Virus record (IMG/VR): IMGVR_UViG_3300035698_006513 | Direction: 5' to 3' (one strand) | Length of the DNA: 64,000 nucleotides | Origin: a virus | Program-made: the position numbers and the translations under genes | The notes under the pieces: generated by a model | Seen by the model: only the letters and a program-made list of their open reading frames with translations | What the model was told of the DNA's origin: nothing | The model's database searches: none | Shown: positions 1 through 64,000 of the stretch, in pieces | Numbering within the stretch: position 1 is the stretch's first letter | Layout of the letters: the number at the start of each line of letters is the position of its first letter

Positions 1-1
1 A

Positions 2-481
2 GGAACGGTCACACCATGCCTCACAAAAATAACAAAGGATACTGTACTGACCCGCGAGCAGAGAAGGCAGGTAGTGAAGCGACGGGTTGATGGTGTAACA
101 GAAGAGTGGATGATGAGTGCTGAGAATTGTACACAGTATCACAAACCTGCGGTTATATCCCTAGCCAGGATACGCATAGAACACAGCGCACTCAAACTTG
201 AGAATATCAATCTTAAGCTCACACTAAAAAATAACGCAGCCTCGCTTAATTTGTGGGAGAAAGTGAGGCTGGTATCGTGGGAGAGTAGACTCAAGACATT
301 GCAGGGGATGGTGAAGGATGCGCATACCAATATGGATATATGGAAGGGGACTGCAAAGTCATACAGACTTAAGTGGCAATCGGCTTCTCCCAAATGGTAC
401 GCGCATCCTGTGTTTGTAGCTACTGTAACGGCCATAATAACTACGGCTGTGATTGGAGTCAGCTCACGAATTATGCGTTGA
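2..481 (+). CDS. Coiled-coil protein with C-terminal TM helix, 5'-truncated (possible spanin/lysis accessory)
   Basis: Frame is open from position 2; heptad-rich body; hydrophobic C-terminus VFVATVTAIITTAVIGV. Confidence 0.45.
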   Translation, partial: GTVTPCLTKITKDTVLTREQRRQVVKRRVDGVTEEWMMSAENCTQYHKPAVISLARIRIEHSALKLENINLKLTLKNNAASLNLWEKVRLVSWESRLKTLQGMVKDAHTNMDIWKGTAKSYRLKWQSASPKWYAHPVFVATVTAIITTAVIGVSSRIMR

Positions 482-1610
482 GGTCTTGTGCATCCGCGTC
501 TACCGTTTCTGCATCCGCGACCATCTCTGCATAGTCAGCAAATGATACCAGGTTCATTTCCGCACGTACATCATTCACCACGTCTATGTCTAATAGTGTT
601 TCCGGATTTCTCACGATGAGACTCCCGTTTGCAGCTATTATGATGCGTTTACTTTCAGTGAGGATGTCCTCACTTCTGGTAGACACGACCCACGCGGAGT
701 GCGCCCGTCTCGAAGACAGTTGACTGCTCTCAATGGGTATCGTGGATTGAGTCATGACAGTCCGACGACACATCACGGATCCCTGTAAAACATCCCACAG
801 AGCCAGTACGGATAGCTGACCACGTGCATCGAGTTTGAGTAGACGAGCCACTACCCAGTGAGAATTGCAGGGCAGGGCAATAGAAGCTGCCCCATCTCCT
901 GCGAGTATGATCATTGACTGATTCGACGGCGCTCCATCGATAAGAGGAAAGAAGTCCACTACTTCCCACCGGTCACTCATTTCCTCTGCCCACACCTCGC
1001 TAACGAAGTCCTTCTGCATAGCTTCAGCATGAGCAGCATCAAACATAGCTCGGACCTCATCGTACTTGGCCGTTACCACATCCTTTGCCTCTTTGCAGGC
1101 TTCTTCAAAAGGAGTTACACGTGTAGCATGTCCAGGGATTCTCCCACGAACTCCCCAAGGATTTATAGTGTAGACATCCTCGGTAGACACGTCAGTCACT
1201 ACACAATGGCTTCCGAATTTTTGACACACTAACGCTCTGGGGTTGCGAATACTGGCTAATCTAATGCCGTCAATCCATGGAGTATAAGGTTCGTTTCTAG
1301 TAACACCCTCTAACTCTTTGAACACAAAGAGAATAGCCAGATCCTGCTCATCAGCAGGCCAAACGATGATAAAATCAGTATGTTGTGTGCGCTTCCATAC
1401 AATGCGCATAAGTTCTTCAGTGACTGATTCTTGTGGGAGAGCTGCATACGACGCTACTGCATCAACCCGAGCGTTTACTCGGTCCTTGGTAGCCACGTCG
1501 AAGTACTTTTCCAAATTATCCACCATGTCGCTACCCACGGTTGTGGCCAGAACTCTCACTGCGTACTGCTCTTTGGTCATGCCTTCAGGAATTTGCTGTT
1601 GTTGCATCAC
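471..1610 (-). CDS. Hypothetical protein (379 aa)
   Basis: Long ORF with AGGAG RBS; no recognisable motif. Confidence 0.75.
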   Translation of the reverse strand: MMQQQQIPEGMTKEQYAVRVLATTVGSDMVDNLEKYFDVATKDRVNARVDAVASYAALPQESVTEELMRIVWKRTQHTDFIIVWPADEQDLAILFVFKELEGVTRNEPYTPWIDGIRLASIRNPRALVCQKFGSHCVVTDVSTEDVYTINPWGVRGRIPGHATRVTPFEEACKEAKDVVTAKYDEVRAMFDAAHAEAMQKDFVSEVWAEEMSDRWEVVDFFPLIDGAPSNQSMIILAGDGAASIALPCNSHWVVARLLKLDARGQLSVLALWDVLQGSVMCRRTVMTQSTIPIESSQLSSRRAHSAWVVSTRSEDILTESKRIIIAANGSLIVRNPETLLDIDVVNDVRAEMNLVSFADYAEMVADAETVDADAQDLNA

Positions 1611-1672
1611 TTTACTCCTATGATGTAACTGGTTATTTTTATCTCACATGCTTATGACCAAAGAGAAGTGGA

Positions 1673-2914
1673 TTATGTATGGATGGGTGCAACTGGGTAG
1701 GATGGGGATTGGATAGTGAATGGATCGGCTACAGATAACGCAGCAGAAATGAGGTTGAAATCAGTGACTGGTACCTCGAACTCTCTATGAATATGCGTTC
1801 CTTCAATAGTGACAGTGACAATCATACCTTGTGGGAAGTCATGCTCCACCACACCAAACTCATTAGTCACCAGATCATCATACGAAAGGTGTAGAACGCT
1901 ACCCATAAGTTGAGGGTTCTTCATACTTACACGCACGGTGTATCCTCTGAGCGGAAACCCTAGAGGGGTTTGTAGTGTGGCCACGCCTTTAGATGTACTC
2001 GATGGTGCGCTAGATGTCAGTCCCACAATTCCGTCTGTCTCTAACGTCAGACTGTTAACATCAGTTTGTATACTGACCGAGAACGGAACATTATTTGTAT
2101 CAAACACAACGTCGGTTTTGCGTATGGTTGCTACAAACTCCCCAATGGGGAGATACACAACAGCTACCCCACCAACCCCAGATATTGCTGTTCCCAAGAG
2201 ACGCATATCATCGCCGTCTCTAATATCCACATAATATCCTATGGATGGAACATCCTCAGTGGCGAGAGAAAATGTGTACAGGTAGTACCCGCCGTTTGTA
2301 ATATTCACTCCCATATCAAACTGAATCTGATTGACAGCTTGTACAGAATATGTTAGCTGACCGCCTGTGTCCAACTCGTCTGTAGTAAAGCGTATACTAT
2401 ACAGACCCCTGCCCAGCTCCCTGAAATCAGTAGAGGGGTTAATCACTTTGGCTACATTGGCACCACTACCAAACTTCTTATAGAAAACTGACGACACTGT
2501 CGTGAGTCCTGTTGTACCCGTCGCCACATTTCCGGTAACAGCGTGGTACGGCAACCAAGACTCGGATTCTTGGAGAACCCCAGATTCGTCCCCATTACGA
2601 GAACTTACATACACATAAAAAGCACCCTGGATACACAAAGGCGCTTCTACGACTAACAAGAGCGTACCGAGTGTATCTACATCAGTAGCATCTAGCCTGA
2701 CACTGTATCTGCCTTGACCCACCTCCTTTACATCCACAGTGTGAGTGAGCGATTTTGTTTGTAAGGTGGTATCGTTTTGTTTAGCAATCCACAGGCTCAG
2801 TGTAGATACATCCAGTCCTAATTTAGGTACTCCAGACAAATCGCGAATGTTAATATCTACCCATGCTTCAGTGTTTTTTGTTATCTGAATTGGGTCTGCA
2901 ATCCCTACTGACAT
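1673..2914 (-). CDS. Probable virion structural protein with repeated Ig-like beta domains
   Basis: Internal repeat EVGQGRYSVRLDATDVDTLG / ELGRGLYSIRFTTDELDTGG; beta-rich; lies in tail module. Confidence 0.55.
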   Translation of the reverse strand: MSVGIADPIQITKNTEAWVDINIRDLSGVPKLGLDVSTLSLWIAKQNDTTLQTKSLTHTVDVKEVGQGRYSVRLDATDVDTLGTLLLVVEAPLCIQGAFYVYVSSRNGDESGVLQESESWLPYHAVTGNVATGTTGLTTVSSVFYKKFGSGANVAKVINPSTDFRELGRGLYSIRFTTDELDTGGQLTYSVQAVNQIQFDMGVNITNGGYYLYTFSLATEDVPSIGYYVDIRDGDDMRLLGTAISGVGGVAVVYLPIGEFVATIRKTDVVFDTNNVPFSVSIQTDVNSLTLETDGIVGLTSSAPSSTSKGVATLQTPLGFPLRGYTVRVSMKNPQLMGSVLHLSYDDLVTNEFGVVEHDFPQGMIVTVTIEGTHIHREFEVPVTDFNLISAALSVADPFTIQSPSYPVAPIHT

Positions 2915-2927
2915 AATACCTAACTCC

Positions 2928-3152
2928 CTATAAGTACTTGTTTATTTTCTTCTGGGCACTCTTCGCGGATTTAGCTAGAGAGGTTGCACGTGCTTTCAGA
3001 TTGTTCGCCTGTCTCCGTAGCGTGTATGTTATATCTTGCTGCCTTTTCTTGATTTCGTCTGTAAAGTATTTACGTATAGACTTCGCCAGTTGCTGTGCGA
3101 ATCCTGCGACTCCTGCCTCAGCATCACGTATGGAGGTTGAGGGTAGAGGCAT
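2928..3152 (-). CDS. Small basic hypothetical protein
   Basis: GGGAG RBS; collinear with neighbours. Confidence 0.6.
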   Translation of the reverse strand: MPLPSTSIRDAEAGVAGFAQQLAKSIRKYFTDEIKKRQQDITYTLRRQANNLKARATSLAKSAKSAQKKINKYL

Positions 3153-3166
3153 AATATTACTCCCAT

Positions 3167-3198
3167 AAAAAGAAAGCCTACCGAAGTAGACTTTCTTA
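3167..3198 (-). terminator. Rho-independent terminator after sigma gene
   Basis: On minus strand AAGAAAGTCTAC-TTCG-GTAGGCTTTCTT followed by T run. Confidence 0.65.
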
Positions 3199-3204
3199 TC
3201 TTAG

Positions 3205-3969
3205 TTAGGGTGTGCGTCTTGATAACTCACGTTGGGACATGGTTACCAGCTGTCTGCGTATCTGAGATACCTTAGACTCACCTATGGATAGTGACTTTGC
3301 GATTTGCTGTCCGTTTTTACCAGACAGCAAAAGATCCAGTACCTTTCGCTTCTGCTCATCTTTAGGACCAGACAATTGGAACTTCAGCTCAGAAACTACC
3401 TTGTCATCTTTAGGTATGTCTACTGAGACATTTTCCTGAATGACACTTCCTGTTCCTGGGGCAGACATACGTAAGTCTCTAGCCATATCCTGCACATGAC
3501 TTAATCTCCACCCTAGATGTTCTGCAAGCTGAGTCTCGTTCGGCTCAAATCCCTTCTCGGCCTCAAAGTCGTCAATTCCATTATTGTACATGGTTATCTT
3601 AGACCATCCTCGATGCTCAGGTATCCTTATATTACCTTGGCGCTCCTGGATGAACCTTCTCGAGTGGTTCATCACACCATTAGTAACATGTGTGAATAAA
3701 GCAGCTCCTGCTTTATGGGAGGGATCCCAAGTCTGCAGACCTTGTATCGCACCTTCCACAGCGCGAGAACGAATTGTACTCTCTGGAATATCGGTCTTTC
3801 CCCCGTACGAAGACACAAACCTGTGTACCGCAGGCATAGCGACTGTACTCAGTAATGGCTCCCAGTGCGGATTAGATTCGCTTCCAGATTCTTCTGTACT
3901 CTCTTTCCAATTCTTCCATAGCTGCAGATCGCGGTCCTTCCTAGGACCAGACAATTTTTCTTGACTCAT
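3205..3969 (-). CDS. Phage-encoded sigma-70 family factor (FliA/SigB-like)
   Basis: Region 2 (GAIQGLQTWDPSHKAGAALFTH), NIRIP, region 3 (GFEPNETQLAEHLGW), region 4 HTH (QQIAKSLSIGESKVSQIRR). Confidence 0.85.
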   Translation of the reverse strand: MSQEKLSGPRKDRDLQLWKNWKESTEESGSESNPHWEPLLSTVAMPAVHRFVSSYGGKTDIPESTIRSRAVEGAIQGLQTWDPSHKAGAALFTHVTNGVMNHSRRFIQERQGNIRIPEHRGWSKITMYNNGIDDFEAEKGFEPNETQLAEHLGWRLSHVQDMARDLRMSAPGTGSVIQENVSVDIPKDDKVVSELKFQLSGPKDEQKRKVLDLLLSGKNGQQIAKSLSIGESKVSQIRRQLVTMSQRELSRRTP

Positions 3970-4009
3970 AATTCTACCTCCTTATGTGTTCAGACTCTTG
4001 TACCAAACT

Positions 4010-4261
4010 TTAATTTATTCCTTCGATCTTAGGCGTAGGAGGCAGTTTACCTACTTTACTAGAGGCGTCCATAATATCTTGTGCATGACGCTTTTCGGAC
4101 TCAGGGGTAAATGTAGTAGAACCCATGAAGCTGCGCTGCTTATCTTCTGGTCCAGGCATACGCACAGTGCTGCTAACTAGGTCTGTGTAGTGAGGACTTT
4201 GTAGAGTTTTAATATCCTCTAGCGCAAGTTTCAGCAGGGTGGATGTGTAAGAGTCTTTCAT
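4010..4261 (-). CDS. Hypothetical protein
   Basis: Fills gap in minus-strand operon. Confidence 0.55.
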   Translation of the reverse strand: MKDSYTSTLLKLALEDIKTLQSPHYTDLVSSTVRMPGPEDKQRSFMGSTTFTPESEKRHAQDIMDASSKVGKLPPTPKIEGIN

Positions 4262-4265
4262 AATA

Positions 4266-7214
4266 TTACCCCAGCAATACTTTATTTGATAGTTCGGCTA
4301 CATATCTAGCTATAATTTCACGTCGCTCGGCACGTACATCTAATGATGGGTCCACTTGCTTAATTGTGTTCTCTGCGTTTTCAACACCTAGCAACGGGTC
4401 TGTTTTCATATCAGAAAACCCTGTGTCGCTACCGAACGCATGTCTATGGAACCCGCCCTTACCTACTACCTCGTCGAAAGTAGCAATAGGTCTGTGTATA
4501 TATGAGAACATGAAATCTACGACATCGCTATTGGCACGCTTCAAACTTGCGTACGTCTGCACCAACTGGTCTATAGCTGATCTGGTACTTGTCGTACCCA
4601 GCGTAGGATGATCGTAATCGGGGTCCGCGTCCCTAATAGCAGTTTTATCCACGATGGAGTCACAGCCCAATAGAGGACCATAAAACTGAGTCCCTATGTT
4701 CTTGTTATCGTATAGCTTGTCATACCAAGGCGGACGCATCACCTCTTCAGCTGGTATACTTTCGGGGTCTATCTTGTCTTGACCTTGCACGAAGGTAGTT
4801 ACACCTAATGACATCGTTATCGCACTGTTTAGCTGTGCTGCTGCTTTTATGAGGTTACTCTCAGCCAAACTATTAGCGGAATCAGACAGCGCTGTAGCTA
4901 CGCGGACCATTATCTTAGATGCGGATACCAGGTTAGCCGCTATTGCAGATACTCTAATAGACTCTGCTGTCTTACGGTGCGCACGTAATTTACGCGCCAA
5001 TAAGGTCTCACCTGTAGTAGCAAATGTTGCCTTTAACGCTACCATGTCTTTAGTTAACACCTCGGACTTATCTCGCAGGTCAACCATCTTCTGTACGCGC
5101 TTATTATCTGGAGTAGCCTTACGCAATTTATCCACATCACCCGCACCAATAAGTTCTACAGACTCATCGTGCGTACGCACATTGCTGAGTGTGTACGCAG
5201 TTGTAGGCTCCGTAAAAGATAAACTCTGTATGAGTTGAGTAATACGCCCTAAATATTGTGTTGGTCTACGTGTGTCTTTGTGTATCTCGCCCATATTATA
5301 GGGTCCTGGAGTAGTGGCTAGCCCGTATCTATCCATCACTACTGCAGGTAAACCACATACCGCGTACTCATTGAACACGCCTACAACAGTTGCTTGTCGT
5401 GCTGAGTATCTATCCAAAAAGAATTTGAAATTTGCAGTACGCTGTACATAAGGTATACCTCCTGCGTTGTCCAAGTAATCAGGGTCTTTCCTTGCTAGGT
5501 AGAAATTAACCCTGCCCAAACTCTGCATGGATGGGATGATTCCTGAGAAACGCTCATGCGGAAGAAGTATACGTAGATACTGACTCGTACCTGTTAGATA
5601 ACTCTTCTTCTTCACGTCCAGAATATCTGGAGCGTAGTAGTATATACCTAGAAAAGACGTAGGTGCCTTTCCTCTAGCCCAAGGTTTAGTTGCGCCCTTG
5701 CCAGATAGCCAACATTTTAGCTGCACACGCATACGTGTTATTTCTTTGCGGAAGTCACGCTGGAAATCGAAAGACATATACATTTCGGGGAATATAACAT
5801 TGCACTTTGGTGGAGGAGCAAAGAATAGGTTTGGGGACATTATTTGTGTGAATAGCGAAGCTTGTTTGGGTATGGTGTGTCTGCGTGCTACGCGTCTGGT
5901 AGGCATCTTGAATAAACCCTGCATGACGCTGAGCGCTGTGTTTAGGTATGCTAACATTTGCGCACGATTCTGCGTGTTTGCGAATACCAGACTCTGAGTA
6001 AGATACCCTAAACCAGACGTCAGTCTCTCCCTCAACTTAGGCCAGTCACTGTTCCCCTTGCTCCCAAGTATACCTAGCTGACCTTTATCGTAATCACCTA
6101 TAACACCGTACTGACTATTACGTTTCGTCCAAGCATCATGCTTCCTAATCTTACCTGTAATAGGTGCTAGGAGGTCTGATTTTAGTGACGCTACAATAGA
6201 CGATATAGTTATGTACACACGCACCCTAGCGTCTTCTGGAATACCAGGCATACACATATGAATCTCGTCAAACTTCTTACCTTTGACACTTTCCTGCGCA
6301 ATAAGCTTCCTAAGTTTCTCTAGGATTTTGGTGTAGCGTACTACTTCCCTGCTGTTTGCGTGCTTGCTCTGAATAGGCACATTCTCAAATCTAGTGACAT
6401 CTGTTGTAGATGGCGGATTGTACCTGCCCATAGGCAGTGGATATGCCTCATAGAATGTGAACTGAAACAGAATCTTAAGTATGTCCCTGTACGACAACAT
6501 GGACCCATATGAGCACATAGTATTTGTAATCCAATTGATAAATGACTTCTGGCGCATCATACGCGCAGATGTAGTGTCGTTCTCTGGTACGCCGATTTGT
6601 GCCACTATCCGCATACGTAACTCTGCGGCAGAGAAGAAGTCGTTCTGCCCCCTGAATACGTGCTTACCTGAGTACACTCCACCCATACGCTCAAACAAAC
6701 GTATCACACCAGCCATCAAACCCGTCAATCCCGGTCTAGTCACAGATTTTGAGTTGACTAGATTAGATATTACAACCTCTGGAGATCTAAGTATGTTGTC
6801 GAACATACCTTTGTTCGCACCGATGAAAGAGGACGTCCTATCCCAGAAAGCATCCCCACCGGAAGAGAAGTTCTGTATGTATTGCATACACTGATCCCAG
6901 TATGCAGACACATCCTCACACTGTAAGAATGCAGACCTTGAGCCGACCTTCTTACTCATCTGCATAGCGCGCATCTCACCAGAAAATGCGAGATTGAACG
7001 AGGACAGCTGTAGTCCGACGCCCCCGTTGATTACGTCCTTGTAAAATAGATGCACTACTGTGCGATCTAAAAACTGCAATACCACGTCAGTAGCAACAAT
7101 CTGTATTGTGCACATAGCAGGGGCATTCGGCGCAGTTTGTATAACTGCAGACACTACAGGGACCTCAATACCCTCTAGTAGGCATCTAAGATCTAGTCTT
7201 CGTATCGTACTCAT
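4266..7214 (-). CDS. Large tail/baseplate hub-like protein (982 aa)
   Basis: Downstream of tape measure; beta-rich N-terminus (LEGIEVPVVSAVIQ...FSGEM) resembling hub proteins; function inferred from synteny. Confidence 0.5.
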   Translation of the reverse strand: MSTIRRLDLRCLLEGIEVPVVSAVIQTAPNAPAMCTIQIVATDVVLQFLDRTVVHLFYKDVINGGVGLQLSSFNLAFSGEMRAMQMSKKVGSRSAFLQCEDVSAYWDQCMQYIQNFSSGGDAFWDRTSSFIGANKGMFDNILRSPEVVISNLVNSKSVTRPGLTGLMAGVIRLFERMGGVYSGKHVFRGQNDFFSAAELRMRIVAQIGVPENDTTSARMMRQKSFINWITNTMCSYGSMLSYRDILKILFQFTFYEAYPLPMGRYNPPSTTDVTRFENVPIQSKHANSREVVRYTKILEKLRKLIAQESVKGKKFDEIHMCMPGIPEDARVRVYITISSIVASLKSDLLAPITGKIRKHDAWTKRNSQYGVIGDYDKGQLGILGSKGNSDWPKLRERLTSGLGYLTQSLVFANTQNRAQMLAYLNTALSVMQGLFKMPTRRVARRHTIPKQASLFTQIMSPNLFFAPPPKCNVIFPEMYMSFDFQRDFRKEITRMRVQLKCWLSGKGATKPWARGKAPTSFLGIYYYAPDILDVKKKSYLTGTSQYLRILLPHERFSGIIPSMQSLGRVNFYLARKDPDYLDNAGGIPYVQRTANFKFFLDRYSARQATVVGVFNEYAVCGLPAVVMDRYGLATTPGPYNMGEIHKDTRRPTQYLGRITQLIQSLSFTEPTTAYTLSNVRTHDESVELIGAGDVDKLRKATPDNKRVQKMVDLRDKSEVLTKDMVALKATFATTGETLLARKLRAHRKTAESIRVSAIAANLVSASKIMVRVATALSDSANSLAESNLIKAAAQLNSAITMSLGVTTFVQGQDKIDPESIPAEEVMRPPWYDKLYDNKNIGTQFYGPLLGCDSIVDKTAIRDADPDYDHPTLGTTSTRSAIDQLVQTYASLKRANSDVVDFMFSYIHRPIATFDEVVGKGGFHRHAFGSDTGFSDMKTDPLLGVENAENTIKQVDPSLDVRAERREIIARYVAELSNKVLLG

Positions 7215-7223
7215 GTGCAGTCC

Positions 7224-8609
7224 TTATGGTAAGAAAAAGATACCTGGGCGGGGAAACCTATTAGGCGTAGTAGCTGTAGGGGCATGATCCTTCATCACAT
7301 CAGTAGCAGCACGCATATTGTTTATGCGTTTGGACTTCTTCAGCGCAGCTTTAAACCCAAACCCAGAAAGAATAGGATCCGAAGATAACACATTTGTAAG
7401 ACCGCGTACGAACCCTGGACCAGCTGAACGCAAAGAGTCCAAATCTCTCTCTAAGGCGGACTGGAGTTTGGATAGGGGATCTTCTGGGATGAGGTCAGAC
7501 CCAATATCCGTCAATGCACCTATTGCTTCTTGCGCACGCTGTCTAGCTGTACCCACTAGTTGACTAATATTTCCTACTGCATCGGGGGTAATAGCGTTAG
7601 ATAAGAAATCGAGGGCGGAAGAGAAATCACTTTTACCTGATGTTGTACCGGGGAATGGGGGTGTAAATGTACCCCTGTCTTTACGCTCCGACTCAGACTT
7701 ACCTAATGGGGCATCCCCTCCACTGAATCCTGCACCAAGAGAGTCCGCGTAAGAATCTGGTAACTGATCACCTTCCCATGCACCGTAAACACGTGCTGCT
7801 GTATGAGGATCCGACGCTAAATCGGGAGCTAAGTCGGATAAGACAGAGTTTCGTACAGTCTTCCACTTACGTACTTCCCTTGACGTGAAACTGTAGGTGG
7901 TGGAGTTCTCATCTGACGGCTGAAGCTTAGTGTATTCCCCATCGTGCGTGTCTATGGCAGGACCGCCTATCGTAGATATGGCCGTGGTATCACTAGGGTT
8001 AATCGCCACTTTAAGGTCTATATCTGTAGACACCTCAAATGATCCAACGTGTGTAATATAAAAATGGAATGAGAAAGGCACACGATTCTCGACCTCGTAC
8101 GACCTAGTGGCCTGAGCGTCTAACATGTAACCGGTGTAGAACATGTTCCCTATCTCTAGGAATATCCTGCCTCCAATTTCAGCTAACTTAGTGCTACGCA
8201 ACACGTTTTCGTAGTTGAACCAGAACTCGCTTTCCCAAGGGAAGTTCTTAGAGGACACGAGCATTCCGGAGACAGTGAATATCTCAGGCTTCTTTCCATA
8301 GACATTCAGCCACTCCTCTCCCCAAGTCTCCTGAATATTGTACTTCTCTTGTGCAGCACGCTGAAAACCTTGCACGATGAAGTTGGTATAGTGCTTTGTT
8401 TTCCCTGTACGGGATACAGAGTTAAGGTCTAGGAGATCCAGTTTCTTACCGTCTCTGGTAACTACTGTAATAGTAGAGTGTACGTCTTCACCCGCCTGTA
8501 TACCCATGTACGGTCTACGGACATTGGCCTGACTACCGAACCTATTGGAGAACTGATCCCGCTCCAAGTCTCTAAACGCTTTTCGTCGTATAAGTATGAA
8601 CTTAGGCAT
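7224..8609 (-). CDS. Probable baseplate/tail-tube-initiator-like protein
   Basis: Follows tape measure; QEKYNIQETWGE...YGKKPEIFTVSGML...VPFSFHFYI tube-fold-like pattern. Confidence 0.5.
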   Translation of the reverse strand: MPKFILIRRKAFRDLERDQFSNRFGSQANVRRPYMGIQAGEDVHSTITVVTRDGKKLDLLDLNSVSRTGKTKHYTNFIVQGFQRAAQEKYNIQETWGEEWLNVYGKKPEIFTVSGMLVSSKNFPWESEFWFNYENVLRSTKLAEIGGRIFLEIGNMFYTGYMLDAQATRSYEVENRVPFSFHFYITHVGSFEVSTDIDLKVAINPSDTTAISTIGGPAIDTHDGEYTKLQPSDENSTTYSFTSREVRKWKTVRNSVLSDLAPDLASDPHTAARVYGAWEGDQLPDSYADSLGAGFSGGDAPLGKSESERKDRGTFTPPFPGTTSGKSDFSSALDFLSNAITPDAVGNISQLVGTARQRAQEAIGALTDIGSDLIPEDPLSKLQSALERDLDSLRSAGPGFVRGLTNVLSSDPILSGFGFKAALKKSKRINNMRAATDVMKDHAPTATTPNRFPRPGIFFLP

Positions 8610-8797
8610 TACTCATTATCCTCCAAAAGATAATCTAGCACCTTGCTATCGACTTCCGGTATGTGGTCCTCACCTATAACCACTGAGTACACAGCCGCTG
8701 CAACTTGGTTCTCATACAAATGGTCTATGGATATTTGGTCCAATACTACAACCTCTACGTTGCCTGTACCAATTGCTATACGATTTTCGCCAGCCAT
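8609..8797 (-). CDS. Small acidic hypothetical protein
   Basis: Stop/start overlap with next gene. Confidence 0.6.
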   Translation of the reverse strand: MAGENRIAIGTGNVEVVVLDQISIDHLYENQVAAAVYSVVIGEDHIPEVDSKVLDYLLEDNE

Positions 8798-8804
8798 GTT
8801 ACAC

Positions 8805-11800
8805 CTATGTGGTTACCTTTCGTTTTGACTTCAGCGAGGCTGATATACCAGCTAAGTCCTTGTCTTTCAACGCCACGGACACTGCGTCTACAAATCTCTG
8901 ATTTGCACGTACATAATCGTTCCACACTGTGAGGGCATTGTCTAGGCTCTTGCGTGCGCCCACTGTAACTTTACCTTTGCCTACGGCAGTAGATAGTAAC
9001 GTTGACCCTGCTGCTTTACGCTTTTCTTCGTTAGTGCCGTCTTTCGTAATGTATGCCTGTAATGCTCCGGAAATAGCAGAACCAAAAGACCCACGTTTTC
9101 GTAGCTGACTTAACATCTCGCCTTGCTTCTTCTTTCCCAAACTTGAGAAATCTTCTGCAATTACCCCGAACTTGTCTCCACCAGCAAGCCCAATTATATC
9201 CGCCTTGGACCGTACGGTAGTAAGACTTTCTGCGAAGTCAGTGAGTTTGGATGCCAGTGGGTTCTTCATACCTTTAAGTGCACGTACAGCACCAGCTCCG
9301 AAACGATTTACCTGTGTAGCTATACCTATTTGATTCTGGGCATGTATAGAGTCTCTCCACTTCTTATATTTCTCTTTGGTAAAAGATTTACCAAACAATC
9401 CACCTAGTGCTCCAGATTCTGGAGCACGTTGTAAGATATTACGTAGCATGTCTACTTGATTTTCTTGGAGAGTATGACCTCCAATATTCATCTCTCCGCC
9501 CTTACTACCTATAATTCTATCCTTAGCGTTTTCTTGCGCTTTGGTTAATTTCATTCCACCAGCAGCATGGCGCATCACTGTATTGGAGATAAGATTTTCA
9601 CTCTTGAATAGGTCGCTGTTTTGAAGGAACTTGCGTTCATCTATACCGCCACCAGTGAGATATTGAGCAGCGTCTCCTACACTTTTACCTCTACCTGCCC
9701 ACCCTAATGCGTCTAGTGCATCTTTCTGTGCCGCCTGCGCCGCCTTAACTGTATTGTAAGAGTCACCCATATCCCCAGATACGTACCGACTCTGGCTGTC
9801 TATGCCAACCTTCTGTAACGCAGTCTCTGCCACGTTTATAGCATCGTCCATCGCTTGATTTTGCGCCGCACCAGCTCCCACACCTTTGTACTCGTTGTCG
9901 CCAGCTATTCGATTTACCCATTTACCTACAGACGTGCCCGGTTTAGCTATCTTACGGAACTCTTTACGCATTATCTGTCTGCGTTCTGATGGAGAGGCAT
10001 TGCGTAACTTGTTCATAACATCACTGTTATTGATGATGTTCGTACGAATCATAGCCGCTGCCTTATTTGCAGCAGACTTGTCTTTAGGATCAGTGAATTT
10101 TCGCACGATCTCAGCTGCACGTTGACCCGACGCACGACGCTTTTCTAGGCTAATAACACGGTGTAACTGAGACTTAGATATCACCAATGCTTGTGAGATT
10201 CTGTTATCATCGCCGTTACTTTGCATAAGTCTGCCTCTGGCATCTGTTCTATGTATGATAGCCAGATCTCCCTGTTTACCCATAGACCTCTGCTGTGCAC
10301 CGTAACCTTTTAGGGTGTTGGTACCTATCATTTGGTGCAAGTTATCCCCTAGATCATTACGTCTTTTACCGACTAACCCTTGTATAGCTACACCTATAAT
10401 ACTCATTGGTAGAGACCCACTTAAAGAGCTATCTATACCAAAGTCGCGTAAAGAATCAACAGTACCCCTGCGTCTTTGAAGATCTAGTCCTGCGGAAGGT
10501 CTACCATCACCTACGCCAATTCTGCGTTTAAGGTCAGACATTGCACTGGCACTTCCGCCAGCTGCTTTATGGAAGGAAGATGCAGCCTGTCCAGTAACGT
10601 GTGCACTGGTAGTCCCCGTCATATCATCTATCATTCCACGAAAAGAATCATTTAGTCCAGAATATATATTCTGTCCTAGGCGCTCTAATGGCCTAGAGAA
10701 GGTCCTGCGCATAAAGCTACCCGCTCTACGCTTGATTGCGTCTCCTGAAAATCTCTCTCTTCCCATGTACGCACGATAGTGCAAGTCACCCTGGCGTATT
10801 CCGGCTCGAGTCATATCTCGACGCATTTGAGGAAGTTTCTGCATCGCTGTCTGTAGTAACTGCGCCTCTCTGCGGTTACCTCCCGTAAAACGGGACATGA
10901 TCAATTCTTGGATGTCTGCGTTAGACGACCCCTTCAGAATCTTACTTCGGAAAGCAGAGTGTACTAACGAGGCCATGCCTGTCATACCGCCTTGCTTTAG
11001 GAAGGCAGTGCGTAAGTCCCCTTCTCTATTAACGAACTTGGCTTTATTTCCCATAGATGCCGTGTTCTTAAAACCACGCTTACGTAATTCAGATAAAGAC
11101 ATGCGCTTATTCAGGAGCAGCTCCATGCTACCACCATCCATACCCGTCATATCTTTATTGGCGAGACCTGCCAAAGCCATTCTACCTAGCGGTCCTTTTA
11201 GGAATTTCAAAGTTAGTGCAGACATTCTTTGCGATGTTGAAGCCATCGCTTGCTCACCAGTCTGACCACCTGTGATTTCCGTCATCAGATTAGATGTACG
11301 TTTTCCGATTCCTTTCATCTGGGTCATGGAGCGTAACTGACGCATCATTGTGAGCGTGCCTTCTGCAGCAGCCCCACCGTGACCTCCGCTAGCGCGTCCT
11401 ATAGCAGCACCGCCCTGCATGGCACTCATGGCCATCTGTGGAGATAGTCCAGACATACGGATCTGTCTAGCTGTCTGCATCTGCGCTTTATTGGAGTAGA
11501 TGCCTGAATGCTTCATCGCAGCCATAAGTGGTACTGCTTCTTCCAAAGACGTACCGAAAGACCTAGCCATGTGAGTAAGGGTTTTCACTAACTTCTTAAA
11601 CTTGCCAGAAAATTTATCCACACTTGTAGTGGACTGGAAGAAGTCACTTTGACCTAACTTATCCATGACCCGCATTAACTCATCGCGGGACCGCAAGGAA
11701 TCTTTATCGGCCATCTTAGTGACCATCTGAGATACCCCGCGCATCTGCTCCGTAGATGCGCCGAACCCTGTACGAGAGGATGAGTTATTTTGAAACCGCA

Positions 11801-12278
11801 TGTGCCTGGACATGATACGATTGGAGTCTTGTTGGAACCGGGCTCCTCTATAAATAGCTGAACCTGCAGCAGAAACTGCTTTGTACCCGAGATACTGTGG
11901 GGCAAACGCAGCAGCCCCTGCTAACAAAGACCCGCCTATACCACGTGCCCCTACAGAACCAATGGCGCTAGCGTACTTACCTGCTCCCCATAATGATTTG
12001 GCATCTGCGTAGTTAGCACTAGAGGTCAGTCCGCTCCACGCACCTTTGATACCTGATATACCTGCGCCGAAGGCCATACTGCCCCCCACGATACCTCCCA
12101 TAACACTGACTCCGCCCATACCAACCATAGTACCAGCAGCTTTACTTGCTATACCGTATGAGTACGGATCATTATCTCCGTGCCTAAATGATCCAGTTGC
12201 CTGCCTACCGTATATTGAGGGCATGTCATGTCTGGGGTATGAGCCTACTCGTGCCGCAATTTGTTCGCTAGTAATCAT
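8805..12278 (-). CDS. Tail tape measure protein
   Basis: 1157 aa, Ala/Gly/Met/Ser-rich, helical; precedes baseplate-like genes; GGAGG RBS. Confidence 0.75.
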   Translation of the reverse strand: MITSEQIAARVGSYPRHDMPSIYGRQATGSFRHGDNDPYSYGIASKAAGTMVGMGGVSVMGGIVGGSMAFGAGISGIKGAWSGLTSSANYADAKSLWGAGKYASAIGSVGARGIGGSLLAGAAAFAPQYLGYKAVSAAGSAIYRGARFQQDSNRIMSRHMRFQNNSSSRTGFGASTEQMRGVSQMVTKMADKDSLRSRDELMRVMDKLGQSDFFQSTTSVDKFSGKFKKLVKTLTHMARSFGTSLEEAVPLMAAMKHSGIYSNKAQMQTARQIRMSGLSPQMAMSAMQGGAAIGRASGGHGGAAAEGTLTMMRQLRSMTQMKGIGKRTSNLMTEITGGQTGEQAMASTSQRMSALTLKFLKGPLGRMALAGLANKDMTGMDGGSMELLLNKRMSLSELRKRGFKNTASMGNKAKFVNREGDLRTAFLKQGGMTGMASLVHSAFRSKILKGSSNADIQELIMSRFTGGNRREAQLLQTAMQKLPQMRRDMTRAGIRQGDLHYRAYMGRERFSGDAIKRRAGSFMRRTFSRPLERLGQNIYSGLNDSFRGMIDDMTGTTSAHVTGQAASSFHKAAGGSASAMSDLKRRIGVGDGRPSAGLDLQRRRGTVDSLRDFGIDSSLSGSLPMSIIGVAIQGLVGKRRNDLGDNLHQMIGTNTLKGYGAQQRSMGKQGDLAIIHRTDARGRLMQSNGDDNRISQALVISKSQLHRVISLEKRRASGQRAAEIVRKFTDPKDKSAANKAAAMIRTNIINNSDVMNKLRNASPSERRQIMRKEFRKIAKPGTSVGKWVNRIAGDNEYKGVGAGAAQNQAMDDAINVAETALQKVGIDSQSRYVSGDMGDSYNTVKAAQAAQKDALDALGWAGRGKSVGDAAQYLTGGGIDERKFLQNSDLFKSENLISNTVMRHAAGGMKLTKAQENAKDRIIGSKGGEMNIGGHTLQENQVDMLRNILQRAPESGALGGLFGKSFTKEKYKKWRDSIHAQNQIGIATQVNRFGAGAVRALKGMKNPLASKLTDFAESLTTVRSKADIIGLAGGDKFGVIAEDFSSLGKKKQGEMLSQLRKRGSFGSAISGALQAYITKDGTNEEKRKAAGSTLLSTAVGKGKVTVGARKSLDNALTVWNDYVRANQRFVDAVSVALKDKDLAGISASLKSKRKVTT

Positions 12279-12372
12279 TATTACCTCCGTTTTACCTGAC
12301 TATACCACACAAAATACGGGTCCGGTAACGCGTATTTGGCATAAGAATACAGTAAGAATACGATAACAATCA

Positions 12373-13173
12373 ATGGAGGTAAAGGATATGTTGAGTATTG
12401 CCGCTGCGAGTCTCGTCACCGCAGTGGCGTTGCCACTGTATAGGTGGTGGCAGAGTGACAGGACCGAAACCAGCTCCCTGCTTCGTGCAGGTAGCGCTGT
12501 CGTCCCCGCTTTGGGCGTGGCGACAACCGTCGTGGGATATTATGAGCACATGGCTCAGATGGTTGAAGCATCTGAGCGGATGGAACTGAAGCTTCTTCGC
12601 CAGAAGGGTGAGGAAGTAGAAGTAGTACACACCATTATGGTGCCGCAAGGCATCGTGGACATGCTGGGGAGAGCTGTCATCCATACCGCGTTCGCAGGTA
12701 TGGATGAGGAGAGTGAGGAGCGAACTTTAGTTTGGGGGAGAAAGGGATGGGCACTGTCAGAGGAGGAAATAGAACTCCTCCTCGAATGGTTCCGAAGCAA
12801 CCTAATGCAAAGAAAAGACTTAGTCTTGCAGGCTACTATAGCCATCACAAGACTATTCTCTGCATTGGGTAAAAAAGCACTGAATCGTTCTATCGAAGTA
12901 ATGGTGCCCCATCTTCTGGATGCGTACGGAGTACCGGAAGCGGATGTACGTAGAGCAGTGGCATCAGGGCTGCTCGCCAATTCCAAGGATGGTCAGAAGG
13001 CCATCATAGAACACAGATCAGCTGCCATCGAAAACCTTGAGAACAAGGTTTTCGCTATGCAGGCAAACCTCTGTGGAGAAACTGTGGACGCAATGTCCGC
13101 AGCGAAGCGAAAGGTCGATAGTCTAGATATGTCTATGCTCGTATTGAGCATAGAAGATTCTAGACCGCAGTAA
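12373..13173 (+). CDS. Hypothetical membrane-anchored helical protein
   Basis: N-terminal hydrophobic segments; preceded by GGCATAAG motif and followed by terminator. Confidence 0.7.
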   Translation: MEVKDMLSIAAASLVTAVALPLYRWWQSDRTETSSLLRAGSAVVPALGVATTVVGYYEHMAQMVEASERMELKLLRQKGEEVEVVHTIMVPQGIVDMLGRAVIHTAFAGMDEESEERTLVWGRKGWALSEEEIELLLEWFRSNLMQRKDLVLQATIAITRLFSALGKKALNRSIEVMVPHLLDAYGVPEADVRRAVASGLLANSKDGQKAIIEHRSAAIENLENKVFAMQANLCGETVDAMSAAKRKVDSLDMSMLVLSIEDSRPQ

Positions 13174-13210
13174 CGAAATCCATATCCTCCTCCTATGGAT
13201 TTCGTTTCTT
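13172..13210 (+). terminator. Rho-independent terminator
   Basis: 13-bp perfect inverted repeat AACGAAATCCATA / TATGGATTTCGTT with T-rich tail. Confidence 0.75.
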
Positions 13211-13259
13211 AGCATATTGACTTACCTAGGGTAACTGTACGAAAATATCCGACATTACT

Positions 13260-13664
13260 ATGGAGGTGTACATGATACATTTTATGGCGGGTTTACAGAT
13301 CACTGATGTCACATCATATCTTATCGCTTCTGGGTCATTAGCGTTAGCCGTATTGTTTATACGTAAGTGGATAAACCGTATAGACAAGCGCGTAGACACA
13401 GCAGACGCGGCACTGAAGAGTGCTAAAGTTGCTACAGATGACCTACAGAGTGAAGTAGATGGGTTGAAAGCAGAGGTGGCTACACTAAGAGACGAGATTG
13501 TGCTTAAGGAGGCTACTGCGAAACTGGAAGGGAAAGTTGACGTTATTACGGGATTGGTATCGAATGCTACGAAAGTAAACCATGACCTGATGCGTGAGCA
13601 GATAGACAGTGTTCGCAGAGAGTTTCAGCGAAGTCTCGAAGAGGATAAAAATGCCAAATCTTGA
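13260..13664 (+). CDS. Single-TM coiled-coil protein (holin-like or kinase partner)
   Basis: TM YLIASGSLALAVLFI followed by about 90 aa of heptads. Confidence 0.65.
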   Translation: MEVYMIHFMAGLQITDVTSYLIASGSLALAVLFIRKWINRIDKRVDTADAALKSAKVATDDLQSEVDGLKAEVATLRDEIVLKEATAKLEGKVDVITGLVSNATKVNHDLMREQIDSVRREFQRSLEEDKNAKS

Positions 13665-14409
13665 TTCGTGCCCATCAAAAGATTTGATAATTACTGCGAG
13701 AACCCGGCCACTAAGTCCCGAAGAGAGAGACTGTGTAAACAGTTGTCAGTTTGGTGATATAGCAGAGCAATTTGTAAGTATCACACACGACCTAAAGTCG
13801 CCACTACGACACATATCATACTACTTGAATATGGCGATAGAGAGGGCTACAGAAGTAGAGCCAGATACGCAGTTACTAGATTATCTACTGAAGGGTGATG
13901 AGACTATCGACTCGGCATTACGACTCATCAGTAACTTGATGGAGTACTTCGACCCTAAAAGGGGTAAGGATACTTTTAGGATGAACTCGGTGCTAAGAGA
14001 GGCAATTACGTTACAAAACGGCAGCATGGATCGAACCGGAGCAAAAATAAGCATACCTGATGAAGATGTTTATGTGGAATTCAACAGAAAGCATTTGATA
14101 CGCATCTTGTCTAATCTGATTAACAACTCACTAAAGTATAAACATCCCGACCGCGAACCTCGTATAAACATATCTACGTCCAGCTGTGACGACAGGCTAA
14201 CTATCCGATACCAAGATAACGGTATCGGTATTAGCAAGGAACACTGGGAATGGGTATTTGAAATGTTCATGCGGGGTAATCACGATCAAGATGGTTCAGG
14301 GTTAGGTTTAGCACTATGTAAGAAGTTGCTAAAAAAAGAGGGCGGGGACATACGCATATCTGACTCAAGTGATGCAGGCACCACGTTCGAGTTCTTTATC
14401 CCAAAATAG
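13651..14409 (+). CDS. Histidine kinase (HisKA + HATPase_c) without a sensor domain
   Basis: H box THDLKSPL, N box NLINNSLKY, G1 DNGIGI, F box VFEMF, G2 GSGLGLA; GAGGA RBS before ATG 13651. Confidence 0.93.
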   Translation: MPNLDSCPSKDLIITARTRPLSPEERDCVNSCQFGDIAEQFVSITHDLKSPLRHISYYLNMAIERATEVEPDTQLLDYLLKGDETIDSALRLISNLMEYFDPKRGKDTFRMNSVLREAITLQNGSMDRTGAKISIPDEDVYVEFNRKHLIRILSNLINNSLKYKHPDREPRINISTSSCDDRLTIRYQDNGIGISKEHWEWVFEMFMRGNHDQDGSGLGLALCKKLLKKEGGDIRISDSSDAGTTFEFFIPK

Positions 14410-14419
14410 GAGATGGCCT

Positions 14420-14836
14420 GTGACTCGACCTATACTCAAGATACTTATAGTGGATGATAGTCCCGTGGATGCAGATATGGTATGCAAGGCGCTGGATGCT
14501 ATAGATGTTGCAATTAAAACGGTTGTACACAACAGCGGATTATCAGCAATAGAATATCTGAACACAACAGAGGAATTGCCTAATCTGGTGTTACTAGATT
14601 TGCACATGCCTCCGCCGAACGGTATGGAAGTGTTAAGACAAATACGGAAGGATACGAAACTGCAGTCTATACCTGTAATCATGCTCAGTGGAACACACAC
14701 TGACGATGTGATCCGAGATGCCTATGCGCTAAACATAAACGCGTACGTAGTGAAACCTGGTAGTTACCGCGCGTTTATGCGAGTCGTAAAGTGCATAGCT
14801 GACTTCTGGCTATGCACCGATATACGACTCCCTTAA
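14420..14836 (+). CDS. Stand-alone receiver-domain response regulator (Rcp1/CheY-like)
   Basis: ILIVDD, LLDLHMP (phospho-Asp), IPVIMLS, YVVKP, C-terminal FWL as in phytochrome-linked Rcp1 proteins. Confidence 0.93.
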   Translation: MTRPILKILIVDDSPVDADMVCKALDAIDVAIKTVVHNSGLSAIEYLNTTEELPNLVLLDLHMPPPNGMEVLRQIRKDTKLQSIPVIMLSGTHTDDVIRDAYALNINAYVVKPGSYRAFMRVVKCIADFWLCTDIRLP

Positions 14837-15369
14837 CTAGCTACTAATGTTACCTCCTCCTTCCGGTACATCCCTACTTTTTTAAGAGACACACCCGAAC
14901 TTATAATCTTGGATACAGTATTGAGGGCCTCCCCCCTAGTTCTTCTCCAAAGCATTCTATCTGTCCCCCCTTTAGGGTGTACGACAAGATAGCTCGCCAT
15001 CTCGGGTACGGAAATACCTTGTACTTCCGCCCTGCGTTTTCTTTCTTCAAACAGCTCATCAGTCAGTGCTGTGCGCACCACGAAATCACCTCCGTACCTG
15101 TCATCCTTTGTGATGATCAGGTGCGCACGCTTCTTCAGATTTGGATTTTCCAGCACTGCTCTATACAGATAGGGGTCATCTCCTAACAGAGGACAATCAT
15201 TTTTGCCCTCTTCCTTTGTAATTTCCGCCACGGATGCCTCCGCAGCCAGGTCTCTGATTTGTTGGTCGGTGATGTCAAACGCACCACATCTGTCTTCAGC
15301 CTTAAGCTGGGACAGTGCATGGGCAGTTACGCCTACAATCATACTAGTATATGCTTGTTCCTTGCACAT
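14833..15369 (-). CDS. Hypothetical protein
   Basis: AGGAG RBS and GGTATAAG motif upstream. Confidence 0.7.
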   Translation of the reverse strand: MCKEQAYTSMIVGVTAHALSQLKAEDRCGAFDITDQQIRDLAAEASVAEITKEEGKNDCPLLGDDPYLYRAVLENPNLKKRAHLIITKDDRYGGDFVVRTALTDELFEERKRRAEVQGISVPEMASYLVVHPKGGTDRMLWRRTRGEALNTVSKIISSGVSLKKVGMYRKEEVTLVAS

Positions 15370-15491
15370 ATTACTCCTATACTTACCCGTCGGATTCTTA
15401 TACCTATAATTCGTCTATTTCTATTATAAGTGTAATTGTATATATTACACACACACTACGTTCCTATTATATAACATGAAGGAGACTCGAT

Positions 15492-16292
15492 ATGTACTTA
15501 ACCATCCCCAAGGGAATTGATTTTAACACCGAGCACGGCTTCTTGTCACTACTCCCATCCGAAGAAAAGTTGGACATGTGGCAGCTCGTTCAGCGAGAAA
15601 AGATGTTACGGCAGTACCGAAACAGAGAACCGTACGCATGGACAGGTGGACACGATGGCTGCACGGAAGACCATTACTATCGTGCGTACAATATACTCAA
15701 AGACCACGGAAGAGACGGTGTTTTCTGTTGTGGCCTGTCGCTAGAAAATCTGTTCATGTCACACAAAGAGTGGATGGGGCAGGACTTCGAGTCAGACATC
15801 GACCTAACCCTCAAACAGATGAAGGAGATCAAAGCGTATTTCTTTGTATATAGAGACGCGGCACGTACGTATGTAGAAGGTTCGGGTAGAGGTATCGAGT
15901 ATATGGGACGTATGCTAAAACGAAGATGGGATGAAGCCAAGCAAAAAAGTCCATCAGATTATGGCGAGAGTTTCGCTGAGGATGCTGGTCTTGATTTCAA
16001 ATATCACACTGACCCTTATAAGGCGAAGTTCGGAGCATACGTACAAATCCAGAATGAGCCAGATCTACTTAAAGACCCAATGGGGCACGCTGGAGTATTC
16101 GTGGGATTAGAGCAGCGCACCTCAAGTAGTGGGCAACAATACGATGCTATCCGGATATTCCAAGCTCGCGGACAAGCTGACTACGGAATGGAGTCAGGTG
16201 TAAATTTCGGATGGTTCAAGATAGGCAAGACGAGTAAGAACTCTAGATATACGCGTAAATTCCACTTTGGGGAAATTAGCGAAGGAGGATGA
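15492..16292 (+). CDS. Putative NlpC/P60-CHAP-like Cys/His peptidase (candidate endolysin)
   Basis: Y-x-W...GVFCCGL (Cys) and GHAGVFVG (His) followed by beta strand IFQA; adjacent 2-TM protein. Confidence 0.55.
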   Translation: MYLTIPKGIDFNTEHGFLSLLPSEEKLDMWQLVQREKMLRQYRNREPYAWTGGHDGCTEDHYYRAYNILKDHGRDGVFCCGLSLENLFMSHKEWMGQDFESDIDLTLKQMKEIKAYFFVYRDAARTYVEGSGRGIEYMGRMLKRRWDEAKQKSPSDYGESFAEDAGLDFKYHTDPYKAKFGAYVQIQNEPDLLKDPMGHAGVFVGLEQRTSSSGQQYDAIRIFQARGQADYGMESGVNFGWFKIGKTSKNSRYTRKFHFGEISEGG

Positions 16293-16293
16293 T

Positions 16294-16851
16294 ATGAGTA
16301 AGTTTTCTCTCGGAGGACTCATGAACGCTCTTATAGGAGAACCGAGGGACTCTACAGGTAGACATAATAATATGTTCTTCTTATTCGTGCTGGCGTTTCT
16401 TGTTATGATCGTCGCATTTATGGGAGCGATCTTTTATAGGACATCCATATATATCATAGACCTAAGATGTCCCGTAGCTTCCGCAACATCCACCACTACT
16501 ACAAGCAAAAAACCAACAAGATCGGAAAGAAGAAGAACGAGACTAGTAAATAAGGGGTCTAACGCTAGTACACGTAGGTACAAGGTGAGCTGCTCAGACA
16601 AGTCAATCTATATCAATGCTACGCTGCAGCCGCCACCTACGTTACCAGACGCCTTCTGGTATGTCATGCTAGCTGTGTTTATGTTCTTAGGTATCATATA
16701 CGCAGTAGTGAGACACCCCTCCACACAGAAATTTGGAGTCGATATGGTGTACGCGTATAAAGGTGTACCTAGATCTGGTGTAGAATCTGCAAAACAGACC
16801 TCCGGACTGCAACCTCCCCCCACAGAAATACCTCAATCAGATCAACACTAA
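16294..16851 (+). CDS. Two-TM membrane protein (holin-like)
   Basis: TMs FFLFVLAFLVMIVAFMGAIF and FWYVMLAVFMFLGIIYAVV; AAGGAGG RBS. Confidence 0.55.
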   Translation: MSKFSLGGLMNALIGEPRDSTGRHNNMFFLFVLAFLVMIVAFMGAIFYRTSIYIIDLRCPVASATSTTTTSKKPTRSERRRTRLVNKGSNASTRRYKVSCSDKSIYINATLQPPPTLPDAFWYVMLAVFMFLGIIYAVVRHPSTQKFGVDMVYAYKGVPRSGVESAKQTSGLQPPPTEIPQSDQH

Positions 16852-16965
16852 AGACGCCATCCACTACCTCAGAACATTTACATTGAAATCTGCACCATAG
16901 TACATTTTACGTCTTTCCTCTTGCGCAAGTATGCGCGTTTATTAACCGACAGGCGGGACAATATC

Positions 16966-18825
16966 ATGCAATATTCGGCACTTACTGGTTCAAGTTTGCT
17001 GTCAGACCTAATCGTGTATCTCAAGTACGGACGTTACTTACCTCATGCCCAAAGGAGAGAGGTATGGGATGAGATATGTGATCGTGGCGGAGACATGCAC
17101 GCAGACCGATGGCCTCATATAGAAGATGACATACGGGAGGCGTTTCAGGCGAAGAAGGAGAAGAAAATTCTATCGTCTATGCGTGCAGCGCAGTTTGCAG
17201 GAGCAGCTGCGGTCAAAAAACCCAATAGACTATATAACTGCGCGTATTTGCCTATGTTGGATGTAAAGGCGTTCAGTGAGTTATTTTACAATCTATTGTG
17301 TGGATGCGGTGTTGGTTACAGTGTGCAGAGTAGGCACATACAACAACTCCCTGCCATAAACGGCACCAGTACCAAAGAATACGCATACATCGTACCAGAC
17401 ACCATTGAGGGTTGGTGTGATTCCTTGCTCTCCCTCATAGAAGCTTATACCTACTGTCTACATAAACCTATATTCGACTTCTCTAAAATACGACCAGAGG
17501 GTTCCCCACTCATAACCAGCGGAGGAAGGGCACCAGGTCCCGATCCGCTTAAACTGGCGCTGCAAAGATGCGAACTTATTCTAAGAGGTGCTAGGGGACG
17601 TAAGCTGAGTTCTCTGGAAGTACACGACATATGTTGCCATGTAGCTGACGCCGTTCATGCGGGTGGAATACGAAGAGCAGCTATGATCGCGTTCTTTGAC
17701 CGTTGTGACACAGCGATGCTTACGTGTAAATCTGACACTTGGTGGGAGGACCACCCACAACGAGGTAGATCAAACAACTCTGCCGTATTTGTACGAGGAG
17801 AAGTTACACAACAAGACTTTATGGACTTCTGGGAAATCGTAGTAAGTAACCAGACAGGTGAGCCTGGAATATTCTGGACTAACGACCCAGATGATCTCGC
17901 CAATCCCTGTGTCGAGATCTCACTACCTGAGTACGGTTTCTGTAACCTAACAACAGTGAATGGTAGTAATTGTGTAGACGAGGCGGACTTTTTTCACCGT
18001 GTGAGAATGGCAGCGAGAATAGGTACACTCCAGGCTGGGTGGACAGCATTTCCCTATCTGAGACCTCAGTGGCAGAAGTCCGCAGAGAAACTTGCGTTAC
18101 TAGGTGTATCCATTACAGGCATCACAGACGGAAACGTGCAACAATACGACTTGAGAAAGGCAGCCCAAATCGTACTAGACGAAAACGCGTACATAGCTGG
18201 TAAACTGGATATGAATCTGGCGCATCGCACCACAACAGTGAAACCAGAAGGCACTGGATCATTAGTGCTTGAGTCAAGCAACGGTGTCCACACACGAGAA
18301 GCGGAGCACTACTTTAAATGTCTGCGTATAGGTAAAAATGAACCTGTATACCCATACCTACTACAGAACCTACCGGATCTTGTTGAGGACCTCGAGTCTG
18401 ACCCACGTAGTATGGCTATTGTACGTATGCCTGTAGCAACCAAAGGTAAACTTACCAAAAGTCAAGAGAATCCACTACAACTACTAGAGAGAGTGAAGGA
18501 TCTACACACCAGATGGGTACGTCCTGGACACAGAGAAGGACTGAACACACATAATATTTCGTGCACAGTTTCCATCAAAGATGGTGAATGGGCTGAAGTA
18601 GGTAAGTGGATGTGGGAAAATAGGGATTCTTATAATGGTTTGGCTACATTCCCTTGGTATGGTGGTACCCACAGACAGTTACCAATAAGCCCTTGTACAG
18701 AAACGGAATATAACAACGCCACAAGACAGCTAAGAAAATTGGACCTCCGCGAGGTAACAGAACTTGAGAACAATGTCAAGTTCGAGGCGGAGTCCGCATG
18801 TGCTGGTGGTATGTGTGAGCTATAG
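16966..18825 (+). CDS. nrdJ: Class II (B12-dependent) ribonucleotide reductase
   Basis: YNCAY, GCGVGYSV, GGIRRAAMI, NPCVEI, FCNL, TTVKPEGT, C-terminal ACAGGMCEL; no small subunit gene nearby. Confidence 0.92.
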   Translation: MQYSALTGSSLLSDLIVYLKYGRYLPHAQRREVWDEICDRGGDMHADRWPHIEDDIREAFQAKKEKKILSSMRAAQFAGAAAVKKPNRLYNCAYLPMLDVKAFSELFYNLLCGCGVGYSVQSRHIQQLPAINGTSTKEYAYIVPDTIEGWCDSLLSLIEAYTYCLHKPIFDFSKIRPEGSPLITSGGRAPGPDPLKLALQRCELILRGARGRKLSSLEVHDICCHVADAVHAGGIRRAAMIAFFDRCDTAMLTCKSDTWWEDHPQRGRSNNSAVFVRGEVTQQDFMDFWEIVVSNQTGEPGIFWTNDPDDLANPCVEISLPEYGFCNLTTVNGSNCVDEADFFHRVRMAARIGTLQAGWTAFPYLRPQWQKSAEKLALLGVSITGITDGNVQQYDLRKAAQIVLDENAYIAGKLDMNLAHRTTTVKPEGTGSLVLESSNGVHTREAEHYFKCLRIGKNEPVYPYLLQNLPDLVEDLESDPRSMAIVRMPVATKGKLTKSQENPLQLLERVKDLHTRWVRPGHREGLNTHNISCTVSIKDGEWAEVGKWMWENRDSYNGLATFPWYGGTHRQLPISPCTETEYNNATRQLRKLDLREVTELENNVKFEAESACAGGMCEL

Positions 18826-19342
18826 TGACCGTCATATGCTTATTAGATAGAATTAGCCATTTATATCCCAACTATCGGGTATAAGATAATAGAGAAGCAC
18901 TACACTAATAATCCTTCTCTCTGGCCACAACGTAACATCCAGTTGCTAATGTTACGATATACATGGAGAGCTATCATGCTCAAATGTAATGTATACCTTC
19001 TCAGTGCTGGCCTCGTAACTGGTTTCCTCTGTTCTTCCGAAGAGGAAGGGTGGGGCATCCTGCGAGAACGCTTCGCAGGACAAAGTGCTCAGTTTTGGGC
19101 CGAAGTAGACATCTACTTCGTATCCCAGTAATTCTGTGTCCATAACGTAACACCCGTCTTAGTAGTAGATGATGGGTGTTACATAACCATGATAGGAGTA
19201 TACATCATGGCTAACAAAAACTGTGTCCTTCTCTCCACTACACTTCTCCTCGGCGACGGTCTCATATACACGTCTCTCCACAGTCAGATGGTGGTCTTCT
19301 GCTAGCTTACCAATAAGCTCTCTTACCCTTCCTACTCTTCTC

Positions 19343-19588
19343 TCAAGTGCCATCGTGCACATCTACATACTCCCATACCCAATGGTCATCGAGGAAAATT
19401 TCCTCGAACAAACCAATTAGCTCCGCTTGAGTGGTGTCATCTGTGTGTAACTCGATCACGCTGCCCTCAACAATTGCACCAACAAGATAAAACAAATCCG
19501 CTCCAATAACGGAGAATGTCTCAGTGGTGTCCATAAGCGCTTCGTAAAGCTCCTTAATATGTATCAATTTTTCTGCGGATTCGTACAT
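19343..19588 (-). CDS. Small acidic hypothetical protein
   Basis: AGGAG RBS; 81 aa. Confidence 0.6.
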   Translation of the reverse strand: MYESAEKLIHIKELYEALMDTTETFSVIGADLFYLVGAIVEGSVIELHTDDTTQAELIGLFEEIFLDDHWVWEYVDVHDGT

Positions 19589-19685
19589 ACTTACAGTCTC
19601 CTAACAAGAGGTTAACTTTACTAATATAGAGGCAACGATTATGCCCCATATTAGTATAGCAGAGACGGTAGGCGATTTAAATCGC

Positions 19686-20411
19686 CTACCCATTGTTCGC
19701 CTCTTTCTTGTGTGAAGAGGATTCGCGTAGGATACGTAAAGACTCAACCGCACCGTATTTTAACTTGATGTAGTTAATCTGACTTCTTATCCCCCCAGAG
19801 TTTACGTGTCTCGCTTCTCTCTCAGCCGTATCACGAACATAATCCGCAAGGAGAATAGAGCTAGTCTCCTTGATCGCATCTTCCCACACTTCATTTGCTA
19901 CAGCACCCAGCATCGTACATTCGTCCTGCTCTGACCACACTCTGCGAATAAATGGGTCAATATATCCCAACCCAGACACCAACGGTGCACACTCAGACTT
20001 TGATGAGTAGCGTATACCATCACTAAAAGATACGTATCCAGATGAGTTTGGGTGGTCCACCTGTATGAGTGTAAAAGTCATATCGGGGTAGATACGAGAT
20101 ATGTTATCAAACGCTAATACAGGTACCGTATCTGCAATGAACTCAAAAGAAGTCTCCACTCTACCGTGTGTACATACCGCGATTTGGGCATTACGCACTT
20201 TAATATCATCAGCTACCCCCCACGCCTCCATTCTTGCCTGCGCAAAGTTGGACATAAGGAGGTGTTCCTTACTCATTGGGGACAGGCGAGCGAAAGTAAT
20301 ACCATTCCCCATCACTATTCCCTGTGTGGCCCCCTTGGGAATAGGATTGCTCAAGAATTTTTCTGTGTCTACTGCGGTTCCGTTCGTTCGCACTTGCATA
20401 CGTACAGTCAT
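19686..20411 (-). CDS. Hypothetical protein
   Basis: AAGGAG RBS supports ATG at 20411. Confidence 0.7.
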   Translation of the reverse strand: MTVRMQVRTNGTAVDTEKFLSNPIPKGATQGIVMGNGITFARLSPMSKEHLLMSNFAQARMEAWGVADDIKVRNAQIAVCTHGRVETSFEFIADTVPVLAFDNISRIYPDMTFTLIQVDHPNSSGYVSFSDGIRYSSKSECAPLVSGLGYIDPFIRRVWSEQDECTMLGAVANEVWEDAIKETSSILLADYVRDTAEREARHVNSGGIRSQINYIKLKYGAVESLRILRESSSHKKEANNG

Positions 20412-20507
20412 TATTTCTCCTTGTAAGTGTACGGTTTGTCTCGACATCTTATGGCATAAAAATAAGCAGAACCGCGTAGAGCGAAGCCCTGCTTATTTAC
20501 AATGTGC

Positions 20508-22640
20508 CTAGTAGATAATGAGGTCACGAGTGAGGACATGCCGTAAAGACTTTACGGCATTGGGTGGGAGTACCCAACACGACCCGTACTTTTGGATGAG
20601 ACCTTGACTGTGTTCCTTACTTAGCACAATTCCCCAACGTTTGAGCTTGTTTCGTTGCTTCGTGATGGCGTCTCTCCATCTGGGCGCGTTGGAGCTGTCT
20701 ATTATTTCCATCTCAGCCTCTCGCATAAGGCCATTGGAGCAGAGATAATTATGTATCTCTGCTGATAGGGTGTGTTCTGTAAACACGGCTGTACTAGTTA
20801 TGCCTCCTTCCTCATCAGAAGACAGCACATGTATCGTCGTAGCCGCCGTTGGGACAACATACATACCTGTGCTCGCATCATACTGCACAATATTCAGAAT
20901 ACTTCTACACAATATACGTAGCCCGGAACTCCCTTGAGTAGATACAGATTCTCTACCAGAGTCCCCCTTCGTAATATTGTGTAGAAGTGTAGACACACTC
21001 ATATCCACGCCTGCTGGGTCGTAGTCACTCTTTGCCCAATCTCGGTATCCGTAAGTAAGCGCCTCATGAAAGGCGGTAACACCCATTTTAATATTCTCTC
21101 CCATACGCTTACTTACCTCCGCAACATTTGGGAGGTCCTCCATCCGTACAACCAAACCGACGCGCTCGATGTGCATATACGGTATTTCTGCGGACTCTGC
21201 CACCTCCTTCTGGTCACCAGACACACTCCAATCCTCCATGACAAGATGATTGAGTGTTTCGATAGGTATGAATACTTCCCCAAGTTGGTCTAGCAGGATC
21301 GTACGATTCCACCAGGACTTCTCTCTCAACATGGTGACGTTGGGACTGACATGTTCGCGGATACGCGTAACATCCTGCACGAGTTTTTCTTGATGCTGCA
21401 TAAATTCCGCGGATGTATGTAGTGAGTCTGCTACAAACGAGGCCAGTAATCCCAATATAGATCTGATCAAACGAGTATCGACACAGTGGTATCTTGCGCC
21501 GGAGTAAGCCTGTACATGGTGCAGTAACTTACCTGTATATGCGGTGTCCAGAGACACTGTGCTGAATATCCGTTTCAGTTTACTCATAGAGAAAGTGTAA
21601 TCTATTCTGCTCTCTATGAAGGACATTACTAGGGGCTCTAGTGCAATAACTACCCGGTAGCTCATGCCGTCTTTGATGGTGAATACATAGGTTGGGTCAT
21701 CTTTCGCAGAAAACATCCCGTGATGCCCTAAGTATAAGTAGTCAGTGCGTATAGGATGTTTTGCGAATACTTTACCAGAATACTTTCGGTCTGCAATAAT
21801 GTTGTATGTCTCTGCTGGCGCATCTGGTCCCACATGCGGTAGCGCTGTAGATACTACATCGTCAGCTGTAACCACCTTTGGTACAGGTTTGACGTATGGT
21901 GTAACTCCGTGATAGCTACGCCACTTATCGGAACGCTTGCCTCTACTAGTTCTTGTGGTGGGGTATGCGACTTGTGTGGGCGCAAAGTTTATCACGTCGG
22001 TCTCGCTCGCCCCATCCTCCAGCTCATCATAAACGAAACTGGTGGTGGTAGCCCCGCCATCAAGGTTAATCAAACCACAGTCCGTGTCATACTGTTCCGT
22101 GTCATCGTTACGCAAGTTGGCTGCGGTTCTATCCCACCCATCGGCTTTTACTGCCGCTTCTTCTGCTTCGGATTCTTCTCCCGTCAGAAGAGGGTCGCGA
22201 TTCTTGAACTTATGGTACTCCTCCAGCTCCTCTTCTGTGATTGTAGGTAAAGTTTCTTCCTCAACCAGCGGGTGTACCTCTTCTATAAACTCTTCTATAA
22301 CGGTGTCATCTGAACTATCCTTACTTAGGGACAACTCAAGCGCATCAAACACAGCGTGTACAGCTACAGTAAACGCCATCTCAGAGGGAGGTATAGAAGC
22401 CATACCTAGTCGCAGTATCTTCTTTAACCGACGCAGTGTACATATATTCCTTCTCGTACGCAGAAAGTCCCCCTCTACGGTAACATCTGGTAGGAGATTA
22501 TTCACATTCATGAGCTCCTCACGCAAAGCGCTAAGATAGATATGCGTAGTTACCCCTAAAGCGTTAATAGCTGCCAATACAGATTCACGCAGCTGTTTTA
22601 GATTGTCATTCATAATATACTCCATACAAAAAAACCACAT
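20508..22640 (-). CDS. 710-aa protein with acidic linker and C-terminal Mrr_N-like winged helix
   Basis: LMREAEMEIIDSSNAPRWRDAITKQRNKLKRWGIV...GSCWVL resembles the Mrr N-terminal wHTH pattern. Confidence 0.5.
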   Translation of the reverse strand: MWFFCMEYIMNDNLKQLRESVLAAINALGVTTHIYLSALREELMNVNNLLPDVTVEGDFLRTRRNICTLRRLKKILRLGMASIPPSEMAFTVAVHAVFDALELSLSKDSSDDTVIEEFIEEVHPLVEEETLPTITEEELEEYHKFKNRDPLLTGEESEAEEAAVKADGWDRTAANLRNDDTEQYDTDCGLINLDGGATTTSFVYDELEDGASETDVINFAPTQVAYPTTRTSRGKRSDKWRSYHGVTPYVKPVPKVVTADDVVSTALPHVGPDAPAETYNIIADRKYSGKVFAKHPIRTDYLYLGHHGMFSAKDDPTYVFTIKDGMSYRVVIALEPLVMSFIESRIDYTFSMSKLKRIFSTVSLDTAYTGKLLHHVQAYSGARYHCVDTRLIRSILGLLASFVADSLHTSAEFMQHQEKLVQDVTRIREHVSPNVTMLREKSWWNRTILLDQLGEVFIPIETLNHLVMEDWSVSGDQKEVAESAEIPYMHIERVGLVVRMEDLPNVAEVSKRMGENIKMGVTAFHEALTYGYRDWAKSDYDPAGVDMSVSTLLHNITKGDSGRESVSTQGSSGLRILCRSILNIVQYDASTGMYVVPTAATTIHVLSSDEEGGITSTAVFTEHTLSAEIHNYLCSNGLMREAEMEIIDSSNAPRWRDAITKQRNKLKRWGIVLSKEHSQGLIQKYGSCWVLPPNAVKSLRHVLTRDLIIY

Positions 22641-22689
22641 GCTATTCCTAACATGTGGTTCTCACAGTGAAATTTGGGACTTGCTCGTA

Positions 22690-23616
22690 CTACTCGGAGT
22701 GGTGCTTGTCGCACGGACAATCTACTCCGTGGTCATCAGCTTCTTCTATAGAGGCACTCTCTGCCGGAACAGGAAGAGGGACTGTTTCTCCTTCCTCTAA
22801 CATACCGACACCAGACGTGAACAGCGTAGCGAGACATTCAGAGGAGTGATCGTACATCTTCTGTGCCTCTTCATCCAGCACCACACCCTGCTCAATCATA
22901 CGATCCATAGTACCACGAAGAGCCAGCATAGCATCTAGCGCGGATGTGTTCACAGTTGACGCTTCCATTTTATGGCGCATAGCTTTAGCACGAGACTCAG
23001 AGACTCTTTTCCAGTACTCATTGTTCTTTTCGAGTTTGAGGTATGCATCAGAGAGCACTCTAAGCTCTTTCTTCAGGTCTGTTACGATACCGTTGAGAGT
23101 TCGTTTGCGTCTGCGTAACTTAGTTACGTCCTTGTCGTCCTTCTTGATTTCGAGTGCGGCGCTTTCTTCCTGCAGTTTACTGTCCTGCTCTTCAAGCTGA
23201 TCACGCCAGGTTTCCAGCTCATCCTGGTCTTTGAGGCGACCTTCTATCTCCCCGTAACGGGATCGCTCTTCCAAGAGACGGTTATTCTCATCTTGGAGGG
23301 AGGTGATATATTTCTCTTTGCTGTCGGCCATCATGGCCGACATGCGAATGAAGTTAGTGAAATCATCGTGCAAAGTGCAGTAGAGATTGTCCAGATCGCA
23401 CATACGTTGCGACATGCCGCCATAAGCTGCGTCGTATGCATGTTTGTGCGTGCTGAGTTTTGCAGATATTAGCGCTGCTCCTGCACGTTCTACTGTATGA
23501 CGTTCGCACGCTACAAATTCTGGGCAACCTACACACTGCGGGTCTTCCTTATTGAAGCGTACCTTGTATGAGATTTCCGAATTACACTCACGTAGAGATT
23601 TACCAATTCGTTCCAT
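22690..23616 (-). CDS. Coiled-coil protein with N-terminal Cys cluster
   Basis: CVGCPEFVAC plus long E/K/L heptad region. Confidence 0.7.
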   Translation of the reverse strand: MERIGKSLRECNSEISYKVRFNKEDPQCVGCPEFVACERHTVERAGAALISAKLSTHKHAYDAAYGGMSQRMCDLDNLYCTLHDDFTNFIRMSAMMADSKEKYITSLQDENNRLLEERSRYGEIEGRLKDQDELETWRDQLEEQDSKLQEESAALEIKKDDKDVTKLRRRKRTLNGIVTDLKKELRVLSDAYLKLEKNNEYWKRVSESRAKAMRHKMEASTVNTSALDAMLALRGTMDRMIEQGVVLDEEAQKMYDHSSECLATLFTSGVGMLEEGETVPLPVPAESASIEEADDHGVDCPCDKHHSE

Positions 23617-23617
23617 T

Positions 23618-24088
23618 CTACTTTTCCTTTTGGCCTAGCCAATGTGATATGAGTTTCTTGAAGCTACTTCCAGTATTAGCGTTCATTTTGAACGCAGTTC
23701 CTTCACTCTCTTCTAACACAGACGCCTTCAGTTCTCTGATGAGTTTACCCTCTTCTCCGTCCACCGCCATACAGTGTCCGCGCCAGAATAGGTACGCAAA
23801 TAGTATCCAAACTTCATTGCGCATTAAGGACCCTCCGCGGGCACTAATGAATGATGATAGCGACCCTACCATCTTCAGTTCTTCCTCTCCGACGTTAGGT
23901 AATTGGTTGTCGAAATCTTCTCGTAGAGACTTGAAGGTTTTACCCGAATCCACGAAATTCTCGAAACCTTCAAACGCTTCCAATAAACTTTTAGCTGTGC
24001 CCTCAGTTAGGGATGAGCTTGTAATACTGCTGACTATATTTTGCACTTCTGCAAGTTTCTCTGCTTCAGACCTTCCTTGAAAAAACAT
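23618..24088 (-). CDS. Hypothetical protein
   Basis: Coupled ORF in operon. Confidence 0.65.
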   Translation of the reverse strand: MFFQGRSEAEKLAEVQNIVSSITSSSLTEGTAKSLLEAFEGFENFVDSGKTFKSLREDFDNQLPNVGEEELKMVGSLSSFISARGGSLMRNEVWILFAYLFWRGHCMAVDGEEGKLIRELKASVLEESEGTAFKMNANTGSSFKKLISHWLGQKEK

Positions 24089-24419
24089 GAGGATCTCCTC
24101 TGTTAAGTGTGGGGTATCTTTCCCTCAATGTAGCAAGTAAAGATGATGACCTACACGTGTATGAATCGGTTTCACGTAACACGGGTATACCTGTGTCTAA
24201 TACTTCCACGATTGTGTATATACGTTTGGACGTGTCCTCTAATAGGAACATAGATGACCCAGCAGGGTGTTGCGTCCAGAAAAACTCTATACACATACTA
24301 AAGAAAGCGCTGCCTGTAATCCCTATACGCGCTTTCATACGCTCAACATAACGAGTCATATCTTTATTGAGATGGAACCTATATTCTGTTCCTTGAGTTT
24401 TACTCTTCTTTTGAGGCAT
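24066..24419 (-). CDS. Putative ribbon-helix-helix DNA-binding protein
   Basis: YRFHLNKDMTRYVERMKARIGITGSAFFSMCI fits RHH spacing. Confidence 0.45.
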   Translation of the reverse strand: MPQKKSKTQGTEYRFHLNKDMTRYVERMKARIGITGSAFFSMCIEFFWTQHPAGSSMFLLEDTSKRIYTIVEVLDTGIPVLRETDSYTCRSSSLLATLRERYPTLNRGDPHVFSRKV

Positions 24420-24455
24420 AAGGTATTGAACTCGTACGTAGTAAAGGAGATTGAT

Positions 24456-25298
24456 ATGAGTAACCTAAGTACCATACGTGAGCCGTTCTGGGCTAAGACA
24501 TTAGACGGATACTTCTACAAAAAAGAAGTGGTGATGCCTGCAGGCAAGCGTCGAATAAACCTGATACGCTGGAATAGTAGAGCTAAATCGTATAGCACAG
24601 AGCAGCTGGTATGCGATGGCAATCTTATGGACACAAAGGACGCTGTTGTGGAGAAGTTAATCGCATCAGGATGGGAAACTGATGTGGATGCCGCAGATTT
24701 AGATACGCCTACTGTGTCTAAGTGGGTGGATTGGCCAGAGGGCTTTGAATTCCGTGCGCCTATTGTAAACCCCAACATAGATAAGCTTGGGAATAGTATG
24801 GATGAGCCCGCTTTATGGGCAGGTATTGCGGGGAAAGCGGTCATCATTGTGTACACAAAGACGTTCATCAAAGTGTACACAAGTAAAGGAGAGACCGCTA
24901 CTGCTCCCAAAAGAATACTAAGAGAGTTCATGCGCATGTTCGAGCCCGAGACTATTGGGAGAGGGGTAATCGCACACGATGCCTTACACCTTTGGGACAC
25001 TCCGATAAAGAACGGGGTTGATCTCATGGCGTTCAAACCTACACGGATGAGGATACACAAAAAAGAAGGGGTGTGCATAAAACCTTATCATAAGCTGAAA
25101 GCAGAGGCACAAGTTCCATTCATTATATTAACTGATGGAAATAAGCGTGCGGAGAAAACCGCTTATGGGGTGGGTACACACAGTGACGTTAGTTATCTCC
25201 ACGGGACGTGGGTGTTCCATCCCACTGCGTTACCTCTTCAAGTGCGAAACGATCCTCAGCAGATAGTTCCTCTTCTAACGCGTCAGCATCAGTCGTAA
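24456..25298 (+). CDS. Degenerate ATP-dependent DNA ligase (nucleotidyltransferase-domain)-like protein
   Basis: GIAGKAVIIV..IKVYTSKGE ~ KxDGxR..V.LYSRxG; ETIGRGVI ~ TILDGEL; LHLWDTPIKNGVDL ~ FDxLxxNGxDL; AAAGGAG RBS. Confidence 0.5.
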   Translation: MSNLSTIREPFWAKTLDGYFYKKEVVMPAGKRRINLIRWNSRAKSYSTEQLVCDGNLMDTKDAVVEKLIASGWETDVDAADLDTPTVSKWVDWPEGFEFRAPIVNPNIDKLGNSMDEPALWAGIAGKAVIIVYTKTFIKVYTSKGETATAPKRILREFMRMFEPETIGRGVIAHDALHLWDTPIKNGVDLMAFKPTRMRIHKKEGVCIKPYHKLKAEAQVPFIILTDGNKRAEKTAYGVGTHSDVSYLHGTWVFHPTALPLQVRNDPQQIVPLLTRQHQS

Positions 25299-25596
25299 TA
25301 CTGATACCTAGTATAGCTACTCCTGCATGTTGCGCGGCTTCGACATTATCAGCAATATCTGACATGCTGATAATTTCTTTGTCCACTAACGCACGCAACG
25401 CAGCTATAGCTAGTACGTTAGTGTCAGAGTTTAAAGAAATAACACGCAGTAACTCCTGAATGGAGGTTTGAAACGCAGCAAGTGTCTCATCCTTCCATTC
25501 AGAGTAAGCCTGCGTTTTATTAGGTATTGTAGTAATATACGGCTCAGAATCTACATCTACAATATCAGCAGGTAGGGGTGGTAGTTCTAGCAACAT
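25189..25596 (-). CDS. Acidic hypothetical protein
   Basis: AAGGAG RBS. Confidence 0.7.
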   Translation of the reverse strand: MLLELPPLPADIVDVDSEPYITTIPNKTQAYSEWKDETLAAFQTSIQELLRVISLNSDTNVLAIAALRALVDKEIISMSDIADNVEAAQHAGVAILGISITTDADALEEELSAEDRFALEEVTQWDGTPTSRGDN

Positions 25597-25605
25597 ATCA
25601 TCTCC

Positions 25606-25854
25606 TTACAAAGGTTCTTGCATAAGATCATCAAGCTCTTGCTCAACCGTATCTATTCTTGTACGTAAACTGCCTAGAAACTCTTCAATAGTATCAGTGG
25701 ACACGACGCCTTTTTGTTCCTCTACCCAAATAACATTATCGGGGGATTCTCCCTCTACGGGGATAAACGGGTCCAGTAGCTCGATAACAGTGAGCATAAG
25801 TTGCCGTTTCTCTGACAGTAACGTATACCTCTCTAACGCCTCGCGGAATTCCAT
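25606..25854 (-). CDS. Small helical hypothetical protein
   Basis: Stop/start overlap with upstream gene. Confidence 0.7.
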   Translation of the reverse strand: MEFREALERYTLLSEKRQLMLTVIELLDPFIPVEGESPDNVIWVEEQKGVVSTDTIEEFLGSLRTRIDTVEQELDDLMQEPL

Positions 25855-26525
25855 TAGCCTAAAAACTCCTTCAGACGCTTATCAATGTCCTGCCCATGCA
25901 TCGTATCTTCTATGATTCGCCACCAAGGGTACACAACTCTCTCGTACTCTCGCATCTCGAACTCACGAAACTCGTCCATGTGCTGAGCTTCGGAAAGAAT
26001 ACGTATGTCTCTTTTGTGCCATAGGGATACTATGTCACACTCACCCTTGAGACACTGCATCAGTTGTATAATGAGGCTACGAATCTCCCACATCTCTCTC
26101 CGGAAAGGACCCAAAGCAGTGACTGTGTTTTCTCGTAGACAAGTTTTCATACAGTGTGGGCAGTTTACAATGTCACCACTAAAGTATTGAGCAGAGAACG
26201 GCTTATAACATTGGGGATGGGCACAGAAGTGCATAGACACATCCCCTTCTCCAGATAAGCGCTTACCACTTTCCCATACACGTATCTTTGCGTGAGTAAC
26301 ATGTCTCGTGGATCGCGTAGAACCAAACGTGATTTCGATACGAAAGGGTGCCATTTTGTGTTTGGCTTTATCCGCAGCTCTACTATCACTGTCCTCTTTT
26401 AGGATACGATCTCGCTGTTCTCTAGAGAACCTCAAGTCCTTTGGAAGACCGTCAACTACTTTCTGTAGTGCTTTCTTAGTACTCAGCTCCTCCCTAGAAG
26501 GAGGTTTAGAGAAAGAGAAGTTCAT
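25854..26525 (-). CDS. Zinc-ribbon hypothetical protein
   Basis: CAHPQC...CPHC; AGGAGG RBS before ATG 26525. Confidence 0.7.
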   Translation of the reverse strand: MNFSFSKPPSREELSTKKALQKVVDGLPKDLRFSREQRDRILKEDSDSRAADKAKHKMAPFRIEITFGSTRSTRHVTHAKIRVWESGKRLSGEGDVSMHFCAHPQCYKPFSAQYFSGDIVNCPHCMKTCLRENTVTALGPFRREMWEIRSLIIQLMQCLKGECDIVSLWHKRDIRILSEAQHMDEFREFEMREYERVVYPWWRIIEDTMHGQDIDKRLKEFLG

Positions 26526-26526
26526 A

Positions 26527-27057
26527 TCATCCTCCTGACGAACTTGAGTACGCACCCCGCATACCACGCTCACCATCTGGGGTACCAGCGCCGGATTGGG
26601 GTACATTACGTGGACCAGATAAAACTGCGTTTCCTTGGCCATCGTTCACGTAAAAAAATGCAGTGTCTACTTGGTCAGACGCACTCTCATACACAGATAA
26701 GTCCAACGCTTCAAATATCCTAGATGCATCATCGTTGTTACGAATTGAACCTGCAATAGTATATCCCTGCACCAGCTTACTAGGCATGGATCCTTCAGCA
26801 GGCTTTAACCTGTAGGTACGACTGCAATGTATGCGCATACTGTCCGGCCAATCTTGCGTAGCCATCAATAAACGCAGAAACACGTCTAATATGAGTTGCC
26901 TATTGGCAGGACCTGCTCCGAAAACTCTGAAACTTGCGGGTCCTGTAACGGTACCATCACCCTCCATCTCCATGACACGCATAACACGGTATCTCTGTAG
27001 TAGATCTCGTACAGCGTCTACTAGACGAGGTTGTGCTTCATTATTTTGTGTAGTCAT
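26527..27057 (-). CDS. Hypothetical protein
   Basis: Coupled ORF in operon. Confidence 0.65.
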   Translation of the reverse strand: MTTQNNEAQPRLVDAVRDLLQRYRVMRVMEMEGDGTVTGPASFRVFGAGPANRQLILDVFLRLLMATQDWPDSMRIHCSRTYRLKPAEGSMPSKLVQGYTIAGSIRNNDDASRIFEALDLSVYESASDQVDTAFFYVNDGQGNAVLSGPRNVPQSGAGTPDGERGMRGAYSSSSGG

Positions 27058-27320
27058 TTACCTTTCACCATCAATTTAAACTCCCCGTCGTTAAAACTAG
27101 CCCGCGCATAAAACTCTTCGGGTACGTTCAAAACGGCGCGAAATGTTTGTGTTTTAGCTTGTACTGCCAATATAGGTTCATTTTTAGCCACAGGTACGCA
27201 AAACTCGCAGTAATGCTTACCTTCTATCAGCTCTAGTGCAGAGTCCTTACAAGGACTTCCACACATTGAACACGAATTGACTTCTACTACGTCAGCTACA
27301 GGAGTTTCTGTGGAACACAT
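27054..27320 (-). CDS. Small zinc-finger protein
   Basis: CSMC...YCEFC. Confidence 0.65.
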   Translation of the reverse strand: MCSTETPVADVVEVNSCSMCGSPCKDSALELIEGKHYCEFCVPVAKNEPILAVQAKTQTFRAVLNVPEEFYARASFNDGEFKLMVKGK

Positions 27321-27799
27321 TGTCTCACCCTAATACAATAAGATTTAGTGATCCCTGAGATAGGTGCATAAGGAGATTTAGACCCGGTCACAATAATAAT
27401 ATCATCCGGATAGGTCTTTAGCTCACCCACACGTAATCCAAAGAACACAGGAGATACAGGCAACCCCACACCAGAGAAGAACGTAGTTACCTTGCCTACT
27501 AAAATATAAGTAGGATGCAGCCCTTCTGCTATCAGTTTGGATACCTGTGCGTGCAGACCAACCAACATAGAGGAGTAACTCCCGCTAACCTCCTCTATGT
27601 CGCCAGTCTTAGCCATTTCTTCTACGGAAGAAGTGTATGTGTCTAGTTCCGCGCCCGGTTGTACTGACTCCTCTATCACAATGAGGTCACCCTCTACATC
27701 AAACAGTACAGACTTAGTGTCCTCACAGAACAACTCCCTATGATGGGCGGATATTTCTGTAGGAGGTATCATACCAAAACGCTTTACTACAGTACTCAT
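27296..27799 (-). CDS. Hypothetical protein
   Basis: Coupled ORF in operon. Confidence 0.65.
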   Translation of the reverse strand: MSTVVKRFGMIPPTEISAHHRELFCEDTKSVLFDVEGDLIVIEESVQPGAELDTYTSSVEEMAKTGDIEEVSGSYSSMLVGLHAQVSKLIAEGLHPTYILVGKVTTFFSGVGLPVSPVFFGLRVGELKTYPDDIIIVTGSKSPYAPISGITKSYCIRVRQCVPQKLL

Positions 27800-27802
27800 A
27801 AG

Positions 27803-28111
27803 TTAATCTTCCTGTAATTCTACACCAAAGATGTCGCCCTCGTGGAATATCCAATACTCCAGCCCGTCTTTGTCGTGAGATCGTACCAGATTAATAAGGT
27901 TTACGCTCTCAATAAGAGCGATTGACCCTACTACGAGAAACTCATCTCTAACATCAGGGCCGATAGATACAACATTCATGGGAATCGTAGTATTTATTGT
28001 AGACTGCTGTTCCGCATAAACATTGAGAATTGGGCTGATGTCGCGAATAGGTGCGCGAGTACAGAGTACTCTATCCTTTATCGGACGTATCCACGGTTGT
28101 GGGTTTGTCAC
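27803..28111 (-). CDS. groES: GroES/Cpn10-like co-chaperonin
   Basis: IRPIKDRVL...VVSIGPDV...VVGSIAL...DGLEYWIFHEGDIFGV; AAAGGAG RBS before GTG 28111. Confidence 0.75.
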   Translation of the reverse strand: MTNPQPWIRPIKDRVLCTRAPIRDISPILNVYAEQQSTINTTIPMNVVSIGPDVRDEFLVVGSIALIESVNLINLVRSHDKDGLEYWIFHEGDIFGVELQED

Positions 28112-28484
28112 GTTTTGGTCTCCTTTGTCTCTTTTTCTTTGGAGCTGAGGATGCCTCCACCAACGCAACGACGCCGGTGCGGTATGACAGAGCATAGTCA
28201 GACTCTCCGGATCCTTCGTAGTAGAAGACATATCCGTCATCTCCAAATTTAGCCATCTGCACTAATGACACTAAAGTACCGTCGACAGTGAATAAGAAGC
28301 TCTTACCGACGCCTTCTACATTTGGGATAGTAGACTGCCCCGCTACAAAGTCTGCCTCAGACATAATCTGAGGCAGTAGTAGCTGCTTGCGCTCAGACTC
28401 CAACCGTGTGAGGTCTGCTGCGGATACTTCGTCAAACTCTACGCCCTTATGATACATCTTTGGTATCCTCAGAGCCCATGACAT
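28071..28484 (-). CDS. Hypothetical protein with basic C-terminal tail
   Basis: ORF in operon; PKKKRQRRPKR. Confidence 0.6.
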   Translation of the reverse strand: MSWALRIPKMYHKGVEFDEVSAADLTRLESERKQLLLPQIMSEADFVAGQSTIPNVEGVGKSFLFTVDGTLVSLVQMAKFGDDGYVFYYEGSGESDYALSYRTGVVALVEASSAPKKKRQRRPKRDKPTTVDTSDKG

Positions 28485-28773
28485 AGAGCTCTACGTTGCC
28501 AGCTGTCAGTATAAATCTCATATTAGCAGGCGTATCATCAGGTTGAGGTAGCGATAGTTGTAGTACCCAACCGTCCGAGCCTTTTTTATATGCCTGCACC
28601 ATACCCATAGCCGTATCATTAAGTAGCACGTACGTTTTATCCTGCTCAGGGTCTCTGCCGTACAGAAAATCAGCACTTTCCACTATTTCATGGAAGTTAC
28701 TAGGATGCTGATTTTCGATGTGTTCCTTTATTCCCACAACAGTGGAACTTTCGCACGCTATTTTTGTACTCAT
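28447..28773 (-). CDS. Hypothetical protein
   Basis: ATGA overlap with upstream gene. Confidence 0.6.
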   Translation of the reverse strand: MSTKIACESSTVVGIKEHIENQHPSNFHEIVESADFLYGRDPEQDKTYVLLNDTAMGMVQAYKKGSDGWVLQLSLPQPDDTPANMRFILTAGNVELYVMGSEDTKDVS

Positions 28774-29141
28774 GATGCTTCTTCTAACCCCAGGGCTAAC
28801 TCAACGTTGTCGTTAATGTGAGTTTCGGGTGTAGGGGCGATCTCTTCCGTAGGATACATACGTGTTCCTGGCTCAGGAAGAACCTCGCCATTTCTGCTAC
28901 GGTACGCGAGGAAGTCTTTACGAAACTTATCTGAGGGTGCAGCTGGTGACGCGTTCTCTCTAGTTAAGCACATCAACCGCATAGGCTTCTGGCCAGAGTC
29001 AGTGTACCAAATGAGGTAACTGTGCGTTTCTTTTTGACCACGACCGTTATCCTCAGTAACGTTTACGAACCAGGTTTCGGCAGAGACCATACCTTGGATA
29101 CCGTAAGGAGTATTCTCTTCGGATCTAATATCTTCGGACAT
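28770..29141 (-). CDS. Hypothetical protein
   Basis: Coupled ORF in operon. Confidence 0.65.
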   Translation of the reverse strand: MSEDIRSEENTPYGIQGMVSAETWFVNVTEDNGRGQKETHSYLIWYTDSGQKPMRLMCLTRENASPAAPSDKFRKDFLAYRSRNGEVLPEPGTRMYPTEEIAPTPETHINDNVELALGLEEAS

Positions 29142-29144
29142 ATC

Positions 29145-29537
29145 TTATTCTTCCTTTCTAACTGTTCTGGTTACATATGGCCCATATCTAGATATACCTA
29201 ACTCTAGTATTAAGCCGTTTTCTAATTCTAGCGCTTGTATACCGTCCCCCTGCATCTGAACTCTGGAGATACGGTAAGTACACAACATAGCCGCAATCGC
29301 TTCCGGTGGGAGTCTTTCGTCTATACTTTCTCCGCCTTTACACACAGCGTAATACTTGTCAGGAGTTACTGTTCTAGCTGGCAGTGTTGGTGTTTCCTGT
29401 AACCACGAAGTTTCTCCCGGGCATCTGGGGCATGGGTACAGTTTAGACAGCTCCATATACAACACAGGCGTAACTTCACCTATTACATGTAGCAATAATC
29501 CGCATGTGTCACATGTGCTGTATATATCTATATGCAT
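29145..29537 (-). CDS. Zinc-ribbon hypothetical protein
   Basis: CDTC...CPRC. Confidence 0.65.
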   Translation of the reverse strand: MHIDIYSTCDTCGLLLHVIGEVTPVLYMELSKLYPCPRCPGETSWLQETPTLPARTVTPDKYYAVCKGGESIDERLPPEAIAAMLCTYRISRVQMQGDGIQALELENGLILELGISRYGPYVTRTVRKEE

Positions 29538-29539
29538 AC

Positions 29540-30109
29540 TTATACAGAGCTCACACCATCTTCATCCGCATCAGCAGATGTAGGTGCTTTGGGTATGCTA
29601 GGGAATGCGGGTCTAAATGCAGCAGGACTATGTGACTGCACACTAACCACTTCTTTTTTTACTGTCTCGTACAGCAAGCTAATACTCTGCTCACTCATTT
29701 CCTCCAGCTTAATTCCCTGCTTCGCTGTGCGTTCCTGCATGATATTTATAACAATGTTATCCAGCGCAGACAACTCAGGTGCATCCGTGTCTGCTGGAGG
29801 CTCTACTATAGCGGCTGCAGATTGTGTGGCAATTTGTTGCTGTGCTAGTGCTGCCTCTTGGAGCATACCATCCAGGTTTTTCTCACCAACATCGTATGGA
29901 GTATCTGGTCCTACCGGAGGTATAGATACAGATACTGGAACAGGAGCTTGCGCTCTTGCTTGAACAGGTGCGTTTAGATTAGACAGTACTGTGAACGTCT
30001 CCTCGGAGATAGGGACAGTGTGCTCAGTACCCCCAGACAGAACCACTAATGTCGTACGCTCTTCATTTGTACCGATTGCTGTGAATTTACCGAATCCTAA
30101 TATACGCAT
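29540..30109 (-). CDS. Hypothetical protein
   Basis: RBS; P/A-rich linkers. Confidence 0.65.
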   Translation of the reverse strand: MRILGFGKFTAIGTNEERTTLVVLSGGTEHTVPISEETFTVLSNLNAPVQARAQAPVPVSVSIPPVGPDTPYDVGEKNLDGMLQEAALAQQQIATQSAAAIVEPPADTDAPELSALDNIVINIMQERTAKQGIKLEEMSEQSISLLYETVKKEVVSVQSHSPAAFRPAFPSIPKAPTSADADEDGVSSV

Positions 30110-30129
30110 TGCGTAATTCCTCTTATAAG

Positions 30130-30687
30130 TTAGAAGCCTAGTACAAGATTAGGTATTCCTATACAAGGGACACAATGTACGCCTTGAGTAGTGACTTCAG
30201 GCTGTTTATGACATATACACAATTCACCTTCGTCTAGAATCCCCCCAGTATCTCCATTTATAACGCGGAACACCTCACCAACCTCAACATCCATAAAGGA
30301 TTTTGGTGCTTTAAATGCACCTGCTGTCCACACTTGTACTTTTTTGAAGTTCCTAATCGTACTTTCAAGTTTCTGGGGCTTGCGTACTTCTTCTCCTTCT
30401 TGTACTACGCGGACAAAGTTAGTATGGGCTCCTACTTCCCTGTACTCAAGGAGGATAGATCTGTCGCTACGCTCTTTTGTGTTTAACTCTTCCAATACAT
30501 CTGCGGTAATTGTCTCGTACTCCACCCCTGTAGGGATAGCAGCGCGGGACATGTTAACTGCGGATACGTAGAGTCTCGTACCATCTCGCCATAAACTCTC
30601 TCCTGTGCACACTTCAACAAAGAATTCCATAAAACTGCTCCTACCATATTTAGGTCCGTCTAAGGGTAATCCATCAGCAGACATCAT
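30130..30687 (-). CDS. Hypothetical protein
   Basis: AGGAG RBS; ATGA-type coupling. Confidence 0.65.
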   Translation of the reverse strand: MMSADGLPLDGPKYGRSSFMEFFVEVCTGESLWRDGTRLYVSAVNMSRAAIPTGVEYETITADVLEELNTKERSDRSILLEYREVGAHTNFVRVVQEGEEVRKPQKLESTIRNFKKVQVWTAGAFKAPKSFMDVEVGEVFRVINGDTGGILDEGELCICHKQPEVTTQGVHCVPCIGIPNLVLGF

Positions 30688-31187
30688 TTATCTCCTGCAA
30701 CAGGGGTCACGTATGGGAGATTATGCGTATTAGCAAGATACTCAGGTACCTCTATAACAAGATTCTCCCACGCACCTTCTTCTTGACTAATAGAGTCTAT
30801 ATGTACTACGCGGTACGATCCTCTCTGTAGGGATATTTTGCGTCTACTGAAATAAGCAGTATCGGCTCCACGGGTCTCTATGTATAATTTAGAGCAAGTA
30901 ACGCGTACAAACGCTGCCTCATCGCCGCCACCAGATAGATCTAATGGAATGTTGACGTCATCCAACTCAGGCTGATACGTCGACGAAGACTTGCTTTCTT
31001 TCTTTATGACTATTTCCGCGGGATCGGACTTAACATACTCAACAACTTCATTGACATCAAATCTAATCTTAGACCCAACTCGGAAGAAGGGGTAACCATA
31101 CGTCTGTACGCATCTATCCAGGGTACGAACTGAGATGCCAAGTATCCCGGACATTCCCTTACGGTCCACTATATGTAAACCACTCAT
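30684..31187 (-). CDS. Excisionase/MerR-type HTH DNA-binding protein
   Basis: RKGMSGILGISVRTLDRCVQTYGYPFFRVGSKIRFDVNEVVEYV. Confidence 0.8.
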   Translation of the reverse strand: MSGLHIVDRKGMSGILGISVRTLDRCVQTYGYPFFRVGSKIRFDVNEVVEYVKSDPAEIVIKKESKSSSTYQPELDDVNIPLDLSGGGDEAAFVRVTCSKLYIETRGADTAYFSRRKISLQRGSYRVVHIDSISQEEGAWENLVIEVPEYLANTHNLPYVTPVAGDK

Positions 31188-31312
31188 ATCAACCTCACGT
31201 TTGGCAAAGCCACTTTGCCAAAATTCTTCGCTTTTGGGTCAGCTACTACAATTAAAATATTATATCGGGGGGAGTGACGTCATATACCCGCACCTCTGAA
31301 TATTGCACGGTA

Positions 31313-31702
31313 CTACTCTGCCTCGAGGAAGTCTGTATGCAACTCACTGATAATAATGGGGGGGGTATTGGATCGATGGTCGTCGTATACTAGGCGTATA
31401 TTACCTTTGGGTATACGTTCTTCATAAAAAATGTTTGCGCCTAGGAGTGTGTCATGTACCCATTTTCCTTCGCGGTACAACTCTTCTAAGACTAATTCAG
31501 ATAGCTCATCCACATCCCACGACAGCATGTGCCTAGCTAAGGCTTCTGGGCTGTGTGCCGCAAATAAAACATGCTCCCTGATTCCCTGTTCCAGTGTAGG
31601 GTTCAATGATATTAGCTCAAGTGCAACTCCGTGCAGCGCTACTACATCCGCTTTCTTAGCAAATGTCTCACCATTTCCCTTACGGTTGATAATAAGACTC
31701 AT
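31313..31702 (-). CDS. Hypothetical protein
   Basis: RBS; 129 aa. Confidence 0.6.
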   Translation of the reverse strand: MSLIINRKGNGETFAKKADVVALHGVALELISLNPTLEQGIREHVLFAAHSPEALARHMLSWDVDELSELVLEELYREGKWVHDTLLGANIFYEERIPKGNIRLVYDDHRSNTPPIIISELHTDFLEAE

Positions 31703-31732
31703 AGTAATTCTTCCTTGTGTATTAGAGGTTAA

Positions 31733-32227
31733 TTATTTAGGGGTTGTATGAATGGTATAGGTAAAAAAGGAGGGTGTAAATAAGAAACGGGGTGAGCACT
31801 TATCATAATCATCAAAGTGCTCGGTGTACCAGGCTCGAGAAAAGTTATTAGATGCCCTAGTGCTGACGCAGACCCTTTTTCTGCAGCTGTCCTTAGGGCA
31901 GCTGGTGTTCGATGATTCCGTGTAGGGCGTAACTTTAGGTTTATTTGCCTGGTACGGGCAATACCTGCGCACTGTGAACTTTGTGCGCTCCTCTCTAGGT
32001 TTTATAATCTTGTCTTTACCCTTAAGATCTAATGTGTAGGCGTAATGTCGCCAATAAGGGGCTAAATCTAATATATTCGTCTGCGGTACCTTCACTACCT
32101 TTGGTATGGACGCACCAACAAGTATACTGTGAAAATCGATTACTAAAGCCACCGATAATGTAAATGATACCAGCACGAATAAACATGCGTGGAAGTCAGT
32201 CATAGGTTTTCGGGGTTCCAGTTTCAT
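31733..32227 (-). CDS. Membrane-anchored, Cys-containing basic protein
   Basis: TM CLFVLVSFTLSVALVI; AAGGAG RBS. Confidence 0.55.
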   Translation of the reverse strand: MKLEPRKPMTDFHACLFVLVSFTLSVALVIDFHSILVGASIPKVVKVPQTNILDLAPYWRHYAYTLDLKGKDKIIKPREERTKFTVRRYCPYQANKPKVTPYTESSNTSCPKDSCRKRVCVSTRASNNFSRAWYTEHFDDYDKCSPRFLFTPSFFTYTIHTTPK

Positions 32228-32537
32228 TAGATTTAGCTCCTTATTGAGGACACTAATATAAATGTTGTGCAAAGGGTGAGTTGAGGACTGCTTCTTTCCT
32301 CACCACGGCAAGTATCCCAGTGCGATTCTGAGTCTGGTCCGCCGCACAACACTATACGGGAGTGCAAATCCCGTCAACAGCCCAAACCTAGAGGGAATAA
32401 GGGCTGGGTTTTTAGTAAGACAATCCCAAGTTTTGACTACTGACACAGCAAAAACTTTAGTTTATAGGGGGATAATCCCACAAACATAGGAGTGCCCAGT
32501 TTCATGTACGAAGCTGATTAGGGGGATGACTCGTACA

Positions 32538-32617
32538 TGGTGGATACGACAGGAATTGAACCTGTGACCGACTATGACCAACTGACCATAGCTGCTCACC
32601 AATTGAGCTACGTGCCC
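32538..32617 (-). ncRNA. tRNA-like RNA with enlarged anticodon arm and encoded CCA
   Basis: GGGCACG/CGTATCC-A-CCA acceptor, D arm GCTC/GAGC, T arm ACAGG-TTCAATT-CCTGT; anticodon region 5 nt too long. Confidence 0.75.
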
Positions 32618-32775
32618 ATTAAGATGCGTGTCCCGTTTAGGGAATTGAGCCCTAACATAGTCCTGACTGCCACCACCCGTGTAATGAGGACAGTGTAAGC
32701 AGACTACCTAGATAAAGCCTTCAGTATATAACGCTACACGGCGGTACATAAAGATGACTCACCTCGGAACATAAG

Positions 32776-32849
32776 TTGCGGAAGCGGGATTTGAACCCAC
32801 GACCTCGTGGTTATGAGCCACACGCGCTACCAGACTGCGCTATTCCGCA
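32776..32849 (-). tRNA. tRNA-Met (CAT), initiator-like body
   Basis: TGCGGAA/TTCCGCA acceptor; TGTGG-CTCATAA-CCACG anticodon arm; GTGGG-TTCAAAT-CCCGC T arm. Confidence 0.9.
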
Positions 32850-32855
32850 AAAAAA

Positions 32856-32919
32856 CGTCTCGATATAGGATTTGAACCTACCTTCACCGGTATTCTAAGC
32901 CCGATTGAACTACCGAGAC
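32856..32919 (-). ncRNA. 64-nt tRNA-like RNA lacking an anticodon arm
   Basis: GTCTCGG/TCGAGAC acceptor, D arm GTTC/GAAT, T arm GTAGG-TTCAAAT-CCTAT, only 10 nt (ACCGGTGAAG) between D and T arms. Confidence 0.7.
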
Positions 32920-32929
32920 ATATAAAAAG

Positions 32930-33003
32930 TACCTAGGGTGGGAATCGAACCCACACTTTTAGGATTTTAAATCCTATACGTCTACCGCTTGCGTGACCTA
33001 GGT
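32930..33003 (-). tRNA. tRNA-Leu (TAA) with short variable loop
   Basis: ACCTAGG/CCTAGGT acceptor; TAGGA-TTTAAAA-TCCTA; variable loop AAAGT; GTGGG-TTCGATT-CCCAC. Confidence 0.85.
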
Positions 33004-33369
33004 GTGCGACGTGAGACATAACGTCGACTTTCCTTCAATCCGAAACTATAGTCTCGTAAGATGGCGGACAAGGTCCATCAGTTTAAGTAAGCCCAATCCT
33101 AAATATGGTGCGCTGAGTTCGGCATACTCACCTTCAGCCTAGTAACACAGGCACGCATCATTTCTTAAAAACTCTTATTCTATTACTCAGTGTATGTGTT
33201 GTTTATATACACTGGTGTAGTTAGGTGAATCCTGTTGTAAAGTTGGGGCGCATCGGGAATACTCCTTGTTCTGTCACAACTGGGGGCACTGCATGTCAAA
33301 CTCAATATACGCGGTTAGGACAATCTTCCAAAAAGTCTAATCTGTCTACGAAATGACATGCGATGTCTA

Positions 33370-33401
33370 CAAGATGACACACTGTGACTACTTGTGTCAA
33401 C
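33370..33401 (-). promoter_or_regulatory. Sigma70-like promoter candidate for tRNA cluster
   Basis: TTGACA with upstream A tracts, 17-18 nt spacer, weak -10 (TG-TCATCTT). Confidence 0.4.
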
Positions 33402-33419
33402 TATTTTTTGGATCTTTTT

Positions 33420-33950
33420 TTATTTTGTTCTGAACAGGCTACCCAGTAAGGTCCATTCGTACGAGGATATGTTCCCCGAATGGATAGGTACCGCATCAAC
33501 CGATTTCTTCACAGTAATCGTAATGTTATCGCTAGTAACCCTGACTACACACCAATGGCACTCTTGCTCCAAACCTTCCGGAGTGAATTGCAGTAGCATG
33601 TCATGTGGGCGAGACGCGTTGTCTGAGTCATCACAGTCTATAAGAGACAGTCGTCTATACTGATCCTTATCCACTTCTACCAGCGCATATGGCTGATGCT
33701 CACCATCATGAACCAGATCACTAGGCTCATCACCGCTGGTAGTAGCGTCCTCTATAATGTAGGAGGGTATACTATCAAAACGTGCGTTGGCTACGTCCCT
33801 CCTTACCTCTTGAGCCACCTGTAGCCACATTCGTTTACTTATGCGTATCCCAATCTTCACATCGATATTGTCGTAATCCTCTCGCAGTGGAGCTACTAAT
33901 ACAAAGTACGGTTCGTTGTCTGTGTCTCTGGGTAGTGTGACTTTTCTCAT
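33420..33950 (-). CDS. Paralog-family protein (array 1; lacks C-terminal tag)
   Basis: FVLVAPL...IGIRISKRMW N-terminal motif. Confidence 0.6.
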   Translation of the reverse strand: MRKVTLPRDTDNEPYFVLVAPLREDYDNIDVKIGIRISKRMWLQVAQEVRRDVANARFDSIPSYIIEDATTSGDEPSDLVHDGEHQPYALVEVDKDQYRRLSLIDCDDSDNASRPHDMLLQFTPEGLEQECHWCVVRVTSDNITITVKKSVDAVPIHSGNISSYEWTLLGSLFRTK

Positions 33951-34315
33951 TATGATGATTCCTTATTGAGGTTCTCTGTTTTGAGTGCACGATCAAACTT
34001 ACCATTAAGGAAGGTGATGACTTTTCCTCGCTCACCTTGACGCTTAACCCACTCACACATAGGTACGAACATCTCTTTACAGATGATCCAGTACTTCTTG
34101 CCTAATGCTTCCTTAGCGTTTTCTTCTGGTACAACTTCAGACAATGCACGACTCAGCCACCCAAGTTCTGTATGAGAGACTACTCCATTGAAAAAGGTTC
34201 TCACCAATTCGCGCGAGCTGCGCATAGGTGTATCGCCATTATTGTAGGTATCTTCTGGGAGTACCGTGTCTGGTCCCAAACCAAAAATTAGTGTACTCAT
34301 AGTATCTCCTAACAA
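33950..34315 (-). CDS. Hypothetical protein
   Basis: AGGAG RBS; no family motif seen. Confidence 0.65.
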   Translation of the reverse strand: MLGDTMSTLIFGLGPDTVLPEDTYNNGDTPMRSSRELVRTFFNGVVSHTELGWLSRALSEVVPEENAKEALGKKYWIICKEMFVPMCEWVKRQGERGKVITFLNGKFDRALKTENLNKESS

Positions 34316-34369
34316 GTTGAAATATAAGGCTTCTCCTACAGACGCCTCTTACTCACTTATTACGTATTC

Positions 34370-34789
34370 CTACAGTAGTATACTCATAGGTAATGAAGGT
34401 GGTGCGTATGTAGGAGAAAAAGTACTCTCTCCGAAAGTTAGGATGCACTCCACCGAATAATAACGACTTGCAGTCGCAGCGCCGTGCCATGCAATGTACG
34501 GGATACCACGGTGCAATATTACTCTCCTCGATAAATATTTGTTAGGTAGCACCGTGGTACTCCACCTATCTGATGAATCCTTTATTACTATAGTGAGAGT
34601 GTCTACTTGCATATGTGGGTAGATACAGACCCTGTCAACCGTAGGAAACATGGATATTTCAGGTCTAGCCGTATCTATATCGCTCTTTATACACCGCCAG
34701 GTGTGTATATCTAGTCCTACTCCTATAGTACCTTTACCTGTCGCAGGAACGAGTATTACGTGCTCCCCGTTTCTAGGCATAACATTCAT
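34370..34789 (-). CDS. Paralog-family protein (array 1)
   Basis: VILVPATGKGTIGVGLD; ends SLPMSILL; ATGA overlap sets start at 34789. Confidence 0.7.
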   Translation of the reverse strand: MNVMPRNGEHVILVPATGKGTIGVGLDIHTWRCIKSDIDTARPEISMFPTVDRVCIYPHMQVDTLTIVIKDSSDRWSTTVLPNKYLSRRVILHRGIPYIAWHGAATASRYYSVECILTFGESTFSPTYAPPSLPMSILL

Positions 34790-35277
34790 AGTAACCTCGT
34801 TGCTGGCAGTTGAATACGGGATGGTTCTTCTCGTGTCTGCATATATTCGTTCCATATAAGTTGCATATCGCCTATATCTATCCTCTTCGATATATGACCC
34901 CCGCACGAAATACTCCACTGGTTGCGCTGAAAGCATATTTGTTTAGGCGCTCTGTGCTGAGATAGACTTCTTATCTTAGATATGTCTTTCATCTTGTATA
35001 ATGTGTTAGTACATAAGCCGTAGAAACCTAGATTACCGCTAATATGAAACGCGGAGTTGAAGTCTAAATCATAATGACCGTAGTATCCCGCTTCCATGCC
35101 CTCTGTAATAATGGTCATTATGGTATCCCACACGAAGGGAAGGAACTTAATAACGAACACAGGGTCATGTGACAGACCCTGTGTTAGTACAACCAAGTCA
35201 TTTCTCTTTGGGAGTGTCCATACTTCTTTTATGGACTTCGTCAGACTGTGCCTATATTCAGGGTACTCTCGATTCAT
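34786..35277 (-). CDS. Paralog-family protein (array 1)
   Basis: Ends RIQLPATRLL. Confidence 0.7.
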   Translation of the reverse strand: MNREYPEYRHSLTKSIKEVWTLPKRNDLVVLTQGLSHDPVFVIKFLPFVWDTIMTIITEGMEAGYYGHYDLDFNSAFHISGNLGFYGLCTNTLYKMKDISKIRSLSQHRAPKQICFQRNQWSISCGGHISKRIDIGDMQLIWNEYMQTREEPSRIQLPATRLL

Positions 35278-36143
35278 ATGAGACCTCCTATATTACGAGG
35301 TAATTTAACCTCGCCTAAGTCTTCCGCTTCTTTGTCATCTTCGGGACCATCTTCCCCACCGTATATAGTTATCCTTCCAGCGTTCTCCATAGCGGATAGT
35401 TGGTTGAGTCTACCCATATTTATATGGGCCATAGTTCTCCACAGAGATCCGAGCTCATCTGCGGTAGCTCGGATCTCTCCACTTGCAGCGTCTAGGCTAG
35501 GTACAACTGCTACATTTTCTTCTACATAGCTACAAAAAGAGTCGAAAATAGAACTATTGCTAAGCTCACCTATGACCGGTGTGGGTGGCGTAAGCCGTGC
35601 TGGTCCGCGATGTAGAAACTCCCCCGGTACCTGCATAGCTGCCATGATTGCGTCCGAAGTGTAAATGTCGTTATCGGGACCTGACGCCCTAACATTAGAT
35701 AGATCTACAGTGGCACCGATATGCGGTGCATTTACCCGCTCAAAGTCTACTACTCCACGCGAAGGTACTGTAAGGAATGTCTCATAGCTGTGTGGTGTGG
35801 TGGAGTATAACTCGCCCCCAACTCGCACCTCCCACACCAAGTACCGTGTATGAAACACACAGTGCAATTTCTCCAGTACATATGATACGCGAGGCGCTCC
35901 CGGATTTCTGGTAACTACACTAACCGGAACATCTAAAGTACTGCAGTCATCCTCAATCCTCACTGTTCCAAGATCACTATGTTCTGCAGATAGCGTGGAT
36001 AGAAACGTTTCTATTATGTTGAAGCTATTAAATTGTACATCAGATATTCTTACACGTAGACTGAAATCCGCAACACTCCCATCCTCAGTACGTACAGGCA
36101 TCAATATGCTTCTACATAGCCCTGACACTCTAAATACACTCAT
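35274..36143 (-). CDS. Paralog-family protein, extended (array 1)
   Basis: SILMPV...LRVRISD; ends EVKLPRNIGGLI. Confidence 0.7.
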   Translation of the reverse strand: MSVFRVSGLCRSILMPVRTEDGSVADFSLRVRISDVQFNSFNIIETFLSTLSAEHSDLGTVRIEDDCSTLDVPVSVVTRNPGAPRVSYVLEKLHCVFHTRYLVWEVRVGGELYSTTPHSYETFLTVPSRGVVDFERVNAPHIGATVDLSNVRASGPDNDIYTSDAIMAAMQVPGEFLHRGPARLTPPTPVIGELSNSSIFDSFCSYVEENVAVVPSLDAASGEIRATADELGSLWRTMAHINMGRLNQLSAMENAGRITIYGGEDGPEDDKEAEDLGEVKLPRNIGGLI

Positions 36144-36241
36144 GCCATCTCCTTACTTTTATGTAAAACACAAACATCTCGAAAAGAACATTGATCTAAA
36201 TGTTTGTTATCTACCTCTTCTGCCCATTTCACCGTACGTAA

Positions 36242-36796
36242 TTATAGTGTTACGTGAGGAATGTGTAATTGGTGTGGTACTTGCTCCATAAGGCAAGACA
36301 TCTCAGGTAATGCCAGGACAACACTGCGAGAATGTCTCGCAGTGTTTACTACACATCCGTGTAGCAGAACTGACCACCAAAGTTCTCCCTCTTTTCCGAA
36401 ATGCAGGTAAGCACTTGTGTGATTCACTACAGTTCTAACGCGAATACTTGCCCATTCAAATGCACTAGACGATGCGCTACTACCCGCCTCGCCACATAGG
36501 TACTCAAGAGATGTACCAGAGTACATATCCAGTATCATATTATGTTCAACGCTACCGAACTTAACCACAAAACCTTGTTTGTTTACATTATACGCGTGTG
36601 TCAGGCTCGTAAACGGTATATTCTGATGATGAGATTTACTCTCTTTACTCATACGTGCAGCAGCATCACTCATTTCAACTAAATACATGATCTTGTCGAG
36701 TGTCAACTTTACGTACACAGCGTATTCCACTCTATTACCCCGTCTTTGTGGCCCATCACTTTCTGCTCTCAAACCCAACCTGATATACTTAGCCAT
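36242..36796 (-). CDS. Paralog-family protein (array 1)
   Basis: VYVKLTLDKIMYL; ends QLHIPHVTL. Confidence 0.7.
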   Translation of the reverse strand: MAKYIRLGLRAESDGPQRRGNRVEYAVYVKLTLDKIMYLVEMSDAAARMSKESKSHHQNIPFTSLTHAYNVNKQGFVVKFGSVEHNMILDMYSGTSLEYLCGEAGSSASSSAFEWASIRVRTVVNHTSAYLHFGKEGELWWSVLLHGCVVNTARHSRSVVLALPEMSCLMEQVPHQLHIPHVTL

Positions 36797-36861
36797 ATCA
36801 TCTCCTTGCGAAACACCTATCCTAGTGTTTTTGTTAATCTATAGCACAAAGCGAAACTTCT

Positions 36862-37380
36862 CTAAACTACCACAATGGGAATATGAGGCTCTTGGAGTAT
36901 CTCCTGTACCTCTTGCTCTATGTGCTCTACTAATTTTAGTAGAAAATCTAGAGCCGTCCTCGTAAGTCCCGCGGATACACCTTTATCTATAGAGACGCGT
37001 AAACTATTTTCTAAGGAACGTACGCGTAATATAGGAATGACGATATCACCCCTCTTAGGGTCGTACTCAGTATAAGCGGCGTAAGAAGAGTTGTACTTTA
37101 TCTCTAATGTTCCCGATCTATCTATAGCTACCACCGTTCGTAACGGAGTATTGTTAAATAGACCAGGGCAGAATACCCCGTCTGAGTGGCAATTACGCAT
37201 CCTGCCTTGCATTACAAGATCCACAAACATCTCCGCGCGCCTCATATCACTGCCCGAACCGCGCATGAAGTTATAAGATGCGTCCATGATACTTAGTAGA
37301 CCACGTACCCCATCCGCAGTAAGGTCTAATATCAGTGTACGCTGTCCTCTAGTAGGTATACATACTCTCACGGTGTTCAT
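36862..37380 (-). CDS. Paralog-family protein (array 1)
   Basis: VRVCIPTRGQRTLILDLTADGVRGL; ends EPHIPIVVV. Confidence 0.75.
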   Translation of the reverse strand: MNTVRVCIPTRGQRTLILDLTADGVRGLLSIMDASYNFMRGSGSDMRRAEMFVDLVMQGRMRNCHSDGVFCPGLFNNTPLRTVVAIDRSGTLEIKYNSSYAAYTEYDPKRGDIVIPILRVRSLENSLRVSIDKGVSAGLTRTALDFLLKLVEHIEQEVQEILQEPHIPIVVV

Positions 37381-37386
37381 AATAAC

Positions 37387-37914
37387 TCATGGCCTCACTA
37401 ACGGTAATTGTACTGTGGGTACAATATTATCTCGTTCAAGTCTCAGGCAAGACAGGACTATAGCTATCTCTTCTGGAAATATCTGCTCCGATTTTCCTAA
37501 ACCATCCACCTCCCAGTGCACACACTCACTAGAGAACACTATAGATGAGTTAGTATCTTCGTACTCCTCTACACCATCACACACATTACCCTGCGTCACT
37601 CCAACTACATCGCCATTGGTACCTGTATCCACACCTACGGATATAGAGTACAATGACCTATTTTGCATATACCCAGGCAGGTATATATAAGGAGCACGTC
37701 TAATTATCACTCCGCTATTTTCGTACTTTGTTGCGTACAGACGCAACTGACGTAATGCGTAGTTATAATATATATCTATCATATTCGTTATCATGTGCGT
37801 CCACATAGTCAGCTGTGGCTTATCTACCCTGTGCAATAGAGTGTGCTCTGTGCCTATAGGAACTGCCATCATCATTGTAGGAAAGTTATCACTATCTTGT
37901 GGCAAATCAGTCAT
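37387..37914 (-). CDS. Paralog-family protein (array 1)
   Basis: MMAVPIGTEHTLLHRVD; ends TVQLPLVRP. Confidence 0.7.
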   Translation of the reverse strand: MTDLPQDSDNFPTMMMAVPIGTEHTLLHRVDKPQLTMWTHMITNMIDIYYNYALRQLRLYATKYENSGVIIRRAPYIYLPGYMQNRSLYSISVGVDTGTNGDVVGVTQGNVCDGVEEYEDTNSSIVFSSECVHWEVDGLGKSEQIFPEEIAIVLSCLRLERDNIVPTVQLPLVRP

Positions 37915-38545
37915 ACTTATAATCCTCTACACCCTGCAGTACAGCAAACCTGTGTATACGAATCCACTGTTCGTCTAGTCTTGCGTCTGATGCGTCCAGA
38001 TTATATGGACCAGTAAACGCACTCTCTACGAAATCTCGTAAAAACTCCCCTCCTACGATAGGCTGAGGTGTGTTTGTGTGCTTCAACATCAGATTTATTG
38101 TGGATGACGCTGTATTATCTGCGTGCGGATATGAGTAATCTAGGTCTACGCGTTTCATACCCATACCTGCGTACCACTTTGCCTGTCTGTCCTTTGCCTC
38201 CAATACAATCCAATCAAATTGCGGATGGTTTGCGTACGAGTTTACTACATACGAAAACACCTCTGACCCATATCCACGTCCTTGTACGGTTGTGCACATA
38301 GACAGGTATGACAGCAGTACGTATTTGTGTTTGATGTTCTCGTGCACTACGTAAAAACCTATTATACCCGTCTTCATTCGCACAATATACACTTTATACA
38401 CTTTCTTGCGGACAGATTCTGTCATACTGCGGATAGATTCACGTTCCCGTGCAGGAAAGACGTCTCCGTACATAGAAATAAACGTTGACCATGTGAATCC
38501 GTACGCTTTATGTAGCTGTTTTATCGTTAAACGTCCCATACTCAT
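37907..38545 (-). CDS. GNAT-family N-acetyltransferase
   Basis: Acetyl-CoA motif LSYLSMCTTVQGRGYGSEVF; IVLE; WYAGMG. Confidence 0.85.
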   Translation of the reverse strand: MSMGRLTIKQLHKAYGFTWSTFISMYGDVFPARERESIRSMTESVRKKVYKVYIVRMKTGIIGFYVVHENIKHKYVLLSYLSMCTTVQGRGYGSEVFSYVVNSYANHPQFDWIVLEAKDRQAKWYAGMGMKRVDLDYSYPHADNTASSTINLMLKHTNTPQPIVGGEFLRDFVESAFTGPYNLDASDARLDEQWIRIHRFAVLQGVEDYKYD

Positions 38546-38636
38546 CCCCTATTGGTTATAGTTGTACGACATCTTGTACCTGTTACGTCCCGCAATATTA
38601 TTCTCTATTGCTTATAATTAAGGTAGCGGATATTAT

Positions 38637-41600
38637 ATGGGTAACTCAGTTCGCTACCCCAAAACTACGTTAACGGAGAAAGATATGCCTACATACCCAA
38701 TTTCATGGCCCGAGGAACTCACTCACCACATAGCTACGCATTGGTTTAATGAGGAATTTTCTATCCTAAGAGAGAGTCTGAGGGGAGCATTTCTTTCTGT
38801 TGAGGGTAAAATCGCAGGTATGCCTATTAAAGGCACAGTAGATGTAGCAACAGTATCTGTATTAACTGATACACCTGTTTACGACAATACTGCAGGTACG
38901 CTGACTGCTGCAGGAACAGCCACAATAACACCCATAGACGGAATCACACTCGTTGTAGGAAGCCGCATACTGGTTAAAGATCAGGTAGACGCAAAACACA
39001 ACGGATTATACGTAGTTTCTGTTCTGGGGGATGGCGCTACTGTAGGTTATGTACTCACTCGCTCTGTAGACGCAGATGAGTCCGTAGAACTGACAAACAA
39101 TATGATTGTTGGTGTTAGAGTAGGGACTATCAACGATGACAAGAGATTCCAACTCACAACCGACGACGCTCCTATAGTGATAGGGACTACCGACTTGGTA
39201 TTTGAAGAGTATACCGGCGGCGGGACTATGTGGGTAGACATAGGATCTGATACTGCAGCGGTCACAGGGTCCGGGTATCTAATATCTGCTGCTAGTAATC
39301 CCGTAGACCTGACTTTACCCTTGGCACCTAATGTCGGTGACCAAGTAAAGGTCAAAGTTTACGACGTTACGAATCCTGTAAACGTATTAAGGAACTTCGC
39401 GAACATACAGGGAGCAGCCAGTGACTACCCTGTAACAAATCTATCTGGATTCTCACTTGTCTACGCAGGCGCAACAGAAGGATGGACAATAACAGACAAT
39501 ATTATTGTACCTCCGATACTAACTGCAGACCAGATAGCGTCATTCCCTGTAGGGGCTAGTGCTATCAATCCATTAGCACTTGCGTCAGACGCACGATTCC
39601 CTACTACGGATGAAAAAGCGTCATTTCCTGCAACAGCCAGTGCAGCATTACCTTTGGCACTGGAGTCTGATACGCGTTTCCCCACTGCTAACGAGAAAGC
39701 ATCATTCCCTGCTGGAGCAACAGCAATAAATCCTCTGGCGCTACTATCAGACATTGAGGGGTTAGAGTGGACGGTCATATCTGCAGATACGCTCGCTGTC
39801 AATAAAATCGGGTACATGATAGACGGATCTACTTCTACCGTAGACCTAACTCTCCCACTAGGACCTTCTGTGGGAGACATTGTTGGTGTCGCCGCTTTCA
39901 ATGTAACTAACACAGTTCGGGTTATGCGAAACGGCAGCAACATCAAGAGTATAGCAGACGATATAGAGTTGGATGTGGAATCTGGGTTTACCTTGGCCTA
40001 CACTGGAGCTACTGCAGGTTGGATTTTAGTTACTGAGATTTCGGGTGGTGAAACAATAGCTACGGTATTTGACGGTATATACTGCGTTAAAGGCACAGTC
40101 ACCACTAAGCATGACACGATTGCCGCCGCCTTAGTCGTCGCTGGTGGGTCCGGTCTCGTGTTAGTAGGACCGGGGTCCTACGCAGAATCTATTACTATAG
40201 ATGGAGATGAGACTGTTAAGTCGTTAGGTGGCGCTAACGTAACTTCAATTACAGGCGCTGCTGCTACTGGAGCTCGGGTAACATTTGCGGGGACTAATTC
40301 CAAGATAAATGGTTTTAGTATACTTCAACCCACAGATGCTACTCCTGCTATTCTTCATAATCATGCAGGTGTTAGTACCGCTAAAGACTGCTTCCTTGCA
40401 GGATCCGGGGCAAGCGGTAAAGGTGTATCCTTAACCGGTGCAGGGACTATGATTGGTTCTGGCATCACTTACGTTTCTGGTACATGCGATACAATATTTG
40501 AAGTAGACGGTGTCGGACACATGACAATCAACAACTTCTCTGTCATAGGGGCAACTGCTGCTGCAGCATTTAGTGCTAGTGGTGGAGGTAAACTATCAGC
40601 CCAGACAGGAAGTATTTCCTCTTCTACACTTACTGATGGATTCTTAGTTGCAGATGGGGATGTTACTATTGGCGAAGTCAATTTCCTAGACACAGGAACA
40701 ACTGTCAATGGTATTCACGCTACACACGCAGATTCACATATTGACGCTCACGGTATCAATATGGAGACAAATGTAGATAACCACATTTTAGTAGACCCTG
40801 CAATCATTCCTACAGCAGTTCATGTTTCGTCTGCGGATCTTATACGAGATAGAATTAGTTACGATGCAGCTGCAGCAGTAAGCGTCGCGATCCAATTCTC
40901 TGATTCTACAGAAGGAGATGTTGGAACCTGTTTTCATGGTGAAGTAGCTGTGGGTAGACCTGAAAATGGAAATGAGTTAATCGCAGGTGAGGGCGATTCC
41001 TATACCAGAGGTATGCAGGTACTAACGACAGACGGAACGGCTGACGCCACTACAGATGGTGGAAATCTTACAGACGTTTCCGCTGCCGCAGCTTCAGCTA
41101 GTGGGTCTACATTCACGTTCCAAGATGTAACCGCAGGTCATGCCATTATCGTAGGGTCATCTCTTTCGGGGGATACTGACGTACTCAAGCACTGGGGACT
41201 GAAGACCTCACAAACGACTGCTGCGGTTGAAGTTACTAAACGCTCATTCTTGGTAGAGAAGTCGACAACAGCTGGATGGACTCCCGTCGGAGTTATGACC
41301 ACACACTCCAGTAATTTTTATCGGTACGCGAATGAGCTCTTTATTCGCACGAACACCTCCGAGCACCTACGATATGGTCTGTCTGCTGAGTCGACATGGA
41401 ATAAGCGGACTATTAACGGCGATAATCTGTACTGGATGCGTATACGCATTCTTACTACGGTAACTACCGCTCCTGTGTTCGAGCAGTTCAAGTTATCCTC
41501 CAACCGTTTTGAAGCAAATGGGGACGGAACCAACACGTATCACGGTAATAGTCGCTACATTACTACCCTCCAAGGAATCGGTAATATATTTGCAGAATCA

Positions 41601-42131
41601 GGTGGAGTTGTTAATGGTAATATAGCTGTTGGATCAGGCGGTCTACCCACTGGTTGGAATCATGAATACCTAAACGCAGAACTGAATGCAGATGGCGATG
41701 CCACATATATGCAATTCAACCTACCTCGCGGTATAGACACGTCATTCCCCCTAGAAGTCGACCTGACTTACGGATTAGATGTCCAGAGTGCCACACCAGC
41801 AAGTCTGATTATGTCCCTTATTCCTGTAGAGGTGGCCGGTGTGATTGAGGCGGACCCAAGTGGAGGGACGGCACCAATCGCAAGAACTCTAGGCGAAACA
41901 GAAACACTCACAGGCAAAGTTGGCTATAGCGACACTCAGTCTATCGATGTTTCAGACTCAGACAAACTCCAGAAGACCACCTTCACAGGTTTTGACGTTT
42001 CCTCTTACTATGAGGGGGATATGTGTTTCGTCCGACTAGAGGGGGATAACATCAATACATCTGATATTATTATATTCTCCTTGGGTTTCCGTACGGTGTT
42101 CTGGACCAACGGTGAGCATCTAAACCTCTAG
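38637..42131 (+). CDS. Large tail fibre / virion adhesin-like protein
   Basis: RILVKDQ..NGLYVV..LTRS.DAD module; two copies of 'VDLTLPLxPxVGD' domain; 23-aa repeats; beta-helix-like middle. Confidence 0.75.
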   Translation: MGNSVRYPKTTLTEKDMPTYPISWPEELTHHIATHWFNEEFSILRESLRGAFLSVEGKIAGMPIKGTVDVATVSVLTDTPVYDNTAGTLTAAGTATITPIDGITLVVGSRILVKDQVDAKHNGLYVVSVLGDGATVGYVLTRSVDADESVELTNNMIVGVRVGTINDDKRFQLTTDDAPIVIGTTDLVFEEYTGGGTMWVDIGSDTAAVTGSGYLISAASNPVDLTLPLAPNVGDQVKVKVYDVTNPVNVLRNFANIQGAASDYPVTNLSGFSLVYAGATEGWTITDNIIVPPILTADQIASFPVGASAINPLALASDARFPTTDEKASFPATASAALPLALESDTRFPTANEKASFPAGATAINPLALLSDIEGLEWTVISADTLAVNKIGYMIDGSTSTVDLTLPLGPSVGDIVGVAAFNVTNTVRVMRNGSNIKSIADDIELDVESGFTLAYTGATAGWILVTEISGGETIATVFDGIYCVKGTVTTKHDTIAAALVVAGGSGLVLVGPGSYAESITIDGDETVKSLGGANVTSITGAAATGARVTFAGTNSKINGFSILQPTDATPAILHNHAGVSTAKDCFLAGSGASGKGVSLTGAGTMIGSGITYVSGTCDTIFEVDGVGHMTINNFSVIGATAAAAFSASGGGKLSAQTGSISSSTLTDGFLVADGDVTIGEVNFLDTGTTVNGIHATHADSHIDAHGINMETNVDNHILVDPAIIPTAVHVSSADLIRDRISYDAAAAVSVAIQFSDSTEGDVGTCFHGEVAVGRPENGNELIAGEGDSYTRGMQVLTTDGTADATTDGGNLTDVSAAAASASGSTFTFQDVTAGHAIIVGSSLSGDTDVLKHWGLKTSQTTAAVEVTKRSFLVEKSTTAGWTPVGVMTTHSSNFYRYANELFIRTNTSEHLRYGLSAESTWNKRTINGDNLYWMRIRILTTVTTAPVFEQFKLSSNRFEANGDGTNTYHGNSRYITTLQGIGNIFAESGGVVNGNIAVGSGGLPTGWNHEYLNAELNADGDATYMQFNLPRGIDTSFPLEVDLTYGLDVQSATPASLIMSLIPVEVAGVIEADPSGGTAPIARTLGETETLTGKVGYSDTQSIDVSDSDKLQKTTFTGFDVSSYYEGDMCFVRLEGDNINTSDIIIFSLGFRTVFWTNGEHLNL
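39520..39750 (+). repeat. About three 69-bp (23-aa) tandem repeats ASFPxGAxAxxPLALxSDxRFPTxxEK
   Basis: Visible in DNA (GCGTCATTCCCTG / GCGTCATTTCCTG / GCATCATTCCCTG) and in protein. Confidence 0.85.
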
Positions 42132-42140
42132 GAGAATACA

Positions 42141-42560
42141 ATGGTCTTGAAAATAAGCGAACTCTACCCTAAGTCTGTACTAGCTGCGAATGCTAGCACG
42201 GTGACGAGCAGTTTTAATAGCAATTTATCTGCTGCTGATCCCGTTGTGCAATCAGCACTTGAAACTCTAGATGATAAACCTATCATCACTTCTGATCAGG
42301 CAGCTGCATTTCCAACTGGTGCTGACGCAAGCAATCAGCTTTTAACAAGTGGCAGATATGAGAACGACCTATCGGCTGTCGTTGATGCTACCAGACTTCA
42401 AAGTGCTACCTTTACTGGCTTTGACATTTCTAAATACTATGAAGGAGATATGTGTCTTGTTCGTGTAGATGGGAATAGCATTGGTTCTGCCGATATTATT
42501 ATTATGTCACTTGGGTTCCGTGCTGCCCATTGGACACATGGCGAACACCTAAACGCATAG
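42141..42560 (+). CDS. Mosaic mini-fibre protein built from parts of both neighbours
   Basis: N-terminus matches 42570 ORF; C-terminus matches 38637 ORF. Confidence 0.7.
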   Translation: MVLKISELYPKSVLAANASTVTSSFNSNLSAADPVVQSALETLDDKPIITSDQAAAFPTGADASNQLLTSGRYENDLSAVVDATRLQSATFTGFDISKYYEGDMCLVRVDGNSIGSADIIIMSLGFRAAHWTHGEHLNA

Positions 42561-42569
42561 GAGATTATT

Positions 42570-43397
42570 ATGGCTCAGAAAATTAGTGAACTTTTCCCAA
42601 ACTCTGTTCTTGCGGCTAATGCCAACACAGATACTAGTAACTTTGATACCAAACTTTCGGTAGCAGACACAACGGTACAAGCTGCACTTGAAACTCTTGA
42701 TGCCCATGTTGGTGTAGCTCTTAAAGGTTTTTACGATGTTACTGGCTCAGCAGGTAGTGATCAAGATATAGCTGTTCCTGCTGGCTCAACCTCTTTTAAA
42801 TTCAGAGGAGTGGCAGCAGGTGGTGGTGGAGGTGGAGTAGGTGCTTTCTACGATAAAGGAGGCGGTGGAGGCGCTGGAGAGTATGGTGAAGGATATCTGC
42901 TGGGTTTGACAGGAGTAACTCATGTTCGTATAAATCTTGGAACAGGTGGAGTAAAAGCTGCAGCTACTAATCAGCGTGGAGGGACTGGCGGAGATACCGT
43001 AATTTCTAAAGTGATAGCAGCTACTCCTACTTTACTGGCAACTTTGAAAGGAGGCACTGGTGGGGCATCTGGTGATGACTATGGCGTAGCAGGCCCTGGT
43101 GGTACCGGTGGTACTGTACCAATTAACTCTTTTCTTGTTGATGGGCCAAATGGTAATGACGGACGGAATTCAGGAACGACAGTGAATCATCACTATTACT
43201 TAGGAAATGGAGGTAATAGTAAATTAGGTAGTGGTGGGAAATCAGGATCAGATCGAATAGGAGCGGGGGCAGGTACTGGAGATGTAGCGACTGTTGGTAA
43301 ATATGGTGGTGGAGGCGCTGGCGGGATATACGATACAGTTGTTTTTGATCCATCTGCTGCTGGAGATGGCCGAGTTATTCTAGAATTCTTTGGGTAA
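42570..43397 (+). CDS. Glycine-rich tail-fibre-associated protein
   Basis: AAGGGGGG, GGGGAGEY, GGGGAGG, GDGRVILEF glycine-rich domain pattern. Confidence 0.75.
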   Translation: MAQKISELFPNSVLAANANTDTSNFDTKLSVADTTVQAALETLDAHVGVALKGFYDVTGSAGSDQDIAVPAGSTSFKFRGVAAGGGGGGVGAFYDKGGGGGAGEYGEGYLLGLTGVTHVRINLGTGGVKAAATNQRGGTGGDTVISKVIAATPTLLATLKGGTGGASGDDYGVAGPGGTGGTVPINSFLVDGPNGNDGRNSGTTVNHHYYLGNGGNSKLGSGGKSGSDRIGAGAGTGDVATVGKYGGGGAGGIYDTVVFDPSAAGDGRVILEFFG

Positions 43398-43553
43398 AAT
43401 GAGGTGTAATGATGAGTCAGAGTTGATCCTTTCTTTAGTTATCTTCCATCCTCAGTTCAAGTTTATGTCTCGTATCCAAACTCTACTGTCCGAGCAAACT
43501 CTACCATCCAGCACGGTGTCGAATACGTCGCGTAGCAGACACGCGTACCCAAT

Positions 43554-43600
43554 CAGCTAAAAAGAAGACGATCCCTCCTCCGTACTCGTCTTTTTAGCTG
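43554..43600. terminator. Bidirectional terminator between convergent units
   Basis: CAGCTAAAAAGA..GACGA / TCGTCTTTTTAGCTG inverted repeat. Confidence 0.6.
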
Positions 43601-43897
43601 TTATACGCGAACCGGAGGCAGACTCACTTCCCCTTGTCTAGGTCCGCATAGGATACGCCAAGCCTCAAGCAAGCATTCTCCTTTATCCACAAACATATTC
43701 CCCGTAATCTCTTGGTATCTCAAGAAAGATAGCCATTTACCTTCCACAGGGAAATACGTACAGAAATAATCAGGTCGCACTTTCTGGATAGCCCTGAGTA
43801 TTCTCTCCTTGCTGTTTACCTCTCTCTGAAGATCTGAGCAACAGGATCCGTTGTAGCATCGCCTATCCGTGGCGTAGTGTAGTCTCGGTTCTTTCAT
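43601..43897 (-). CDS. Hypothetical protein
   Basis: GGAG RBS; ends VSLPPVRV, a tag-like C-terminus. Confidence 0.6.
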   Translation of the reverse strand: MKEPRLHYATDRRCYNGSCCSDLQREVNSKERILRAIQKVRPDYFCTYFPVEGKWLSFLRYQEITGNMFVDKGECLLEAWRILCGPRQGEVSLPPVRV

Positions 43898-43931
43898 TGT
43901 ACATCTCCATTCGTTCTACTAGTGAGTATCC

Positions 43932-44084
43932 TTATATAAACACCTGCGGCATTTGAGCCACTCTCAACCTAGAATCTTCCTCCTCTACGATTAAGTTGTG
44001 AAGGTAACGTATGTCATCCGCACTCAAATTCAGTATCAAAGACACTTCCTCGCGCACAGGTATGACTAATTTCATTGTGTCCAT
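43932..44084 (-). CDS. Minimal 50-aa paralog-family member (not in ORF track)
   Basis: Own translation: MDTMKLVIPVREEVSLILNLSADDIRYLHNLIVEEEDSRLRVAQMPQVFI. Confidence 0.75.
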   Translation of the reverse strand: MDTMKLVIPVREEVSLILNLSADDIRYLHNLIVEEEDSRLRVAQMPQVFI

Positions 44085-44086
44085 GC

Positions 44087-44605
44087 TTATATCCTTACCT
44101 GCGGTACGCGCAATGTACCTATATTCTCCACGTCATCCAGTGACTGCAGCAGTTCGCACAAAAAGCGTAATACCGACATACCGATAGTATGAGATACTTC
44201 ACTTCCCTGTCTCCATACCATAAAAGTTCCATGCATCCGTACACGCACATCTCTAATTCCTGCGTATATAGTATTGTTCTCGTAATATTCTGCCGTACGC
44301 TCTGCTGCTATATTGTGTATTACGTAATCAGACTCTGGTAATCCCCGTGATACACTGCGGATGTCCGCATGACCAAACATACCCATCACATGTGTGTACG
44401 GAGACCACCTATTCAGTCCACAGTAGGTATTAACTTCAGGGGAAGCCTCTACCAATACACGCGAAACGCCATTACATGGCTGCGATTTTATTTCAGCCGC
44501 ATAGCGTATTAAACGCAGCCATGTTTTCAGTGTAGATGCGTTTATGTCCTGTATTATAGAAAAGCAGTCACTGACGGGTATGATTAGTTTACGTGTTACA
44601 GACAT
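44087..44605 (-). CDS. Paralog-family protein (array 2)
   Basis: RKLIIPVSDCFSIIQDINASTL; ends TLRVPQVRI. Confidence 0.75.
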   Translation of the reverse strand: MSVTRKLIIPVSDCFSIIQDINASTLKTWLRLIRYAAEIKSQPCNGVSRVLVEASPEVNTYCGLNRWSPYTHVMGMFGHADIRSVSRGLPESDYVIHNIAAERTAEYYENNTIYAGIRDVRVRMHGTFMVWRQGSEVSHTIGMSVLRFLCELLQSLDDVENIGTLRVPQVRI

Positions 44606-44877
44606 TATATCACCACCTGTGGTAATTGTACGTCTGCATTACTGTGTTCCGCGTCTAATCCTGTTAGTATATCTAGCAACAGTACCCATACGCACGCGGG
44701 TATACGCCGAGACGCAACGTCTAGACGCATATAACGCAACCTCGTACCCACAACAGCCGCACGTGTACACACATGATCCATCTCTGTTAACAGCATCGCC
44801 ACCAGCTCTGCTGTAAGATTTATTACTAAGGTCTGTACCGTACCAACAGGTATTACCAGACGCATAGGTTCAGTCAT
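44605..44877 (-). CDS. Short paralog-family protein (array 2)
   Basis: MRLVIPVGTVQTLVINLTAELV; ends DVQLPQVVI. Confidence 0.75.
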   Translation of the reverse strand: MTEPMRLVIPVGTVQTLVINLTAELVAMLLTEMDHVCTRAAVVGTRLRYMRLDVASRRIPACVWVLLLDILTGLDAEHSNADVQLPQVVI

Positions 44878-45503
44878 ATTATCACCATCGGTATACTGGG
44901 TTTGTGTATTATATCCGGCTCAGACGCAGATGGTATACGTTGGTACAAATAATCCAATTCATTCTTACTCATACACATTGTTCTGTGCTTCTCTGGATAC
45001 CCATTCGCCGTGCTTACTATACCCATACCCAGCATAATACCCGATTGACCCGATTGACTCGTTAGCGTTACAGATGAAAGACGTCGTACTAGTACACTAT
45101 CCGCATCAGAGTGTCCGTCTCGGTATGTCTGTAACGTGGGCGCGGTTAACTCTGAGTTCAGATGCAAATACGTGTAATCTTCCATTGACTGCAGATACGC
45201 ATCATTTAAATTTATATCCATACGTGGGTCTGTATGCAGTACGCGTGAGTACGATAATGGTATTTCTGTCATCATATAAGTAGACAGGTCAGTACACCGT
45301 ACGCTTAATTCCGGCCTAACTAAGTCCCTGCCTCCCAGTGTATCCGCAGCTACTTTAGTAGCAATCATAAGCTCTTGCCAACTGCTTATTACGCTATGTG
45401 TAACAGCCACCAACAAAGACAAATCATCTCGGTCATCCATCGCCATTGCTGCATACAAAACCGGCTCTTTGTAATCAAACACATCTTTCTCCTTTATGCG
45501 CAC
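44874..45503 (-). CDS. Paralog-family protein (array 2)
   Basis: LSLLVAVTHSVISSW; ELDYL; ends KPSIPMVII. Confidence 0.7.
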   Translation of the reverse strand: MRIKEKDVFDYKEPVLYAAMAMDDRDDLSLLVAVTHSVISSWQELMIATKVAADTLGGRDLVRPELSVRCTDLSTYMMTEIPLSYSRVLHTDPRMDINLNDAYLQSMEDYTYLHLNSELTAPTLQTYRDGHSDADSVLVRRLSSVTLTSQSGQSGIMLGMGIVSTANGYPEKHRTMCMSKNELDYLYQRIPSASEPDIIHKPSIPMVII

Positions 45504-45576
45504 AAACGCAAATCCGCGCGTTTCATCCGCACACTCTACATGAAATGCGTTTATATGACTTTAGGTACATACGCAT

Positions 45577-46107
45577 CTATCCGCACATAAACGGTGGTAT
45601 CTGTATCCGCTCTATTGGCTCAGCGCAGTCCTCTTCCTCCATTACATCAAGTAGGTAGTCTAGATTATCTCGCCACAGTACATACGTGTTCTGTGGTGGG
45701 TTAGCGTTATATGAGATTGACCAGACTATTCCATCCTTTGCTTCGTCAGACACATACTTTATCTCGTACTTACAAGAAAGAGACTGGTTAAGACTTTTCA
45801 ACACATACGCGTCTAGTGTAGGTATACCAGGTATATCCTGTGGGTCATTTAAGTCTACCGTCTTATTGTCAGTAAGATATAGAATACCGGGCGTACCTAT
45901 ACCTGCGAACCTATACTTGGTGCGCTATACATCAGTTATAGAACAGTTAGTACAACTAGACCATGCGATTCCATCCGTCAACTCCTCTAGCAAGTCTATA
46001 ATACGGATACACTCTTTTACAAACGCAGTGTCTATATCTATCAACAGCGACTCCGCAACGTAAAAGTAATCGTCCAGGTTTAACATTAACTTTCTACGCA
46101 TAGACAT
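45577..46107 (-). pseudogene. Paralog-family gene interrupted by one in-frame TAG (45925-45927)
   Basis: The two track ORFs share a frame and the intervening 120 nt are open; ends RIQIPPFMCG. Confidence 0.75.
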
Positions 46108-46115
46108 CTCCTTCC

Positions 46116-46295
46116 TTATAATAAGTTACCTACATTAGGTAGCTGTACGGCTCCTACCACTTCACTTCCAGTCTCCGGAGACTCTTGCATGTTCCGCACT
46201 ATCATATCGTGTACAGCCATTAACTCATACAGATTTAAACTGTATGATGCATAATCGCTCAAACCTAACATCGGTAACAATAGGTTATAATCCAC
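46116..46295 (-). CDS. Minimal 59-aa paralog-family member (not in ORF track)
   Basis: AGGAGG RBS; MDYNLLLPMLG...LNLYELMAV...AVQLPNVGNLL. Confidence 0.65.
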   Translation of the reverse strand: MDYNLLLPMLGLSDYASYSLNLYELMAVHDMIVRNMQESPETGSEVVGAVQLPNVGNLL

Positions 46296-46309
46296 AGCTC
46301 ACTACCTCC

Positions 46310-46861
46310 TTATAGCAACAGTATGTTAGGTAAGACGGGAGTCTGTATTGTCTCAGTAGTCCTTTGCGATGTGGGACCGTACTCTTCAAATCTACATATC
46401 GTGCTATATATCAATTCTAGTGTACCCATATACATGTGTATAGATTTGAAGATTGTGCCATTGAACAAGGAGCACCAATACAATACGCAATTACCTTCCC
46501 ACCTTGAACAGGTAATACTCATGCCGTCTAATGCACTTACTGTTACAGGAGGCATTATATTGAACATACCAGGCACACTGCGTAGGTGTGCTCCAGCAAG
46601 ATCATACGTAGAATCACCATCACCAGAAAATATTGAAGCTGTAGGTAGACACATAGAGGAAATCGAGTACGCATTCAGCGTATTATCAACACAGTAGAGG
46701 TCTTTCTGCGTCAAATTATGTGTAGTTTGTGTGTCTATCAGCGACGTGTACGCACCAATCATAGATTTTAAGTAGTTCATGTACGAGGAAGAAAGTTTGA
46801 TACAGATAGTACTTCCGGTTGACCATCTTGTTGGGACAGCAAGATAATATTGCATAGGCAC
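46310..46861 (-). CDS. Paralog-family protein (array 2)
   Basis: YYLAVPTRWSTGSTICIKLSSSYMNYL; ends TPVLPNILLL. Confidence 0.75.
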   Translation of the reverse strand: MPMQYYLAVPTRWSTGSTICIKLSSSYMNYLKSMIGAYTSLIDTQTTHNLTQKDLYCVDNTLNAYSISSMCLPTASIFSGDGDSTYDLAGAHLRSVPGMFNIMPPVTVSALDGMSITCSRWEGNCVLYWCSLFNGTIFKSIHMYMGTLELIYSTICRFEEYGPTSQRTTETIQTPVLPNILLL

Positions 46862-46863
46862 TC

Positions 46864-47105
46864 CTATATAATAGGTACAGATGGCATCGAAACACTACTA
46901 TATGGTGCCGACGCATTCATCTTTCTCCGAATACCCATGAGTGTAGATATATATACAATACACGTAGTTACATGTACCAGCCTACCTTCTCCAAGGTCTG
47001 CTCCATCATCTCCCGCCAGTCCGCTATCTCCTCCATAGTAACTGGTAGTAGAATATTCTTGTGCATAGGATCTTGCGTACCTAGCAAAACATGTATCTTT
47101 TCCAT
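46864..47105 (-). pseudogene. Frameshifted paralog-family member
   Basis: AAAGGAG-ATG 47105 gives MEKIHVLLG...NILLPVTMEEIADW, stop at 46968; the tag VSMPSVPII lies in another frame ending 46864. Confidence 0.6.
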
Positions 47106-47203
47106 TACTTACTCCTTTATGCAAAAAAATACCCCTCATACCATTGCTTACCTGTGATTATAGGTATGAGGGGTCTACTCACTCTCTTGTTACACATATG
47201 ACA

Positions 47204-48463
47204 CTAACACTTCTCCACTCCACCACTTTCAATGACACGGAGTATCTTCGACATATCATCCTCATTGTAGGAGTCGGCCCTGCGTTCTATGATACTAACC
47301 GCAAGTACCGCGGCCTCGCTCATATTGTGAAGCCGGTTTTCGTACAGTTCTGCATCTACTATCAGTGATTTTATGTCTCTACTTGCAGAGGCAGCCAACT
47401 CCTCTACTCGCCCTAACATACCCATATCTGCCAATGCTGCATCGACTGCCTCAATAGGCATATTCACGGCGTCATCAAGATCTTTGTCCTCTTCTGCATC
47501 GAAGAAGTCTATAATGTCTGCCTCCTTCACATATAGATCCTCGATCGATCTCACCTTCTTCTGGCTGCGTACGGGGATCTCCGTATTTATAGCAGATCTT
47601 AACCATGACTTCAGGAACGGCATTGCGTATCGAAATACGACATCACCTTCACTCTTCGAGGTGAACTGTATCTGGAGAAGTGGTATGGCATCATTGTAGT
47701 CAGGTATCTTGGTAAGAAGAACAGTAGATATTTCTACCCCATCACCTTTATTAGGGGGTGACCCTACGAGGAAGTAGTTGACTTCTTTAGAATCGGAGGG
47801 TAACGACACGGATCTTTCGATATGTTTGTAGTCTTGTCTACTGTGGGTACAGTAAGACATGATTACGTCGCATACTCGCACTTGAGACGCACACAACGAA
47901 ACTGTATTCCCTCGCGGACAGCGTCCGGGGTCCACTAATGCGCCCAATGCGTCTACATCTAACTCTGCCCATATAGACTTGTTCTCCCCTTCGATGGGAG
48001 CCCACACTTGTATGAACTTGTTCGCTACCTCTTTCTCGTGGTCCAGAATAGTCTGTAACAAGTACGAGAATGGTACGAACACACTCTCTACTACGACTGC
48101 GTTTAGTAGTACGACATACACATATGCACCTAGCTCACCCATCACCAAGAAACTTGACGAAGGAATCTCTTCTCCTTTATAAGGAGAAATACCATCTCGC
48201 CATTTTCCCAGGTCGGCTGACGACATAATGTCCGCAGACACCATGCTATCAAGCATTCTTCTGAATTTTCTATCTGAGAGCGGTAGTCTCAGAACAGAAG
48301 GAACCTTCACACCACTTACCACACAAGACGATAGTGAGAGATTAGCGCAGGCAATCTCTCCACTCAGCATTCCCTTAGCCAAGGGCAGATGCTCAAAGGG
48401 AATCGAGCACTGAATTGATTTATTATCATTCGTAGGTAGCCACACTCTTAGATCTTTACTCAT
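47204..48463 (-). CDS. Protein with two tandem family-like domains and acidic helical tail
   Basis: LRVWLPTNDNKSIQCSI and IQVWAPIEGENKSIWAELDVDAL. Confidence 0.65.
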   Translation of the reverse strand: MSKDLRVWLPTNDNKSIQCSIPFEHLPLAKGMLSGEIACANLSLSSCVVSGVKVPSVLRLPLSDRKFRRMLDSMVSADIMSSADLGKWRDGISPYKGEEIPSSSFLVMGELGAYVYVVLLNAVVVESVFVPFSYLLQTILDHEKEVANKFIQVWAPIEGENKSIWAELDVDALGALVDPGRCPRGNTVSLCASQVRVCDVIMSYCTHSRQDYKHIERSVSLPSDSKEVNYFLVGSPPNKGDGVEISTVLLTKIPDYNDAIPLLQIQFTSKSEGDVVFRYAMPFLKSWLRSAINTEIPVRSQKKVRSIEDLYVKEADIIDFFDAEEDKDLDDAVNMPIEAVDAALADMGMLGRVEELAASASRDIKSLIVDAELYENRLHNMSEAAVLAVSIIERRADSYNEDDMSKILRVIESGGVEKC

Positions 48464-49130
48464 AACTTTTTCTCCATACCAAACTGTTTTCTCCATCTAA
48501 CACTACTCCGCGCTCTGCCTCTATAGCAGTTTCGCGTATGACTTTAACCGGGTGCTTACACAACCACAACCTCAGCAGTAATGCTGGGATAATACCTGTG
48601 TGCACCTCATCCGCCCCCATCCGTGTACGAAAGTACATTGCTGTCCTCAACAATGCAACTTGTGGTCTCTTCATCTCATACATGTAATTTGGGATGTCCA
48701 TCTCTTTGAGACCATTCTCCATTATAGATCTCTTAGATTTCCTCATTATCTTCCTACCTTCGGTAGACTCATACATATCCAGGAGGCATGTACTTAATTT
48801 ATCCGAACCCGGTGTAAGATCCTCCAGTAATACACGGCCATTTCCTTTCATGGAGAGCTTCTTTGCAGTAGCGTTGCATAACCCCAGCGGCACCACGTGG
48901 GGACTATCATCCTCAAAGGAGGACTCTATTCCATTAAGCCAATCCATTGCTACATCCGCTGTAAATGCCACGCACATGCACGATTCCGTTGGAGATCCTA
49001 TTATCCGCAATAGGACGTGGTACTCATACCACTGGTGCATCACTAGGTTTTCGTACTCATCTACGTCAATGTCCTGTCGGGGGCTGCGTAAATACGCGAT
49101 GAATTCATCGGTATGCACTATTTTACTCAT
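48456..49130 (-). CDS. Hypothetical protein, probably family-related
   Basis: VLLRIIG...MCVAFTADVAMDWL. Confidence 0.6.
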   Translation of the reverse strand: MSKIVHTDEFIAYLRSPRQDIDVDEYENLVMHQWYEYHVLLRIIGSPTESCMCVAFTADVAMDWLNGIESSFEDDSPHVVPLGLCNATAKKLSMKGNGRVLLEDLTPGSDKLSTCLLDMYESTEGRKIMRKSKRSIMENGLKEMDIPNYMYEMKRPQVALLRTAMYFRTRMGADEVHTGIIPALLLRLWLCKHPVKVIRETAIEAERGVVLDGENSLVWRKSYE

Positions 49131-49260
49131 TTTACTCTCCCGTCATAAGTAATAATGGGAACCTGTATCTAATCTCTTATGCCAGTTAACGCTATATTTT
49201 GTGGAATAAGGACGTAAGGACCAAATACTTAATATTTCTACATTGATAAGGAGTAAGTCA

Positions 49261-50226
49261 ATGAGCTATTACCCACATGAGATGTTTTCTAGAGTAGAGG
49301 ATTGGACCAAATTCGTACAGGAACGGCAATCATACGTGATAAGCCTAGAACAGATGACTCGTCAAAATATGGACTTATCTGATACAGAATTTGTATGTGC
49401 TTACGGACGAGATGCCTGGGACAGTATCAATAACTTTTATGCTGTGAAAGGTAGGGATGGCCATAACTATCTAGAGCATGATATTGCTCTAATATACTTC
49501 ATGGAGCAGTATAACCAGGTGTTTGACCTGTCGAACTGGGAATTTGGTAGTATGCTGAGAGACACAGAATTGCCTGATAACTGGAGAGATGACTTCATGC
49601 TGCCATACAAGTCATTCTATATACATGCCCCATTAGGCAAGTACATAAATGGTGTGGATCTCAGCGGCGCTCTGGTATGGGACATAGAAAGTGACCTATG
49701 TATCATGCCTACCAGCACGCTGCACAATGGGAACGTAGAGTTCTGCCATACATTCAAAGTTAGTGATGTAGAGAATTCTAAGGCAGATGACCTATTAAAA
49801 CAGATCCTACCTGGATCTGTTTCTCGCAGAGAAATAATGAATTTGGTAATAAATCTTGTGCTGTATATAAATAGCAGCAAGCCTATGGCTGAGGTAACAC
49901 AGCCTAACCAATCCAAACAAAAGATGGCCGAAGATAGACTCGGACGTGTGAAGTCCGAGGGAAAGAAGACTAAAGCAAGGAGGAAGGTAGCACAGTCGTG
50001 CAGCACAGTGACCACACTATTCTCGGAGAAATCCATCGCTAGATCGTGTAGTGATGGTATAGAAACACGTGTGCGTGGACACTTTGTTCGTGCGCACTGG
50101 CACCACTACTGGAAAGGGAGTGGTGATGAACGAAAGTTAGTGCGTAAGTGGCTATTCCCTTACGCGAAGGGAGACTGGAGTAACCCAGTCAGTAGAAGCA
50201 AGTACGTATTCAAAACGGAGAAGTAG
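49261..50226 (+). CDS. Conserved phage protein of unknown function
   Basis: LPYKSFYI and C-terminal HFVRAHWHHYWKG...RKWLFPY motif seen in many phage hypotheticals. Confidence 0.7.
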   Translation: MSYYPHEMFSRVEDWTKFVQERQSYVISLEQMTRQNMDLSDTEFVCAYGRDAWDSINNFYAVKGRDGHNYLEHDIALIYFMEQYNQVFDLSNWEFGSMLRDTELPDNWRDDFMLPYKSFYIHAPLGKYINGVDLSGALVWDIESDLCIMPTSTLHNGNVEFCHTFKVSDVENSKADDLLKQILPGSVSRREIMNLVINLVLYINSSKPMAEVTQPNQSKQKMAEDRLGRVKSEGKKTKARRKVAQSCSTVTTLFSEKSIARSCSDGIETRVRGHFVRAHWHHYWKGSGDERKLVRKWLFPYAKGDWSNPVSRSKYVFKTEK

Positions 50227-50388
50227 TATGACACAGACACAGACAGTAGCAAGACCTAACTACAAATTGCTTATCAAACCACAGGCTCCTGCCAACATGG
50301 TAAAAGTGCGTAGACCTCCTTTCAGATGGGTACGGTTCACTCACAATATGGACACACGACGTGTGCAAGTATGGAGACTAGAAAAAGT

Positions 50389-50805
50389 ATGAAGCTATTG
50401 ATAGTAGTGGACACCTTACGCCGCATGTTCGATTATGTGATGGTCAACACACAGGACATCATACCATTAGAAGATGTGGATAAGCTAAGCAGTATAAGAA
50501 AGCGAATGGAGACAACTGTGTACGCCCTAGGGATAAGAGGTATCCCTGTAGACATAGTCCATGCCAACTCCCCATTTAAGGGGATGATACAAGTGATAGA
50601 AGGAAAATTCTTCGTAACTGCGTTCGTCAAGCAGTGTGCGGCTACTATAGCTATCCCCATATCTATAGATGAGGTAGGACATATCATAGATAATATGGGG
50701 ATAGGTCCGGAGGGGCGTACAGACGCAATGTTCAAATTCGTCCAACAGGACGATGGAGTCTTTACTCTAACCTCTTCTGCATCACCCACATGGAGTCGTA
50801 TATAA
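50389..50805 (+). CDS. Hypothetical protein
   Basis: GGAG RBS; coupled ORF. Confidence 0.6.
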   Translation: MKLLIVVDTLRRMFDYVMVNTQDIIPLEDVDKLSSIRKRMETTVYALGIRGIPVDIVHANSPFKGMIQVIEGKFFVTAFVKQCAATIAIPISIDEVGHIIDNMGIGPEGRTDAMFKFVQQDDGVFTLTSSASPTWSRI

Positions 50806-51164
50806 TGACACAACAATACGCAAAAGCATATGTGTGCTGGTATATCGAAGGTTCTACTATGCCAGAGATGACCCGCCCAAAGAACAGAGTCAGATCCACA
50901 CCAACCACTACAAAAAAGGTCCTGATACCTTCATTCCTAACAGGATGGACACGTGGACACCTCACACCATCAGGTGAGGTGTTCAACGATGAGCAAGTGA
51001 GCGAGTACGGTCACGTACATAAAGGGGAAATAACCAAGTACGTGACACGATGGTTACAAGACGGTGAAAGCGGTGGTAAAGCGCTATGTGTTATGAGAGT
51101 AGAGAACATGCGCACAGCAGTGCGGCTCGACATAGCAGAAAGATACCATAACCTCAACCCTTAA
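50790..51164 (+). CDS. Hypothetical protein
   Basis: Coupled ORF. Confidence 0.6.
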   Translation: MESYIMTQQYAKAYVCWYIEGSTMPEMTRPKNRVRSTPTTTKKVLIPSFLTGWTRGHLTPSGEVFNDEQVSEYGHVHKGEITKYVTRWLQDGESGGKALCVMRVENMRTAVRLDIAERYHNLNP

Positions 51165-51564
51165 ATAACGGAGACCATATCGGCATAAGAGGCTGAACAG
51201 TATTTACCAAAGGAGTCAGTATGGAATCAGAGGAATAAGCGCCTCTCATGTTAACTAAAACAAAATGGATAAAAGCTTGTTTTTGGTTGGGATTGAGACC
51301 CCTCTTTGTAGAGAAGCGCTTATTTCTTACCTATAACCACAGGTTATTACTAATATATTGGGTATAAGAACACAGTAGAAAGAGCCTCGGCCCGTGCTCT
51401 GCTAGAAGCAGAGTGGGGTCATAAGTGCAACAAAGAAATAGTGGCTCATCTGATAACTTGTAGTGAGATGGGTGTTAGTATTAGTAAAAAATAGCGATGG
51501 GTAGGTAAGTCACCATCGCTACACTGAAAATAGGAGAGTACATAGGTACCCTATTTTCTTAGTA

Positions 51565-51912
51565 TCACTTATATTTAGCCATCACCTTTTTCCACTTTAT
51601 AGGTAACTTACGATATTTACGTGCGCTACTCTTACAGACGATATTTTGCGTACGCCTATTTATACAAACCTCCCAAAGCATACCGTACAACAGTGCGTGG
51701 TCCCTACGTACAATATCTCCGTAGAACACATACCCACGCGGACCATACTTCTCTAGGTGCTCTAGTACACTGTATTCACACTCGTTTTTAATCTTACGGA
51801 AATTCTTATAACTCACAGTGGTAACACAGGTAGAGAAGTGGTGCGTATACGTTTTTTGTGCACAACTCGAAAATATACACAATATCAAGGTAAAGTATAA
51901 GCTATTCCTCAC
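51565..51912 (-). CDS. Putative basic lipoprotein
   Basis: Signal plus lipobox-like LILCIFSS-C. Confidence 0.55.
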   Translation of the reverse strand: MRNSLYFTLILCIFSSCAQKTYTHHFSTCVTTVSYKNFRKIKNECEYSVLEHLEKYGPRGYVFYGDIVRRDHALLYGMLWEVCINRRTQNIVCKSSARKYRKLPIKWKKVMAKYK

Positions 51913-52780
51913 GGAGACACCTCATCATCTTAGTTAGAATGCGGCTGGTAATCTTGTTAGCATACCAAGGACCGTAGCTGAACTTCACAGCCAAGGTGAT
52001 ATATATGTGCCCTTTCTTATAAGGTATAGCAATGTTGTCTAACCTAGAATATTTAGGTACCGTGCCTGACTTGTTGTAAAAGATACTGCCTGGAAAGAAT
52101 TTGCGCATAGCTTTACAGGTATGAGGATGCTTCCTAGCCAAAGAGTGTCGTAACGCAGACAGACTTTTTATAGGTACCCCAAGAGTAGGGTCTAGGTTGA
52201 CTATTCTGTGCATGATGCTCTGCAGCTCATACAAAGATACACAGTTTGATGCGCATAGTGTACGTCTCCAAGGGTTTTGTCTAGCAGGTATTCCGTGTGA
52301 GGTAATGGCCGGCCTATTCCATATGCGTCTGTTAGGTCCTCCGAACAGAGTGCGTATAGTTAGGTACATATACTTGAGATCCTTACGCATACGATCTATC
52401 CCATCTACTGTGGCCAGCCTTACCATTCTATCGTAGTCTATGTTCTCCATACGGAACAAAGTGCTGACCTTACCGTTGAACACCCCGTACGCATCTTTGA
52501 ATTTAATGCGTGTATCTGCGTGTATGTTGTACTTCTTCATCTCTCTCAGCATAGCAACAGCTGCGATTATTTTTACTGTGCTAGCGGGCCAGAATAGACC
52601 ACGAGAATTGTCGTACCCCTTACGTCGTATGTGGCACAGACCTTTGGGGTTGTCCGAGTCCACGTACTTGGCGACATAATATACGTGTTTTCTTGACTTG
52701 ACTTTCATAGGCTTACCAAAAACAAACGCAACCGCTAGTAATAAACCCATCGATAGAATTACGTAATGTCTGATCTTCAT
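51902..52780 (-). CDS. Secreted serine beta-lactamase/DD-peptidase-fold protein (class A-like)
   Basis: Signal peptide; FWPASTVKI (SxxK); MEN at SDN position; YNKSGT (KT/SG); RLDNIAI. Confidence 0.75.
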   Translation of the reverse strand: MKIRHYVILSMGLLLAVAFVFGKPMKVKSRKHVYYVAKYVDSDNPKGLCHIRRKGYDNSRGLFWPASTVKIIAAVAMLREMKKYNIHADTRIKFKDAYGVFNGKVSTLFRMENIDYDRMVRLATVDGIDRMRKDLKYMYLTIRTLFGGPNRRIWNRPAITSHGIPARQNPWRRTLCASNCVSLYELQSIMHRIVNLDPTLGVPIKSLSALRHSLARKHPHTCKAMRKFFPGSIFYNKSGTVPKYSRLDNIAIPYKKGHIYITLAVKFSYGPWYANKITSRILTKMMRCLREE

Positions 52781-52892
52781 CCTCATCTCCTTAAGCTGGT
52801 ACACTAATTTTCGTAGATAGTGTATTATCTACGACGTCATATCCTTATACGGCAAATGTGTACGTAATTACAAATAAGGCAGGAGGCGAATA

Positions 52893-53231
52893 ATGCCAAC
52901 ACAACAAGTAGCACCCAGTGCAACACAATATCATTTATCTCAACTAGACGGTTCAGTTGGCAGGGGTCTGGTGACCTTTATGTCCGCAAGGGAAATAACA
53001 GGCGTATACCTGAAGTCAGCACTGTCTACTAACTGGACGGTGGAGATTGGTGTGATGACAGACACAGGGGTTGTATTCTTTCCTTGGTTATCTCACTCAG
53101 CTAAAACATACGCGGTTGACCTTACTCAGTTTAAGCTCCCTCCCCAATCACAGATAAGAGTCACGACACCGGTTCTAACCAACTCTGCGCCCACTGCTAT
53201 TGTCGTCAGCAGACAAATAGCCTGGAGCTAG
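52893..53231 (+). CDS. Small beta-rich hypothetical protein
   Basis: AGGAGG RBS; followed by terminator. Confidence 0.7.
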   Translation: MPTQQVAPSATQYHLSQLDGSVGRGLVTFMSAREITGVYLKSALSTNWTVEIGVMTDTGVVFFPWLSHSAKTYAVDLTQFKLPPQSQIRVTTPVLTNSAPTAIVVSRQIAWS

Positions 53232-53267
53232 TACAGCACTGTTACCTCGCCTTACTCACTACACATA

Positions 53268-53305
53268 ATAAATAATGCACCCTATTTACGTAGTGCATTA
53301 TTTAT
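53268..53305. terminator. Inverted repeat between convergent genes
   Basis: ATAAATAATGCAC / GTGCATTATTTAT. Confidence 0.6.
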
Positions 53306-53483
53306 GTATCACTCACTTCACTATTCACTCAGTTTCAGTACTACCTTCTTGATATACCCTATTTCAATATAGCAGTGTATTGCTATCATCATCAATCCAA
53401 TATCGACACTGTTGGTATAGTAATAGGAAGCCCCTAATACAATAACCGCACCAATAGCTCGTAACATGTGACTACTCCCTCGC

Positions 53484-54308
53484 TTATCTAGATGTAAAGC
53501 CACCACCCGCACCCAACCCCTGCAACCCCTGCAACCCTTGCAATATTGAGTGATGCTCATCCCTTCTGCTAACACCTTCCGCTGGGTCTGCGTACATATT
53601 ACGCATAGCTGCTTCTATAGTAGAAGACCCGGCACCTTCGGAAGGTACTCTGCCCATAAGGGCTCCTCGATCAACTGCAACTTTACTCATGTACTCTGGT
53701 GCTGGAGAATCAATATTAGTTATCCACCCATTCGCGTCTTTGACCTGCACAGAGGTATCTGTCTCCTCTTCCAAAGAAGGAACGATACCATTTTCTATCA
53801 GCTTGTGCGCAGCTTGAGGTGACCGTGCATTTATCCCGAACTTTTGCTCATGTGTGCGACTCACTGTCACGATATAGGGAGCGAACTCGGGACAGCTATC
53901 TGCAACTAATTTTACCTTGATGGCCAGATCTTCACCTACACATACCATAACCTCGTGTGCTGGTTGTAGTAGTGCTGCTAGAGCAGGTATCCTTGTTGTA
54001 TCCTCATCCGCAGTATGCTCGTTCACCAACCTCCCCATAGCATCTTGAAAATCAACACAAGGAAGGTCGCTCGTATCTTCCGGTAGTTCAACATCAAGCA
54101 TAGTATATGCCTCTTCCCATTGAGGCTCAGGTCGTCTTTCGCTACGTGCGACAACAGACACTACCCCCTTGAATACCACTTCAGCTACAGTCTCCAACGC
54201 GGATACTATGGCAGTCTCCATGTCATCTTCATTAACTGTGATGACTTTAGACGACATCCTTCCGTTTTCCATATAATGTACTGTCACGTTTGTCATATCT
54301 ATCTCCAT
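53484..54308 (-). CDS. Acidic hypothetical protein
   Basis: 274 aa; C-terminal (QGL)3 encoded by a 9-bp tandem repeat. Confidence 0.7.
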   Translation of the reverse strand: MEIDMTNVTVHYMENGRMSSKVITVNEDDMETAIVSALETVAEVVFKGVVSVVARSERRPEPQWEEAYTMLDVELPEDTSDLPCVDFQDAMGRLVNEHTADEDTTRIPALAALLQPAHEVMVCVGEDLAIKVKLVADSCPEFAPYIVTVSRTHEQKFGINARSPQAAHKLIENGIVPSLEEETDTSVQVKDANGWITNIDSPAPEYMSKVAVDRGALMGRVPSEGAGSSTIEAAMRNMYADPAEGVSRRDEHHSILQGLQGLQGLGAGGGFTSR

Positions 54309-54311
54309 ACG

Positions 54312-54740
54312 TTAAGGGAATACCACCATCATAGGCGGTAGTAAAATTCCTGCACCAGCATCACCTACTACACGATATTGGTACTCTAGGTCTCCGTTAT
54401 ATCTACACAGCTCGGCTAAAGATCTCTCCATCACCTCGTGTGTTTGACTTGTAAGCATCGCCCATCTACTATCATCTGATGATGTAGCAGGATTAGGCGG
54501 TCTATCGGCGCTTCTAACTATAAGCGATCTCTCTACCCATAGCTTTGAATCTTTCAGGCCCCAACCCGTGAGTATCCTTACAATTTTGATAGTTCGTATC
54601 TTATGGTAGTAAGACCTCATATAGAGGTGATACCCCATACCTTTTTCTTCCCGTAGTATGTTTAGTACCTCATCTATAGACACGCCGCTATCCTGCTTAC
54701 TTCTCGCCCGCATATGATTGTATAGCTCTTCATAAGTCAT
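54312..54740 (-). CDS. Ribosomal protein bL12 C-terminal-domain-like protein
   Basis: KIRTIKIVRILTGWGLKDSKLWVE ~ bL12 KIxVIKxVRxxTGLGLKEAKxLVE. Confidence 0.7.
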   Translation of the reverse strand: MTYEELYNHMRARSKQDSGVSIDEVLNILREEKGMGYHLYMRSYYHKIRTIKIVRILTGWGLKDSKLWVERSLIVRSADRPPNPATSSDDSRWAMLTSQTHEVMERSLAELCRYNGDLEYQYRVVGDAGAGILLPPMMVVFP

Positions 54741-55014
54741 CTTCTTCCTCTGCCTCGCTGAATGTTTGTATTAAAGTTACCTCTTCCTCGCTAGGTATGC
54801 TGCCTTGTGCGTCTGTTTACTTCCGTCCTGTTCGTCGACTCTCTGGAGGTATGATCCGCTCTTCTGGGAGCCCTCGCAGCTACATCAGCTTGTATACCTA
54901 TATCATTGCCTGTCCAAGACTCAATGTGAACCGTACTAGTACCGCCAGTAGAAGCTGTATAACACCGCCTAAGCATATACTCCTTATTAAGTATATCCAC
55001 TAGCAAATTATCCA

Positions 55015-55251
55015 TCATACGCACACAATTCCCTCACCATGTGTGTCTGTAACAGCATTCATGCGAGAATTGGCAAATTCTGACGCCTCTACCTCAGCAT
55101 ATACGACCTCGTCATTGGGACCATCCAGCAGCAGAGACAATGTATGCGGCTCTACGAATAAATCCTTTGTGTGCTGAGGTGTACCTTCGGGCCAACCTTT
55201 ATAATTACGTCCTACAATCTCCCTTAACTTGTAAATTTTGTTTTCTTTCAT
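55015..55251 (-). CDS. Hypothetical protein
   Basis: AAAGGAG RBS. Confidence 0.6.
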   Translation of the reverse strand: MKENKIYKLREIVGRNYKGWPEGTPQHTKDLFVEPHTLSLLLDGPNDEVVYAEVEASEFANSRMNAVTDTHGEGIVCV

Positions 55252-55261
55252 ACCTACTCCT

Positions 55262-55608
55262 TTACCGTCTCTTTCGAGCTATTGAGTCCACTTTAAAAGC
55301 GGTACCCGACATATTATCCATTACCTTCCTCATGCGTACGCTCTCTCGTTCTTTCTGCTCTTCTATATAAGGATAGGAAGCAACTTGGAATGCTTCCATT
55401 GTCTTCTGCAAGTTTTTACCTGCGGACTCCGATTCGGAAGATGCAGCAATCGAGGCACTGGCTTGTACCATAGCGGCTTGGAATAATCTATCTTCACGCA
55501 TACTGTAAAGAAGTGCAAACGCTGTATGTTGTAATGTCCCCGCTTTGGGCGTGCGACTAGTAGTTTCGTACATCATATTGCACAGCACCCACCCGTACGG
55601 GGTGCTTA
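55262..55608 (-). CDS. Probable -1 frameshift extension of upstream chaperone-like gene
   Basis: No RBS; frame open from the T5 run at the upstream stop codon. Confidence 0.55.
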
Positions 55609-56316
55609 AAAAGACCGCACGCTCTCCGGTGCATGGAGATAAACTACTCTATCCAAGAATAGGTGAAGTAGCACTTGAAAGTCATTAGTCAGTGCATCTG
55701 GCAATTGAGACAGCGCTGCTTTTTTCTTCTTGGCATTGGCCAGCTGAGGTACTTCTATACCCAGTTTTTCGTTCAACACGTAAACATCTGCTACTCCAGC
55801 TAAGGGTTCGCCATTGACGCGTACAATACTGAGGGCTAGGTCGTTGAGTACTTGTGATGCATTAGTAGCATTGAGTAGTACAATCATATCATCATCAGTA
55901 ATATCCTGACTCTTCTTAACCTTATCGTATGCTTCGGCCTCGAGAGAGGACCACGCGGACAAGAACTCACCGTCCATATTACGCGCCGAACGGAACGTGA
56001 CATTCACATGCTCATTTAGAAACACTGTCTGTTCTACATACCCACGATTTAGGTATTGCCCTACAGTCATTACCTCGGGGTCCAGGCGCATTGCAACTGT
56101 ACGAGCTTTGTCGTTAATAGGGGACCAAGGCATGTGCTCCACGGCAGGTTGCTGAAAGTCTGGGTCGAAAGAATTGATACTTTGGGTGATTTCTTGTACA
56201 CAGGAACTTAACACATCTCCATCAAATTTCTGAAGAGTCGTGCGTATGTTATCAATGGCAGTATTGATAACACCGGCTACGTTGACTTCTTTCTTTGCTG
56301 CTTCTTGATCAGGCAT
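55606..56316 (-). CDS. Putative tail assembly chaperone
   Basis: VTFRS...LALSIVRVNGEPL...LSQLP...F pattern; frameshift signal at its end; sigma70-like TTGACA-N18-TAGGAT upstream. Confidence 0.5.
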   Translation of the reverse strand: MPDQEAAKKEVNVAGVINTAIDNIRTTLQKFDGDVLSSCVQEITQSINSFDPDFQQPAVEHMPWSPINDKARTVAMRLDPEVMTVGQYLNRGYVEQTVFLNEHVNVTFRSARNMDGEFLSAWSSLEAEAYDKVKKSQDITDDDMIVLLNATNASQVLNDLALSIVRVNGEPLAGVADVYVLNEKLGIEVPQLANAKKKKAALSQLPDALTNDFQVLLHLFLDRVVYLHAPESVRSF

Positions 56317-56483
56317 ATTTATTCTCCAAGTTAAAGTCACGAACTGCAATATAAACTAACCCGACCATCCTATGTGCATTGTGTATGTTTTGTCAAGTTA
56401 CCATGTGGTATAGGAAGACAGAGTGTGTACAGGAGACGACACACTGTGACAACAGTACACTAAACGTAGACAGGAGAGGACAA

Positions 56484-56916
56484 ATGACTAAAAAGTTGGA
56501 ATCTTATGAGAACGACTATCCCAGGTCAAGTGCGATTTATCTAATATGGATATGTCGCAGGGCTATGGCTAGTACGCAAGGACATCACAGTTGAGTTTTC
56601 TCCCAGCAACTGTGAATGGGTCACCCCTAAAGTTGCCTGCTCACGGCGCAAAAACTGTGAGCGTGTTACTGCGTGGGGAGAGAAGAAGCATCTAAAAGAA
56701 TGGGCAGAGGATCCAAGATGTACGGTCACATACACCGGACTAGTACAGAGACTGGCCCGTATGCGTGCTAAATACGACGGTGTTTGGAACGAGCGAGACG
56801 TAGAGTACTCAATATCCACACCGCTACGTAGAGGTGTGAAGCTGGAGTACCCCTGCAGTGCACCAGCTCCCATCTCAATGATACACCCTAAATCACGACT
56901 AGCTAGATCTAGTTGA
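56484..56916 (+). pseudogene. Frameshifted, degenerate HNH homing-endonuclease-like gene
   Basis: Start-less frame GYVAGLWLVRKDITVEFSPSNCEWVT...WGEKKHLKEWAED ~ GLTIDRID..YxPxNCRWAT...GExKxLxEWAE; RBS+ATG 56484 is in another frame. Confidence 0.65.
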
Positions 56917-56997
56917 TATGTAAGGAGACTGCACATCTCTTTATTTATTAGCTAAGAAAATTGCCTCGGACGAGGCGGGGAAGTTAGTTGGCAAGTA

Positions 56998-57441
56998 TTA
57001 CTGTTGGGAGTAGAAGTCATCGCGGGTGAGGTCAACAGTAGATCCACCGGTCTTAGTAATTCCGGAGCTGGATGGTCCAGAATCTTGGTCGGAGGTATCT
57101 ACGGTTCTTTGAGGAACAGCCTGTTGTGGGGCTGCGGATGCAGCAGCTGCAGCTGCTGCTACACTGACAATGTCCCCCGTGGACAAGTCCACGGCCATTG
57201 TGGGGTCGAGTTCATACCGACTATTTTCTTCATTGTACTTGTACACACCGGCAGGGTTGGAGGTAAAGTCCAAAGAATAAGTAGCAACTCCTTGGGTATT
57301 AGCCCCCATGTCAGGTCGTGGGATCAGTACATCCTGGTCGATGCTTTGTTGAAGACTTTCTATCACAGGGTCAGCGGCTACTTCGACCTCGGCTACTTCG
57401 ACGGCGATTCCGGGGGCGGTATTCTCTGTAGTCATTCTCAT
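56998..57441 (-). CDS. Low-complexity acidic hypothetical protein
   Basis: AAGGAG RBS; poly-Ala tract. Confidence 0.65.
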   Translation of the reverse strand: MRMTTENTAPGIAVEVAEVEVAADPVIESLQQSIDQDVLIPRPDMGANTQGVATYSLDFTSNPAGVYKYNEENSRYELDPTMAVDLSTGDIVSVAAAAAAASAAPQQAVPQRTVDTSDQDSGPSSSGITKTGGSTVDLTRDDFYSQQ

Positions 57442-57511
57442 TCTCCTTACGGGTTAGATTTGCTAATGCAAATATTGTTCATACGCTTATAGCTGAAAAC
57501 ACCTGGGTTTT

Positions 57512-57724
57512 TTACTCCTGCAATTCAGCCATAAACTCTACTACTTCTTGATAGACGGCAGAGTTCGATGTCTCAGACTTTGCCTGTAACCACCCGAGCA
57601 ACATGAACCACCTCTCACCATAACCATCTTCTGTAGGTTTAGCTAGGTATCTGGCTATGAGCCGCCTTAAATCTGGAGGTATGGATTTTATGTTTACGTC
57701 AATTGCCTGGGTGGGGAAGTTCAT
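57512..57724 (-). CDS. Hypothetical protein
   Basis: Stop/start overlap with tmk. Confidence 0.6.
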   Translation of the reverse strand: MNFPTQAIDVNIKSIPPDLRRLIARYLAKPTEDGYGERWFMLLGWLQAKSETSNSAVYQEVVEFMAELQE

Positions 57725-58329
57725 TAGTATAGAGCCTTTATTATGGCTGTGAGCTTATCACATAACTCATCCTCAGGAAGATCTGCGCCCACAATAATTC
57801 TGTGTTTATTGAACATACTATGTGCAAACACTGTGTCATACGCACGAATTAGTTCCTTTGTGGGTATCCGGTCAAAGTGATCCTTTCCTCCTCTTGCCTC
57901 TTTTCTCCTCTCCGCCTCTTCCGCAGAAGGTCGCAGGTATATGTACGCATCTGGTGTAGGCATAAGATGATGCATAGTAGTGATGAACTCTTCTCGTATA
58001 CCTAACTCATGCGCCTGATACACAGCTGTACTGATCCAAGACCTATCTTGGATCGCCACTCTCCTAATAAGCTCATTTTGAACACTTATAAATGGGAGTA
58101 TCTTGGTGGAAAACTGGTTAAGTCTGTCCAGCGTGAATAGATACATCAGGTCTCGGGCAGATAGATTTGCAGAATGTTCCCTTATTGTAGCACCATGTCC
58201 TTCTGTTGTAGGCTCGATATACCTTGATACAAAAGAACAGTCGTCCAATAGAGCCGCTCCCAATTTCTTGGCCTGCGTACTCTTTCCGCATCCGTCTGGA
58301 CCTTCTAGGACGATCCATATATTATGCAT
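57724..58329 (-). CDS. tmk: Thymidylate kinase
   Basis: LEGPDGCGKSTQ P-loop; EP; LFTLDR; QDRSWISTAVYQ; PDAYIYL. Confidence 0.92.
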   Translation of the reverse strand: MHNIWIVLEGPDGCGKSTQAKKLGAALLDDCSFVSRYIEPTTEGHGATIREHSANLSARDLMYLFTLDRLNQFSTKILPFISVQNELIRRVAIQDRSWISTAVYQAHELGIREEFITTMHHLMPTPDAYIYLRPSAEEAERRKEARGGKDHFDRIPTKELIRAYDTVFAHSMFNKHRIIVGADLPEDELCDKLTAIIKALY

Positions 58330-59188
58330 TGTTCTTAGTCCATTCCTGAACGGTTTCTGTGTAGAACTTACGGAACTTTTCGTTTGTGTCCCGATTCTTC
58401 TTCCCCATTATGTTGAAGATTGAGTGGAAATCTTGGTTATGGCTGTCCATCCAATCTTGGAAGGTAGCCCATTTACCTGCCGCTTTAATATCAGAGAAAG
58501 CGGTGTCTATAATAAACCGAGACACGACACGTTGTTTGATGCAATCATGTGTGAGAATGCGGTTGCGTGCATTCGTGTATTGACAGAGCATTTGCCCATT
58601 ACCCTGACGCCCGTACACATGGTCAATGGGGATGTCTAAAAGTTTCCAGAATGCGTTAGGTACCCATACCCAAGGTTGGGCGCGTCTAGGATCTATCCAA
58701 TGCCTACGATCCGCAGTGTCACCAGCACTGTACCCATAACTCACGCGAATAGGGACCATCAACATCATCCCCTCTTTCGGGTTGTTATGAAACCACTTGT
58801 TTACACGACGGGCTAAGGAACGGTCCATTGTTTTCAGTCTTTTGGCAGCAAGACTTAACAAAGGACGACCATTCACAGGAATGGGTACACTCCCAACGAA
58901 CATGGGATTGTGCTCTCTTCTCTCCTCTTTCTCCCCTGTAATGGGGTTGGCCACACCATCTGCGGTGTAAATGTAAGGTACGCCGTTATCTTCCATCACT
59001 TCACTGGTGCTCGTACTTGCTACCATTGCGAAGAATGGGAACGCAGTGGCCATTCCGCGTACAGACTCTCTCCAAAAGTCTCGACCATCCTCTTCGTACA
59101 CCAGTGATGCGGTGTCCGCATAAGGGTATTCTAACTTTTGGACTTCCCCGTTAACTTCGATGACTTTCGTGTATTTGATGTTTTCCAT
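58322..59188 (-). CDS. Hypothetical protein
   Basis: AGGAG RBS; 288 aa. Confidence 0.75.
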   Translation of the reverse strand: MENIKYTKVIEVNGEVQKLEYPYADTASLVYEEDGRDFWRESVRGMATAFPFFAMVASTSTSEVMEDNGVPYIYTADGVANPITGEKEERREHNPMFVGSVPIPVNGRPLLSLAAKRLKTMDRSLARRVNKWFHNNPKEGMMLMVPIRVSYGYSAGDTADRRHWIDPRRAQPWVWVPNAFWKLLDIPIDHVYGRQGNGQMLCQYTNARNRILTHDCIKQRVVSRFIIDTAFSDIKAAGKWATFQDWMDSHNQDFHSIFNIMGKKNRDTNEKFRKFYTETVQEWTKNNA

Positions 59189-59190
59189 AC

Positions 59191-59916
59191 TTACTCCTGT
59201 AAGATATTATAAGTCCTCTCTGAACCTGAGCCACGTATAATAGTGGCTTCTCGTGTACCAGATTCCAACAACACCAAAACCTCAGATGGAGAGGACGCTC
59301 CTTCAAACTCGTTACGTGCGTAGTTCTCTGCTGTTGGCATTGGCTTATGTCGATACTCCTCCTGAGAATTCACATATTGCTGCGAGTAAGGAGCAGCTAA
59401 CACAAAGTGCCTACGTAGCTTAAGTCCTATAATATCTCCCCAAGAATCTAGGTTGTAGTTGGCCATGTTTACACGTTCGTACGCATCATCATTAAGATAC
59501 GGATGAACAGAGTCAGCCCAAGCTAATCCTGATCTGTTGATACCTAGCAACGACCCAGGCACATGAGGCATCATAGACATGAAGAAGAAAGGTTTGCCTG
59601 ACAATTGTCCGTAGTACACTTGCACTTTGTCATCAACGTCAAACTTGTAGGTACAGGCCAACATGTTTCCGCCTAAGCAGCGAATACGTCCAGTAGGCTT
59701 GTGCTGAGCTGCTATCATAGTAGAGTACAGCTCAGGAATTTCTATACCAGTCACTTCACGCAGACCGCGAAAGAACTTATATAAAAAAGCACTACCTTGA
59801 AAGTTGTGTGTGAAGTGCTCTTGATGGTTTTCCTCGAAATACCAAGAAAACGTCTCACCAAAATCTCTACCTAGTTCTTCAATGTCCCCATCAAAATGCG
59901 TAACGTTGAGTTCCAT
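59191..59916 (-). CDS. Hypothetical protein, weakly peptidase C45/Ntn-hydrolase-like
   Basis: GDIEELGRDFG and PGSLLGINRSGLA; no clear catalytic Cys motif. Confidence 0.35.
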   Translation of the reverse strand: MELNVTHFDGDIEELGRDFGETFSWYFEENHQEHFTHNFQGSAFLYKFFRGLREVTGIEIPELYSTMIAAQHKPTGRIRCLGGNMLACTYKFDVDDKVQVYYGQLSGKPFFFMSMMPHVPGSLLGINRSGLAWADSVHPYLNDDAYERVNMANYNLDSWGDIIGLKLRRHFVLAAPYSQQYVNSQEEYRHKPMPTAENYARNEFEGASSPSEVLVLLESGTREATIIRGSGSERTYNILQE

Positions 59917-59919
59917 AAC

Positions 59920-60531
59920 CTACTCCATAGTCATCCATGTCAATTCAGGAAGACCTTCGTAATTTTTTTGCCATACGAACCATGCGTACTCAGAGTTGTC
60001 CGTTTTATTACTGCCTGCAATAAAAGACGGACGCACCGGAAGTATGTGTATCCTGCGTAATGGCGTCTTCATTGTTGTGCCACCATCAACAGACCACAAT
60101 GCCTTCGTACGTGCTTGCGTAGAGATAAAACCGAGACGCAGTAATAATACTAAACACCCATCATCTGTCAACATAGGCAAAGAGTGTTCGACGAACTTCT
60201 TTGCCTGAGAAAACGGTGGGTTGGTAATAATCATATCACACTGTACGGTAGACTCCCAACGCATAAAATCTGTGCGTGTGAATGAAGCAATGCTAATATC
60301 ATCACCCCAATCTTCATTGCGCGTATAAGCAGGCTCATCATGTATCTCTACTCCCATCATGAGTGCCTTGTCTAAGACATCCCCAATTGAGTACAGAATC
60401 CTACCATCACCTGCCGCAGGATCTAATATAATGGGTGTGCAGGTAGGGTCTGTGGGTAAGTACTTCTGAAGATGCGTCTTCACGAACGCATCTATGTAAG
60501 CAGGACGGGTAGCATAGTAATCTACGGTCAT
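59920..60531 (-). CDS. Orphan amino (N6A/N4C) DNA methyltransferase
   Basis: DYYAT, ILDPAAGDG (motif I), IITNPPF (motif IV), EYAWFVW. Confidence 0.88.
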   Translation of the reverse strand: MTVDYYATRPAYIDAFVKTHLQKYLPTDPTCTPIILDPAAGDGRILYSIGDVLDKALMMGVEIHDEPAYTRNEDWGDDISIASFTRTDFMRWESTVQCDMIITNPPFSQAKKFVEHSLPMLTDDGCLVLLLRLGFISTQARTKALWSVDGGTTMKTPLRRIHILPVRPSFIAGSNKTDNSEYAWFVWQKNYEGLPELTWMTME

Positions 60532-60890
60532 TTGGAGCCTCCTACAACAACATCGTGTATATTGGGTTGAGTCTCCCCATCCCAATCCTCAGAACCTACA
60601 CTCCAACACAGGACGGAACCATTGAGTACTTCTGCAACAGCTTCTGCCTCTTCAATAGAAGTAAAATCATACTCATTGATCCTTTCCTGCTTCGCATCAA
60701 CTACCATATATAATGATAGTTCGCGCAGCTGTATCGCACGAGATACATGGTCCTCTGTAGGCACCATATCTATCTCTGTACGAGTCCAGCCACACAGCAT
60801 ACAGGCGAAGGTAGCAGATATTAGTCCACTACCTTTACCTTCTTCTACTATATCCAACTTGGCGTTGGAGCAGTGTGGGCATTCTTTCAT
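60528..60890 (-). CDS. Zinc-ribbon protein
   Basis: CPHC...CMLCGW. Confidence 0.65.
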   Translation of the reverse strand: MKECPHCSNAKLDIVEEGKGSGLISATFACMLCGWTRTEIDMVPTEDHVSRAIQLRELSLYMVVDAKQERINEYDFTSIEEAEAVAEVLNGSVLCWSVGSEDWDGETQPNIHDVVVGGSK

Positions 60891-61207
60891 GCCTAACCTC
60901 CTATAAGCATTCCGGTAGACGTATTTACAATTTCCTCTGTCTCACCTACGTCAATATCACCAGGCTCAGAAACGAAGATGTCGTCAGTATCATCCAACTC
61001 CACCACTTCTTCCTGTACTAGCGGAGTTTGGCCATTGGCGCTAATGATAAGACTCGGCCCTCGGAGTTTATGGCTGTCCATTTCTGCTCATTCTCTCCTT
61101 CGCCTGTAACGAAGATTATTGCGTTTTTGTGGGGGAATGGGTCTAGGTCGTTACTTGTATCTATATACATACGTGTGACCTTGAGACCTTCGGGCTTCAC
61201 TTCTTTA

Positions 61208-61507
61208 TCAGCCATCTGTGTTCACCTTTTCCATCTTCATTTCTGCTAATTCTTTCGCTGATTCTAGGTGTGCTCTAACACGTTCCAGTGCAATCTTCAT
61301 CACGTCATAATAGTCGGACTCCTTTGTGAGTGCGTACAGCGTCAGATGATTCATCAAGGAATCATAAAGTGCGTACATCCCCGTATTTCGATTGAGGTAC
61401 AAACCTCCTTCTGCAGGTTTGTGAGGTTTCAACACTACAACTTGGTCTACGTTCATGGAGTCGAACGTAGGTTTTGCCAACTCTTCGGGAATGAGGATAG
61501 AAATCAT
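61208..61507 (-). CDS. Hypothetical protein
   Basis: ATGA overlap with RecA-like gene. Confidence 0.6.
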   Translation of the reverse strand: MISILIPEELAKPTFDSMNVDQVVVLKPHKPAEGGLYLNRNTGMYALYDSLMNHLTLYALTKESDYYDVMKIALERVRAHLESAKELAEMKMEKVNTDG

Positions 61508-62289
61508 GAAACACCTCGTAATGAGTTAATAATGTCTTCGCGGAATGCGTGCAGACCGTCTGCAGCATTATCTCTACCTTGCCCCAAACGCGTGTCGCCG
61601 TAGTAATACCAACTACCCCTAGTACTAACTACACCAATAGATACGCATAGCCACAGCAGCTCTAATTTAGGGCGTAACTTACCCTGATCTACGGGAATAT
61701 AGCACCACTGACCGGGACGTGTATATGGGTCTTGCTCTATCGTAAGTTTTATACCTTTAACAGATCGATACATGGATATGTGGAACGAGGCTCCTTGCCA
61801 TACAGCTGCGTTTGCTGTAGTCGTTTTGCCTCGTCCGCGTACTTGCGCTGTACACAATACCACAGAGTTTGTACGTACCGCAGTATGGTTTAGGTGACTT
61901 AGTAAATGGCGTGTTGCGGGGGTGATGGAGTCAGTATCACTCAACATACTACCATTGTCCCAGTCAGAACGTATCATAGATAACGAATCCACAACAATAA
62001 GACTTGGGTGATTTATGCGGGTGAGTATATCTATAATGTTACCTACACGATTCTCCCTAAAAACCGTAATATTCTCCGCACACTCTTCCGAAGCGCGAAG
62101 GAAGTCACGATCAAACATCTCTGCGGCGAATAGTATTGGAAGCAGCTCAGAGTTCTGCGTAGCTACAAGTGAGGCGTTGCATAATAATGTCTTGCCTACG
62201 CTCTCTGGTCCACGTAGCACATACACATGCCCTGGACGATACCCTCCGCCCACCAGTACGTCCAAACTAGATGATCCAGAATCGTACAT
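61504..62289 (-). CDS. recA: Divergent RecA-like recombinase lacking N-terminal domain
   Basis: Walker A GPESVGKT, AAE, Walker B IVVDSL, AQVR, RecA C-terminal GSWYYYGDTRLGQGRDNA. Confidence 0.8.
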   Translation of the reverse strand: MYDSGSSSLDVLVGGGYRPGHVYVLRGPESVGKTLLCNASLVATQNSELLPILFAAEMFDRDFLRASEECAENITVFRENRVGNIIDILTRINHPSLIVVDSLSMIRSDWDNGSMLSDTDSITPATRHLLSHLNHTAVRTNSVVLCTAQVRGRGKTTTANAAVWQGASFHISMYRSVKGIKLTIEQDPYTRPGQWCYIPVDQGKLRPKLELLWLCVSIGVVSTRGSWYYYGDTRLGQGRDNAADGLHAFREDIINSLRGVS

Positions 62290-62351
62290 AATACCTCCAT
62301 ATTTTTCTGCTATAAGTGAATAACCCCTTATATCATAACCGGAGGTGTTTC

Positions 62352-62537
62352 ATGCGTGTGTGTATAGACCTGTCTGAGCAGGACACGCAAATCATAGAGA
62401 ATTTAAGAAAAGTTGTAGCGCAAAAACTGCGTGTTCGATTGACAAAAGAAGACGTAATAGAGTCAATACTCCACATCAGTATTGTAAACATGGAGAAGGA
62501 GATAACAGATGATCCTCCTAATGAAGAACCCGGATGA
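62352..62537 (+). CDS. Small putative RHH-like regulator
   Basis: GGAGG RBS; MRVCIDLSEQDTQIIENL...TKEDVIESIL. Confidence 0.5.
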   Translation: MRVCIDLSEQDTQIIENLRKVVAQKLRVRLTKEDVIESILHISIVNMEKEITDDPPNEEPG

Positions 62538-64000
62538 AGCAGGAGAAATGTACATACAGAATTGTATGGATTGGTCCGAGTACGCAGTCTACCTGGATAG
62601 AATGAAGAAGTTGGTACACACTGACCTCAGAGGATTACATATTTTCGGACGTAGAGGCCGACTTGAGAGACGTAGGATTACTCTACATGGGGACGGTGTG
62701 TACATAGCTGCAATCTTAGCATTGTCTATGCATATACCTGTGGGTATTCAAGAAAACAACTCCTGGGATAACGAATTCATATTATCCACGACAAGTAAGC
62801 AGCTTATGGATAATAGTCGTGTGTTCGAGAGTGTGAATTTTTATACTCCCCCAGAAACAGTAGTCCTAAATAGATCTAGGGAATCAATAAAAGCCTCTGC
62901 GCTATACGGTATACTGAGGCAGGGTGCTATCCGTGTTCCAGGAGAGTATATTAGGTTGTACGACACGGTATCTAAAATAGATACCAACACATATGAAACA
63001 CTCCGCAAGAGTTCATTCTGGTTATATGACCCTCATATACAAGTCGTGTCTGCAGCAATGGAAGCCTCCAGCAATATGCTGGGTTCAGAAGACTCTAGTG
63101 ACAAACTTACTGCCACACATAATCCTGGAGTTCTCGTAACCTGTAGAGAGGCTGCTACACTTATAGGCGAGCACACAGCAGCCGGACTCAGTACATTGGC
63201 CGAGAGTCATACAAGATTCGCAGCAGAAAAGCACAAAGTACTTAATGCACTGTTCCCTAACAGTAGTAGGGTACGTATGTCTGAGCGGGAATTTCCCTTG
63301 GGATTCTGCTACATCAACTACAACGATAACGAGTACGATGCTGCACGAGGCAGTATGACACCTCTTTGGGGAGTATCCTCATACGCGGAAGGAGAAATTA
63401 CAACTGAGTATGGTCTTTCTGCAGAAGCAGCAGAAGAAAAAAATCTGCGTACCATAATGGTGCTAAACGACACTAAATATGGGTATTCACGTGTAAGGCC
63501 TGCGAATCCCCCTATGCGGTCTGCTAGATGGGACAGCGAAAGAAGGGTTTACATATTGCCGAGACACAGTGCCACTACCCGGTCAAATCAGCAGGAGATC
63601 ATAGACTCAACACAACTGAGTACAGTTTCTGGAGAAGTAGTCAGTGAAATATTAGGAGGAGTCATGGAAGATGTAGGAGGTCGAACCATGATTCTCACTC
63701 AACTAACAAGTATGGGTGAGAATTGGGACGACATAAAATTGAAAGAAACAGGAGATTTGGTGGATATGTTAGCCGCCCGCAATCGCGTGGAAGATCCTCC
63801 AGCAGATAATAATGAGTACCTGCTGGAAGTGTTTGGAGACATGAGAATAGGACAAATCCCTACCCCGCAGGGAAGACAGATGTGGCAGAGTTTTTGGACT
63901 AAGTCATATGAACTCGCAGAGGAGATTACCGTGAGTGTATTAACCAGCACGCAAGACGTGCAGGACACAATATCCAGGGCGCTCAACGCTGTTAACAGTA
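62509..64000 (+). CDS. Large hypothetical protein, 3'-truncated (absent from ORF track)
   Basis: AAGGAG RBS + ATG 62509; frame open to window end (about 497 aa). Confidence 0.8.
   Translation, partial: MILLMKNPDEAGEMYIQNCMDWSEYAVYLDRMKKLVHTDLRGLHIFGRRGRLERRRITLHGDGVYIAAILALSMHIPVGIQENNSWDNEFILSTTSKQLMDNSRVFESVNFYTPPETVVLNRSRESIKASALYGILRQGAIRVPGEYIRLYDTVSKIDTNTYETLRKSSFWLYDPHIQVVSAAMEASSNMLGSEDSSDKLTATHNPGVLVTCREAATLIGEHTAAGLSTLAESHTRFAAEKHKVLNALFPNSSRVRMSEREFPLGFCYINYNDNEYDAARGSMTPLWGVSSYAEGEITTEYGLSAEAAEEKNLRTIMVLNDTKYGYSRVRPANPPMRSARWDSERRVYILPRHSATTRSNQQEIIDSTQLSTVSGEVVSEILGGVMEDVGGRTMILTQLTSMGENWDDIKLKETGDLVDMLAARNRVEDPPADNNEYLLEVFGDMRIGQIPTPQGRQMWQSFWTKSYELAEEITVSVLTSTQDVQDTISRALNAVNS

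Follow-up and report, generated by a model that had tools for sequence, protein, structure and literature searches.

Judged from sequence, three adjoining genes of a large uncultured salt-lake phage make up an intact, phage-resident signalling operon, through which the virus seems to operate a bacterial-type signalling switch of its own. The genes are co-oriented on the + strand in the order TMCC (membrane-anchored coiled-coil protein, 13272-13664, 130 aa), HK (histidine kinase, 13651-14409, 252 aa) and RR (response regulator, 14420-14836, 138 aa). They hold the one kinase and the one receiver of the entire window, that is, of the whole 64,000-nt stretch that was analysed.

Layout and integrity of the operon

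The GC and codon use of the three genes are like those of other genes in the window, which also carries tail fibre, tail-fibre assembly, UvsX-like, sigma-like and class II RNR genes as well as two tRNAs; almost all of the remainder consists of ORFans. This composition and the phage-type surroundings suggest that the three genes are native to the phage. Megablast of 12000-20000 found no match in deposited phages, and no relatives came from IMG/VR when it was scanned separately with the kinase, with the receiver and with a downstream 266-aa gene. A 982-aa virion protein had no tblastn match among phage records, and a search of the Atlas found nothing for the upstream membrane protein (12388-13173).

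A terminator-like hairpin (13169..13209, + strand) is located directly 3' of the stop of this upstream gene and separates the three-gene unit from it. The 13-bp main stem pairs 13172-13184 with 13194-13206 (dG -15.9 kcal/mol; z -7.46; an equally good fold in 0/200 shuffles). The structure was also recovered as an inverted repeat, and its 3' side is T-rich (UUUCUU). A weak sigma-70-like match (TTGACT-18-GAAAAT, 13217..13246, + strand, 9/12 matches) was dropped as a promoter call, as 5 such sites were found against 8.0 expected in shuffles, and is kept as a position marker only.

Shine-Dalgarno sites are found before the genes. A preliminary description had placed the start of TMCC at 13260 and its overlap with the kinase at about 56 nt; both values had to be corrected. 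The actual ATG is at 13272, with GGAGG 5 nt upstream; public assemblies likewise call the 130-aa form, and the exact protein is present on 5 public contigs. The kinase starts at ATG 13651, with AGAGGA 5 nt upstream, and the resulting 252-aa protein is the form on record. The coding overlap is thus 14 nt (13651-13664, +1 frame), and the 56 nt simply reflect the open kinase frame from GTG 13609. RR follows after a gap of 10 nt, starting at GTG 14420 with AGGAG 7 nt upstream, and its exact 138-aa protein is also on record. Through the 14-nt overlap and the Shine-Dalgarno/ATG at 13651, TMCC and the kinase are predicted to be translationally coupled.

The same description named an event that would overturn it, an assembly indel hiding one fused membrane kinase. 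In a comparison of assembled contigs, no indel was found across 12300-16300 in four separately assembled runs, and the contigs of all four are identical at the junction (one of them, which carries no flag as a possible source, spans 12300-13849). Identical 130-aa and 252-aa proteins are also present in JGI, ENA and Logan assemblies, and the indel version is largely refuted. Fusion might also arise through programmed +1 frameshifting at the stop codon of TMCC, since the kinase frame is open from 13606 and a +1 slip at TCT-TGA would connect TMCC with kinase residue 5. The prfB frameshift site has a Shine-Dalgarno-like element spaced 3 nt away. Here such an element lies 13 nt away, slippage from TCT to CTT would be poor, and the strong Shine-Dalgarno and ATG account for the kinase start. 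The frameshift was set aside for want of a slippery match, and a single fused kinase, by either route, is extremely improbable.

Downstream of the operon, the gene at 15492-16292 resembles papain-like/CHAP/NlpC peptidases (ESM Atlas) and that at 16267-16851 encodes two TM segments; the lysis genes proposed nearby are to this extent a lead. PADLOC detected no known defence system, and no Detocs model was matched by the three proteins; apart from coiled-coil noise for TMCC, its output was limited to weak generic matches to the candidate families PDC-M43B and PDC-M60B.

The kinase and the receiver

All catalytic boxes are present in the kinase, as first described. In alignments of 13 and 63 sequences with relatives, H46, N155/N159, D189-x-G191-x-G193, F203 and G217-x-G219 are invariant, and G215 is nearly so. 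In Pfam, HATPase_c scores 86.5 bits (cut-off 26.4) and HisKA 23.5 bits, slightly below its cut-off of 26.9; NCBIfam gives no equivalog-level match. The AlphaFold2 model (pLDDT 84.8) contains a short helix (10-18), two DHp helices (23-68 and 73-100) and a CA domain (107-251). The His is in the H-box of the two-helix DHp, and the N, G1, F and G2 boxes are in the CA domain, in agreement with class I (HisKA-type) kinases. Only about 22 residues lie ahead of DHp helix 1, there is no TM segment, and Pfam finds no further domain; a sensor histidine kinase with an input domain was therefore rejected. By sequence and fold, the protein is a sensor-less class I histidine kinase, consisting of DHp and CA only, with His46 as the predicted phospho-acceptor.

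The segment before the His is short, as claimed: counted from ATG 13651, 45 residues precede His46, and these contain C7, C28 and C32. Two more Cys are located elsewhere in the protein. Prolines occur at residues 2, 8, 20 and 23. In a canonical fused kinase the signalling helix is continuous, and such prolines would break it.

The best Foldseek matches of the kinase model are the kinase cores of HK853, ZraS, WalK/YycG and RpBphP2 (E ~1e-16), and by sequence the RpBphP2 kinase domain, from a bacteriophytochrome, comes closest among solved structures (8f71, E 4.8e-23). No closer or fused kinase was found among longer proteins, the maximum identity being 38%. In the best near-length relative, P0001, an N-tail, a TM segment, a coiled coil and a kinase are joined in one 307-aa chain. 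Small sensor-less kinases of the same subfamily also stand alone in metagenomes (P0012, P0020 and P0036).

The regulator has no output domain, which confirms the first description: Pfam finds a single Response_reg (65.8 bits) and no other domain. Its closest solved relatives are 5ic5 (2.5e-23), 5brj, Rcp1 (1i3c/1jlk, 1.5e-20), RcpA (1k68) and DrRR (6xvu). D12, D13, D60, S90 and K112 align with Rcp1, RtBRR and AtRR1, so that the acidic pocket, Asp, Ser and Lys are complete. The C-terminal F129-W130-L aligns with the FW of 5ic5, 5brj, 5te9 and Rcp1. By sequence, RR is a bare single-domain receiver of the Rcp1/bacteriophytochrome type, with Asp60 as its putative phospho-acceptor. A role as phytochrome partner was rejected, because the adjoining kinase is without PAS-GAF-PHY and only its catalytic core is phytochrome-like. 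Identity to relatives reaches at most 44% for RR and 38% for the kinase.

The Cph1-Rcp1 and bacteriophytochrome pairs (RpBphP2 8f71, RtBRR 5ic5, AtRR1 5brj, Rcp1 1i3c, RcpA 1k68, DrRR 6xvu; PMC8292422) thus supply the best solved relatives of both proteins. They share with the phage pair the order kinase then regulator, an H-box of the SHDLxxPL type, and a receiver with a complete active site, a C-terminal FW and no output domain. The phage kinase, however, is without the PAS-GAF-PHY photosensor or any other input domain, and RR is without the insertion of 5-7 residues before strand 3. The identity is only about 30-40%, and the phage pair is virus-encoded with a membrane coiled-coil gene in front. 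The top structural match is HK853-RR468 of Thermotoga maritima (2c2a, 3dge, 4jav), which likewise combines a class I HisKA core with a stand-alone receiver. That system is cellular and about 20% identical, and full-length HK853 includes a TM and a periplasmic sensor of its own.

The membrane coiled-coil protein and cassettes in other viral records

TMCC contains one hydrophobic segment (about residues 14-30) and a coiled coil of about 95 residues, with L58, V62, L65, V69, L72 and I76 at heptad positions. AlphaFold2 predicts a single helix over residues 5-129 (pLDDT 81), and the protein has no Cys. The N-tail has no K/R, and the stretch following the TM segment, read from the sequence as RKWINRIDKR, has five. 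Because the positive charges follow the TM segment, an N-out, C-in topology with a cytoplasmic coiled coil is predicted. A two-component spanin (i-spanin of the lambda Rz type) was considered and rejected; it needs N-in/C-out and a periplasmic coiled coil, the opposite of the predicted topology, and no lipobox ORF is found on either strand in 12300-17000. DUF948 (PF06103) was also discarded, at 27.5 bits under a cut-off of 37.2. An exhaustive phmmer search of 1.84 billion representative proteins returned TMCC itself and two marginal coiled-coil matches, and no relatives. TMCC shows no similarity to the N-terminus of P0001 or to the membrane proteins of the other cassettes described below.

Separately encoded small membrane proteins of the same operon are known to provide input to kinases or to tune them, as in LiaF-LiaS, SaeP/Q-SaeS and MzrA-EnvZ. 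Kinases of the LiaS/SaeS/EnvZ type are membrane proteins themselves, whereas the phage kinase is fully soluble, and TMCC is unrelated to LiaF, SaeP/Q and MzrA.

Complete kinase-regulator pairs had been described as uncommon in phages. This holds for deposited phage records, where the matches come mostly from multi-contig deposits or gut-metagenome fragments and the matching 'phage' record inspected, MW462191.1, is evidently of bacterial origin. For predicted viral contigs of IMG/VR, in which cassettes recur, the statement fails. These contigs were scanned with a pattern from the 13-sequence kinase alignment, the 63-sequence one being too diverse. A stand-alone receiver adjoins a kinase of the same subfamily in 26 of 80 IMG/VR loci, and 20 of these 26 receivers have an aromatic-W tail. 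Among 22 IMG/VR cassettes with kinase and receiver, one-TM proteins are enriched inside the cassette run (12/65 vs 10/147, Fisher p = 0.012), in a test based on crude ORF calls and a hydropathy threshold, with related contigs included in the count.

Several types of cassette can be distinguished. In L003, L013, L022 and L030 the order is HK-RR-REC-small TM protein, and L022 and L030 show the TMCC-like layout of an N-terminal TM segment followed by a coiled coil. L005, L007, L008, L011, L028 and L029 have a REC-helix-TM protein with a PAS-HK and an RR, and L002 has a sensor-less 274-aa kinase without a TM partner. A same-subfamily kinase beside a receiver, commonly with a single-pass membrane-anchored helical component, is therefore shared with the phage operon. 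Most of the kinases, however, have PAS domains, most cassettes have an extra receiver protein, and in no case does a TM gene immediately precede the kinase. The carriers are predicted viral contigs and not relatives of this phage. In five cassette-bearing IMG/VR records (10-34% complete), terminase, tail-sheath and gp23 families were not found; the gp23 search was blank in control genomes too.

A similar set of genes is present in Microcoleus phage My-WqHQDG (OR578706.1, 88856-91946). One overlapping operon encodes a same-subfamily kinase, an Rcp1-type 138-aa receiver that has WW-L as its C-terminal motif, and a helical protein of 179 aa held by a single TM anchor. Here the kinase is 545 aa long with an N-terminal TM and sensor region, and a second receiver is present. 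The helical protein is C-terminally anchored, last in the operon and unlike TMCC in sequence. Identity to the salt-lake phage is 27% for the kinase and 30% for the receiver.

A phage-encoded histidine kinase has been reported from the agr3 locus of Clostridium difficile phage phiCDHM1 and is thought to act on host signalling (PMC3901668). This AgrC, a peptide sensor that crosses the membrane several times, belongs to another kinase class and is found with AgrB and AgrD and no response regulator (PMC3901668), whereas both kinase and regulator, and no sensor, are encoded here. The literature searched for phage-encoded kinase and regulator pairs yielded nothing relevant besides phiCDHM1 and one jumbo-phage survey, in which solely a divergent, non-two-component receiver domain is described.

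Possible modes of action

The best reading, tentatively held, is that of a two-chain, membrane-tethered kinase feeding a bare receiver. A kinase dimer would autophosphorylate at His46 and the phosphate would pass to Asp60 of the receiver. TMCC, whose 14-nt overlap with the kinase gene and coupled start may keep the two products in fixed proportion, would hold or regulate the kinase at the inner membrane, the two chains forming a minimal membrane kinase. Because it has no output domain, the phosphorylated receiver would work through protein contact, its target belonging to the phage or to the host and possibly sitting at the membrane; lysis-like genes are close by. The union of TM, coiled coil and kinase in the single chain of P0001 and the recurrence of one-TM helical proteins in viral cassettes argue for this reading. 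Against it, TMCC has no homologues and its link to the kinase is one of position and architecture, and the four kinase prolines speak against a rigid helical connection. The preliminary description had offered a split kinase, a redox sensor and a phospho-sink side by side. The split kinase is the best supported of these, by the coupling, the predicted cytoplasmic coiled coil, P0001 and the recurring anchors, all of which are architectural in nature.

It is rather unlikely that TMCC is functionally unrelated and that the other two proteins form a soluble, signal-independent pair which overrides or drains a pathway of the host. The pair would do so either through cross-phosphorylation of regulators of the host or as a phosphate sink for its kinases. 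Such a role would fit a kinase without an input domain, a receiver without an output domain, the lone sensor-less kinases of the same subfamily in metagenomes and the absence of a TM partner in L002. Single-domain receivers acting as sinks or shuttles, such as CheY-type sinks, LovR and DivK, are also established biology. The pair is just 30-44% identical to any known cellular protein, however, and therefore gives no sign of mimicking one host system, and the translational coupling of TMCC is left unexplained. Unlikely, too, is that TMCC is the output, the phosphorylated receiver docking on the membrane-anchored coiled coil and thereby switching an event at the membrane, for example lysis timing or exclusion. 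The six REC-helix-TM proteins, which fuse a receiver to a helical region and a C-terminal TM anchor beside a same-subfamily kinase and an Rcp1-type receiver, are Rosetta-stone-type evidence for receivers acting on membrane-anchored helices, and lysis-like genes are located 0.7-2 kb downstream in this phage. These fusion proteins, however, have no sequence in common with TMCC, their cassettes have a second receiver that is absent here, and TMCC is coupled to the kinase gene rather than to the receiver gene. Sensing of redox state or a metal by C7, C28 and C32 is highly improbable, with no support beyond the three cysteines themselves. All three are in the first 32 residues, and C28 and C32 are separated by a single turn of DHp helix 1, at its N-terminal end. 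By helical-wheel arithmetic, C28/C32 would be on the face opposite the F34/I37/F41 core, so that a disulfide across the dimer core is unlikely. Kinase homologues are all too distant for a check of Cys conservation, TMCC offers no Cys, and the kinase has its two additional Cys elsewhere.

A wider generalization is doubtful at present: large tailed phages of many lineages may carry a minimal phospho-relay in which a kinase core is joined by a bare receiver of the Rcp1 type and by a coiled-coil protein with a single-pass membrane anchor. Its output would be a membrane event such as lysis timing, and the three genes of this window would represent the relay at its most reduced.

Two-component systems are generally seen as sensory devices of cells, and in the literature searched the only phage kinase in print is AgrC of phiCDHM1, a phage without a regulator. 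That a phage retains a complete kinase-receiver pair, reduced by the loss of sensor and output and linked with a membrane anchor, suggests a virus-run phosphorylation switch in infection. Cassettes of a similar kind are found again in other predicted viral contigs and in the deposited record of one cyanophage. The three small proteins provide a compact bench system. Should its target be a membrane step, lysis for example, the switch would represent a new layer of phage decision-making.

Layout and integrity of the three-gene operon

Three genes lie tightly packed at 13.2-14.9 kb, all on the + strand. TMCC (ATG 13272-13664) encodes a putative membrane-anchored coiled-coil protein; it has GGAGG 5 nt ahead of its ATG, and its 130-aa product matches public assemblies letter for letter. 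The kinase gene (ATG 13651-14409), with AGAGGA 5 nt ahead of its ATG, encodes 252 aa, the form on record, and the regulator gene (GTG 14420-14836) begins 10 nt past the kinase stop, with AGGAG 7 nt ahead and a 138-aa product on record. The open kinase frame extends back to 13606, with GTG 13609 as the start chosen by the ORF lister. Because the Shine-Dalgarno site AGAGGA with ATG 13651 and the recorded product set the kinase start, the coding overlap with TMCC is 14 nt (13651-13664, +1 frame); the roughly 56 nt given in the preliminary description are open frame only.

The ORF listing puts the TMCC start at ATG 13260, with the GGAGG falling within that start. An in-frame ATG embedded in the gene's own Shine-Dalgarno site (ATGGAGGT...) can be seen in both 12373-13173 and 13260-13664, and the real ATGs, 12388 and 13272, sit 4-7 nt past it; the embedded ATG was taken as the start, and the listing therefore over-extends both genes. 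An exact copy of the 261-aa form of the upstream gene (12388-13173) is present in the ESM Atlas. The gene encodes a hydrophobic N-terminus, the single segment above the hydropathy threshold, followed by a helical-looking domain of about 200 residues, and its GC content (0.51) is the highest of the genes compared; neither a family match nor an Atlas match was obtained for it.

A 13-bp hairpin lies 3' of the stop of this gene (dG -15.9 kcal/mol, z -7.5), and the gene downstream of the regulator is convergent, with overlapping stop codons; with these boundaries, the three genes therefore look like a single unit. The strong hairpin divides the upstream gene from the operon. The convergent gene (14833-15369, - strand) encodes a 178-aa ORFan; its stop codon shares 2 nt with that of the regulator gene, and no terminator separates the two genes. 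Matches like the sigma-70-like site at 13217 are no more frequent than expected by chance.

The operon stretch was found in 14 metagenome runs from salt lakes. For four runs, Logan contigs compared over 12300-16300 showed zero differing letters and zero indels at the contig level, at which rare variants may be hidden, and 12300-13849, with the TMCC/kinase junction, is covered by one of these runs that carries no flag as a possible source. The suspected indel concealing one fused kinase was thus absent from these contigs. Gene calls in JGI, ENA and Logan assemblies gave the identical proteins of 130, 252 and 138 aa, on contigs as long as 124.7 kb. The three genes agree in GC content and synonymous codon use with the rest of the window's genes; they are residents, neither a chimeric join nor a recent import.

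Kinase, regulator and membrane partner

The kinase matched HATPase_c with 86.5 bits and HisKA with 23.5 bits, slightly below the cut-off. Alignments with 12 and 62 relatives show no or almost no variation at H46, N155/N159, D189-x-G191-x-G193, F203 and G215-x-G217-x-G219, and neither a sensor domain nor a TM segment was found, as expected of the sensorless kinase with full catalytic boxes first described. Its AlphaFold2 model (pLDDT 84.8) consists of a short helix (10-18), the two helices of the phospho-acceptor DHp domain (23-68 and 73-100) and the ATP-binding CA domain (107-251), and in Foldseek it matched kinase cores, among them those of HK853, ZraS and YycG (E ~1e-16). Relatives are distant: the best reach 31-33% identity at similar length, 37-42% in partial or short matches only, and up to 38% in longer proteins. 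Small sensor-less kinases of the same subfamily exist elsewhere (P0012, P0020, P0036). No usable signal comes from the cysteines: the homologues are too distant to show whether they are conserved, and by helical-wheel arithmetic C28 and C32 would point off the dimer core.

The regulator is a single receiver domain, and the search for further domains returned nothing, in agreement with the reported lack of an output domain. Its best solved relatives, RtBRR (5ic5), AtRR1 (5brj), Rcp1 (1i3c/1jlk), RcpA (1k68) and DrRR (6xvu), are single-domain regulators partnering phytochromes, with which D12, D13, D60, S90, K112 and the C-terminal F129-W130 align; the label "Rcp1-like" is correct for this reason. 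Those regulators, however, carry a 5-7-residue insertion before strand 3 that is missing here. Among 5.8 billion clusters, the nearest sequences are bare receivers from diverse bacteria (44% identity). In sequence, the solved structure nearest to the kinase is that of the bacteriophytochrome RpBphP2 kinase domain (8f71; E 4.8e-23, 31% identity). Together, kinase and regulator look like a phytochrome-type catalytic module minus its photosensor.

TMCC has one hydrophobic segment (residues ~14-30), with zero K/R before it and five after, and the positive-inside rule would place its long helix in the cytoplasm. The heptad is clean through L58, V62, L65, V69, L72 and I76, and AlphaFold2 predicts a single helix (residues 5-129). 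An exhaustive phmmer search of 1.84 billion representatives returned only TMCC itself and two marginal coiled-coil matches, which marks it as an ORFan. A spanin role was rejected: the topology is opposite, and there is no lipoprotein ORF near.

Phage setting and similar cassettes

The window encodes tail-fibre and tail-fibre-assembly families, a UvsX-like recombinase, a DNA methyltransferase, a sigma-like protein and two tRNAs, and about 30 other ORFs have almost no Pfam or PHROG matches. Judged by these genes, the element is a phage. The 254-aa protein at 3205-3969 (- strand) weakly matches phrog_351 (E 7e-6), a family of phage RNA polymerase sigma factors. A class II (B12-dependent) ribonucleotide reductase (16921-18825) is 47-48% identical to enzymes of Oceanospirillum phage vB_OsaM_PD0307, Vibrio phage VPs20 and Microcystis phage Mel-JY01; the homologue is labelled "recombinase" in the first two and "hypothetical protein" in the third. 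The 266-aa protein at 15492-16292 has Cys and His motifs (FCCG, GHAGVF) and Atlas leads to papain-like/CHAP, NlpC/P60, endolysin-like and C39 peptidases, and 16267-16851 encodes two TM segments and a Ser/Thr/Pro-rich loop. These may be an endolysin and holin-like pair, and a lysis neighbourhood of the operon is a lead at most.

When IMG/VR was scanned with a pattern built on the kinase alignment, 209 contigs were confirmed to carry a kinase. In 26 of the best 80 of these, a non-hybrid kinase adjoins a stand-alone receiver, with an aromatic-W tail in 20/26. One layout consists of kinase, receiver, a receiver-containing protein of ~270 aa and a small single-TM coiled-coil protein, whose TM is C-terminal in loci L003 and L013 and N-terminal, like that of TMCC, in L022 and L030. 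A second layout (L005, L007, L008, L011, L028, L029) has a ~300-aa protein with receiver, helical region and C-terminal TM, then a PAS kinase and a receiver. Four of these ~300-aa proteins (L005:4790-5695, L007:4715-5617, L008:1947-2870, L028:4727-5608) form a conserved family (46-77% mutual identity) with a long helical region, and each has a PAS kinase and an Rcp1-type receiver directly after it. In a crude test on naive ORFs, one-TM proteins were commoner inside cassettes (12/65 vs 10/147, p = 0.012). In L008 and L030 the neighbouring genes have a phage-like look: thymidylate synthase, DHFR, M23 peptidase and exonuclease in the former, a phage PDDEXK endonuclease in the latter. Five cassette-bearing records, 10-34% complete, yielded no hallmark genes (terminase, tail sheath, gp23). 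The cassette-bearing records are not relatives of the window's phage. The deposited genome of Microcoleus phage My-WqHQDG has, flanked by its primase and PIF1 helicase genes, a TM-sensor kinase (545 aa), an Rcp1-type receiver (138 aa), another receiver and a one-TM helical protein (179 aa). TMCC has no sequence resemblance to the membrane proteins of the IMG/VR or My-WqHQDG cassettes; the likeness is architectural.

Proposed mechanism and significance

The catalytic and acceptor sites are intact, input and output domains are missing, and a membrane-anchored coiled coil is linked to the pair by operon coupling; from the overlap, TMCC and kinase are predicted to be translationally coupled. The kinase would autophosphorylate and hand the phosphate to receiver D60, TMCC would tether the kinase to the membrane or tune it there, and the receiver may act through contact. 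P0001, the best kinase relative of near-equal length (from a Bacteroidetes MAG), joins a short tail, TM, coiled coil and kinase in one 307-aa chain, which, like the coupling, favours a link of TMCC with the kinase. The dissimilarity between TMCC and the P0001 N-terminus and the four prolines that the kinase chain has ahead of DHp helix 1 argue against a recent split. Alternatively, the membrane helix may be the receiver's target, a rival reading consistent with the receiver-helix-TM fusions in the second IMG/VR layout. A further candidate is a host-directed sink or cross-talk role.

Such pairs had been called uncommon in phages. This holds for deposited phage records, very few of which have such a pair, most matches being gut-metagenome fragments or multi-contig "phage" deposits; the kinase/receiver theme is nevertheless not unique to the window and recurs in IMG/VR. 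MW462191.1 ("Bacteriophage sp.", L001, 20278-30784), the only such deposit inspected, is plainly bacterial DNA, apparently chromosomal; its genes include CcmF, HtrA, GlnE, HigB and PleC-like ones. The multi-contig "phage" deposits Listeria LM 4-11-1, Acinetobacter MD-2021a and Staphylococcus SA 1306 Kay contain ordinary bacterial two-component genes. In the literature searched, the only published phage kinase was phiCDHM1 AgrC, without a regulator. By family membership, the kinase and regulator are ordinary; what is unusual is their setting and reduction, as a phage-encoded pair, sensor-less and output-less, coupled to a membrane anchor.

Follow-up and report, generated by a model that had tools for sequence, protein, structure and literature searches.

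What could a phage gene be for that folds as a tRNA and ends in an encoded CCA, if its anticodon arm is closed into an over-long helix? The question is raised by an 80-nt gene, CCA included, on the minus strand (32617→32538) of a 64,000-nt stretch of IMG/VR record IMGVR_UViG_3300035698_006513, hereafter the window. A sequence-only reading of the window had proposed that its product was a decoy, a frameshift or stop suppressor, or a non-ribosomal tRNA. The non-decoding part of this proposal stands, and a decoy or other non-ribosomal role is the leading, though unproven, reading of the gene. We give an even chance to its being a non-decoding mimic, derived from tRNA-Asn and bearing an alanine-type acceptor end, that acts as a decoy for some tRNA-binding factor.

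Cloverleaf, ancestry and amino acid identity

The 80-nt RNA belongs to the tRNA class: the Rfam RF00005 model aligns to 32617-32541 with 45.0 bits against a gathering score of 29 (whole-window E 2.4e-6), and a cloverleaf with a 9-bp anticodon stem is the fold of lowest energy for the entire RNA. The same alignment has to fit 12 nt into the place of the model's 7-nt loop, and ARAGORN at its default settings misses the gene. Of the 25 possible stem pairs 24 are formed, which speaks for a mimic. An assembly artefact was rejected, as the insertion lies outside any homopolymer and the ORFs are intact across the window. The parts of the gene and its neighbors are collected in Table 1.

Table 1. Positions of the tRNA-like gene, its parts and the neighboring RNA features in the window
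Feature	Position	Strand	Basis and remarks
tRNA-like RNA gene	32538..32617	(-)	Rfam RF00005, 45 bits; cloverleaf lowest-energy fold; sequence
Acceptor 3' strand CGUAUCC, then A73 and CCA	32538..32548	(-)	Sequence, RF00005 alignment; pairs with 32611-32617
Canonical T arm ACAGG-UUCAAUU-CCUGU	32549..32565	(-)	RF00005 alignment, fold
22-nt anticodon arm	32571..32592	(-)	9-bp stem, three pairs G.U, AGUU cap at 32583-32580; no U33, no 7-nt loop
D arm GCUC-AAUUGGU-GAGC	32594..32608	(-)	4-bp stem, 7-nt loop; G18, G19 present, A21 absent, A15 faces C48
157-nt spacer, four-way junction	32618..32774	(-)	-47.4 kcal/mol, z -1.77; opposite strand z +0.30
tRNA-Met(CAU), no encoded CCA	32775..32849	(-)	ARAGORN, Rfam
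Second non-decoding tRNA-like RNA, 63 nt	32857..32919	(-)	tRNA-Sec model 21 bits, below threshold; fold
tRNA(UAA), short variable loop, no encoded CCA	32929..33003	(-)	ARAGORN, Rfam
Hairpin directly 3' of CCA, 8-bp stem UGUACGAG/CUUCGUACA	32505..32537	(-)	Fold of downstream 98 nt
Terminator-like hairpin, then T run	32460..32485	(-)	Likely end of the tRNA operon

The D and T arms had both been described as normal. This holds for the canonical T arm, as does the encoded CCA; for the D arm the word is generous, given its 7-nt loop, the missing A21 and the A15 opposite C48. The description must also be corrected for one mismatch in the acceptor stem (RNA 1-7/70-76), which is paired at six of seven positions: G1-C72, G2-C71, G3.U70, the C4.A69 mismatch, A5-U68, C6-G67 and G7-C66. 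The variable loop reads CGGUC. From the core tertiary set the RNA has U8, A14, G18G19 and the T loop; A21 is absent, and the usual 15:48 pair is broken by the non-standard A15.C48. Three of these features, A15.C48, the lack of A21 and C4.A69, look like decay of the body and count against a mimic.

A BLAST search of phage records returned 13 matches over at least 80% of the length of the RNA, with E-values that are weak because the query is only 80 nt long. Eleven of the 13 are tRNA-Asn, nine of them annotated and two unannotated but called by ARAGORN. The acceptor, D, variable and T regions align with those of phage tRNA-Asn genes, such as the ones of Phage C48C1 and the 735-kb phage LR756501, and a C-N-GUU-R-R string is retained in the middle of the arm. 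As judged from this alignment, in which the body as a whole agrees with tRNA-Asn, the RNA body derives from a tRNA-Asn, although its identity to the nearest one is only about 75%. It is set apart from tRNA-Asn(GUU) by a 22-nt arm without a 7-nt loop or U33, by A73, by G3.U70, by the lack of A21 and by A15 in place of G15. The best near-full-length match comes from Xanthomonas phage JGB6 (OQ436456.1, L001:600-671); it is an Asn-like gene without annotation that has a 6-nt anticodon loop and that ARAGORN reports as tRNA-???. The remaining one of the 13 is likewise unannotated.

The identity marks of this tRNA-Asn body are no longer those of asparagine. The bacterial asparagine determinants are G73, G34, U35, U36 and A37 (PMC9976931, Table 1), and the matched tRNA-Asn genes have G73 together with G3-C70; the present RNA has A73, and its GUU falls within the closed arm, with a G as the next base. 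Those of bacterial alanine are A73, G2-C71, G3.U70, G4-C69 and G20 (PMC9976931, Table 1), of which it carries three, namely A73, G2-C71 and the major G3.U70, and like tRNA-Ala and other AlaRS substrates it also has G1-C72 and the CCA. It differs from tRNA-Ala in its Asn-type body and in the two minor determinants, C4.A69 standing for G4-C69 and U20 for G20, a lack that weighs against a mimic. By this comparison, the acceptor end has exchanged its asparagine-type marks (G73, G3-C70) for the main alanine set. The AlaRS does not read the anticodon when charging (PMC9976931), and for this reason, given the alanine set of the acceptor end, we infer that the RNA could be alanylated, at least weakly; on its sequence, charging with alanine is plausible.

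RNAs that AlaRS charges in the absence of anticodon reading include minihelix-Ala and the tRNA-like domain of tmRNA. That the gene might itself belong to a tmRNA was rejected: ARAGORN found none in the window or, at a relaxed threshold, in the cluster, there was no Rfam tmRNA match, and there is no message part. A YrlA or Y RNA-like element was likewise rejected, the sole RF02553 match (19 bits, cut-off 69) lying at 32849-32984, outside this RNA.

The main rival to a mimic is a decaying tRNA-Asn gene. It would have been inactivated by a 5-nt insertion in the anticodon arm and would now be drifting, with the arm pairing, G3.U70 and the CCA either coincidental or inherited. The departures from the consensus at A15.C48, A21 and C4.A69 are what such drift would leave, and the acceptor changes beside G3.U70 are single, plain transitions (G→A and C→U), which again speaks against a mimic. 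Asn-like genes with broken loops do occur in other phage records, that of JGB6 with its 6-nt loop among them. It is harder to reconcile with decay that all stem pairs but one have stayed intact despite the roughly 75% identity to the nearest tRNA-Asn, that a sealed arm, the alanine set and the CCA coincide in one gene, and that a compact genome, 92% coding, should purge dead genes. Decay is a real possibility, if one that falls short of being probable.

Geometry of the anticodon arm and the question of decoding

The anticodon arm occupies RNA positions 26-47 (GCUAUGGUC-AGUU-GGUCAUAGU) and has 22 nt instead of 17, just as the sequence-only reading had it. That reading had also given it a 7-bp stem with an 8-nt loop, extendable to 9 bp through G-U pairs. 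Both forms are recovered, and the 9-bp form is the one of lowest energy: with its 4-nt loop it reaches -6.2 kcal/mol, compared with -4.7 for 7 bp and an 8-nt loop and -0.1 for 5 bp and a 12-nt loop. The four extra pairs have computed probabilities of 0.70-0.89, which favors a mimic. The RNA thus presents a tRNA body in which a helix capped by AGUU replaces the anticodon loop. On the other side of the ledger, full sealing gains just 1.5 kcal/mol over the 7-bp form, and the cap is weak, being neither a GNRA nor a UNCG loop.

Two of the four extra pairs are G.U, so that the helix is confined to the RNA of the minus strand; a helix that exists only in the RNA sense strand cannot have originated by palindrome correction at the DNA level. 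In the DNA the same bases form a direct repeat of TGGTCA. A recurring motif TGGTCA-N2-TGGTCA was rejected, the window having three matches where six are expected.

How often would such closure arise by chance? In random or insertion models, 2-4% of 12-nt loops close down to a tetraloop, and shuffling of the whole arm reaches the energy of the real one in 2.6% of trials (p = 0.026). The earlier view that the retained pairing suggests selection can accordingly be kept as suggestive only, at p of about 0.02-0.04 for a gene without any homolog found. That the chance values are just 0.02-0.04 is also an argument for the decaying tRNA-Asn gene, as are the weak AGUU cap and the standing of the gene as a singleton. 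Moreover, the extended helix can be seen as a pair of UGGUCA hexamers; since this hexamer is self-complementary when wobble pairs are allowed, a duplication could have sealed the loop by accident.

In known decoders the anticodon stem has 5 bp, and 6 bp at most (PMC7609411). The stem of 7-9 bp in a 22-nt arm lies outside this range, and there is no U33 in any uncut register. The earlier statement that no anticodon can be assigned is borne out by the closure of the loop into a 7-9 bp helix. The TCA and GTT triplets that it pointed out are indeed there: UCA, GUU and UUG all fall in the loop region. The 80-nt RNA almost certainly cannot read codons. With the anticodon loop closed into a 7- to 9-bp helix, no triplet would be presented at the right distance from the CCA end, and the RNA would on that account be excluded from decoding.

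A working decoder could conceivably take three forms: a suppressor of +1 frameshifts that has an 8-nt loop, a suppressor of UGA that uses UCA, or a tRNA with a tiny intron. The triplets of the loop region give this idea its footing, together with the result of ARAGORN with introns allowed (-i), a tRNA-Gln(UUG) after removal of a 3-nt intron CAG. Even so, the stem of 7-9 bp stands against a known maximum of 6 (PMC7609411), no uncut register has U33, and read-through of TGA adds nothing to a genome in which three stops are in normal use. As for a sufD-type frameshift suppressor, in the register with an 8-nt loop the stem has 7 bp and position 33 is a C, and the window gives no sign of recoding. 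The tiny intron was rejected, no mechanism for removing introns of 3-5 nt being known to us in bacteria or phages.

Under translation table 11 the window has 98 ORFs that cover 91.6% of it and end in TAA (50), TAG (25) or TGA (23). Reading through TGA raises coverage to 92.6% and lengthens no large gene, and stop-codon recoding was rejected since nothing is gained by it. A suppressor role is unsupported because the standard code already gives a density of 92% with all three stops used. With a stem 2-4 bp over the known-decoder limit (PMC7609411), no U33 and no need for recoding, the frameshift or stop suppressor of the sequence-only reading finds no support, and we hold a working decoder of any of the three kinds to be highly improbable.

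The anomaly lies exactly where many integrases cross over, which raises the thought that the gene is the remnant or core of a tRNA-targeting integration site whose anticodon loop was rearranged by recombination. A weak excisionase-type HTH match (phrog_66, E 1.3e-4) occurs 1.4 kb away at 30684-31187. Against this, no integrase domain is found in the 96 ORFs of the window, and an attachment site needs just the 3' half of a tRNA, whereas here a full gene stands within a tRNA operon. Such an origin has next to no probability in our estimate.

The tRNA operon and its phage

The tRNA-like gene is the last unit of a minus-strand operon of four or five units. Their order is tRNA(UAA), a 63-nt anticodon-less RNA, tRNA-Met(CAU), the 157-nt spacer, the tRNA-like gene, a hairpin and a terminator-like site, and the terminator-like hairpin is likely the end of the operon. 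As its last unit the 80-nt RNA would be transcribed with the neighboring tRNAs, and with its acceptor/T/D body intact and a U at -1, its 5' end would be expected to undergo normal processing by RNase P. Within the operon the CCA is encoded in the 80-nt gene only, which speaks for a mimic; the bases after the tRNA-Met, the tRNA(UAA) and the mini-tRNA are CUU, CUU and UUU, respectively.

The tRNA(UAA), which corresponds to Leu codons, has a 5-nt variable loop, unlike bacterial tRNA-Leu. Since tRNAs with the same anticodon arm and short variable loop are carried by 17 IMG/VR contigs (L074-L090), it represents a recurrent type of phage tRNA; these contigs share no genes with the window. The 63-nt RNA combines a 7-bp acceptor stem, a D-like arm and a canonical T arm with the lack of a CCA, and about 10 nt (ACCGGUGAAG) take the place of its anticodon arm. 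With two non-decoding shapes in one operon, the anticodon arm has been hit twice while the other arms were kept, again a point in favor of a mimic.

The spacer folds on the minus strand only, its junction closed by a 7-bp stem, and contains a T-arm-like hairpin, UUAGGG-CUCAAUU-CCCUAA. It matched no Rfam family; going by its modelled fold, it could represent one more tRNA-like RNA, of much enlarged size. From its predicted fold, the hairpin that directly follows the CCA is a possible 3' processing or stability element.

This arrangement lends itself to another explanation, under which the gene serves solely as a handle for processing. It would be a cut site of tRNA shape, for RNase P or RNase Z, that sets the 3' ends of the operon RNAs and plays no role as a free RNA. 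Its place as the last unit ahead of a hairpin and a terminator-like site would suit this, as would its position 3' of the structured 157-nt spacer RNA, whose 3' end would be set by the cut. A handle leaves the alanine-type acceptor end and the encoded CCA unexplained, however, and cut sites are already supplied by the real tRNAs next door. We hold it to be quite unlikely.

The surroundings of the operon offer few points of comparison. Searched with blastn, 50,697 phage records matched the 1-kb cluster in its tRNA-Met part only, and tblastn with a 1157-aa protein of the window had no match in the same records. Exact and gapped DNA patterns for the 80-nt RNA found nothing in IMG/VR or the JGI metagenomes, and neither flanking protein had a relative in IMG/VR. 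Among 5.8 billion proteins the upstream neighbor protein (33420-33950, minus strand) found only itself, on four contigs of which the longest has 124,666 bases. Of the 20 window proteins scanned, the only ones with a clear PHROGs or Pfam family are a ribonucleotide reductase and a protein with a tail-fibre/Ig-like domain. Relatives of the reductase do occur in IMG/VR, and since no other gene is common to their contigs and the window, these contigs are not from related phages. The tRNA-like RNA is a singleton, and its phage, a large and uncultured one, is very novel.

It counts against a mimic that the 96 ORFs of the window contain no partner gene with a PTH2, RNA ligase, Fem-type or aminoacyl-tRNA synthetase domain. 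PTH2 was rejected as a neighbor, being absent also from five viral records that carry other expanded-arm tRNA-like genes. A GNAT-like ORF (37907-38542, minus strand) was rejected as a tRNA-linked enzyme, its match (E 6.6e-4) falling below the Pfam cut-off and having no PDB relative; this ORF is the first in a block of minus-strand genes whose last part is the tRNA operon. ATAAG was rejected as a promoter mark, with 175 matches where 161 are expected. Elsewhere the window codes for a histidine kinase (13609-14406, plus strand; HATPase_c E 2e-24, together with HisKA) and a response-regulator receiver domain (E 5e-18), a two-component pair unusual in a phage, and one ORF has a weak match (E 3.7e-4) to the C-terminal domain of ribosomal protein L7/L12.

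Look-alikes elsewhere and possible uses

Genes of similar build were sought with a pattern for tRNAs that have the same D-arm and T-arm words and 3-8 extra nucleotides in the anticodon region. It returned seven matches in four families in IMG/VR, two in 185,579 cellular genomes, both from Chitinophaga, and 22 in metagenome contigs, three of them ordinary tRNA-Asn. Counting the 80-nt window RNA itself, there are 16 families, and six of these (the window RNA, L009, the L013 family, L018, L023 and L031) have an arm of at least 9 bp closed by a loop of 4-5 nt. One further family has 5 bp and a GAAA loop, and the remainder have large open loops. Closure of the anticodon arm is hence recurrent and unexplained by chance, six of 16 being far above the few per cent expected. 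This excess, and the small number of matches in cellular genomes beside that in IMG/VR, both favor a mimic. The same search also yields plain broken loops, and the unstructured loops in about half of the retrieved families are in keeping with decay of the window gene.

Several of the expanded-arm families, which come from viral and metagenome contigs, belong to tRNA arrays of phage type. Copies in the L013 family that differ at about 20 positions of the surrounding 132 nt have the same 26-nt arm. Among the genes retrieved, the one closest in shape to the window RNA is found on a 3.2-kb metagenome contig (L018:901-980); it ends in CCA and has a perfect 9-bp arm helix with a 5-nt loop. Another tRNA-like gene, identical in four contigs (L005, L007, L027 and L030; L005:5858-5935), stands between a phage tmRNA gene and a tRNA-Phe gene, and combines a full alanine-type acceptor, GGGGCUG...CAGCUCC-A with G3.U70, with an abnormal AU-rich anticodon region. 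The window RNA shares with L009, L013, L018 and L031 a tRNA body whose anticodon arm is a long capped hairpin and a place in a phage tRNA array, some of these genes likewise having the CCA or alanine-type marks. It differs from them in its AGUU cap over two G.U pairs, as against a rigid GNRA or UUCG cap. No published description of phage tRNA look-alikes with a sealed anticodon was found in the literature.

tRNA-shaped RNAs that are processed like tRNAs and stay out of translation include the viral tRNA-like RNAs of MHV68, mascRNA and the species 1 RNA of phage T4. The tRNA-Other of B. cereus is of the same kind, tRNA-shaped and processed in tRNA-like fashion, with no role in translation (PMC3399842). 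All of these come from unrelated sequences and hosts, and none unites an Asn-type body, alanine marks and an anticodon helix of excessive length.

What comes closest in print is the idea that a changed anticodon loop lets phage tRNAs evade the anticodon nucleases of the host (van den Berg et al. 2023, PMC10264068); a T5 tRNA-Lys resistant to PARIS is also on record (PMC11464382). The window RNA resembles such tRNAs in being phage-encoded, in having an anticodon region unlike the host type, and in a setting of conflict over tRNA-targeting defence. They keep a 7-nt loop and still decode, which the window RNA cannot, and for that reason the one role left to it would be that of a decoy; it could not serve as a replacement.

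The use that we consider most likely for an RNA of this shape follows the lines of such a decoy. With the CCA already in the gene and an alanine-type acceptor end that would make it chargeable, at least weakly, the tRNA look-alike would occupy a host factor that binds tRNAs and would itself not enter translation. Candidate targets would be a defence nuclease directed at tRNAs, or an enzyme with the acceptor end as its site of action. A bolder version, which we think rather unlikely, would unite the alanine-charged tRNA barred from the ribosome, the mini-tRNA and the spacer in one tRNA-mimic operon that jams a tRNA-directed immune enzyme or feeds alanine to a non-ribosomal transferase. If this were true, the operon would stand for a new class of phage counter-defence or metabolic RNA.

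Being a singleton, the window RNA cannot by itself carry the claim that sealed tRNAs exist as a kind. Two things make it unusual: the change from Asn-type to Ala-type acceptor marks, and the company of another anticodon-less RNA in its operon. On the present view, phage tRNA genes serve in part to counter host enzymes that cleave or modify tRNAs. An RNA that is tRNA-shaped, chargeable and non-decoding would follow another tactic, being a decoy and not a spare part. If sealed tRNAs are real and common in large phages, they would form an unexplored layer of the conflict between phage and host, one that lies in a blind spot of the tRNA finders.

Follow-up and report, generated by a model that had tools for sequence, protein, structure and literature searches.

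Two tandem arrays of small minus-strand genes in a large uncultured salt-lake phage (IMG/VR record IMGVR_UViG_3300035698_006513) raise the question of whether genes without mutual DNA similarity can encode one protein family and, if so, what its conserved ends would do. The window denotes here the whole 64,000-nt stretch that was analysed. An earlier note on this DNA had described about 17 paralogs with fixed ends and a variable core, which were hypothesised to serve anti-defence or host takeover.

The 15-17 small family proteins are encoded by two minus-strand operons, A (33420-37914) and B (43601-48463), whose features are listed in Table 1. The array ORFs are real genes, tightly packed, with ribosome-binding sites and ATGA/TAATG overlaps, and their products comprise 50-419 aa after two starts were corrected (to 34789 in A6 and 48463 in B1), which leaves the length range reported before, 50 to about 420 aa, in place. 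No DNA repeats of at least 14 nt were found between array genes, and the array region was identical in sequence in all four salt-lake sequencing runs compared. In operon A, A1 begins inside the GNAT-like gene ahead of it, with 8 nt common to the start of the one and the stop of the other. Ahead of operon B, the candidate promoter element GGCATAAG is of the kind found ahead of non-structural genes, while the hairpin and T-run at the other end of this operon are likely a terminator common to operon B and the convergent tail module.

Table 1. Features of the two arrays and their surroundings
Feature	Coordinates	Strand	Length	Description
A8	33420..33950	-	176 aa	closes operon A; N-motif LVAPL, CHWCVV strand, tail absent
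A7	33950..34300	-	116 aa	no clear family motifs; doubtful member
A6	34370..34789	-	139 aa	start corrected; N-motif ILVPA, tail SLPMSILL; ATGA overlap with A5
A5	34786..35277	-	163 aa	N-module weak; loose tail IQLPATRLL
A4	35274..36143	-	289 aa	N-motif ILMPV, LVWEV strand, ~150 aa acidic low-complexity, loose tail KLPRNIGGLI
A3	36242..36796	-	184 aa	N-module degenerate, LWWSV strand, tail LHIPHVTL
A2	36862..37380	-	172 aa	N-motif VCIPT, tail HIPIVVV
A1	37387..37914	-	175 aa	N-motif MAVPI, VHWEV strand, tail VQLPLVRP
GNAT-like gene	37907..38545	-		heads operon A; below Pfam threshold; not a family member
Tail-fibre module	38637..43397	+		1164-aa fibre, 139-aa protein, glycine-rich 275-aa protein; between both arrays, opposite strand
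Long hairpin, then T-run	43554..43600	-		directly after B10; likely terminator
B10	43601..43897	-	98 aa	closes operon B, no gene downstream; tail VSLPPVRV
B9	43932..44084	-	50 aa	smallest member: N-module, short linker, tail AQMPQVFI
B8	44087..44605	-	172 aa	N-motif LIIPV, MVWRQ strand, tail LRVPQVRI; AlphaFold2 N-module pLDDT 70-77
B7	44605..44877	-	90 aa	N-motif LVIPV, tail VQLPQVVI; AlphaFold2 N-module pLDDT 81-88
B6	44874..45503	-	209 aa	N-module without Pro; tail PSIPMVII; perhaps 202 aa, if started at an inner GTG that has a ribosome-binding site
B5	45577..46107	-	176 codons	single frame, one family gene interrupted by one TAG (45925-45927); N-module upstream of TAG, IVWSI strand, helix and tail IQIPPFMCG downstream
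B4	46116..46295	-	59 aa	minimal member: N-module, linker, tail VQLPNVGNLL
B3	46310..46855	-	181 aa	N-motif LAVPT, LYWCS strand, loose tail TPVLPNILLL
B2	46864..47139	-	91 aa	tail VSMPSVPII; no N-module
B1	47204..48463	-	419 aa	start corrected; two N-motifs; no terminal tail
B0	48456..49130	-	224 aa	opens operon B; N-module-like stretch CMCVAFTADVAMDWL internal only; no tail; doubtful member
Candidate phage promoter element GGCATAAG	49176..49183	-		46 nt upstream of operon B's first gene; unproven

At their N-terminus, the array proteins carry a module made of a beta-hairpin and a helix with a phi-phi-phi-P-phi motif. The pattern [LIVMFWAC]3-P-[LIVMTA] was found within the first 30 residues in 11 of 20 array genes, against two of the 76 other ORFs of at least 110 aa (binomial P about 7e-11, for a pattern chosen after the data were seen), which bears out the claim that ORFs unrelated in DNA have this motif in common. 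By blastp and leave-one-out HMM, only B9, B7, A2 and B3, and marginally B8, gave significant results; the leave-one-out HMMs back only about eight of 12 members, and homology across all members is not demonstrable by sequence. The closest link between the arrays is A2, whose N-terminus is 41% identical to that of B9. AlphaFold2, run on input alignments of 12 paralogs only, predicted the N-module as strand-strand-helix (E-E-H) with fair confidence in both members folded, B7 and B8 (pLDDT in Table 1). Profile similarity was detected among members and the N-modules of the two modelled ones have the same predicted fold, so that the anti-defence or host-takeover role survives this comparison as a hypothesis.

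The late h-x-W strand followed by an LxxL helix, attributed earlier to many members, was verified in only some of them (6/19 array genes against 5/70 others, P = 0.01), and those that have both align as one block. Additionally, the gene said to contain two copies, B1, does bear two N-motifs (VWLPT..NKSI at 7 and VWAPI..NKSI at 153), as well as a tail-like EIPVRS within the chain and a C-terminal extension that is acidic and helical, but its halves, when compared with each other, showed no significant likeness (P = 0.14).

The C-terminal tail, to which only the heading of the earlier note alluded, is the strongest of the family's common features. A polar or acidic linker is followed by the consensus phi-x-[LIVM]-P-x-[VI]-x-[IVL]-COOH, and the strict form [LIVM]-P-x-[VI]-x-[IVLP]-stop closes eight ORFs, every one of them in the arrays, where 0.16 would be expected. 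A leave-one-out matrix brings in B2, A6 and B4 (at least 8 bits), with ten ORFs scoring at least 8 bits against 0.45 expected per 400 ORFs, and weaker tails were seen in A3, A5, A4, B5 and B3. The motif is specific to the C-terminus, since only about two truly internal copies occur in array proteins. The 12 residues that precede it are enriched in D/E/S/T/P/G/Q/N (0.56 versus 0.44, a value that none of 2000 random samples reached) and are net negative in 12 of 15 members; in A4, the long acidic low-complexity stretch separates the tail from the folded part. Nine of the 15 tails end in phi-x-phi-COOH, a class II PDZ-type ligand pattern, and no PDZ protein was found within the window. Moreover, the codons of the conserved residues are variable (CCT, CCC, CCG or CCA for Pro; GTA, GTG or GTT for Val), and the tail is retained on B10, which has no downstream gene, and on A2 and A3, where gaps of 65-98 nt and own ribosome-binding sites are found. 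Therefore, selection acts on the protein sequence of the tail, which is not a DNA or ribosome-binding-site signal.

The two ends occur independently of each other: N-motif and tail are found together in nine members, the tail alone in six and the N-motif alone in two. Taken with the common order of elements and the beta-beta-alpha model found in both folded members, they identify the array proteins as an expanded family of paralogs that share one scaffold but have diverged strongly. The fixed ends and variable core described at first hold for it, with membership solid for about 15 genes rather than some 17, and doubtful for 33950-34300 and 48456-49130. As in the earlier note, the family could not be assigned to a known one: searches of Pfam, PHROGs and PDB sequences with family members gave no significant match, no relatives were found in any collection searched, and a family profile run against 1.84 billion representatives matched only the window's own 10 proteins, which makes the family an orphan.

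The explanation that we favour, at just short of an even chance, is that of one lineage-specific modular multigene family of 15-17 members, distributed over two co-directional operons split by the tail-fibre module, in which the fixed ends dock or assemble and the core varies. The proteins are small, soluble and probably non-structural. Along the chain, the N-terminal beta-hairpin and helix, of ~40 aa, are followed by a core that varies and spans 0 to about 250 aa, often by a second hairpin (h-x-W) with its LxxL helix, then by the polar, mostly acidic linker and, at the end, by the eight-residue hydrophobic tail. Both ends would represent common docking or assembly elements: the tail may be a flexible tethering peptide for one common receptor, which could be a hub protein of the phage or of its host, or else the N-module of the family itself, and the N-module may be an oligomerisation or beta-augmentation element, and the core would provide each member with its own target. 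The fixed ends most likely label a group of accessory proteins for docking. The family itself, its architecture and selection on the tail as protein are shown, while we infer a free docking peptide, a single receptor and a role of these genes in host interaction. Paralog expansions of such size are rare in phages, whose genome space is limited, and usually mark the host-interaction front line; here, a single orphan family conserved at both ends takes up about 9 kb. If the tail served as an address or for docking, the peptide could act as bait for its receptor and as a search key for all cargo in this phage and in related ones.

A purely structural role of the ends would also account for several features. 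In this case, the C-terminal strand would pair with the hairpin at the N-terminus, either of its own chain or of the partner in a swapped dimer, closing one small sheet with different cores inserted between and no address function. The hydrophobic residues of the tail alternate as in a beta-strand, a phi-P-phi element is present at both ends, and the smallest member, a beta-beta-alpha unit plus tail, could make a three-stranded sheet on one helix. However, the distance from the last helix to the tail ranges from 6 to about 150 residues of polar or acidic nature, and the ends are found apart, the tail with a decayed or absent N-module (B2, B10) and the N-module without tail (A8, B1). Additionally, AlphaFold2 rendered the tail as an unpacked coil in both models, although at low confidence and from alignments of only 12 paralogs, which makes it weak evidence for a free tail. 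A structural role seems unlikely, if worth weighing; should it hold, the family would still offer a clear natural case of one mini-scaffold that tolerates cores of 0 to about 250 residues.

It is rather unlikely that the tail is an encapsidation signal and the family a set of cargo proteins that are packed into the head and leave it together with the DNA, in analogy to the capsid targeting sequence of T4, but at the C-terminus, or to the cargo peptides of encapsulins. The HK97 protease has a C-terminal encapsidation tail. Encapsulins, which have the HK97 fold, load cargo via short C-terminal peptides (PMC7355545). In both cases, a short C-terminal peptide takes varied cargo into an HK97-fold shell; the array tail shows no sequence likeness to them. 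The internal proteins of T4 (IPI, IPII, IPIII and Alt) resemble the array family in being unrelated or very diverged small proteins, a diverse defence-countering set with only a short terminal targeting peptide in common, and the variable parts of these proteins are presumed to engage a range of host targets (PMC3012670). The arrays also adjoin virion genes. On the other hand, the T4 sequence lies at the N-terminus, where the head protease cuts it off, and its function in loading the prohead is proven, whereas the peptide of the array family is C-terminal and accompanied by an extra conserved N-module. The candidate cleavage code of this phage, L-x-K-x-A-(S/A), is absent from the family, most of whose members are neutral or acidic (pI 4.1-8.8, net charge -19 to +4), in contrast to the lysine-rich T4 proteins. 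Furthermore, transcription of the arrays runs against that of the tail-fibre genes, and the motif ahead of operon B is of the kind that precedes non-structural genes.

Another arrangement, quite unlikely, would be a plug-and-socket system, with the tail as ligand and the hairpin-helix of the N-terminus as socket, through which the ~15 paralogs would link mutually or to one hub in mixed chains or rings, forming a combinatorial scaffold that shows many cores at once, with the 50- and 59-aa members as caps or competitors; if true, modular assembly of this kind would be new for viruses. A related and improbable proposal is that members co-assemble, either by COMM-like pairing of N-modules or by tails plugged into the hairpins of neighbours, into mixed paralog rings or chains. 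When the N-module was compared with known structures in VIA-align, five of the ten best hits were COMM domains (PDB 8f2u, 6bp6, 8esd, 9q6a), with two strands and the helix superposed (44-46 residues, rmsd 1.9-2.8); these domains are reported to be obligate dimers that form hetero-decameric rings of ten paralogs (PMC13392464). COMMD paralogs, like the array family, join a domain that varies to one small assembly domain common to all. The tight translational coupling seen in the operons would be conducive to joint assembly, and both conserved elements are confined to the array family. However, the Z scores of 3.7-4.0 lie within the chance range for a 45-residue beta-beta-alpha unit, Foldseek with the N-module model returned nothing significant (E-values 5-8), and none of ten members matched a Pfam family, COMM (PF07258) included, at E up to 5. 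Moreover, COMM domains are C-terminal and have three strands, whereas the N-module is N-terminal, has two strands and a helix, and lacks a sequence match.

Proteases of the ClpXP and Tsp types classically recognise hydrophobic C-termini that follow a flexible linker. It is nevertheless very improbable that the tail is a degradation or timing tag by which a host or phage protease clears the whole gene set together: the phi-x-phi-COOH ends would suit a hydrophobic degron, but the tail is unlike LAA-type degrons, a conserved Pro five residues from the end and a conserved N-module would be needless for one, and no protease was found in the neighbourhood. Finally, the view that the ends are a by-product of nucleotide-level signals, such as ribosome-binding sites of the next gene or recombination joints, is largely refuted and extremely improbable, since, although the last codons at some junctions (GGTGGTGATA, GTGAGG) serve as the Shine-Dalgarno of the next gene and tandem paralog clusters are reported to be able to evolve by units spanning gene junctions (PMC2568036), the junctions lack DNA repeats, conserved residues are written in synonymous codons, and the tail is kept without a downstream gene or beside a separate ribosome-binding site.

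The docking-label reading has parallels in known systems. Among C-terminal tethering peptides that follow flexible linkers are the ClpX-binding tail of SspB, the acidic tail of SSB ending in IPF and sliding-clamp-binding motifs. Like the array tail, they present a short hydrophobic C-terminal end after a polar or acidic flexible linker, and the known ones dock different proteins on one hub; the sequence of the array tail fits none of the three consensuses. Poxvirus ankyrin/PRANC (F-box-like) families, whose folded PRANC element of ~40 aa binds Skp1 in eukaryotic hosts, likewise show a viral paralog expansion with a variable binding body and one fixed C-terminal docking element, a functional analogy only, as there is no homology. 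Some known signals were tried and rejected. The array N-terminal motif does not correspond to a T4-type N-terminal targeting peptide, as it sits in the modelled hairpin and no L-x-K-x-A-(S/A) site is present. A sortase- or exosortase-type sorting signal (LPXTG and the like) was discarded because only 3-6 residues follow L-P and no N-terminal signal peptides are visible in the translations. Similarly, the bacterial sliding-clamp-binding motif (QL[SD]LF or QLxLxL) does not match, since no more than 6 of 15 tails contain Gln, Pro invariably occupies position 3 and the hydrophobic residues are spaced 2-5-7, not 2-4-6. Against the docking-label reading, the alternating hydrophobic residues of the tail would equally suit a structural edge strand.

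The clearest feature common to the family encoded by the two minus-strand arrays is a short stretch of hydrophobic residues at the very C-terminus, which is restricted to this one gene family. In its strict form, [LIVM]-P-x-[VI]-x-[IVLP]-stop, the tail was found in eight of 400 ORFs of at least 40 aa in the six frames, and all eight lie in the two arrays, against an expectation of 0.16 derived from random internal positions. When a position matrix was built from these eight tails in a leave-one-out scheme, seven of them scored at least 9 bits, and three further genes (46864, 34370 and 46116, named here, like the others, by their lower coordinate) were gained at a cut-off of 8 bits, which 0.45 ORFs would reach by chance. 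Looser tails, in which the phi-P unit is situated one to four residues farther from the end, are carried by 36242, 34786, 35274, 45577 and 46310. The motif is terminus-specific, only about two truly internal copies being present in the array proteins.

The tail is selected at the protein level, since its prolines are encoded by CCT, CCC, CCG and CCA and its valines by GTA, GTG and GTT, since it is kept where no coupled gene follows, as at the end of operon B and in genes with a downstream spacer of 65-98 nt containing separate ribosome-binding sites, and since DNA repeats are absent from the array gene junctions. A nucleotide-level origin of the common ends is disfavoured by this absence of junction repeats and by the lack of enrichment of sigma-70-like promoters. 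In the 12 positions preceding the tail, the fraction of disorder-promoting residues is 0.56 versus 0.44, with none of 2000 random samples as high, and the net charge over these residues is negative in 12 of 15 proteins. Two tandem phi-P units are found in the tails of the operon A genes A1 (VPTVQL-LPLVRP, 37387-37425, minus strand) and A3 (VPHQLH-IPHVTL, 36242-36285, minus strand), as if the tag had been locally duplicated.

At the other end of the proteins, three hydrophobic residues followed by proline and a further hydrophobic residue occur within the first 30 residues in 11 of 20 array genes versus 2 of 76 other long ORFs, a pattern that was picked post hoc, so that its P value is indicative only. 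Mutual N-terminal matches were obtained by blastp among 36862, 43932, 44605, 44087 and 45925 (E 1e-4 to 0.03, 400-ORF database), and leave-one-out HMMs placed 43932, 44605, 36862 and 46310 at rank 1 and 44087 at rank 2 among 800 targets, reversed decoys included. From an input alignment of the 12 paralogs only, AlphaFold2 predicted this N-terminal module as strand-turn-strand-helix in both members folded, with strands at residues 5-10 and 16-21 and a helix at 23-41 in 44087 (pLDDT 70-77), and strands at 5-11 and 15-21 and a helix at 23-43 in 44605 (pLDDT 81-88). The whole 172-aa model of 44087 had a mean pLDDT of 50 and gave Z values of at most 3.4 in a fold search, models from the ESM Atlas had low confidence and yielded no usable feature matches, and Foldseek returned nothing at E <=0.001 from viral and PDB libraries. 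Structurally, the N-module came closest to COMM domains, with Z up to 4.0, which is within the chance range. COMM domains are small dimerisation units common to ten paralogs with variable partner domains. Considering the chance-range score and the lack of Foldseek or Pfam support, the possible likeness of the modelled N-module to a COMM domain is a lead and not a finding.

The earlier note had also described a late h-x-W strand followed by an LxxL helix, and this module proved to be real, though weaker than the other motifs. In a joint alignment, the last ~50 residues of ten members form one block, ordered as h-x-W-x-h, Gly turn, second short strand, L-x-x-L helix, linker and tail; leave-one-out HMMs of the block placed 44874, 45577 and 44087 at rank 1 and 36862, 44605 and 46116 at rank 2, and a simple pattern of the module matched 6 of 19 array genes versus 5 of 70 others (P = 0.01). 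The N-module and late-module profiles showed no likeness to each other (hhalign E 0.08, equal to reversed controls).

The members share one part order, in which the N-module is followed by a variable core, in many cases by the late hairpin-helix, and then by linker and tail. Nine of them have both N-motif and tail, six the tail alone and two the N-motif alone. The core is absent from the 50-aa and 59-aa members, which consist of N-module, linker and tail alone, and ~150 acidic residues separate the folded part from the tail in the 289-aa member. In the 419-aa member the N-motif is present twice (VWLPT..NKSI and VWAPI..NKSI), together with a tail-like EIPVRS inside the chain and an acidic, helical extension. 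This protein resembles two fused members, although the similarity between its two halves was not significant (P = 0.14). The observation that two arrays of diverged paralogs with fixed ends are present was confirmed and extended by the tail, the N-module and the part order, which also support the claim that the family has expanded on a shared scaffold.

Tethering peptides of similar design include the SspB tail for ClpX, the SSB tail and C-terminal clamp-binding motifs. Address peptides are represented by the encapsulin cargo peptides (PMC7355545) and by the T4 capsid targeting sequence, which is found at the opposite, N-terminal end of the chain (PMC3012670). The family tail has the same design, a short terminal peptide on a linker. 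This resemblance, together with the position of a hydrophobic tail that AlphaFold2 did not model as packed at the end of a polar, acidic linker of very variable length, leads us tentatively to favour a division of labour in which the tail would have a docking or address role, the N-module would act in assembly and the variable core would confer specificity. The chief alternative is that the tail may simply be the final strand of a mini-fold common to the members. A role as virion cargo is weakly disfavoured, since the family proteins are acidic or neutral; sites of the phage's candidate L-x-K-x-A head-protease code were absent from the family proteins. The family seems to be a library of phage accessory proteins with a common terminal label, a kind of protein set for which T4 is a known precedent. 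In sequence, the tail matches none of these named peptides and motifs; it differs from clamp-binding motifs in hydrophobic spacing and in its non-conserved Gln, and it lacks the membrane span found in sortase signals.

Word-based searches with 44087 and the 419-aa member returned the queries themselves as the sole matches. A 127-position profile of 12 members, compared with 1.84 billion representative proteins, recovered only the window's own proteins, the ten matches having the same lengths and order as these. No match to the family was found in Pfam, PHROGs or PDB sequences, a look-alike index likewise yielded no match, and searches with the flanking genes brought up no relatives among viral contigs or metagenome contigs. 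On these sequence comparisons, this is a new family that lacks homologues in the collections searched. The public runs containing the region are salt-lake metagenomes, and in four such runs the arrays were identical to the window, with zero differences, the in-frame TAG included. The window, which derives from a large and uncultured phage, also encodes a 1164-aa tail-fibre protein, with tail-fibre matches in PHROG and GenBank, a ribonucleotide reductase, a thymidylate kinase, a RecA-like gene, a methyltransferase and tRNA genes; most of its remaining proteins had no database match, and its two largest proteins matched nothing among GenBank phages.

Coordinates of the operons, candidate signals and neighbouring features
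Feature	Coordinates	Strand	Remarks
Operon A	GNAT-like gene (37907-38545) to 33420	-	GNAT-like gene first, then eight genes
Operon B	49130 to 43601	-	Eleven genes
Hairpin, ~15 bp	43554-43600		A-runs and T-runs on flanks; end of operon B, between array B and the convergent tail-fibre module
GGCATAAG element	49176-49183	-	Upstream of operon B
GGAATAAG element	49203-49210	+	Same divergent spacer
In-frame TAG	45925-45927	-	Within B5
Tail-fibre module	38637-43397	+	Between the two minus-strand operons
Third tRNA gene	32541-32617	-	Rfam 45 bits; missed by ARAGORN
tRNA-like element, 63 nt	32857-32919	-	Rfam 21 bits, E 0.1; between Met and Leu tRNA genes

The array genes stand close together, either overlapping at ATGA/TAATG or separated by short spacers that carry GGAG-type ribosome-binding sites. 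Reading of the junctions set the start of 34370 at 34789 (product of 139 aa) and that of 47204 at 48463 (419 aa, equal in length to the database gene call). Translation of the first family member in operon A is coupled to that of the GNAT-like acetyltransferase, which scored below the Pfam cut-off, and a functional link between the two is possible. The hairpin is likely a two-way terminator. The GGCATAAG and GGAATAAG elements stand back-to-back in the divergent spacer that precedes array B on one side and, on the other, the plus-strand gene at 49243, and their motif, SGHATAAG, has 23 copies in the window versus 11.7 expected (~2x).

The operon B member B5 is interrupted, the ORFs 45925-46107 and 45577-45804 (minus strand) being one gene with a single 176-codon frame (45577-46107) split by one TAG. 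No ribosome-binding site precedes the downstream piece, TAG serves at least five neighbouring genes as an ordinary stop, a suppressor CUA anticodon is present in none of the window's tRNA-like genes, and the same sequence was found in an independent run's contig. B5 is probably a recently formed pseudogene, with a read-through gene as a possible alternative.

Within the 1164-aa tail-fibre gene, three 27-aa (81-nt) repeats stand in tandem at 39522-39724 (plus strand), and a fourth copy resembling the 81-nt repeat is found at 42288-42328 (plus strand), in the next gene (42141-42560). The third tRNA gene has an anticodon loop of 12 nt, compared with the usual 7 nt. The tRNA-like element has a good T-arm and a nearly missing D-arm, and may be a decayed tRNA.

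Follow-up and report, generated by a model that had tools for sequence, protein, structure and literature searches.

A conserved C-terminal peptide on arrayed orphan proteins of a large phage, possibly a tethered docking strand

In phage T4, the internal proteins IPI, IPII and IPIII and Alt carry an N-terminal capsid targeting sequence (CTS), which loads them into the head and is removed by the prohead protease (PMC3012670, PMC9026906). Encapsulin cargo ends in a short hydrophobic C-terminal peptide of the Gly-Ser-Leu type, which follows a flexible linker and docks onto the HK97-fold shell (PMC7355545). A lineage-specific expansion of small proteins in a jumbo phage is known from Bacillus phage G, which has about 35 zinc-ribbon copies (PMC7824862).

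The locus described here lies in a 64-kb window (the whole stretch of DNA analysed); the genome itself exceeds 124 kb, and all tail and gene counts cover the window. The original prediction listed 14 arrayed proteins with a shared C-terminal tag and added three further ends at 43601, 54312 and 30130. All 14 were confirmed in place on minus-strand ORFs, and the three added ends read as quoted. With the end at 43601, 15 array tails fall in two minus-strand operons, 34370-37914 (operon 1) and 43601-47139 (operon 2), which flank tail-fibre genes, one on each side (Table 1).

As with the T4 CTS, a short terminal peptide stays constant on small phage proteins that diverge fast and have neighbouring genes, and the bodies do not. 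Unlike the CTS, the array tag is C-terminal, shows no sequence similarity to it and has no protease motif nearby; head packaging is an analogy only. As in encapsulin cargo, a short hydrophobic C-terminal peptide stands behind a flexible linker. There, however, the cargo genes adjoin the shell gene, whereas the arrays have no shell gene next to them and their tail bearers appear to be paralogs. Neither class fits by its sequence features: the tag is at the wrong end for a T4-type CTS and no array protein contains L-x-K-x-A-[SA], and an encapsulin-type peptide is at odds with the consensus [QS]-[LIMV]-P-x-V-x-h and with fibre-like and GNAT-like neighbours. The array resembles the phage G zinc ribbons in that a small, phage-specific domain without cellular counterpart has expanded in tandem. 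Those, however, have a recognisable fold, whereas none was found for the array family in Pfam, PHROGs, PDB or BFVD.

Table 1. Features of the two arrays and their surroundings; family assignments are those proposed in the text
Feature	Coordinates	Strand	Tail	Remarks
Tail-less relative, 176 aa	33420..33950	-		N-motif; by eye a C-terminal strand-helix, stop directly after that helix
Tail bearer	34370..34789	-	SLPMSILL	Probable true start is the ATG at 34789 (MNVMPRNGEHVILVPA...)
Tail bearer, 163 aa	34786..35277	-	IQLPATRLL	Stop overlaps start of next gene (ATGA)
Largest tail bearer, 289 aa	35274..36143	-	VKLPRNIGGLI	Tail after long acidic linker GGEDGPEDDKEAEDLGE
Tail bearer, 184 aa	36242..36796	-	LHIPHVTL	N-terminal strand without Pro
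Family member, 172 aa	36862..37380	-	PHIPIVVV	Leave-one-out E 1e-3 without tail; AF2 model
Family member, 175 aa	37387..37914	-	VQLPLVRP	First tagged gene of operon 1; leave-one-out HMM without tail E 9e-4
Acetyltransferase gene, GNAT-like	37907..38545	-		Pfam GNAT families at E 7e-4 to 5e-3, below cut-off
Hairpin, terminator-like, between convergent units	43556..43598	-		-18.5 kcal/mol, z -3.7; directly after last gene of operon 2
Tail bearer, 98 aa	43601..43897	-	VSLPPVRV	Last gene of operon 2; C-module present, N-terminus atypical; leave-one-out matrix score 14.1
Minimal member, 50 aa	43932..44084	-	AQMPQVFI	Hairpin, helix, tail; leave-one-out E 2e-6 without tail
Family member, 172 aa	44087..44605	-	LRVPQVRI	Leave-one-out HMM
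Compact member, 90 aa	44605..44877	-	VQLPQVVI	AF2 model
Tail bearer, 209 aa	44874..45503	-	PSIPMVII	Leave-one-out HMM marginal
Member split by a single in-frame TAG (45925-45927)	45577..46107	-	IQIPPFMCG	Same frame throughout
Minimal member, 59 aa	46116..46295	-	VQLPNVGNLL	
Family member, 181-183 aa	46310..46861	-	PVLPNILLL	Leave-one-out HMM marginal
Probable frameshifted member	46864..47139	-	VSMPSVPII	Tail in one frame; in the other, family-type N-module with strong SD at 46968-47105
Tail-less protein, 430 aa	47204..48496	-		Operon 2; two family-like N-modules; 40% over 20 aa to 33420, E 0.21

Among 98 greedily called genes, 12 end in the C-terminally anchored regular expression [LIMV]P.[VILMF].{1,4}$. 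As controls, 2000 residue shuffles gave a mean of 1.44 matches and a maximum of 8, and none reached 12; among ORFs outside the gene set, 6 of 294 match. The tag is thus enriched over background, as the original prediction demanded. Aligned on the proline, the 15 tails have the consensus E-h-h-G-x-[VP]-[QS]-[LIMV]-P-x-V-x-h-COOH, with the proline five residues from the end in eight tails, six in five and seven to eight in two. The final residue is L, I, V, M or F in 13 of the 15 (25 of 99 ORFs of at least 100 aa). Ahead of the tail stands a linker of variable length, about 5-25 residues, which is acidic and rich in Gly, Pro and Ser; its acidity, also part of the prediction, holds as a tendency, because Asp and Glu make up 23% of the 13 residues preceding the motif compared with 11% overall. 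Neither a transmembrane segment nor a signal peptide was found in the array proteins, which are soluble in character.

An N-terminal h-h-h-P-h motif is present in 9 of 16 tail bearers versus 6 of 82 other genes (Fisher p = 2e-5). Met1 aside, near-invariance is limited to alignment columns P9 and P165. In an unscored MAFFT alignment, most array members share by eye a strand-helix module just ahead of the linker; the 50- and 59-aa members likewise show, by eye, the order hairpin, helix, tail. With the tail removed, leave-one-out HMMs still recovered the proteins at 36862, 37387, 43932 and 44087 and marginally those at 44605, 46310 and 44874. In a separate comparison, the protein at 43932 matched that at 36862 with E 4e-5. 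For the remaining eight bearers the similarity was not significant, and an HMM of the N-module recruited nothing beyond its four seeds. The co-occurrence of these modules with the tail fits a single family that expanded in tandem and diverged extremely, its ends staying constant while its core varied. Since about half of the bearers show no statistical body homology, the proposal of one family rests partly on shared motif order and array position; the association of the N-motif with the C-terminal tag further supports common descent.

Several genes at the edges of this family deserve mention. Operon 1 begins with the GNAT-like gene, which shares 8 nt with the first tagged gene. The longest ORF for the SLPMSILL gene extends to 34936, beyond the probable start, and a single-sequence search with the largest bearer matched only itself. 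In the split member, the N-module occupies the ORF at 45925-46107, and the C-module and tail lie in 45577-45804. The 430-aa protein is possibly a fused relative, its similarity not being statistically significant. The kinship of the 176-aa protein at 33420 (leave-one-out HMM E 17) comes from motifs alone; it has the N-motif and no tail, and thus the body apparently can exist without the tail.

An exhaustive profile search of 1.84 billion proteins (1.84e9 representatives) matched only this phage's own genes, and no relatives were found in 5.8e9 clusters. Searches of Pfam (array proteins, E up to 0.1), of PDB sequences (family profile, E up to 1), of PHROGs and of folds yielded nothing beyond these genes either; the best fold match, VIA (Z 5.0), covered helices only and is not convincing. 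SpoVT/AbrB and ribbon-helix-helix DNA binders, considered from the patterns 'h-h-I-P-h' and 'h-x-h-x-L-T-x-x-x-h-x-x-L', gave no match in Pfam or PDB searches. By these searches the family is a lineage-specific orphan.

The original prediction saw in the tail a portable signal carried by unrelated proteins. This was not borne out in the 64-kb window: every convincing bearer there lies inside the two arrays, and the two regular-expression matches outside them equal chance expectation (about 1.4). Elsewhere in the genome, other families may carry the tag. The supposedly non-homologous bearers at 30130 and 54312 are at chance level, outside the top 45 sites of the window by a position matrix of the 15 tails, and the one at 43601 has the family C-module and sits inside an array. 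The tail looks like a family trait, apparently inherited via gene duplication and not transplanted onto unrelated proteins.

A real, enriched, protein-selected tail at the extreme C-terminus after a flexible linker has the features of a tethered interaction peptide. We give about an even chance to the interpretation that it is a tethered docking strand behind an acidic linker, within one expanded family in two operons. One family, with 15 tail bearers and tail-less relatives, would have expanded in tandem and diverged very far, each member retaining the same frame, into which a hypervariable insert of 0 to about 200 residues is set. From N to C, this frame would consist of a beta-hairpin with an almost invariant Pro and a helix, then the strand-helix, the acidic linker and the tail h-[QS]-[LIMV]-P-x-V-x-h-COOH. 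The tail would be an extended strand with the hydrophobic residues at -3 and -1 on one face and P, +2 and +4 on the other, buried by docking in a groove or on a sheet edge of a common putative partner. Candidates are the protein's own hairpin, that of a sister paralog, and a common protein of the phage or the host. All the variable inserts could thereby be brought to one place or assembled together.

Known beta-augmentation motifs include PxVxL of the HP1 chromoshadow domain, the class II PDZ ligand hydrophobic-x-hydrophobic-COOH and QL[SD]LF of the bacterial sliding clamp. The array core P-x-V-x-[LIV] fits the first literally and 9 of 15 tails end as in the second, in both cases as an analogy of mechanism only; no chromoshadow or PDZ receptor domain was found among the 64-kb window proteins scanned. 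The sliding-clamp motif (Q-L-[SD]-L-F or Q-L-x-L-x-L) does not match: Q-[LIM] directly precedes the proline, placing Gln at -2, in 6 of 15 tails, and the hydrophobic positions are -1, +2 and +4 from Pro. In chaperone-usher pilins, which are secreted and have an Ig-like fold, an N-terminal extension completes the sheet of the neighbour (donor-strand exchange). The array tail is likewise a patterned hydrophobic terminal extension, and such an exchange would explain conserved ends on many paralogs. The array proteins, however, are soluble and without signal peptides, and a polymer would be hypothetical. In sortase substrates, which have an N-terminal signal peptide, the signal LPXTG precedes a hydrophobic span and a basic tail; the array tails have 1-7 residues after Pro and lack Thr-Gly, a TM-length hydrophobic segment and a signal peptide.

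Large phages contain many arrays of small orphan genes, and the only handle on such an array is a terminal peptide that persists when all other similarity has gone; it indicates a shared partner and can serve directly as bait. A docking or address function of the tail would define a whole set of accessory proteins acting together in an uncharted lineage of phages and provide a transplantable tag; if the tail is a fold element only, the family is still an extreme case of tandem diversification around fixed ends. The case carries moderate weight, because it comes from one genome and the partner is only putative.

Alternatively, the tail could be an intramolecular strand that closes a beta-alpha-beta crossover beside the N-terminal hairpin, and its conservation would then reflect the folding core only. 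We regard this as unlikely, though to be taken seriously. The order of strand, helix and tail in most members and of hairpin, helix and tail in the two smallest would suit it, as would the co-occurrence of N-motif and C-terminal tag. Two AF2 models bear on the question; both are shallow (13-14 paralogs), and their confidence is low to middling. In that of 36862..37380 (pLDDT 49.6), a hairpin (4-9/15-20), a helix (22-41), a strand (135-140) and a second helix (141-161) are followed by a tail in coil. In that of 44605..44877 (pLDDT 72.4), with strands 5-11/15-21 and helices 23-43 and 61-73, a two-residue bridge at 83-84 connects the tail to the hairpin, the sole sheet, the last block having a pLDDT of 54. 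Pairing of the tail with the protein's own hairpin, which had been suggested, thus finds one weak hint in the second model and is opposed by the first; across both, the tail is mostly unstructured (pLDDT about 48-58). Moreover, a linker of such variable length, acidic and Gly/Pro-rich, would be an unusual helix-to-strand connection, a terminal edge strand hydrophobic on both faces needs further burying surface, and the protein at 33420 has the other modules without the tail.

It is more doubtful that the tail is a true address for one dedicated phage or host receptor. The receptor may be an enzyme that acts on protein C-termini, a compartment built by the phage, or a site at which the particle or the ejection apparatus is loaded. 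The products of the two operons would then be a set of at least 15 fast-evolving, interchangeable effectors that share one route of delivery or processing, and the tag should also work when transplanted to other proteins. A portable address by which a cargo set enters the capsid or the ejection apparatus seems improbable to us. In its favour, many small and diverged proteins encoded in arrays end in a peptide preceded by a flexible linker, which is also the logic of T4 internal proteins (PMC3012670) and of encapsulin C-terminal loading peptides (PMC7355545). However, the convincing bearers in the window all lie in the two arrays, with outside matches at chance; the putative protease signal L-x-K-x-A-[SA] is absent from all array proteins; and the operons adjoin fibre genes, not head genes. 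Capsid packaging of the tagged set, as originally proposed, finds no positive support.

We give little credence to a C-terminal degron that would impose a short, timed life on the whole family. Exposed non-polar C-terminal pentapeptides are classic bacterial protease signals (ssrA-type, ClpXP/ClpAP/FtsH; tail-specific protease), reportedly described by Parsell, Silber and Sauer in 1990 and by Keiler et al. in 1996. The last five residues of the array proteins are mostly non-polar, the predominance of hydrophobic final residues agrees with such a signal, and the tail is predicted to be exposed. Yet the best-conserved element, Leu-Pro, lies 5-8 residues from the end and not in the last three, the final residues differ among members (L, I, V, P, G), and a generic signal would not need a consensus extending to -8.

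A nucleic-acid signal that mimics a peptide, such as an embedded ribosome-binding site or coupling signal, a promoter or a terminator element, can hardly be credited: in about seven genes the last codons (e.g. CAG GTG GTG ATA, AGG ATA, GGA GGT) do serve as the Shine-Dalgarno sequence of the next, overlapping gene, but the other eight tails either lack a gene start within 8 nt or have a separate SD past the stop and are equally conserved, and Leu-Pro sits 15-25 nt upstream of any start. Because the third codon positions are free and conservation is equal without an overlapping downstream ribosome-binding site, the tail is a protein-level and not a DNA signal, kept by purifying selection on the protein. 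The information in the tail codons is concentrated in positions 1 and 2 (T at position 2 of the hydrophobic codons, CC of Pro), whereas third positions carry 0.08-0.66 bit; over the 15 tails, the third base of the Pro codon is T in six, A in four, G in four and C in one.

All C-termini quoted in the original prediction, which had described a shared proline-containing hydrophobic end, usually behind an acidic linker, on about 14 arrayed proteins, were found in the window as stated. The end is also enriched over shuffled controls. Of 98 called genes, 12 end in a match to the pattern [LIMV]-P-x-[VILMF] followed by one to four residues and the stop, against a mean of 1.44 and a maximum of 8 in 2000 residue shuffles. 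Counting members missed by the crude gene caller, 15 ORFs in two minus-strand gene runs (operon 1 and operon 2, together the array) bear the tail. Anchored on the proline, their ends give the consensus E-h-h-G-x-[VP]-[QS]-[LIMV]-P-x-V-x-h-COOH, which extends beyond the motif first described. The final residue is aliphatic or aromatic in 13 of the 15 tail proteins compared with a quarter of the other long ORFs, and the acidic nature of the linker held up as a tendency: 23% of the 13 residues before the tail are acidic, compared with 11% in proteins overall.

The final codons of about seven genes also serve as the Shine-Dalgarno sequence of the next gene, so that a dual-coding artefact had to be weighed. 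Eight tails either lack a start codon within 8 nt or are followed by a separate Shine-Dalgarno sequence after the stop, and these are equally conserved. Positions 1 and 2 of the tail codons carry the information, and the third base is nearly random (T6/A4/G4/C1 for the proline, 0.08-0.66 bit elsewhere). The codon evidence and the eight non-overlapping tails largely rule out an embedded ribosome binding site as a DNA-level explanation. The tail peptide is under constraint at the protein level.

The tail had been proposed to be a portable tag that also occurs on unrelated proteins, an idea that our comparisons do not support. In pairwise BLAST, 36862, 43932, 44605, 44087 and 45925 (proteins are named by their start coordinate) are alike only over the first ~30 residues. 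A MAFFT alignment, judged by eye and unscored, points to one shared order of elements in most of the array proteins: a strand (h-h-h-P-h), a turn and a second strand leading into a helix (h-x-h-x-L-[ST]-x-x-x-h-x-x-L), which together form the N-module; a variable core, missing from the members of 50, 59 and 90 residues and up to about 200 residues long in 35274; another strand-helix (S-x-x-h-x-h-x-x-x-h-x-x-L), the C-module; and finally linker and tail. Apart from Met1, only the two prolines form nearly invariant columns. Leave-one-out profiles made with the last 12 residues removed recovered 36862, 37387, 43932 and 44087, and marginally 44605, 46310 and 44874. The other eight bearers were not recovered by these profiles, and an HMM of the N-module, started from four seeds and iterated, drew in no other protein; thus common descent of all bearers is unproven by score. 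Across the 98 genes, the N-terminal motif is present in 9 of 16 tail bearers compared with 6 of the 82 others (p = 2e-5), and all convincing bearers are array members. From these comparisons we conclude that, as far as the sequences tell, the tag belongs to a single expanded family within the 64-kb window, and that its portability is unsupported. Lineage-specific expansions of small proteins are known from jumbo phages (PMC7824862).

Three proteins with similar ends had been singled out as apparently non-homologous. Their ends read as reported. Of these, 43601, the last gene of operon 2, shows features of the array family, with a strand-helix-linker-tail module and a high leave-one-out tail score. 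The other two, 30130 and 54312, are at chance level: both lie outside the top 45 window sites of the tail matrix, and two is the number of pattern matches that chance predicts.

Three array members look altered, as by birth and death of genes. The split member has the N-module upstream of its TAG and the C-module and tail downstream, in the same, otherwise open frame. Since TAG is the ordinary stop of four other array genes, this is either a nonsense pseudogene or a case of read-through. In the member with the frame change, the N-module is preceded by a strong Shine-Dalgarno sequence (AAAGGAG) and a (TA)5 run lies nearby (about 46942-46951); a frameshift in this member or an error of the assembly is the probable cause. 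Protein 33420 has the N-terminal motif and, by eye, the C-module, and stops right after the last helix, with no tail in any frame. The 430-residue acidic protein carries family-like hairpin modules at residues about 14-45 and 228-260, a similarity that is statistically non-significant; one possibility is a fused relative, another a protein that accepts the tails.

The original reading is supported in part. The sequences show a terminal peptide, constrained at the protein level and tethered by a variable acidic linker, on soluble paralogs with fixed ends. The peptide would form an extended strand kinked at the proline, with hydrophobic side chains on one face before it (-3, -1) and on the other from it onwards (P, +2, +4). 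With hydrophobic residues on both faces, such a strand would need cover from two sides, as in a groove or sandwiched by sheets. It may dock on the same protein's own exposed N-terminal hairpin, on that of a sister protein, or on a shared phage or host protein. AlphaFold2 models were built from the paralog-only alignment. That of 36862 is poor (pLDDT 49.6) and consists of a hairpin, a helix, a beta-rich core and a strand-helix, with the tail as coil. The model of 44605 (pLDDT 72.4) has a hairpin (5-11/15-21) and helices at 23-43 and 61-73; its tail (pLDDT about 54) forms a two-residue bridge at 83-84, which weakly hints at pairing of tail and hairpin.

Since the evidence is thin, we give about an even chance to the tail being an appended docking strand behind a linker, with a putative partner. 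That it is purely the closing strand of an intramolecular beta-alpha-beta unit appears rather unlikely: the tail-less 33420, the coil predicted in 36862 and the variability of the linker fit an appended docking element better than a core strand that the fold could not do without. That the tail marks cargo for the capsid or for ejection is improbable, as the phage's putative head-protease motif is absent from the array proteins and the portability of the tag is unsupported. Similarly doubtful is a non-polar C-terminal degron, given that the best conserved residues lie 5-8 positions from the end. A role as a nucleic-acid signal is, in view of the codon evidence, very hard to credit.

The logic of the tail is similar to that of the T4 capsid targeting sequence, which sits on polymorphic internal proteins (PMC3012670), and of the C-terminal loading peptides of encapsulins (PMC7355545). 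The core P-x-V-x-[LIV] literally matches the PxVxL pattern of HP1, and 9 of the 15 ends agree with the pattern of a class II PDZ ligand. None of the testable defining features of the T4 and encapsulin systems was found in the array tail, and all these likenesses are analogies of mechanism that do not mean membership. Sortase, encapsulin, clamp-motif and CTS memberships were ruled out on defining features.

IMG/VR scans with 36862, 44087 and 47204, and a JGI metagenome scan with the 1164-residue fibre protein, found no relatives and so yielded no orthologous arrays for comparison. When 36862, 35274 and the family profile were run in word-indexed searches against 5.8 billion clusters, the window's own proteins alone came back, and an exhaustive search with the family profile through 1.84 billion representatives gave 12 matches, all encoded in the window. 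Scans of Pfam, PHROGs and NCBIfam assigned the array proteins to no family, the family profile matched no PDB sequence, and the ESM Atlas offered models of low confidence and no neighbours of use. Fold searches with the 44605 model in PDB and BFVD (Foldseek) and in VIA-align wide did not rise above noise. No membrane span or signal peptide was predicted in the array proteins. Judged from sequence, the array is a new, orphan case of phage accessory proteins that diversify while their terminal peptide stays constant, its partner and function being putative.

The source of the window is a deeply divergent uncultured large phage. It encodes a class II-type ribonucleotide reductase, a RecA-like protein, fibre-like proteins and two tRNAs; megablast and tblastn gave no nucleotide or protein match among GenBank phages. 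Three other contigs carry identical proteins. The two tightly packed runs lie within 33420-49130 on the minus strand, and many neighbouring genes overlap as ATGA or have gaps of <10 nt. Operon 1 runs from the GNAT-like gene to 33420, just upstream of tRNA-Leu and tRNA-Met. The GNAT-like gene shares 8 nt with the first tagged gene, with which it is translationally coupled. Operon 2 runs from 49130 to 43601. Directly beyond its end, a strong hairpin that resembles a bidirectional terminator separates it from the convergent fibre genes. The ATAAG-type promoter motif GBYATAAG is marginally enriched in the window (21 compared with 13.8 +/- 3.2 expected; 4 of 100 shuffles reach 21), and no temporal class is drawn from it.

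Features in and around the two operons
Feature	Position	Strand	Remarks
tRNA-Met(CAT) and tRNA-Leu(TAA)	32775-33003	-	directly downstream of operon 1, same strand
GNAT-like acetyltransferase gene	37907-38545	-	heads operon 1; Q-G-R-G-Y-G motif; Pfam GNAT matches below cut-off
ATTATAAG	38600-38610	-	about 55 nt upstream of GNAT start
Fibre-like genes (n=3)	38637-43397	+	PHROG tail-fibre and Gly-rich domain matches; separate the two runs
Hairpin with flanking A-run and U-run	43556-43598		-18.5 kcal/mol, z -3.7
Split member	45577-46107	-	single in-frame TAG at 45925-45927
Member with frame change	46864-47139	-	tail VSMPSVPII in other frame than N-module (46968-47105)
430-aa acidic protein	47204-48496	-	head of operon 2; two family-like N-modules; no tail
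GGCATAAG	49176-49183	-	46 nt upstream of first gene of operon 2
Small protein 54312	54312-54740	-	weak sub-threshold match to bL12 C-terminal domain (E 3.8e-4, 21 bits)

The fibre-like ORFs between the operons share parts with each other. A C-terminal domain of ~50 residues (…GFD-S-YYEGDMC-VR…GEHLN) is common to 38637-42131 and 42141-42560, and the first ~45 residues are common to 42141-42560 and 42570-43397. The pattern suggests that fibre parts have been shuffled as modules.
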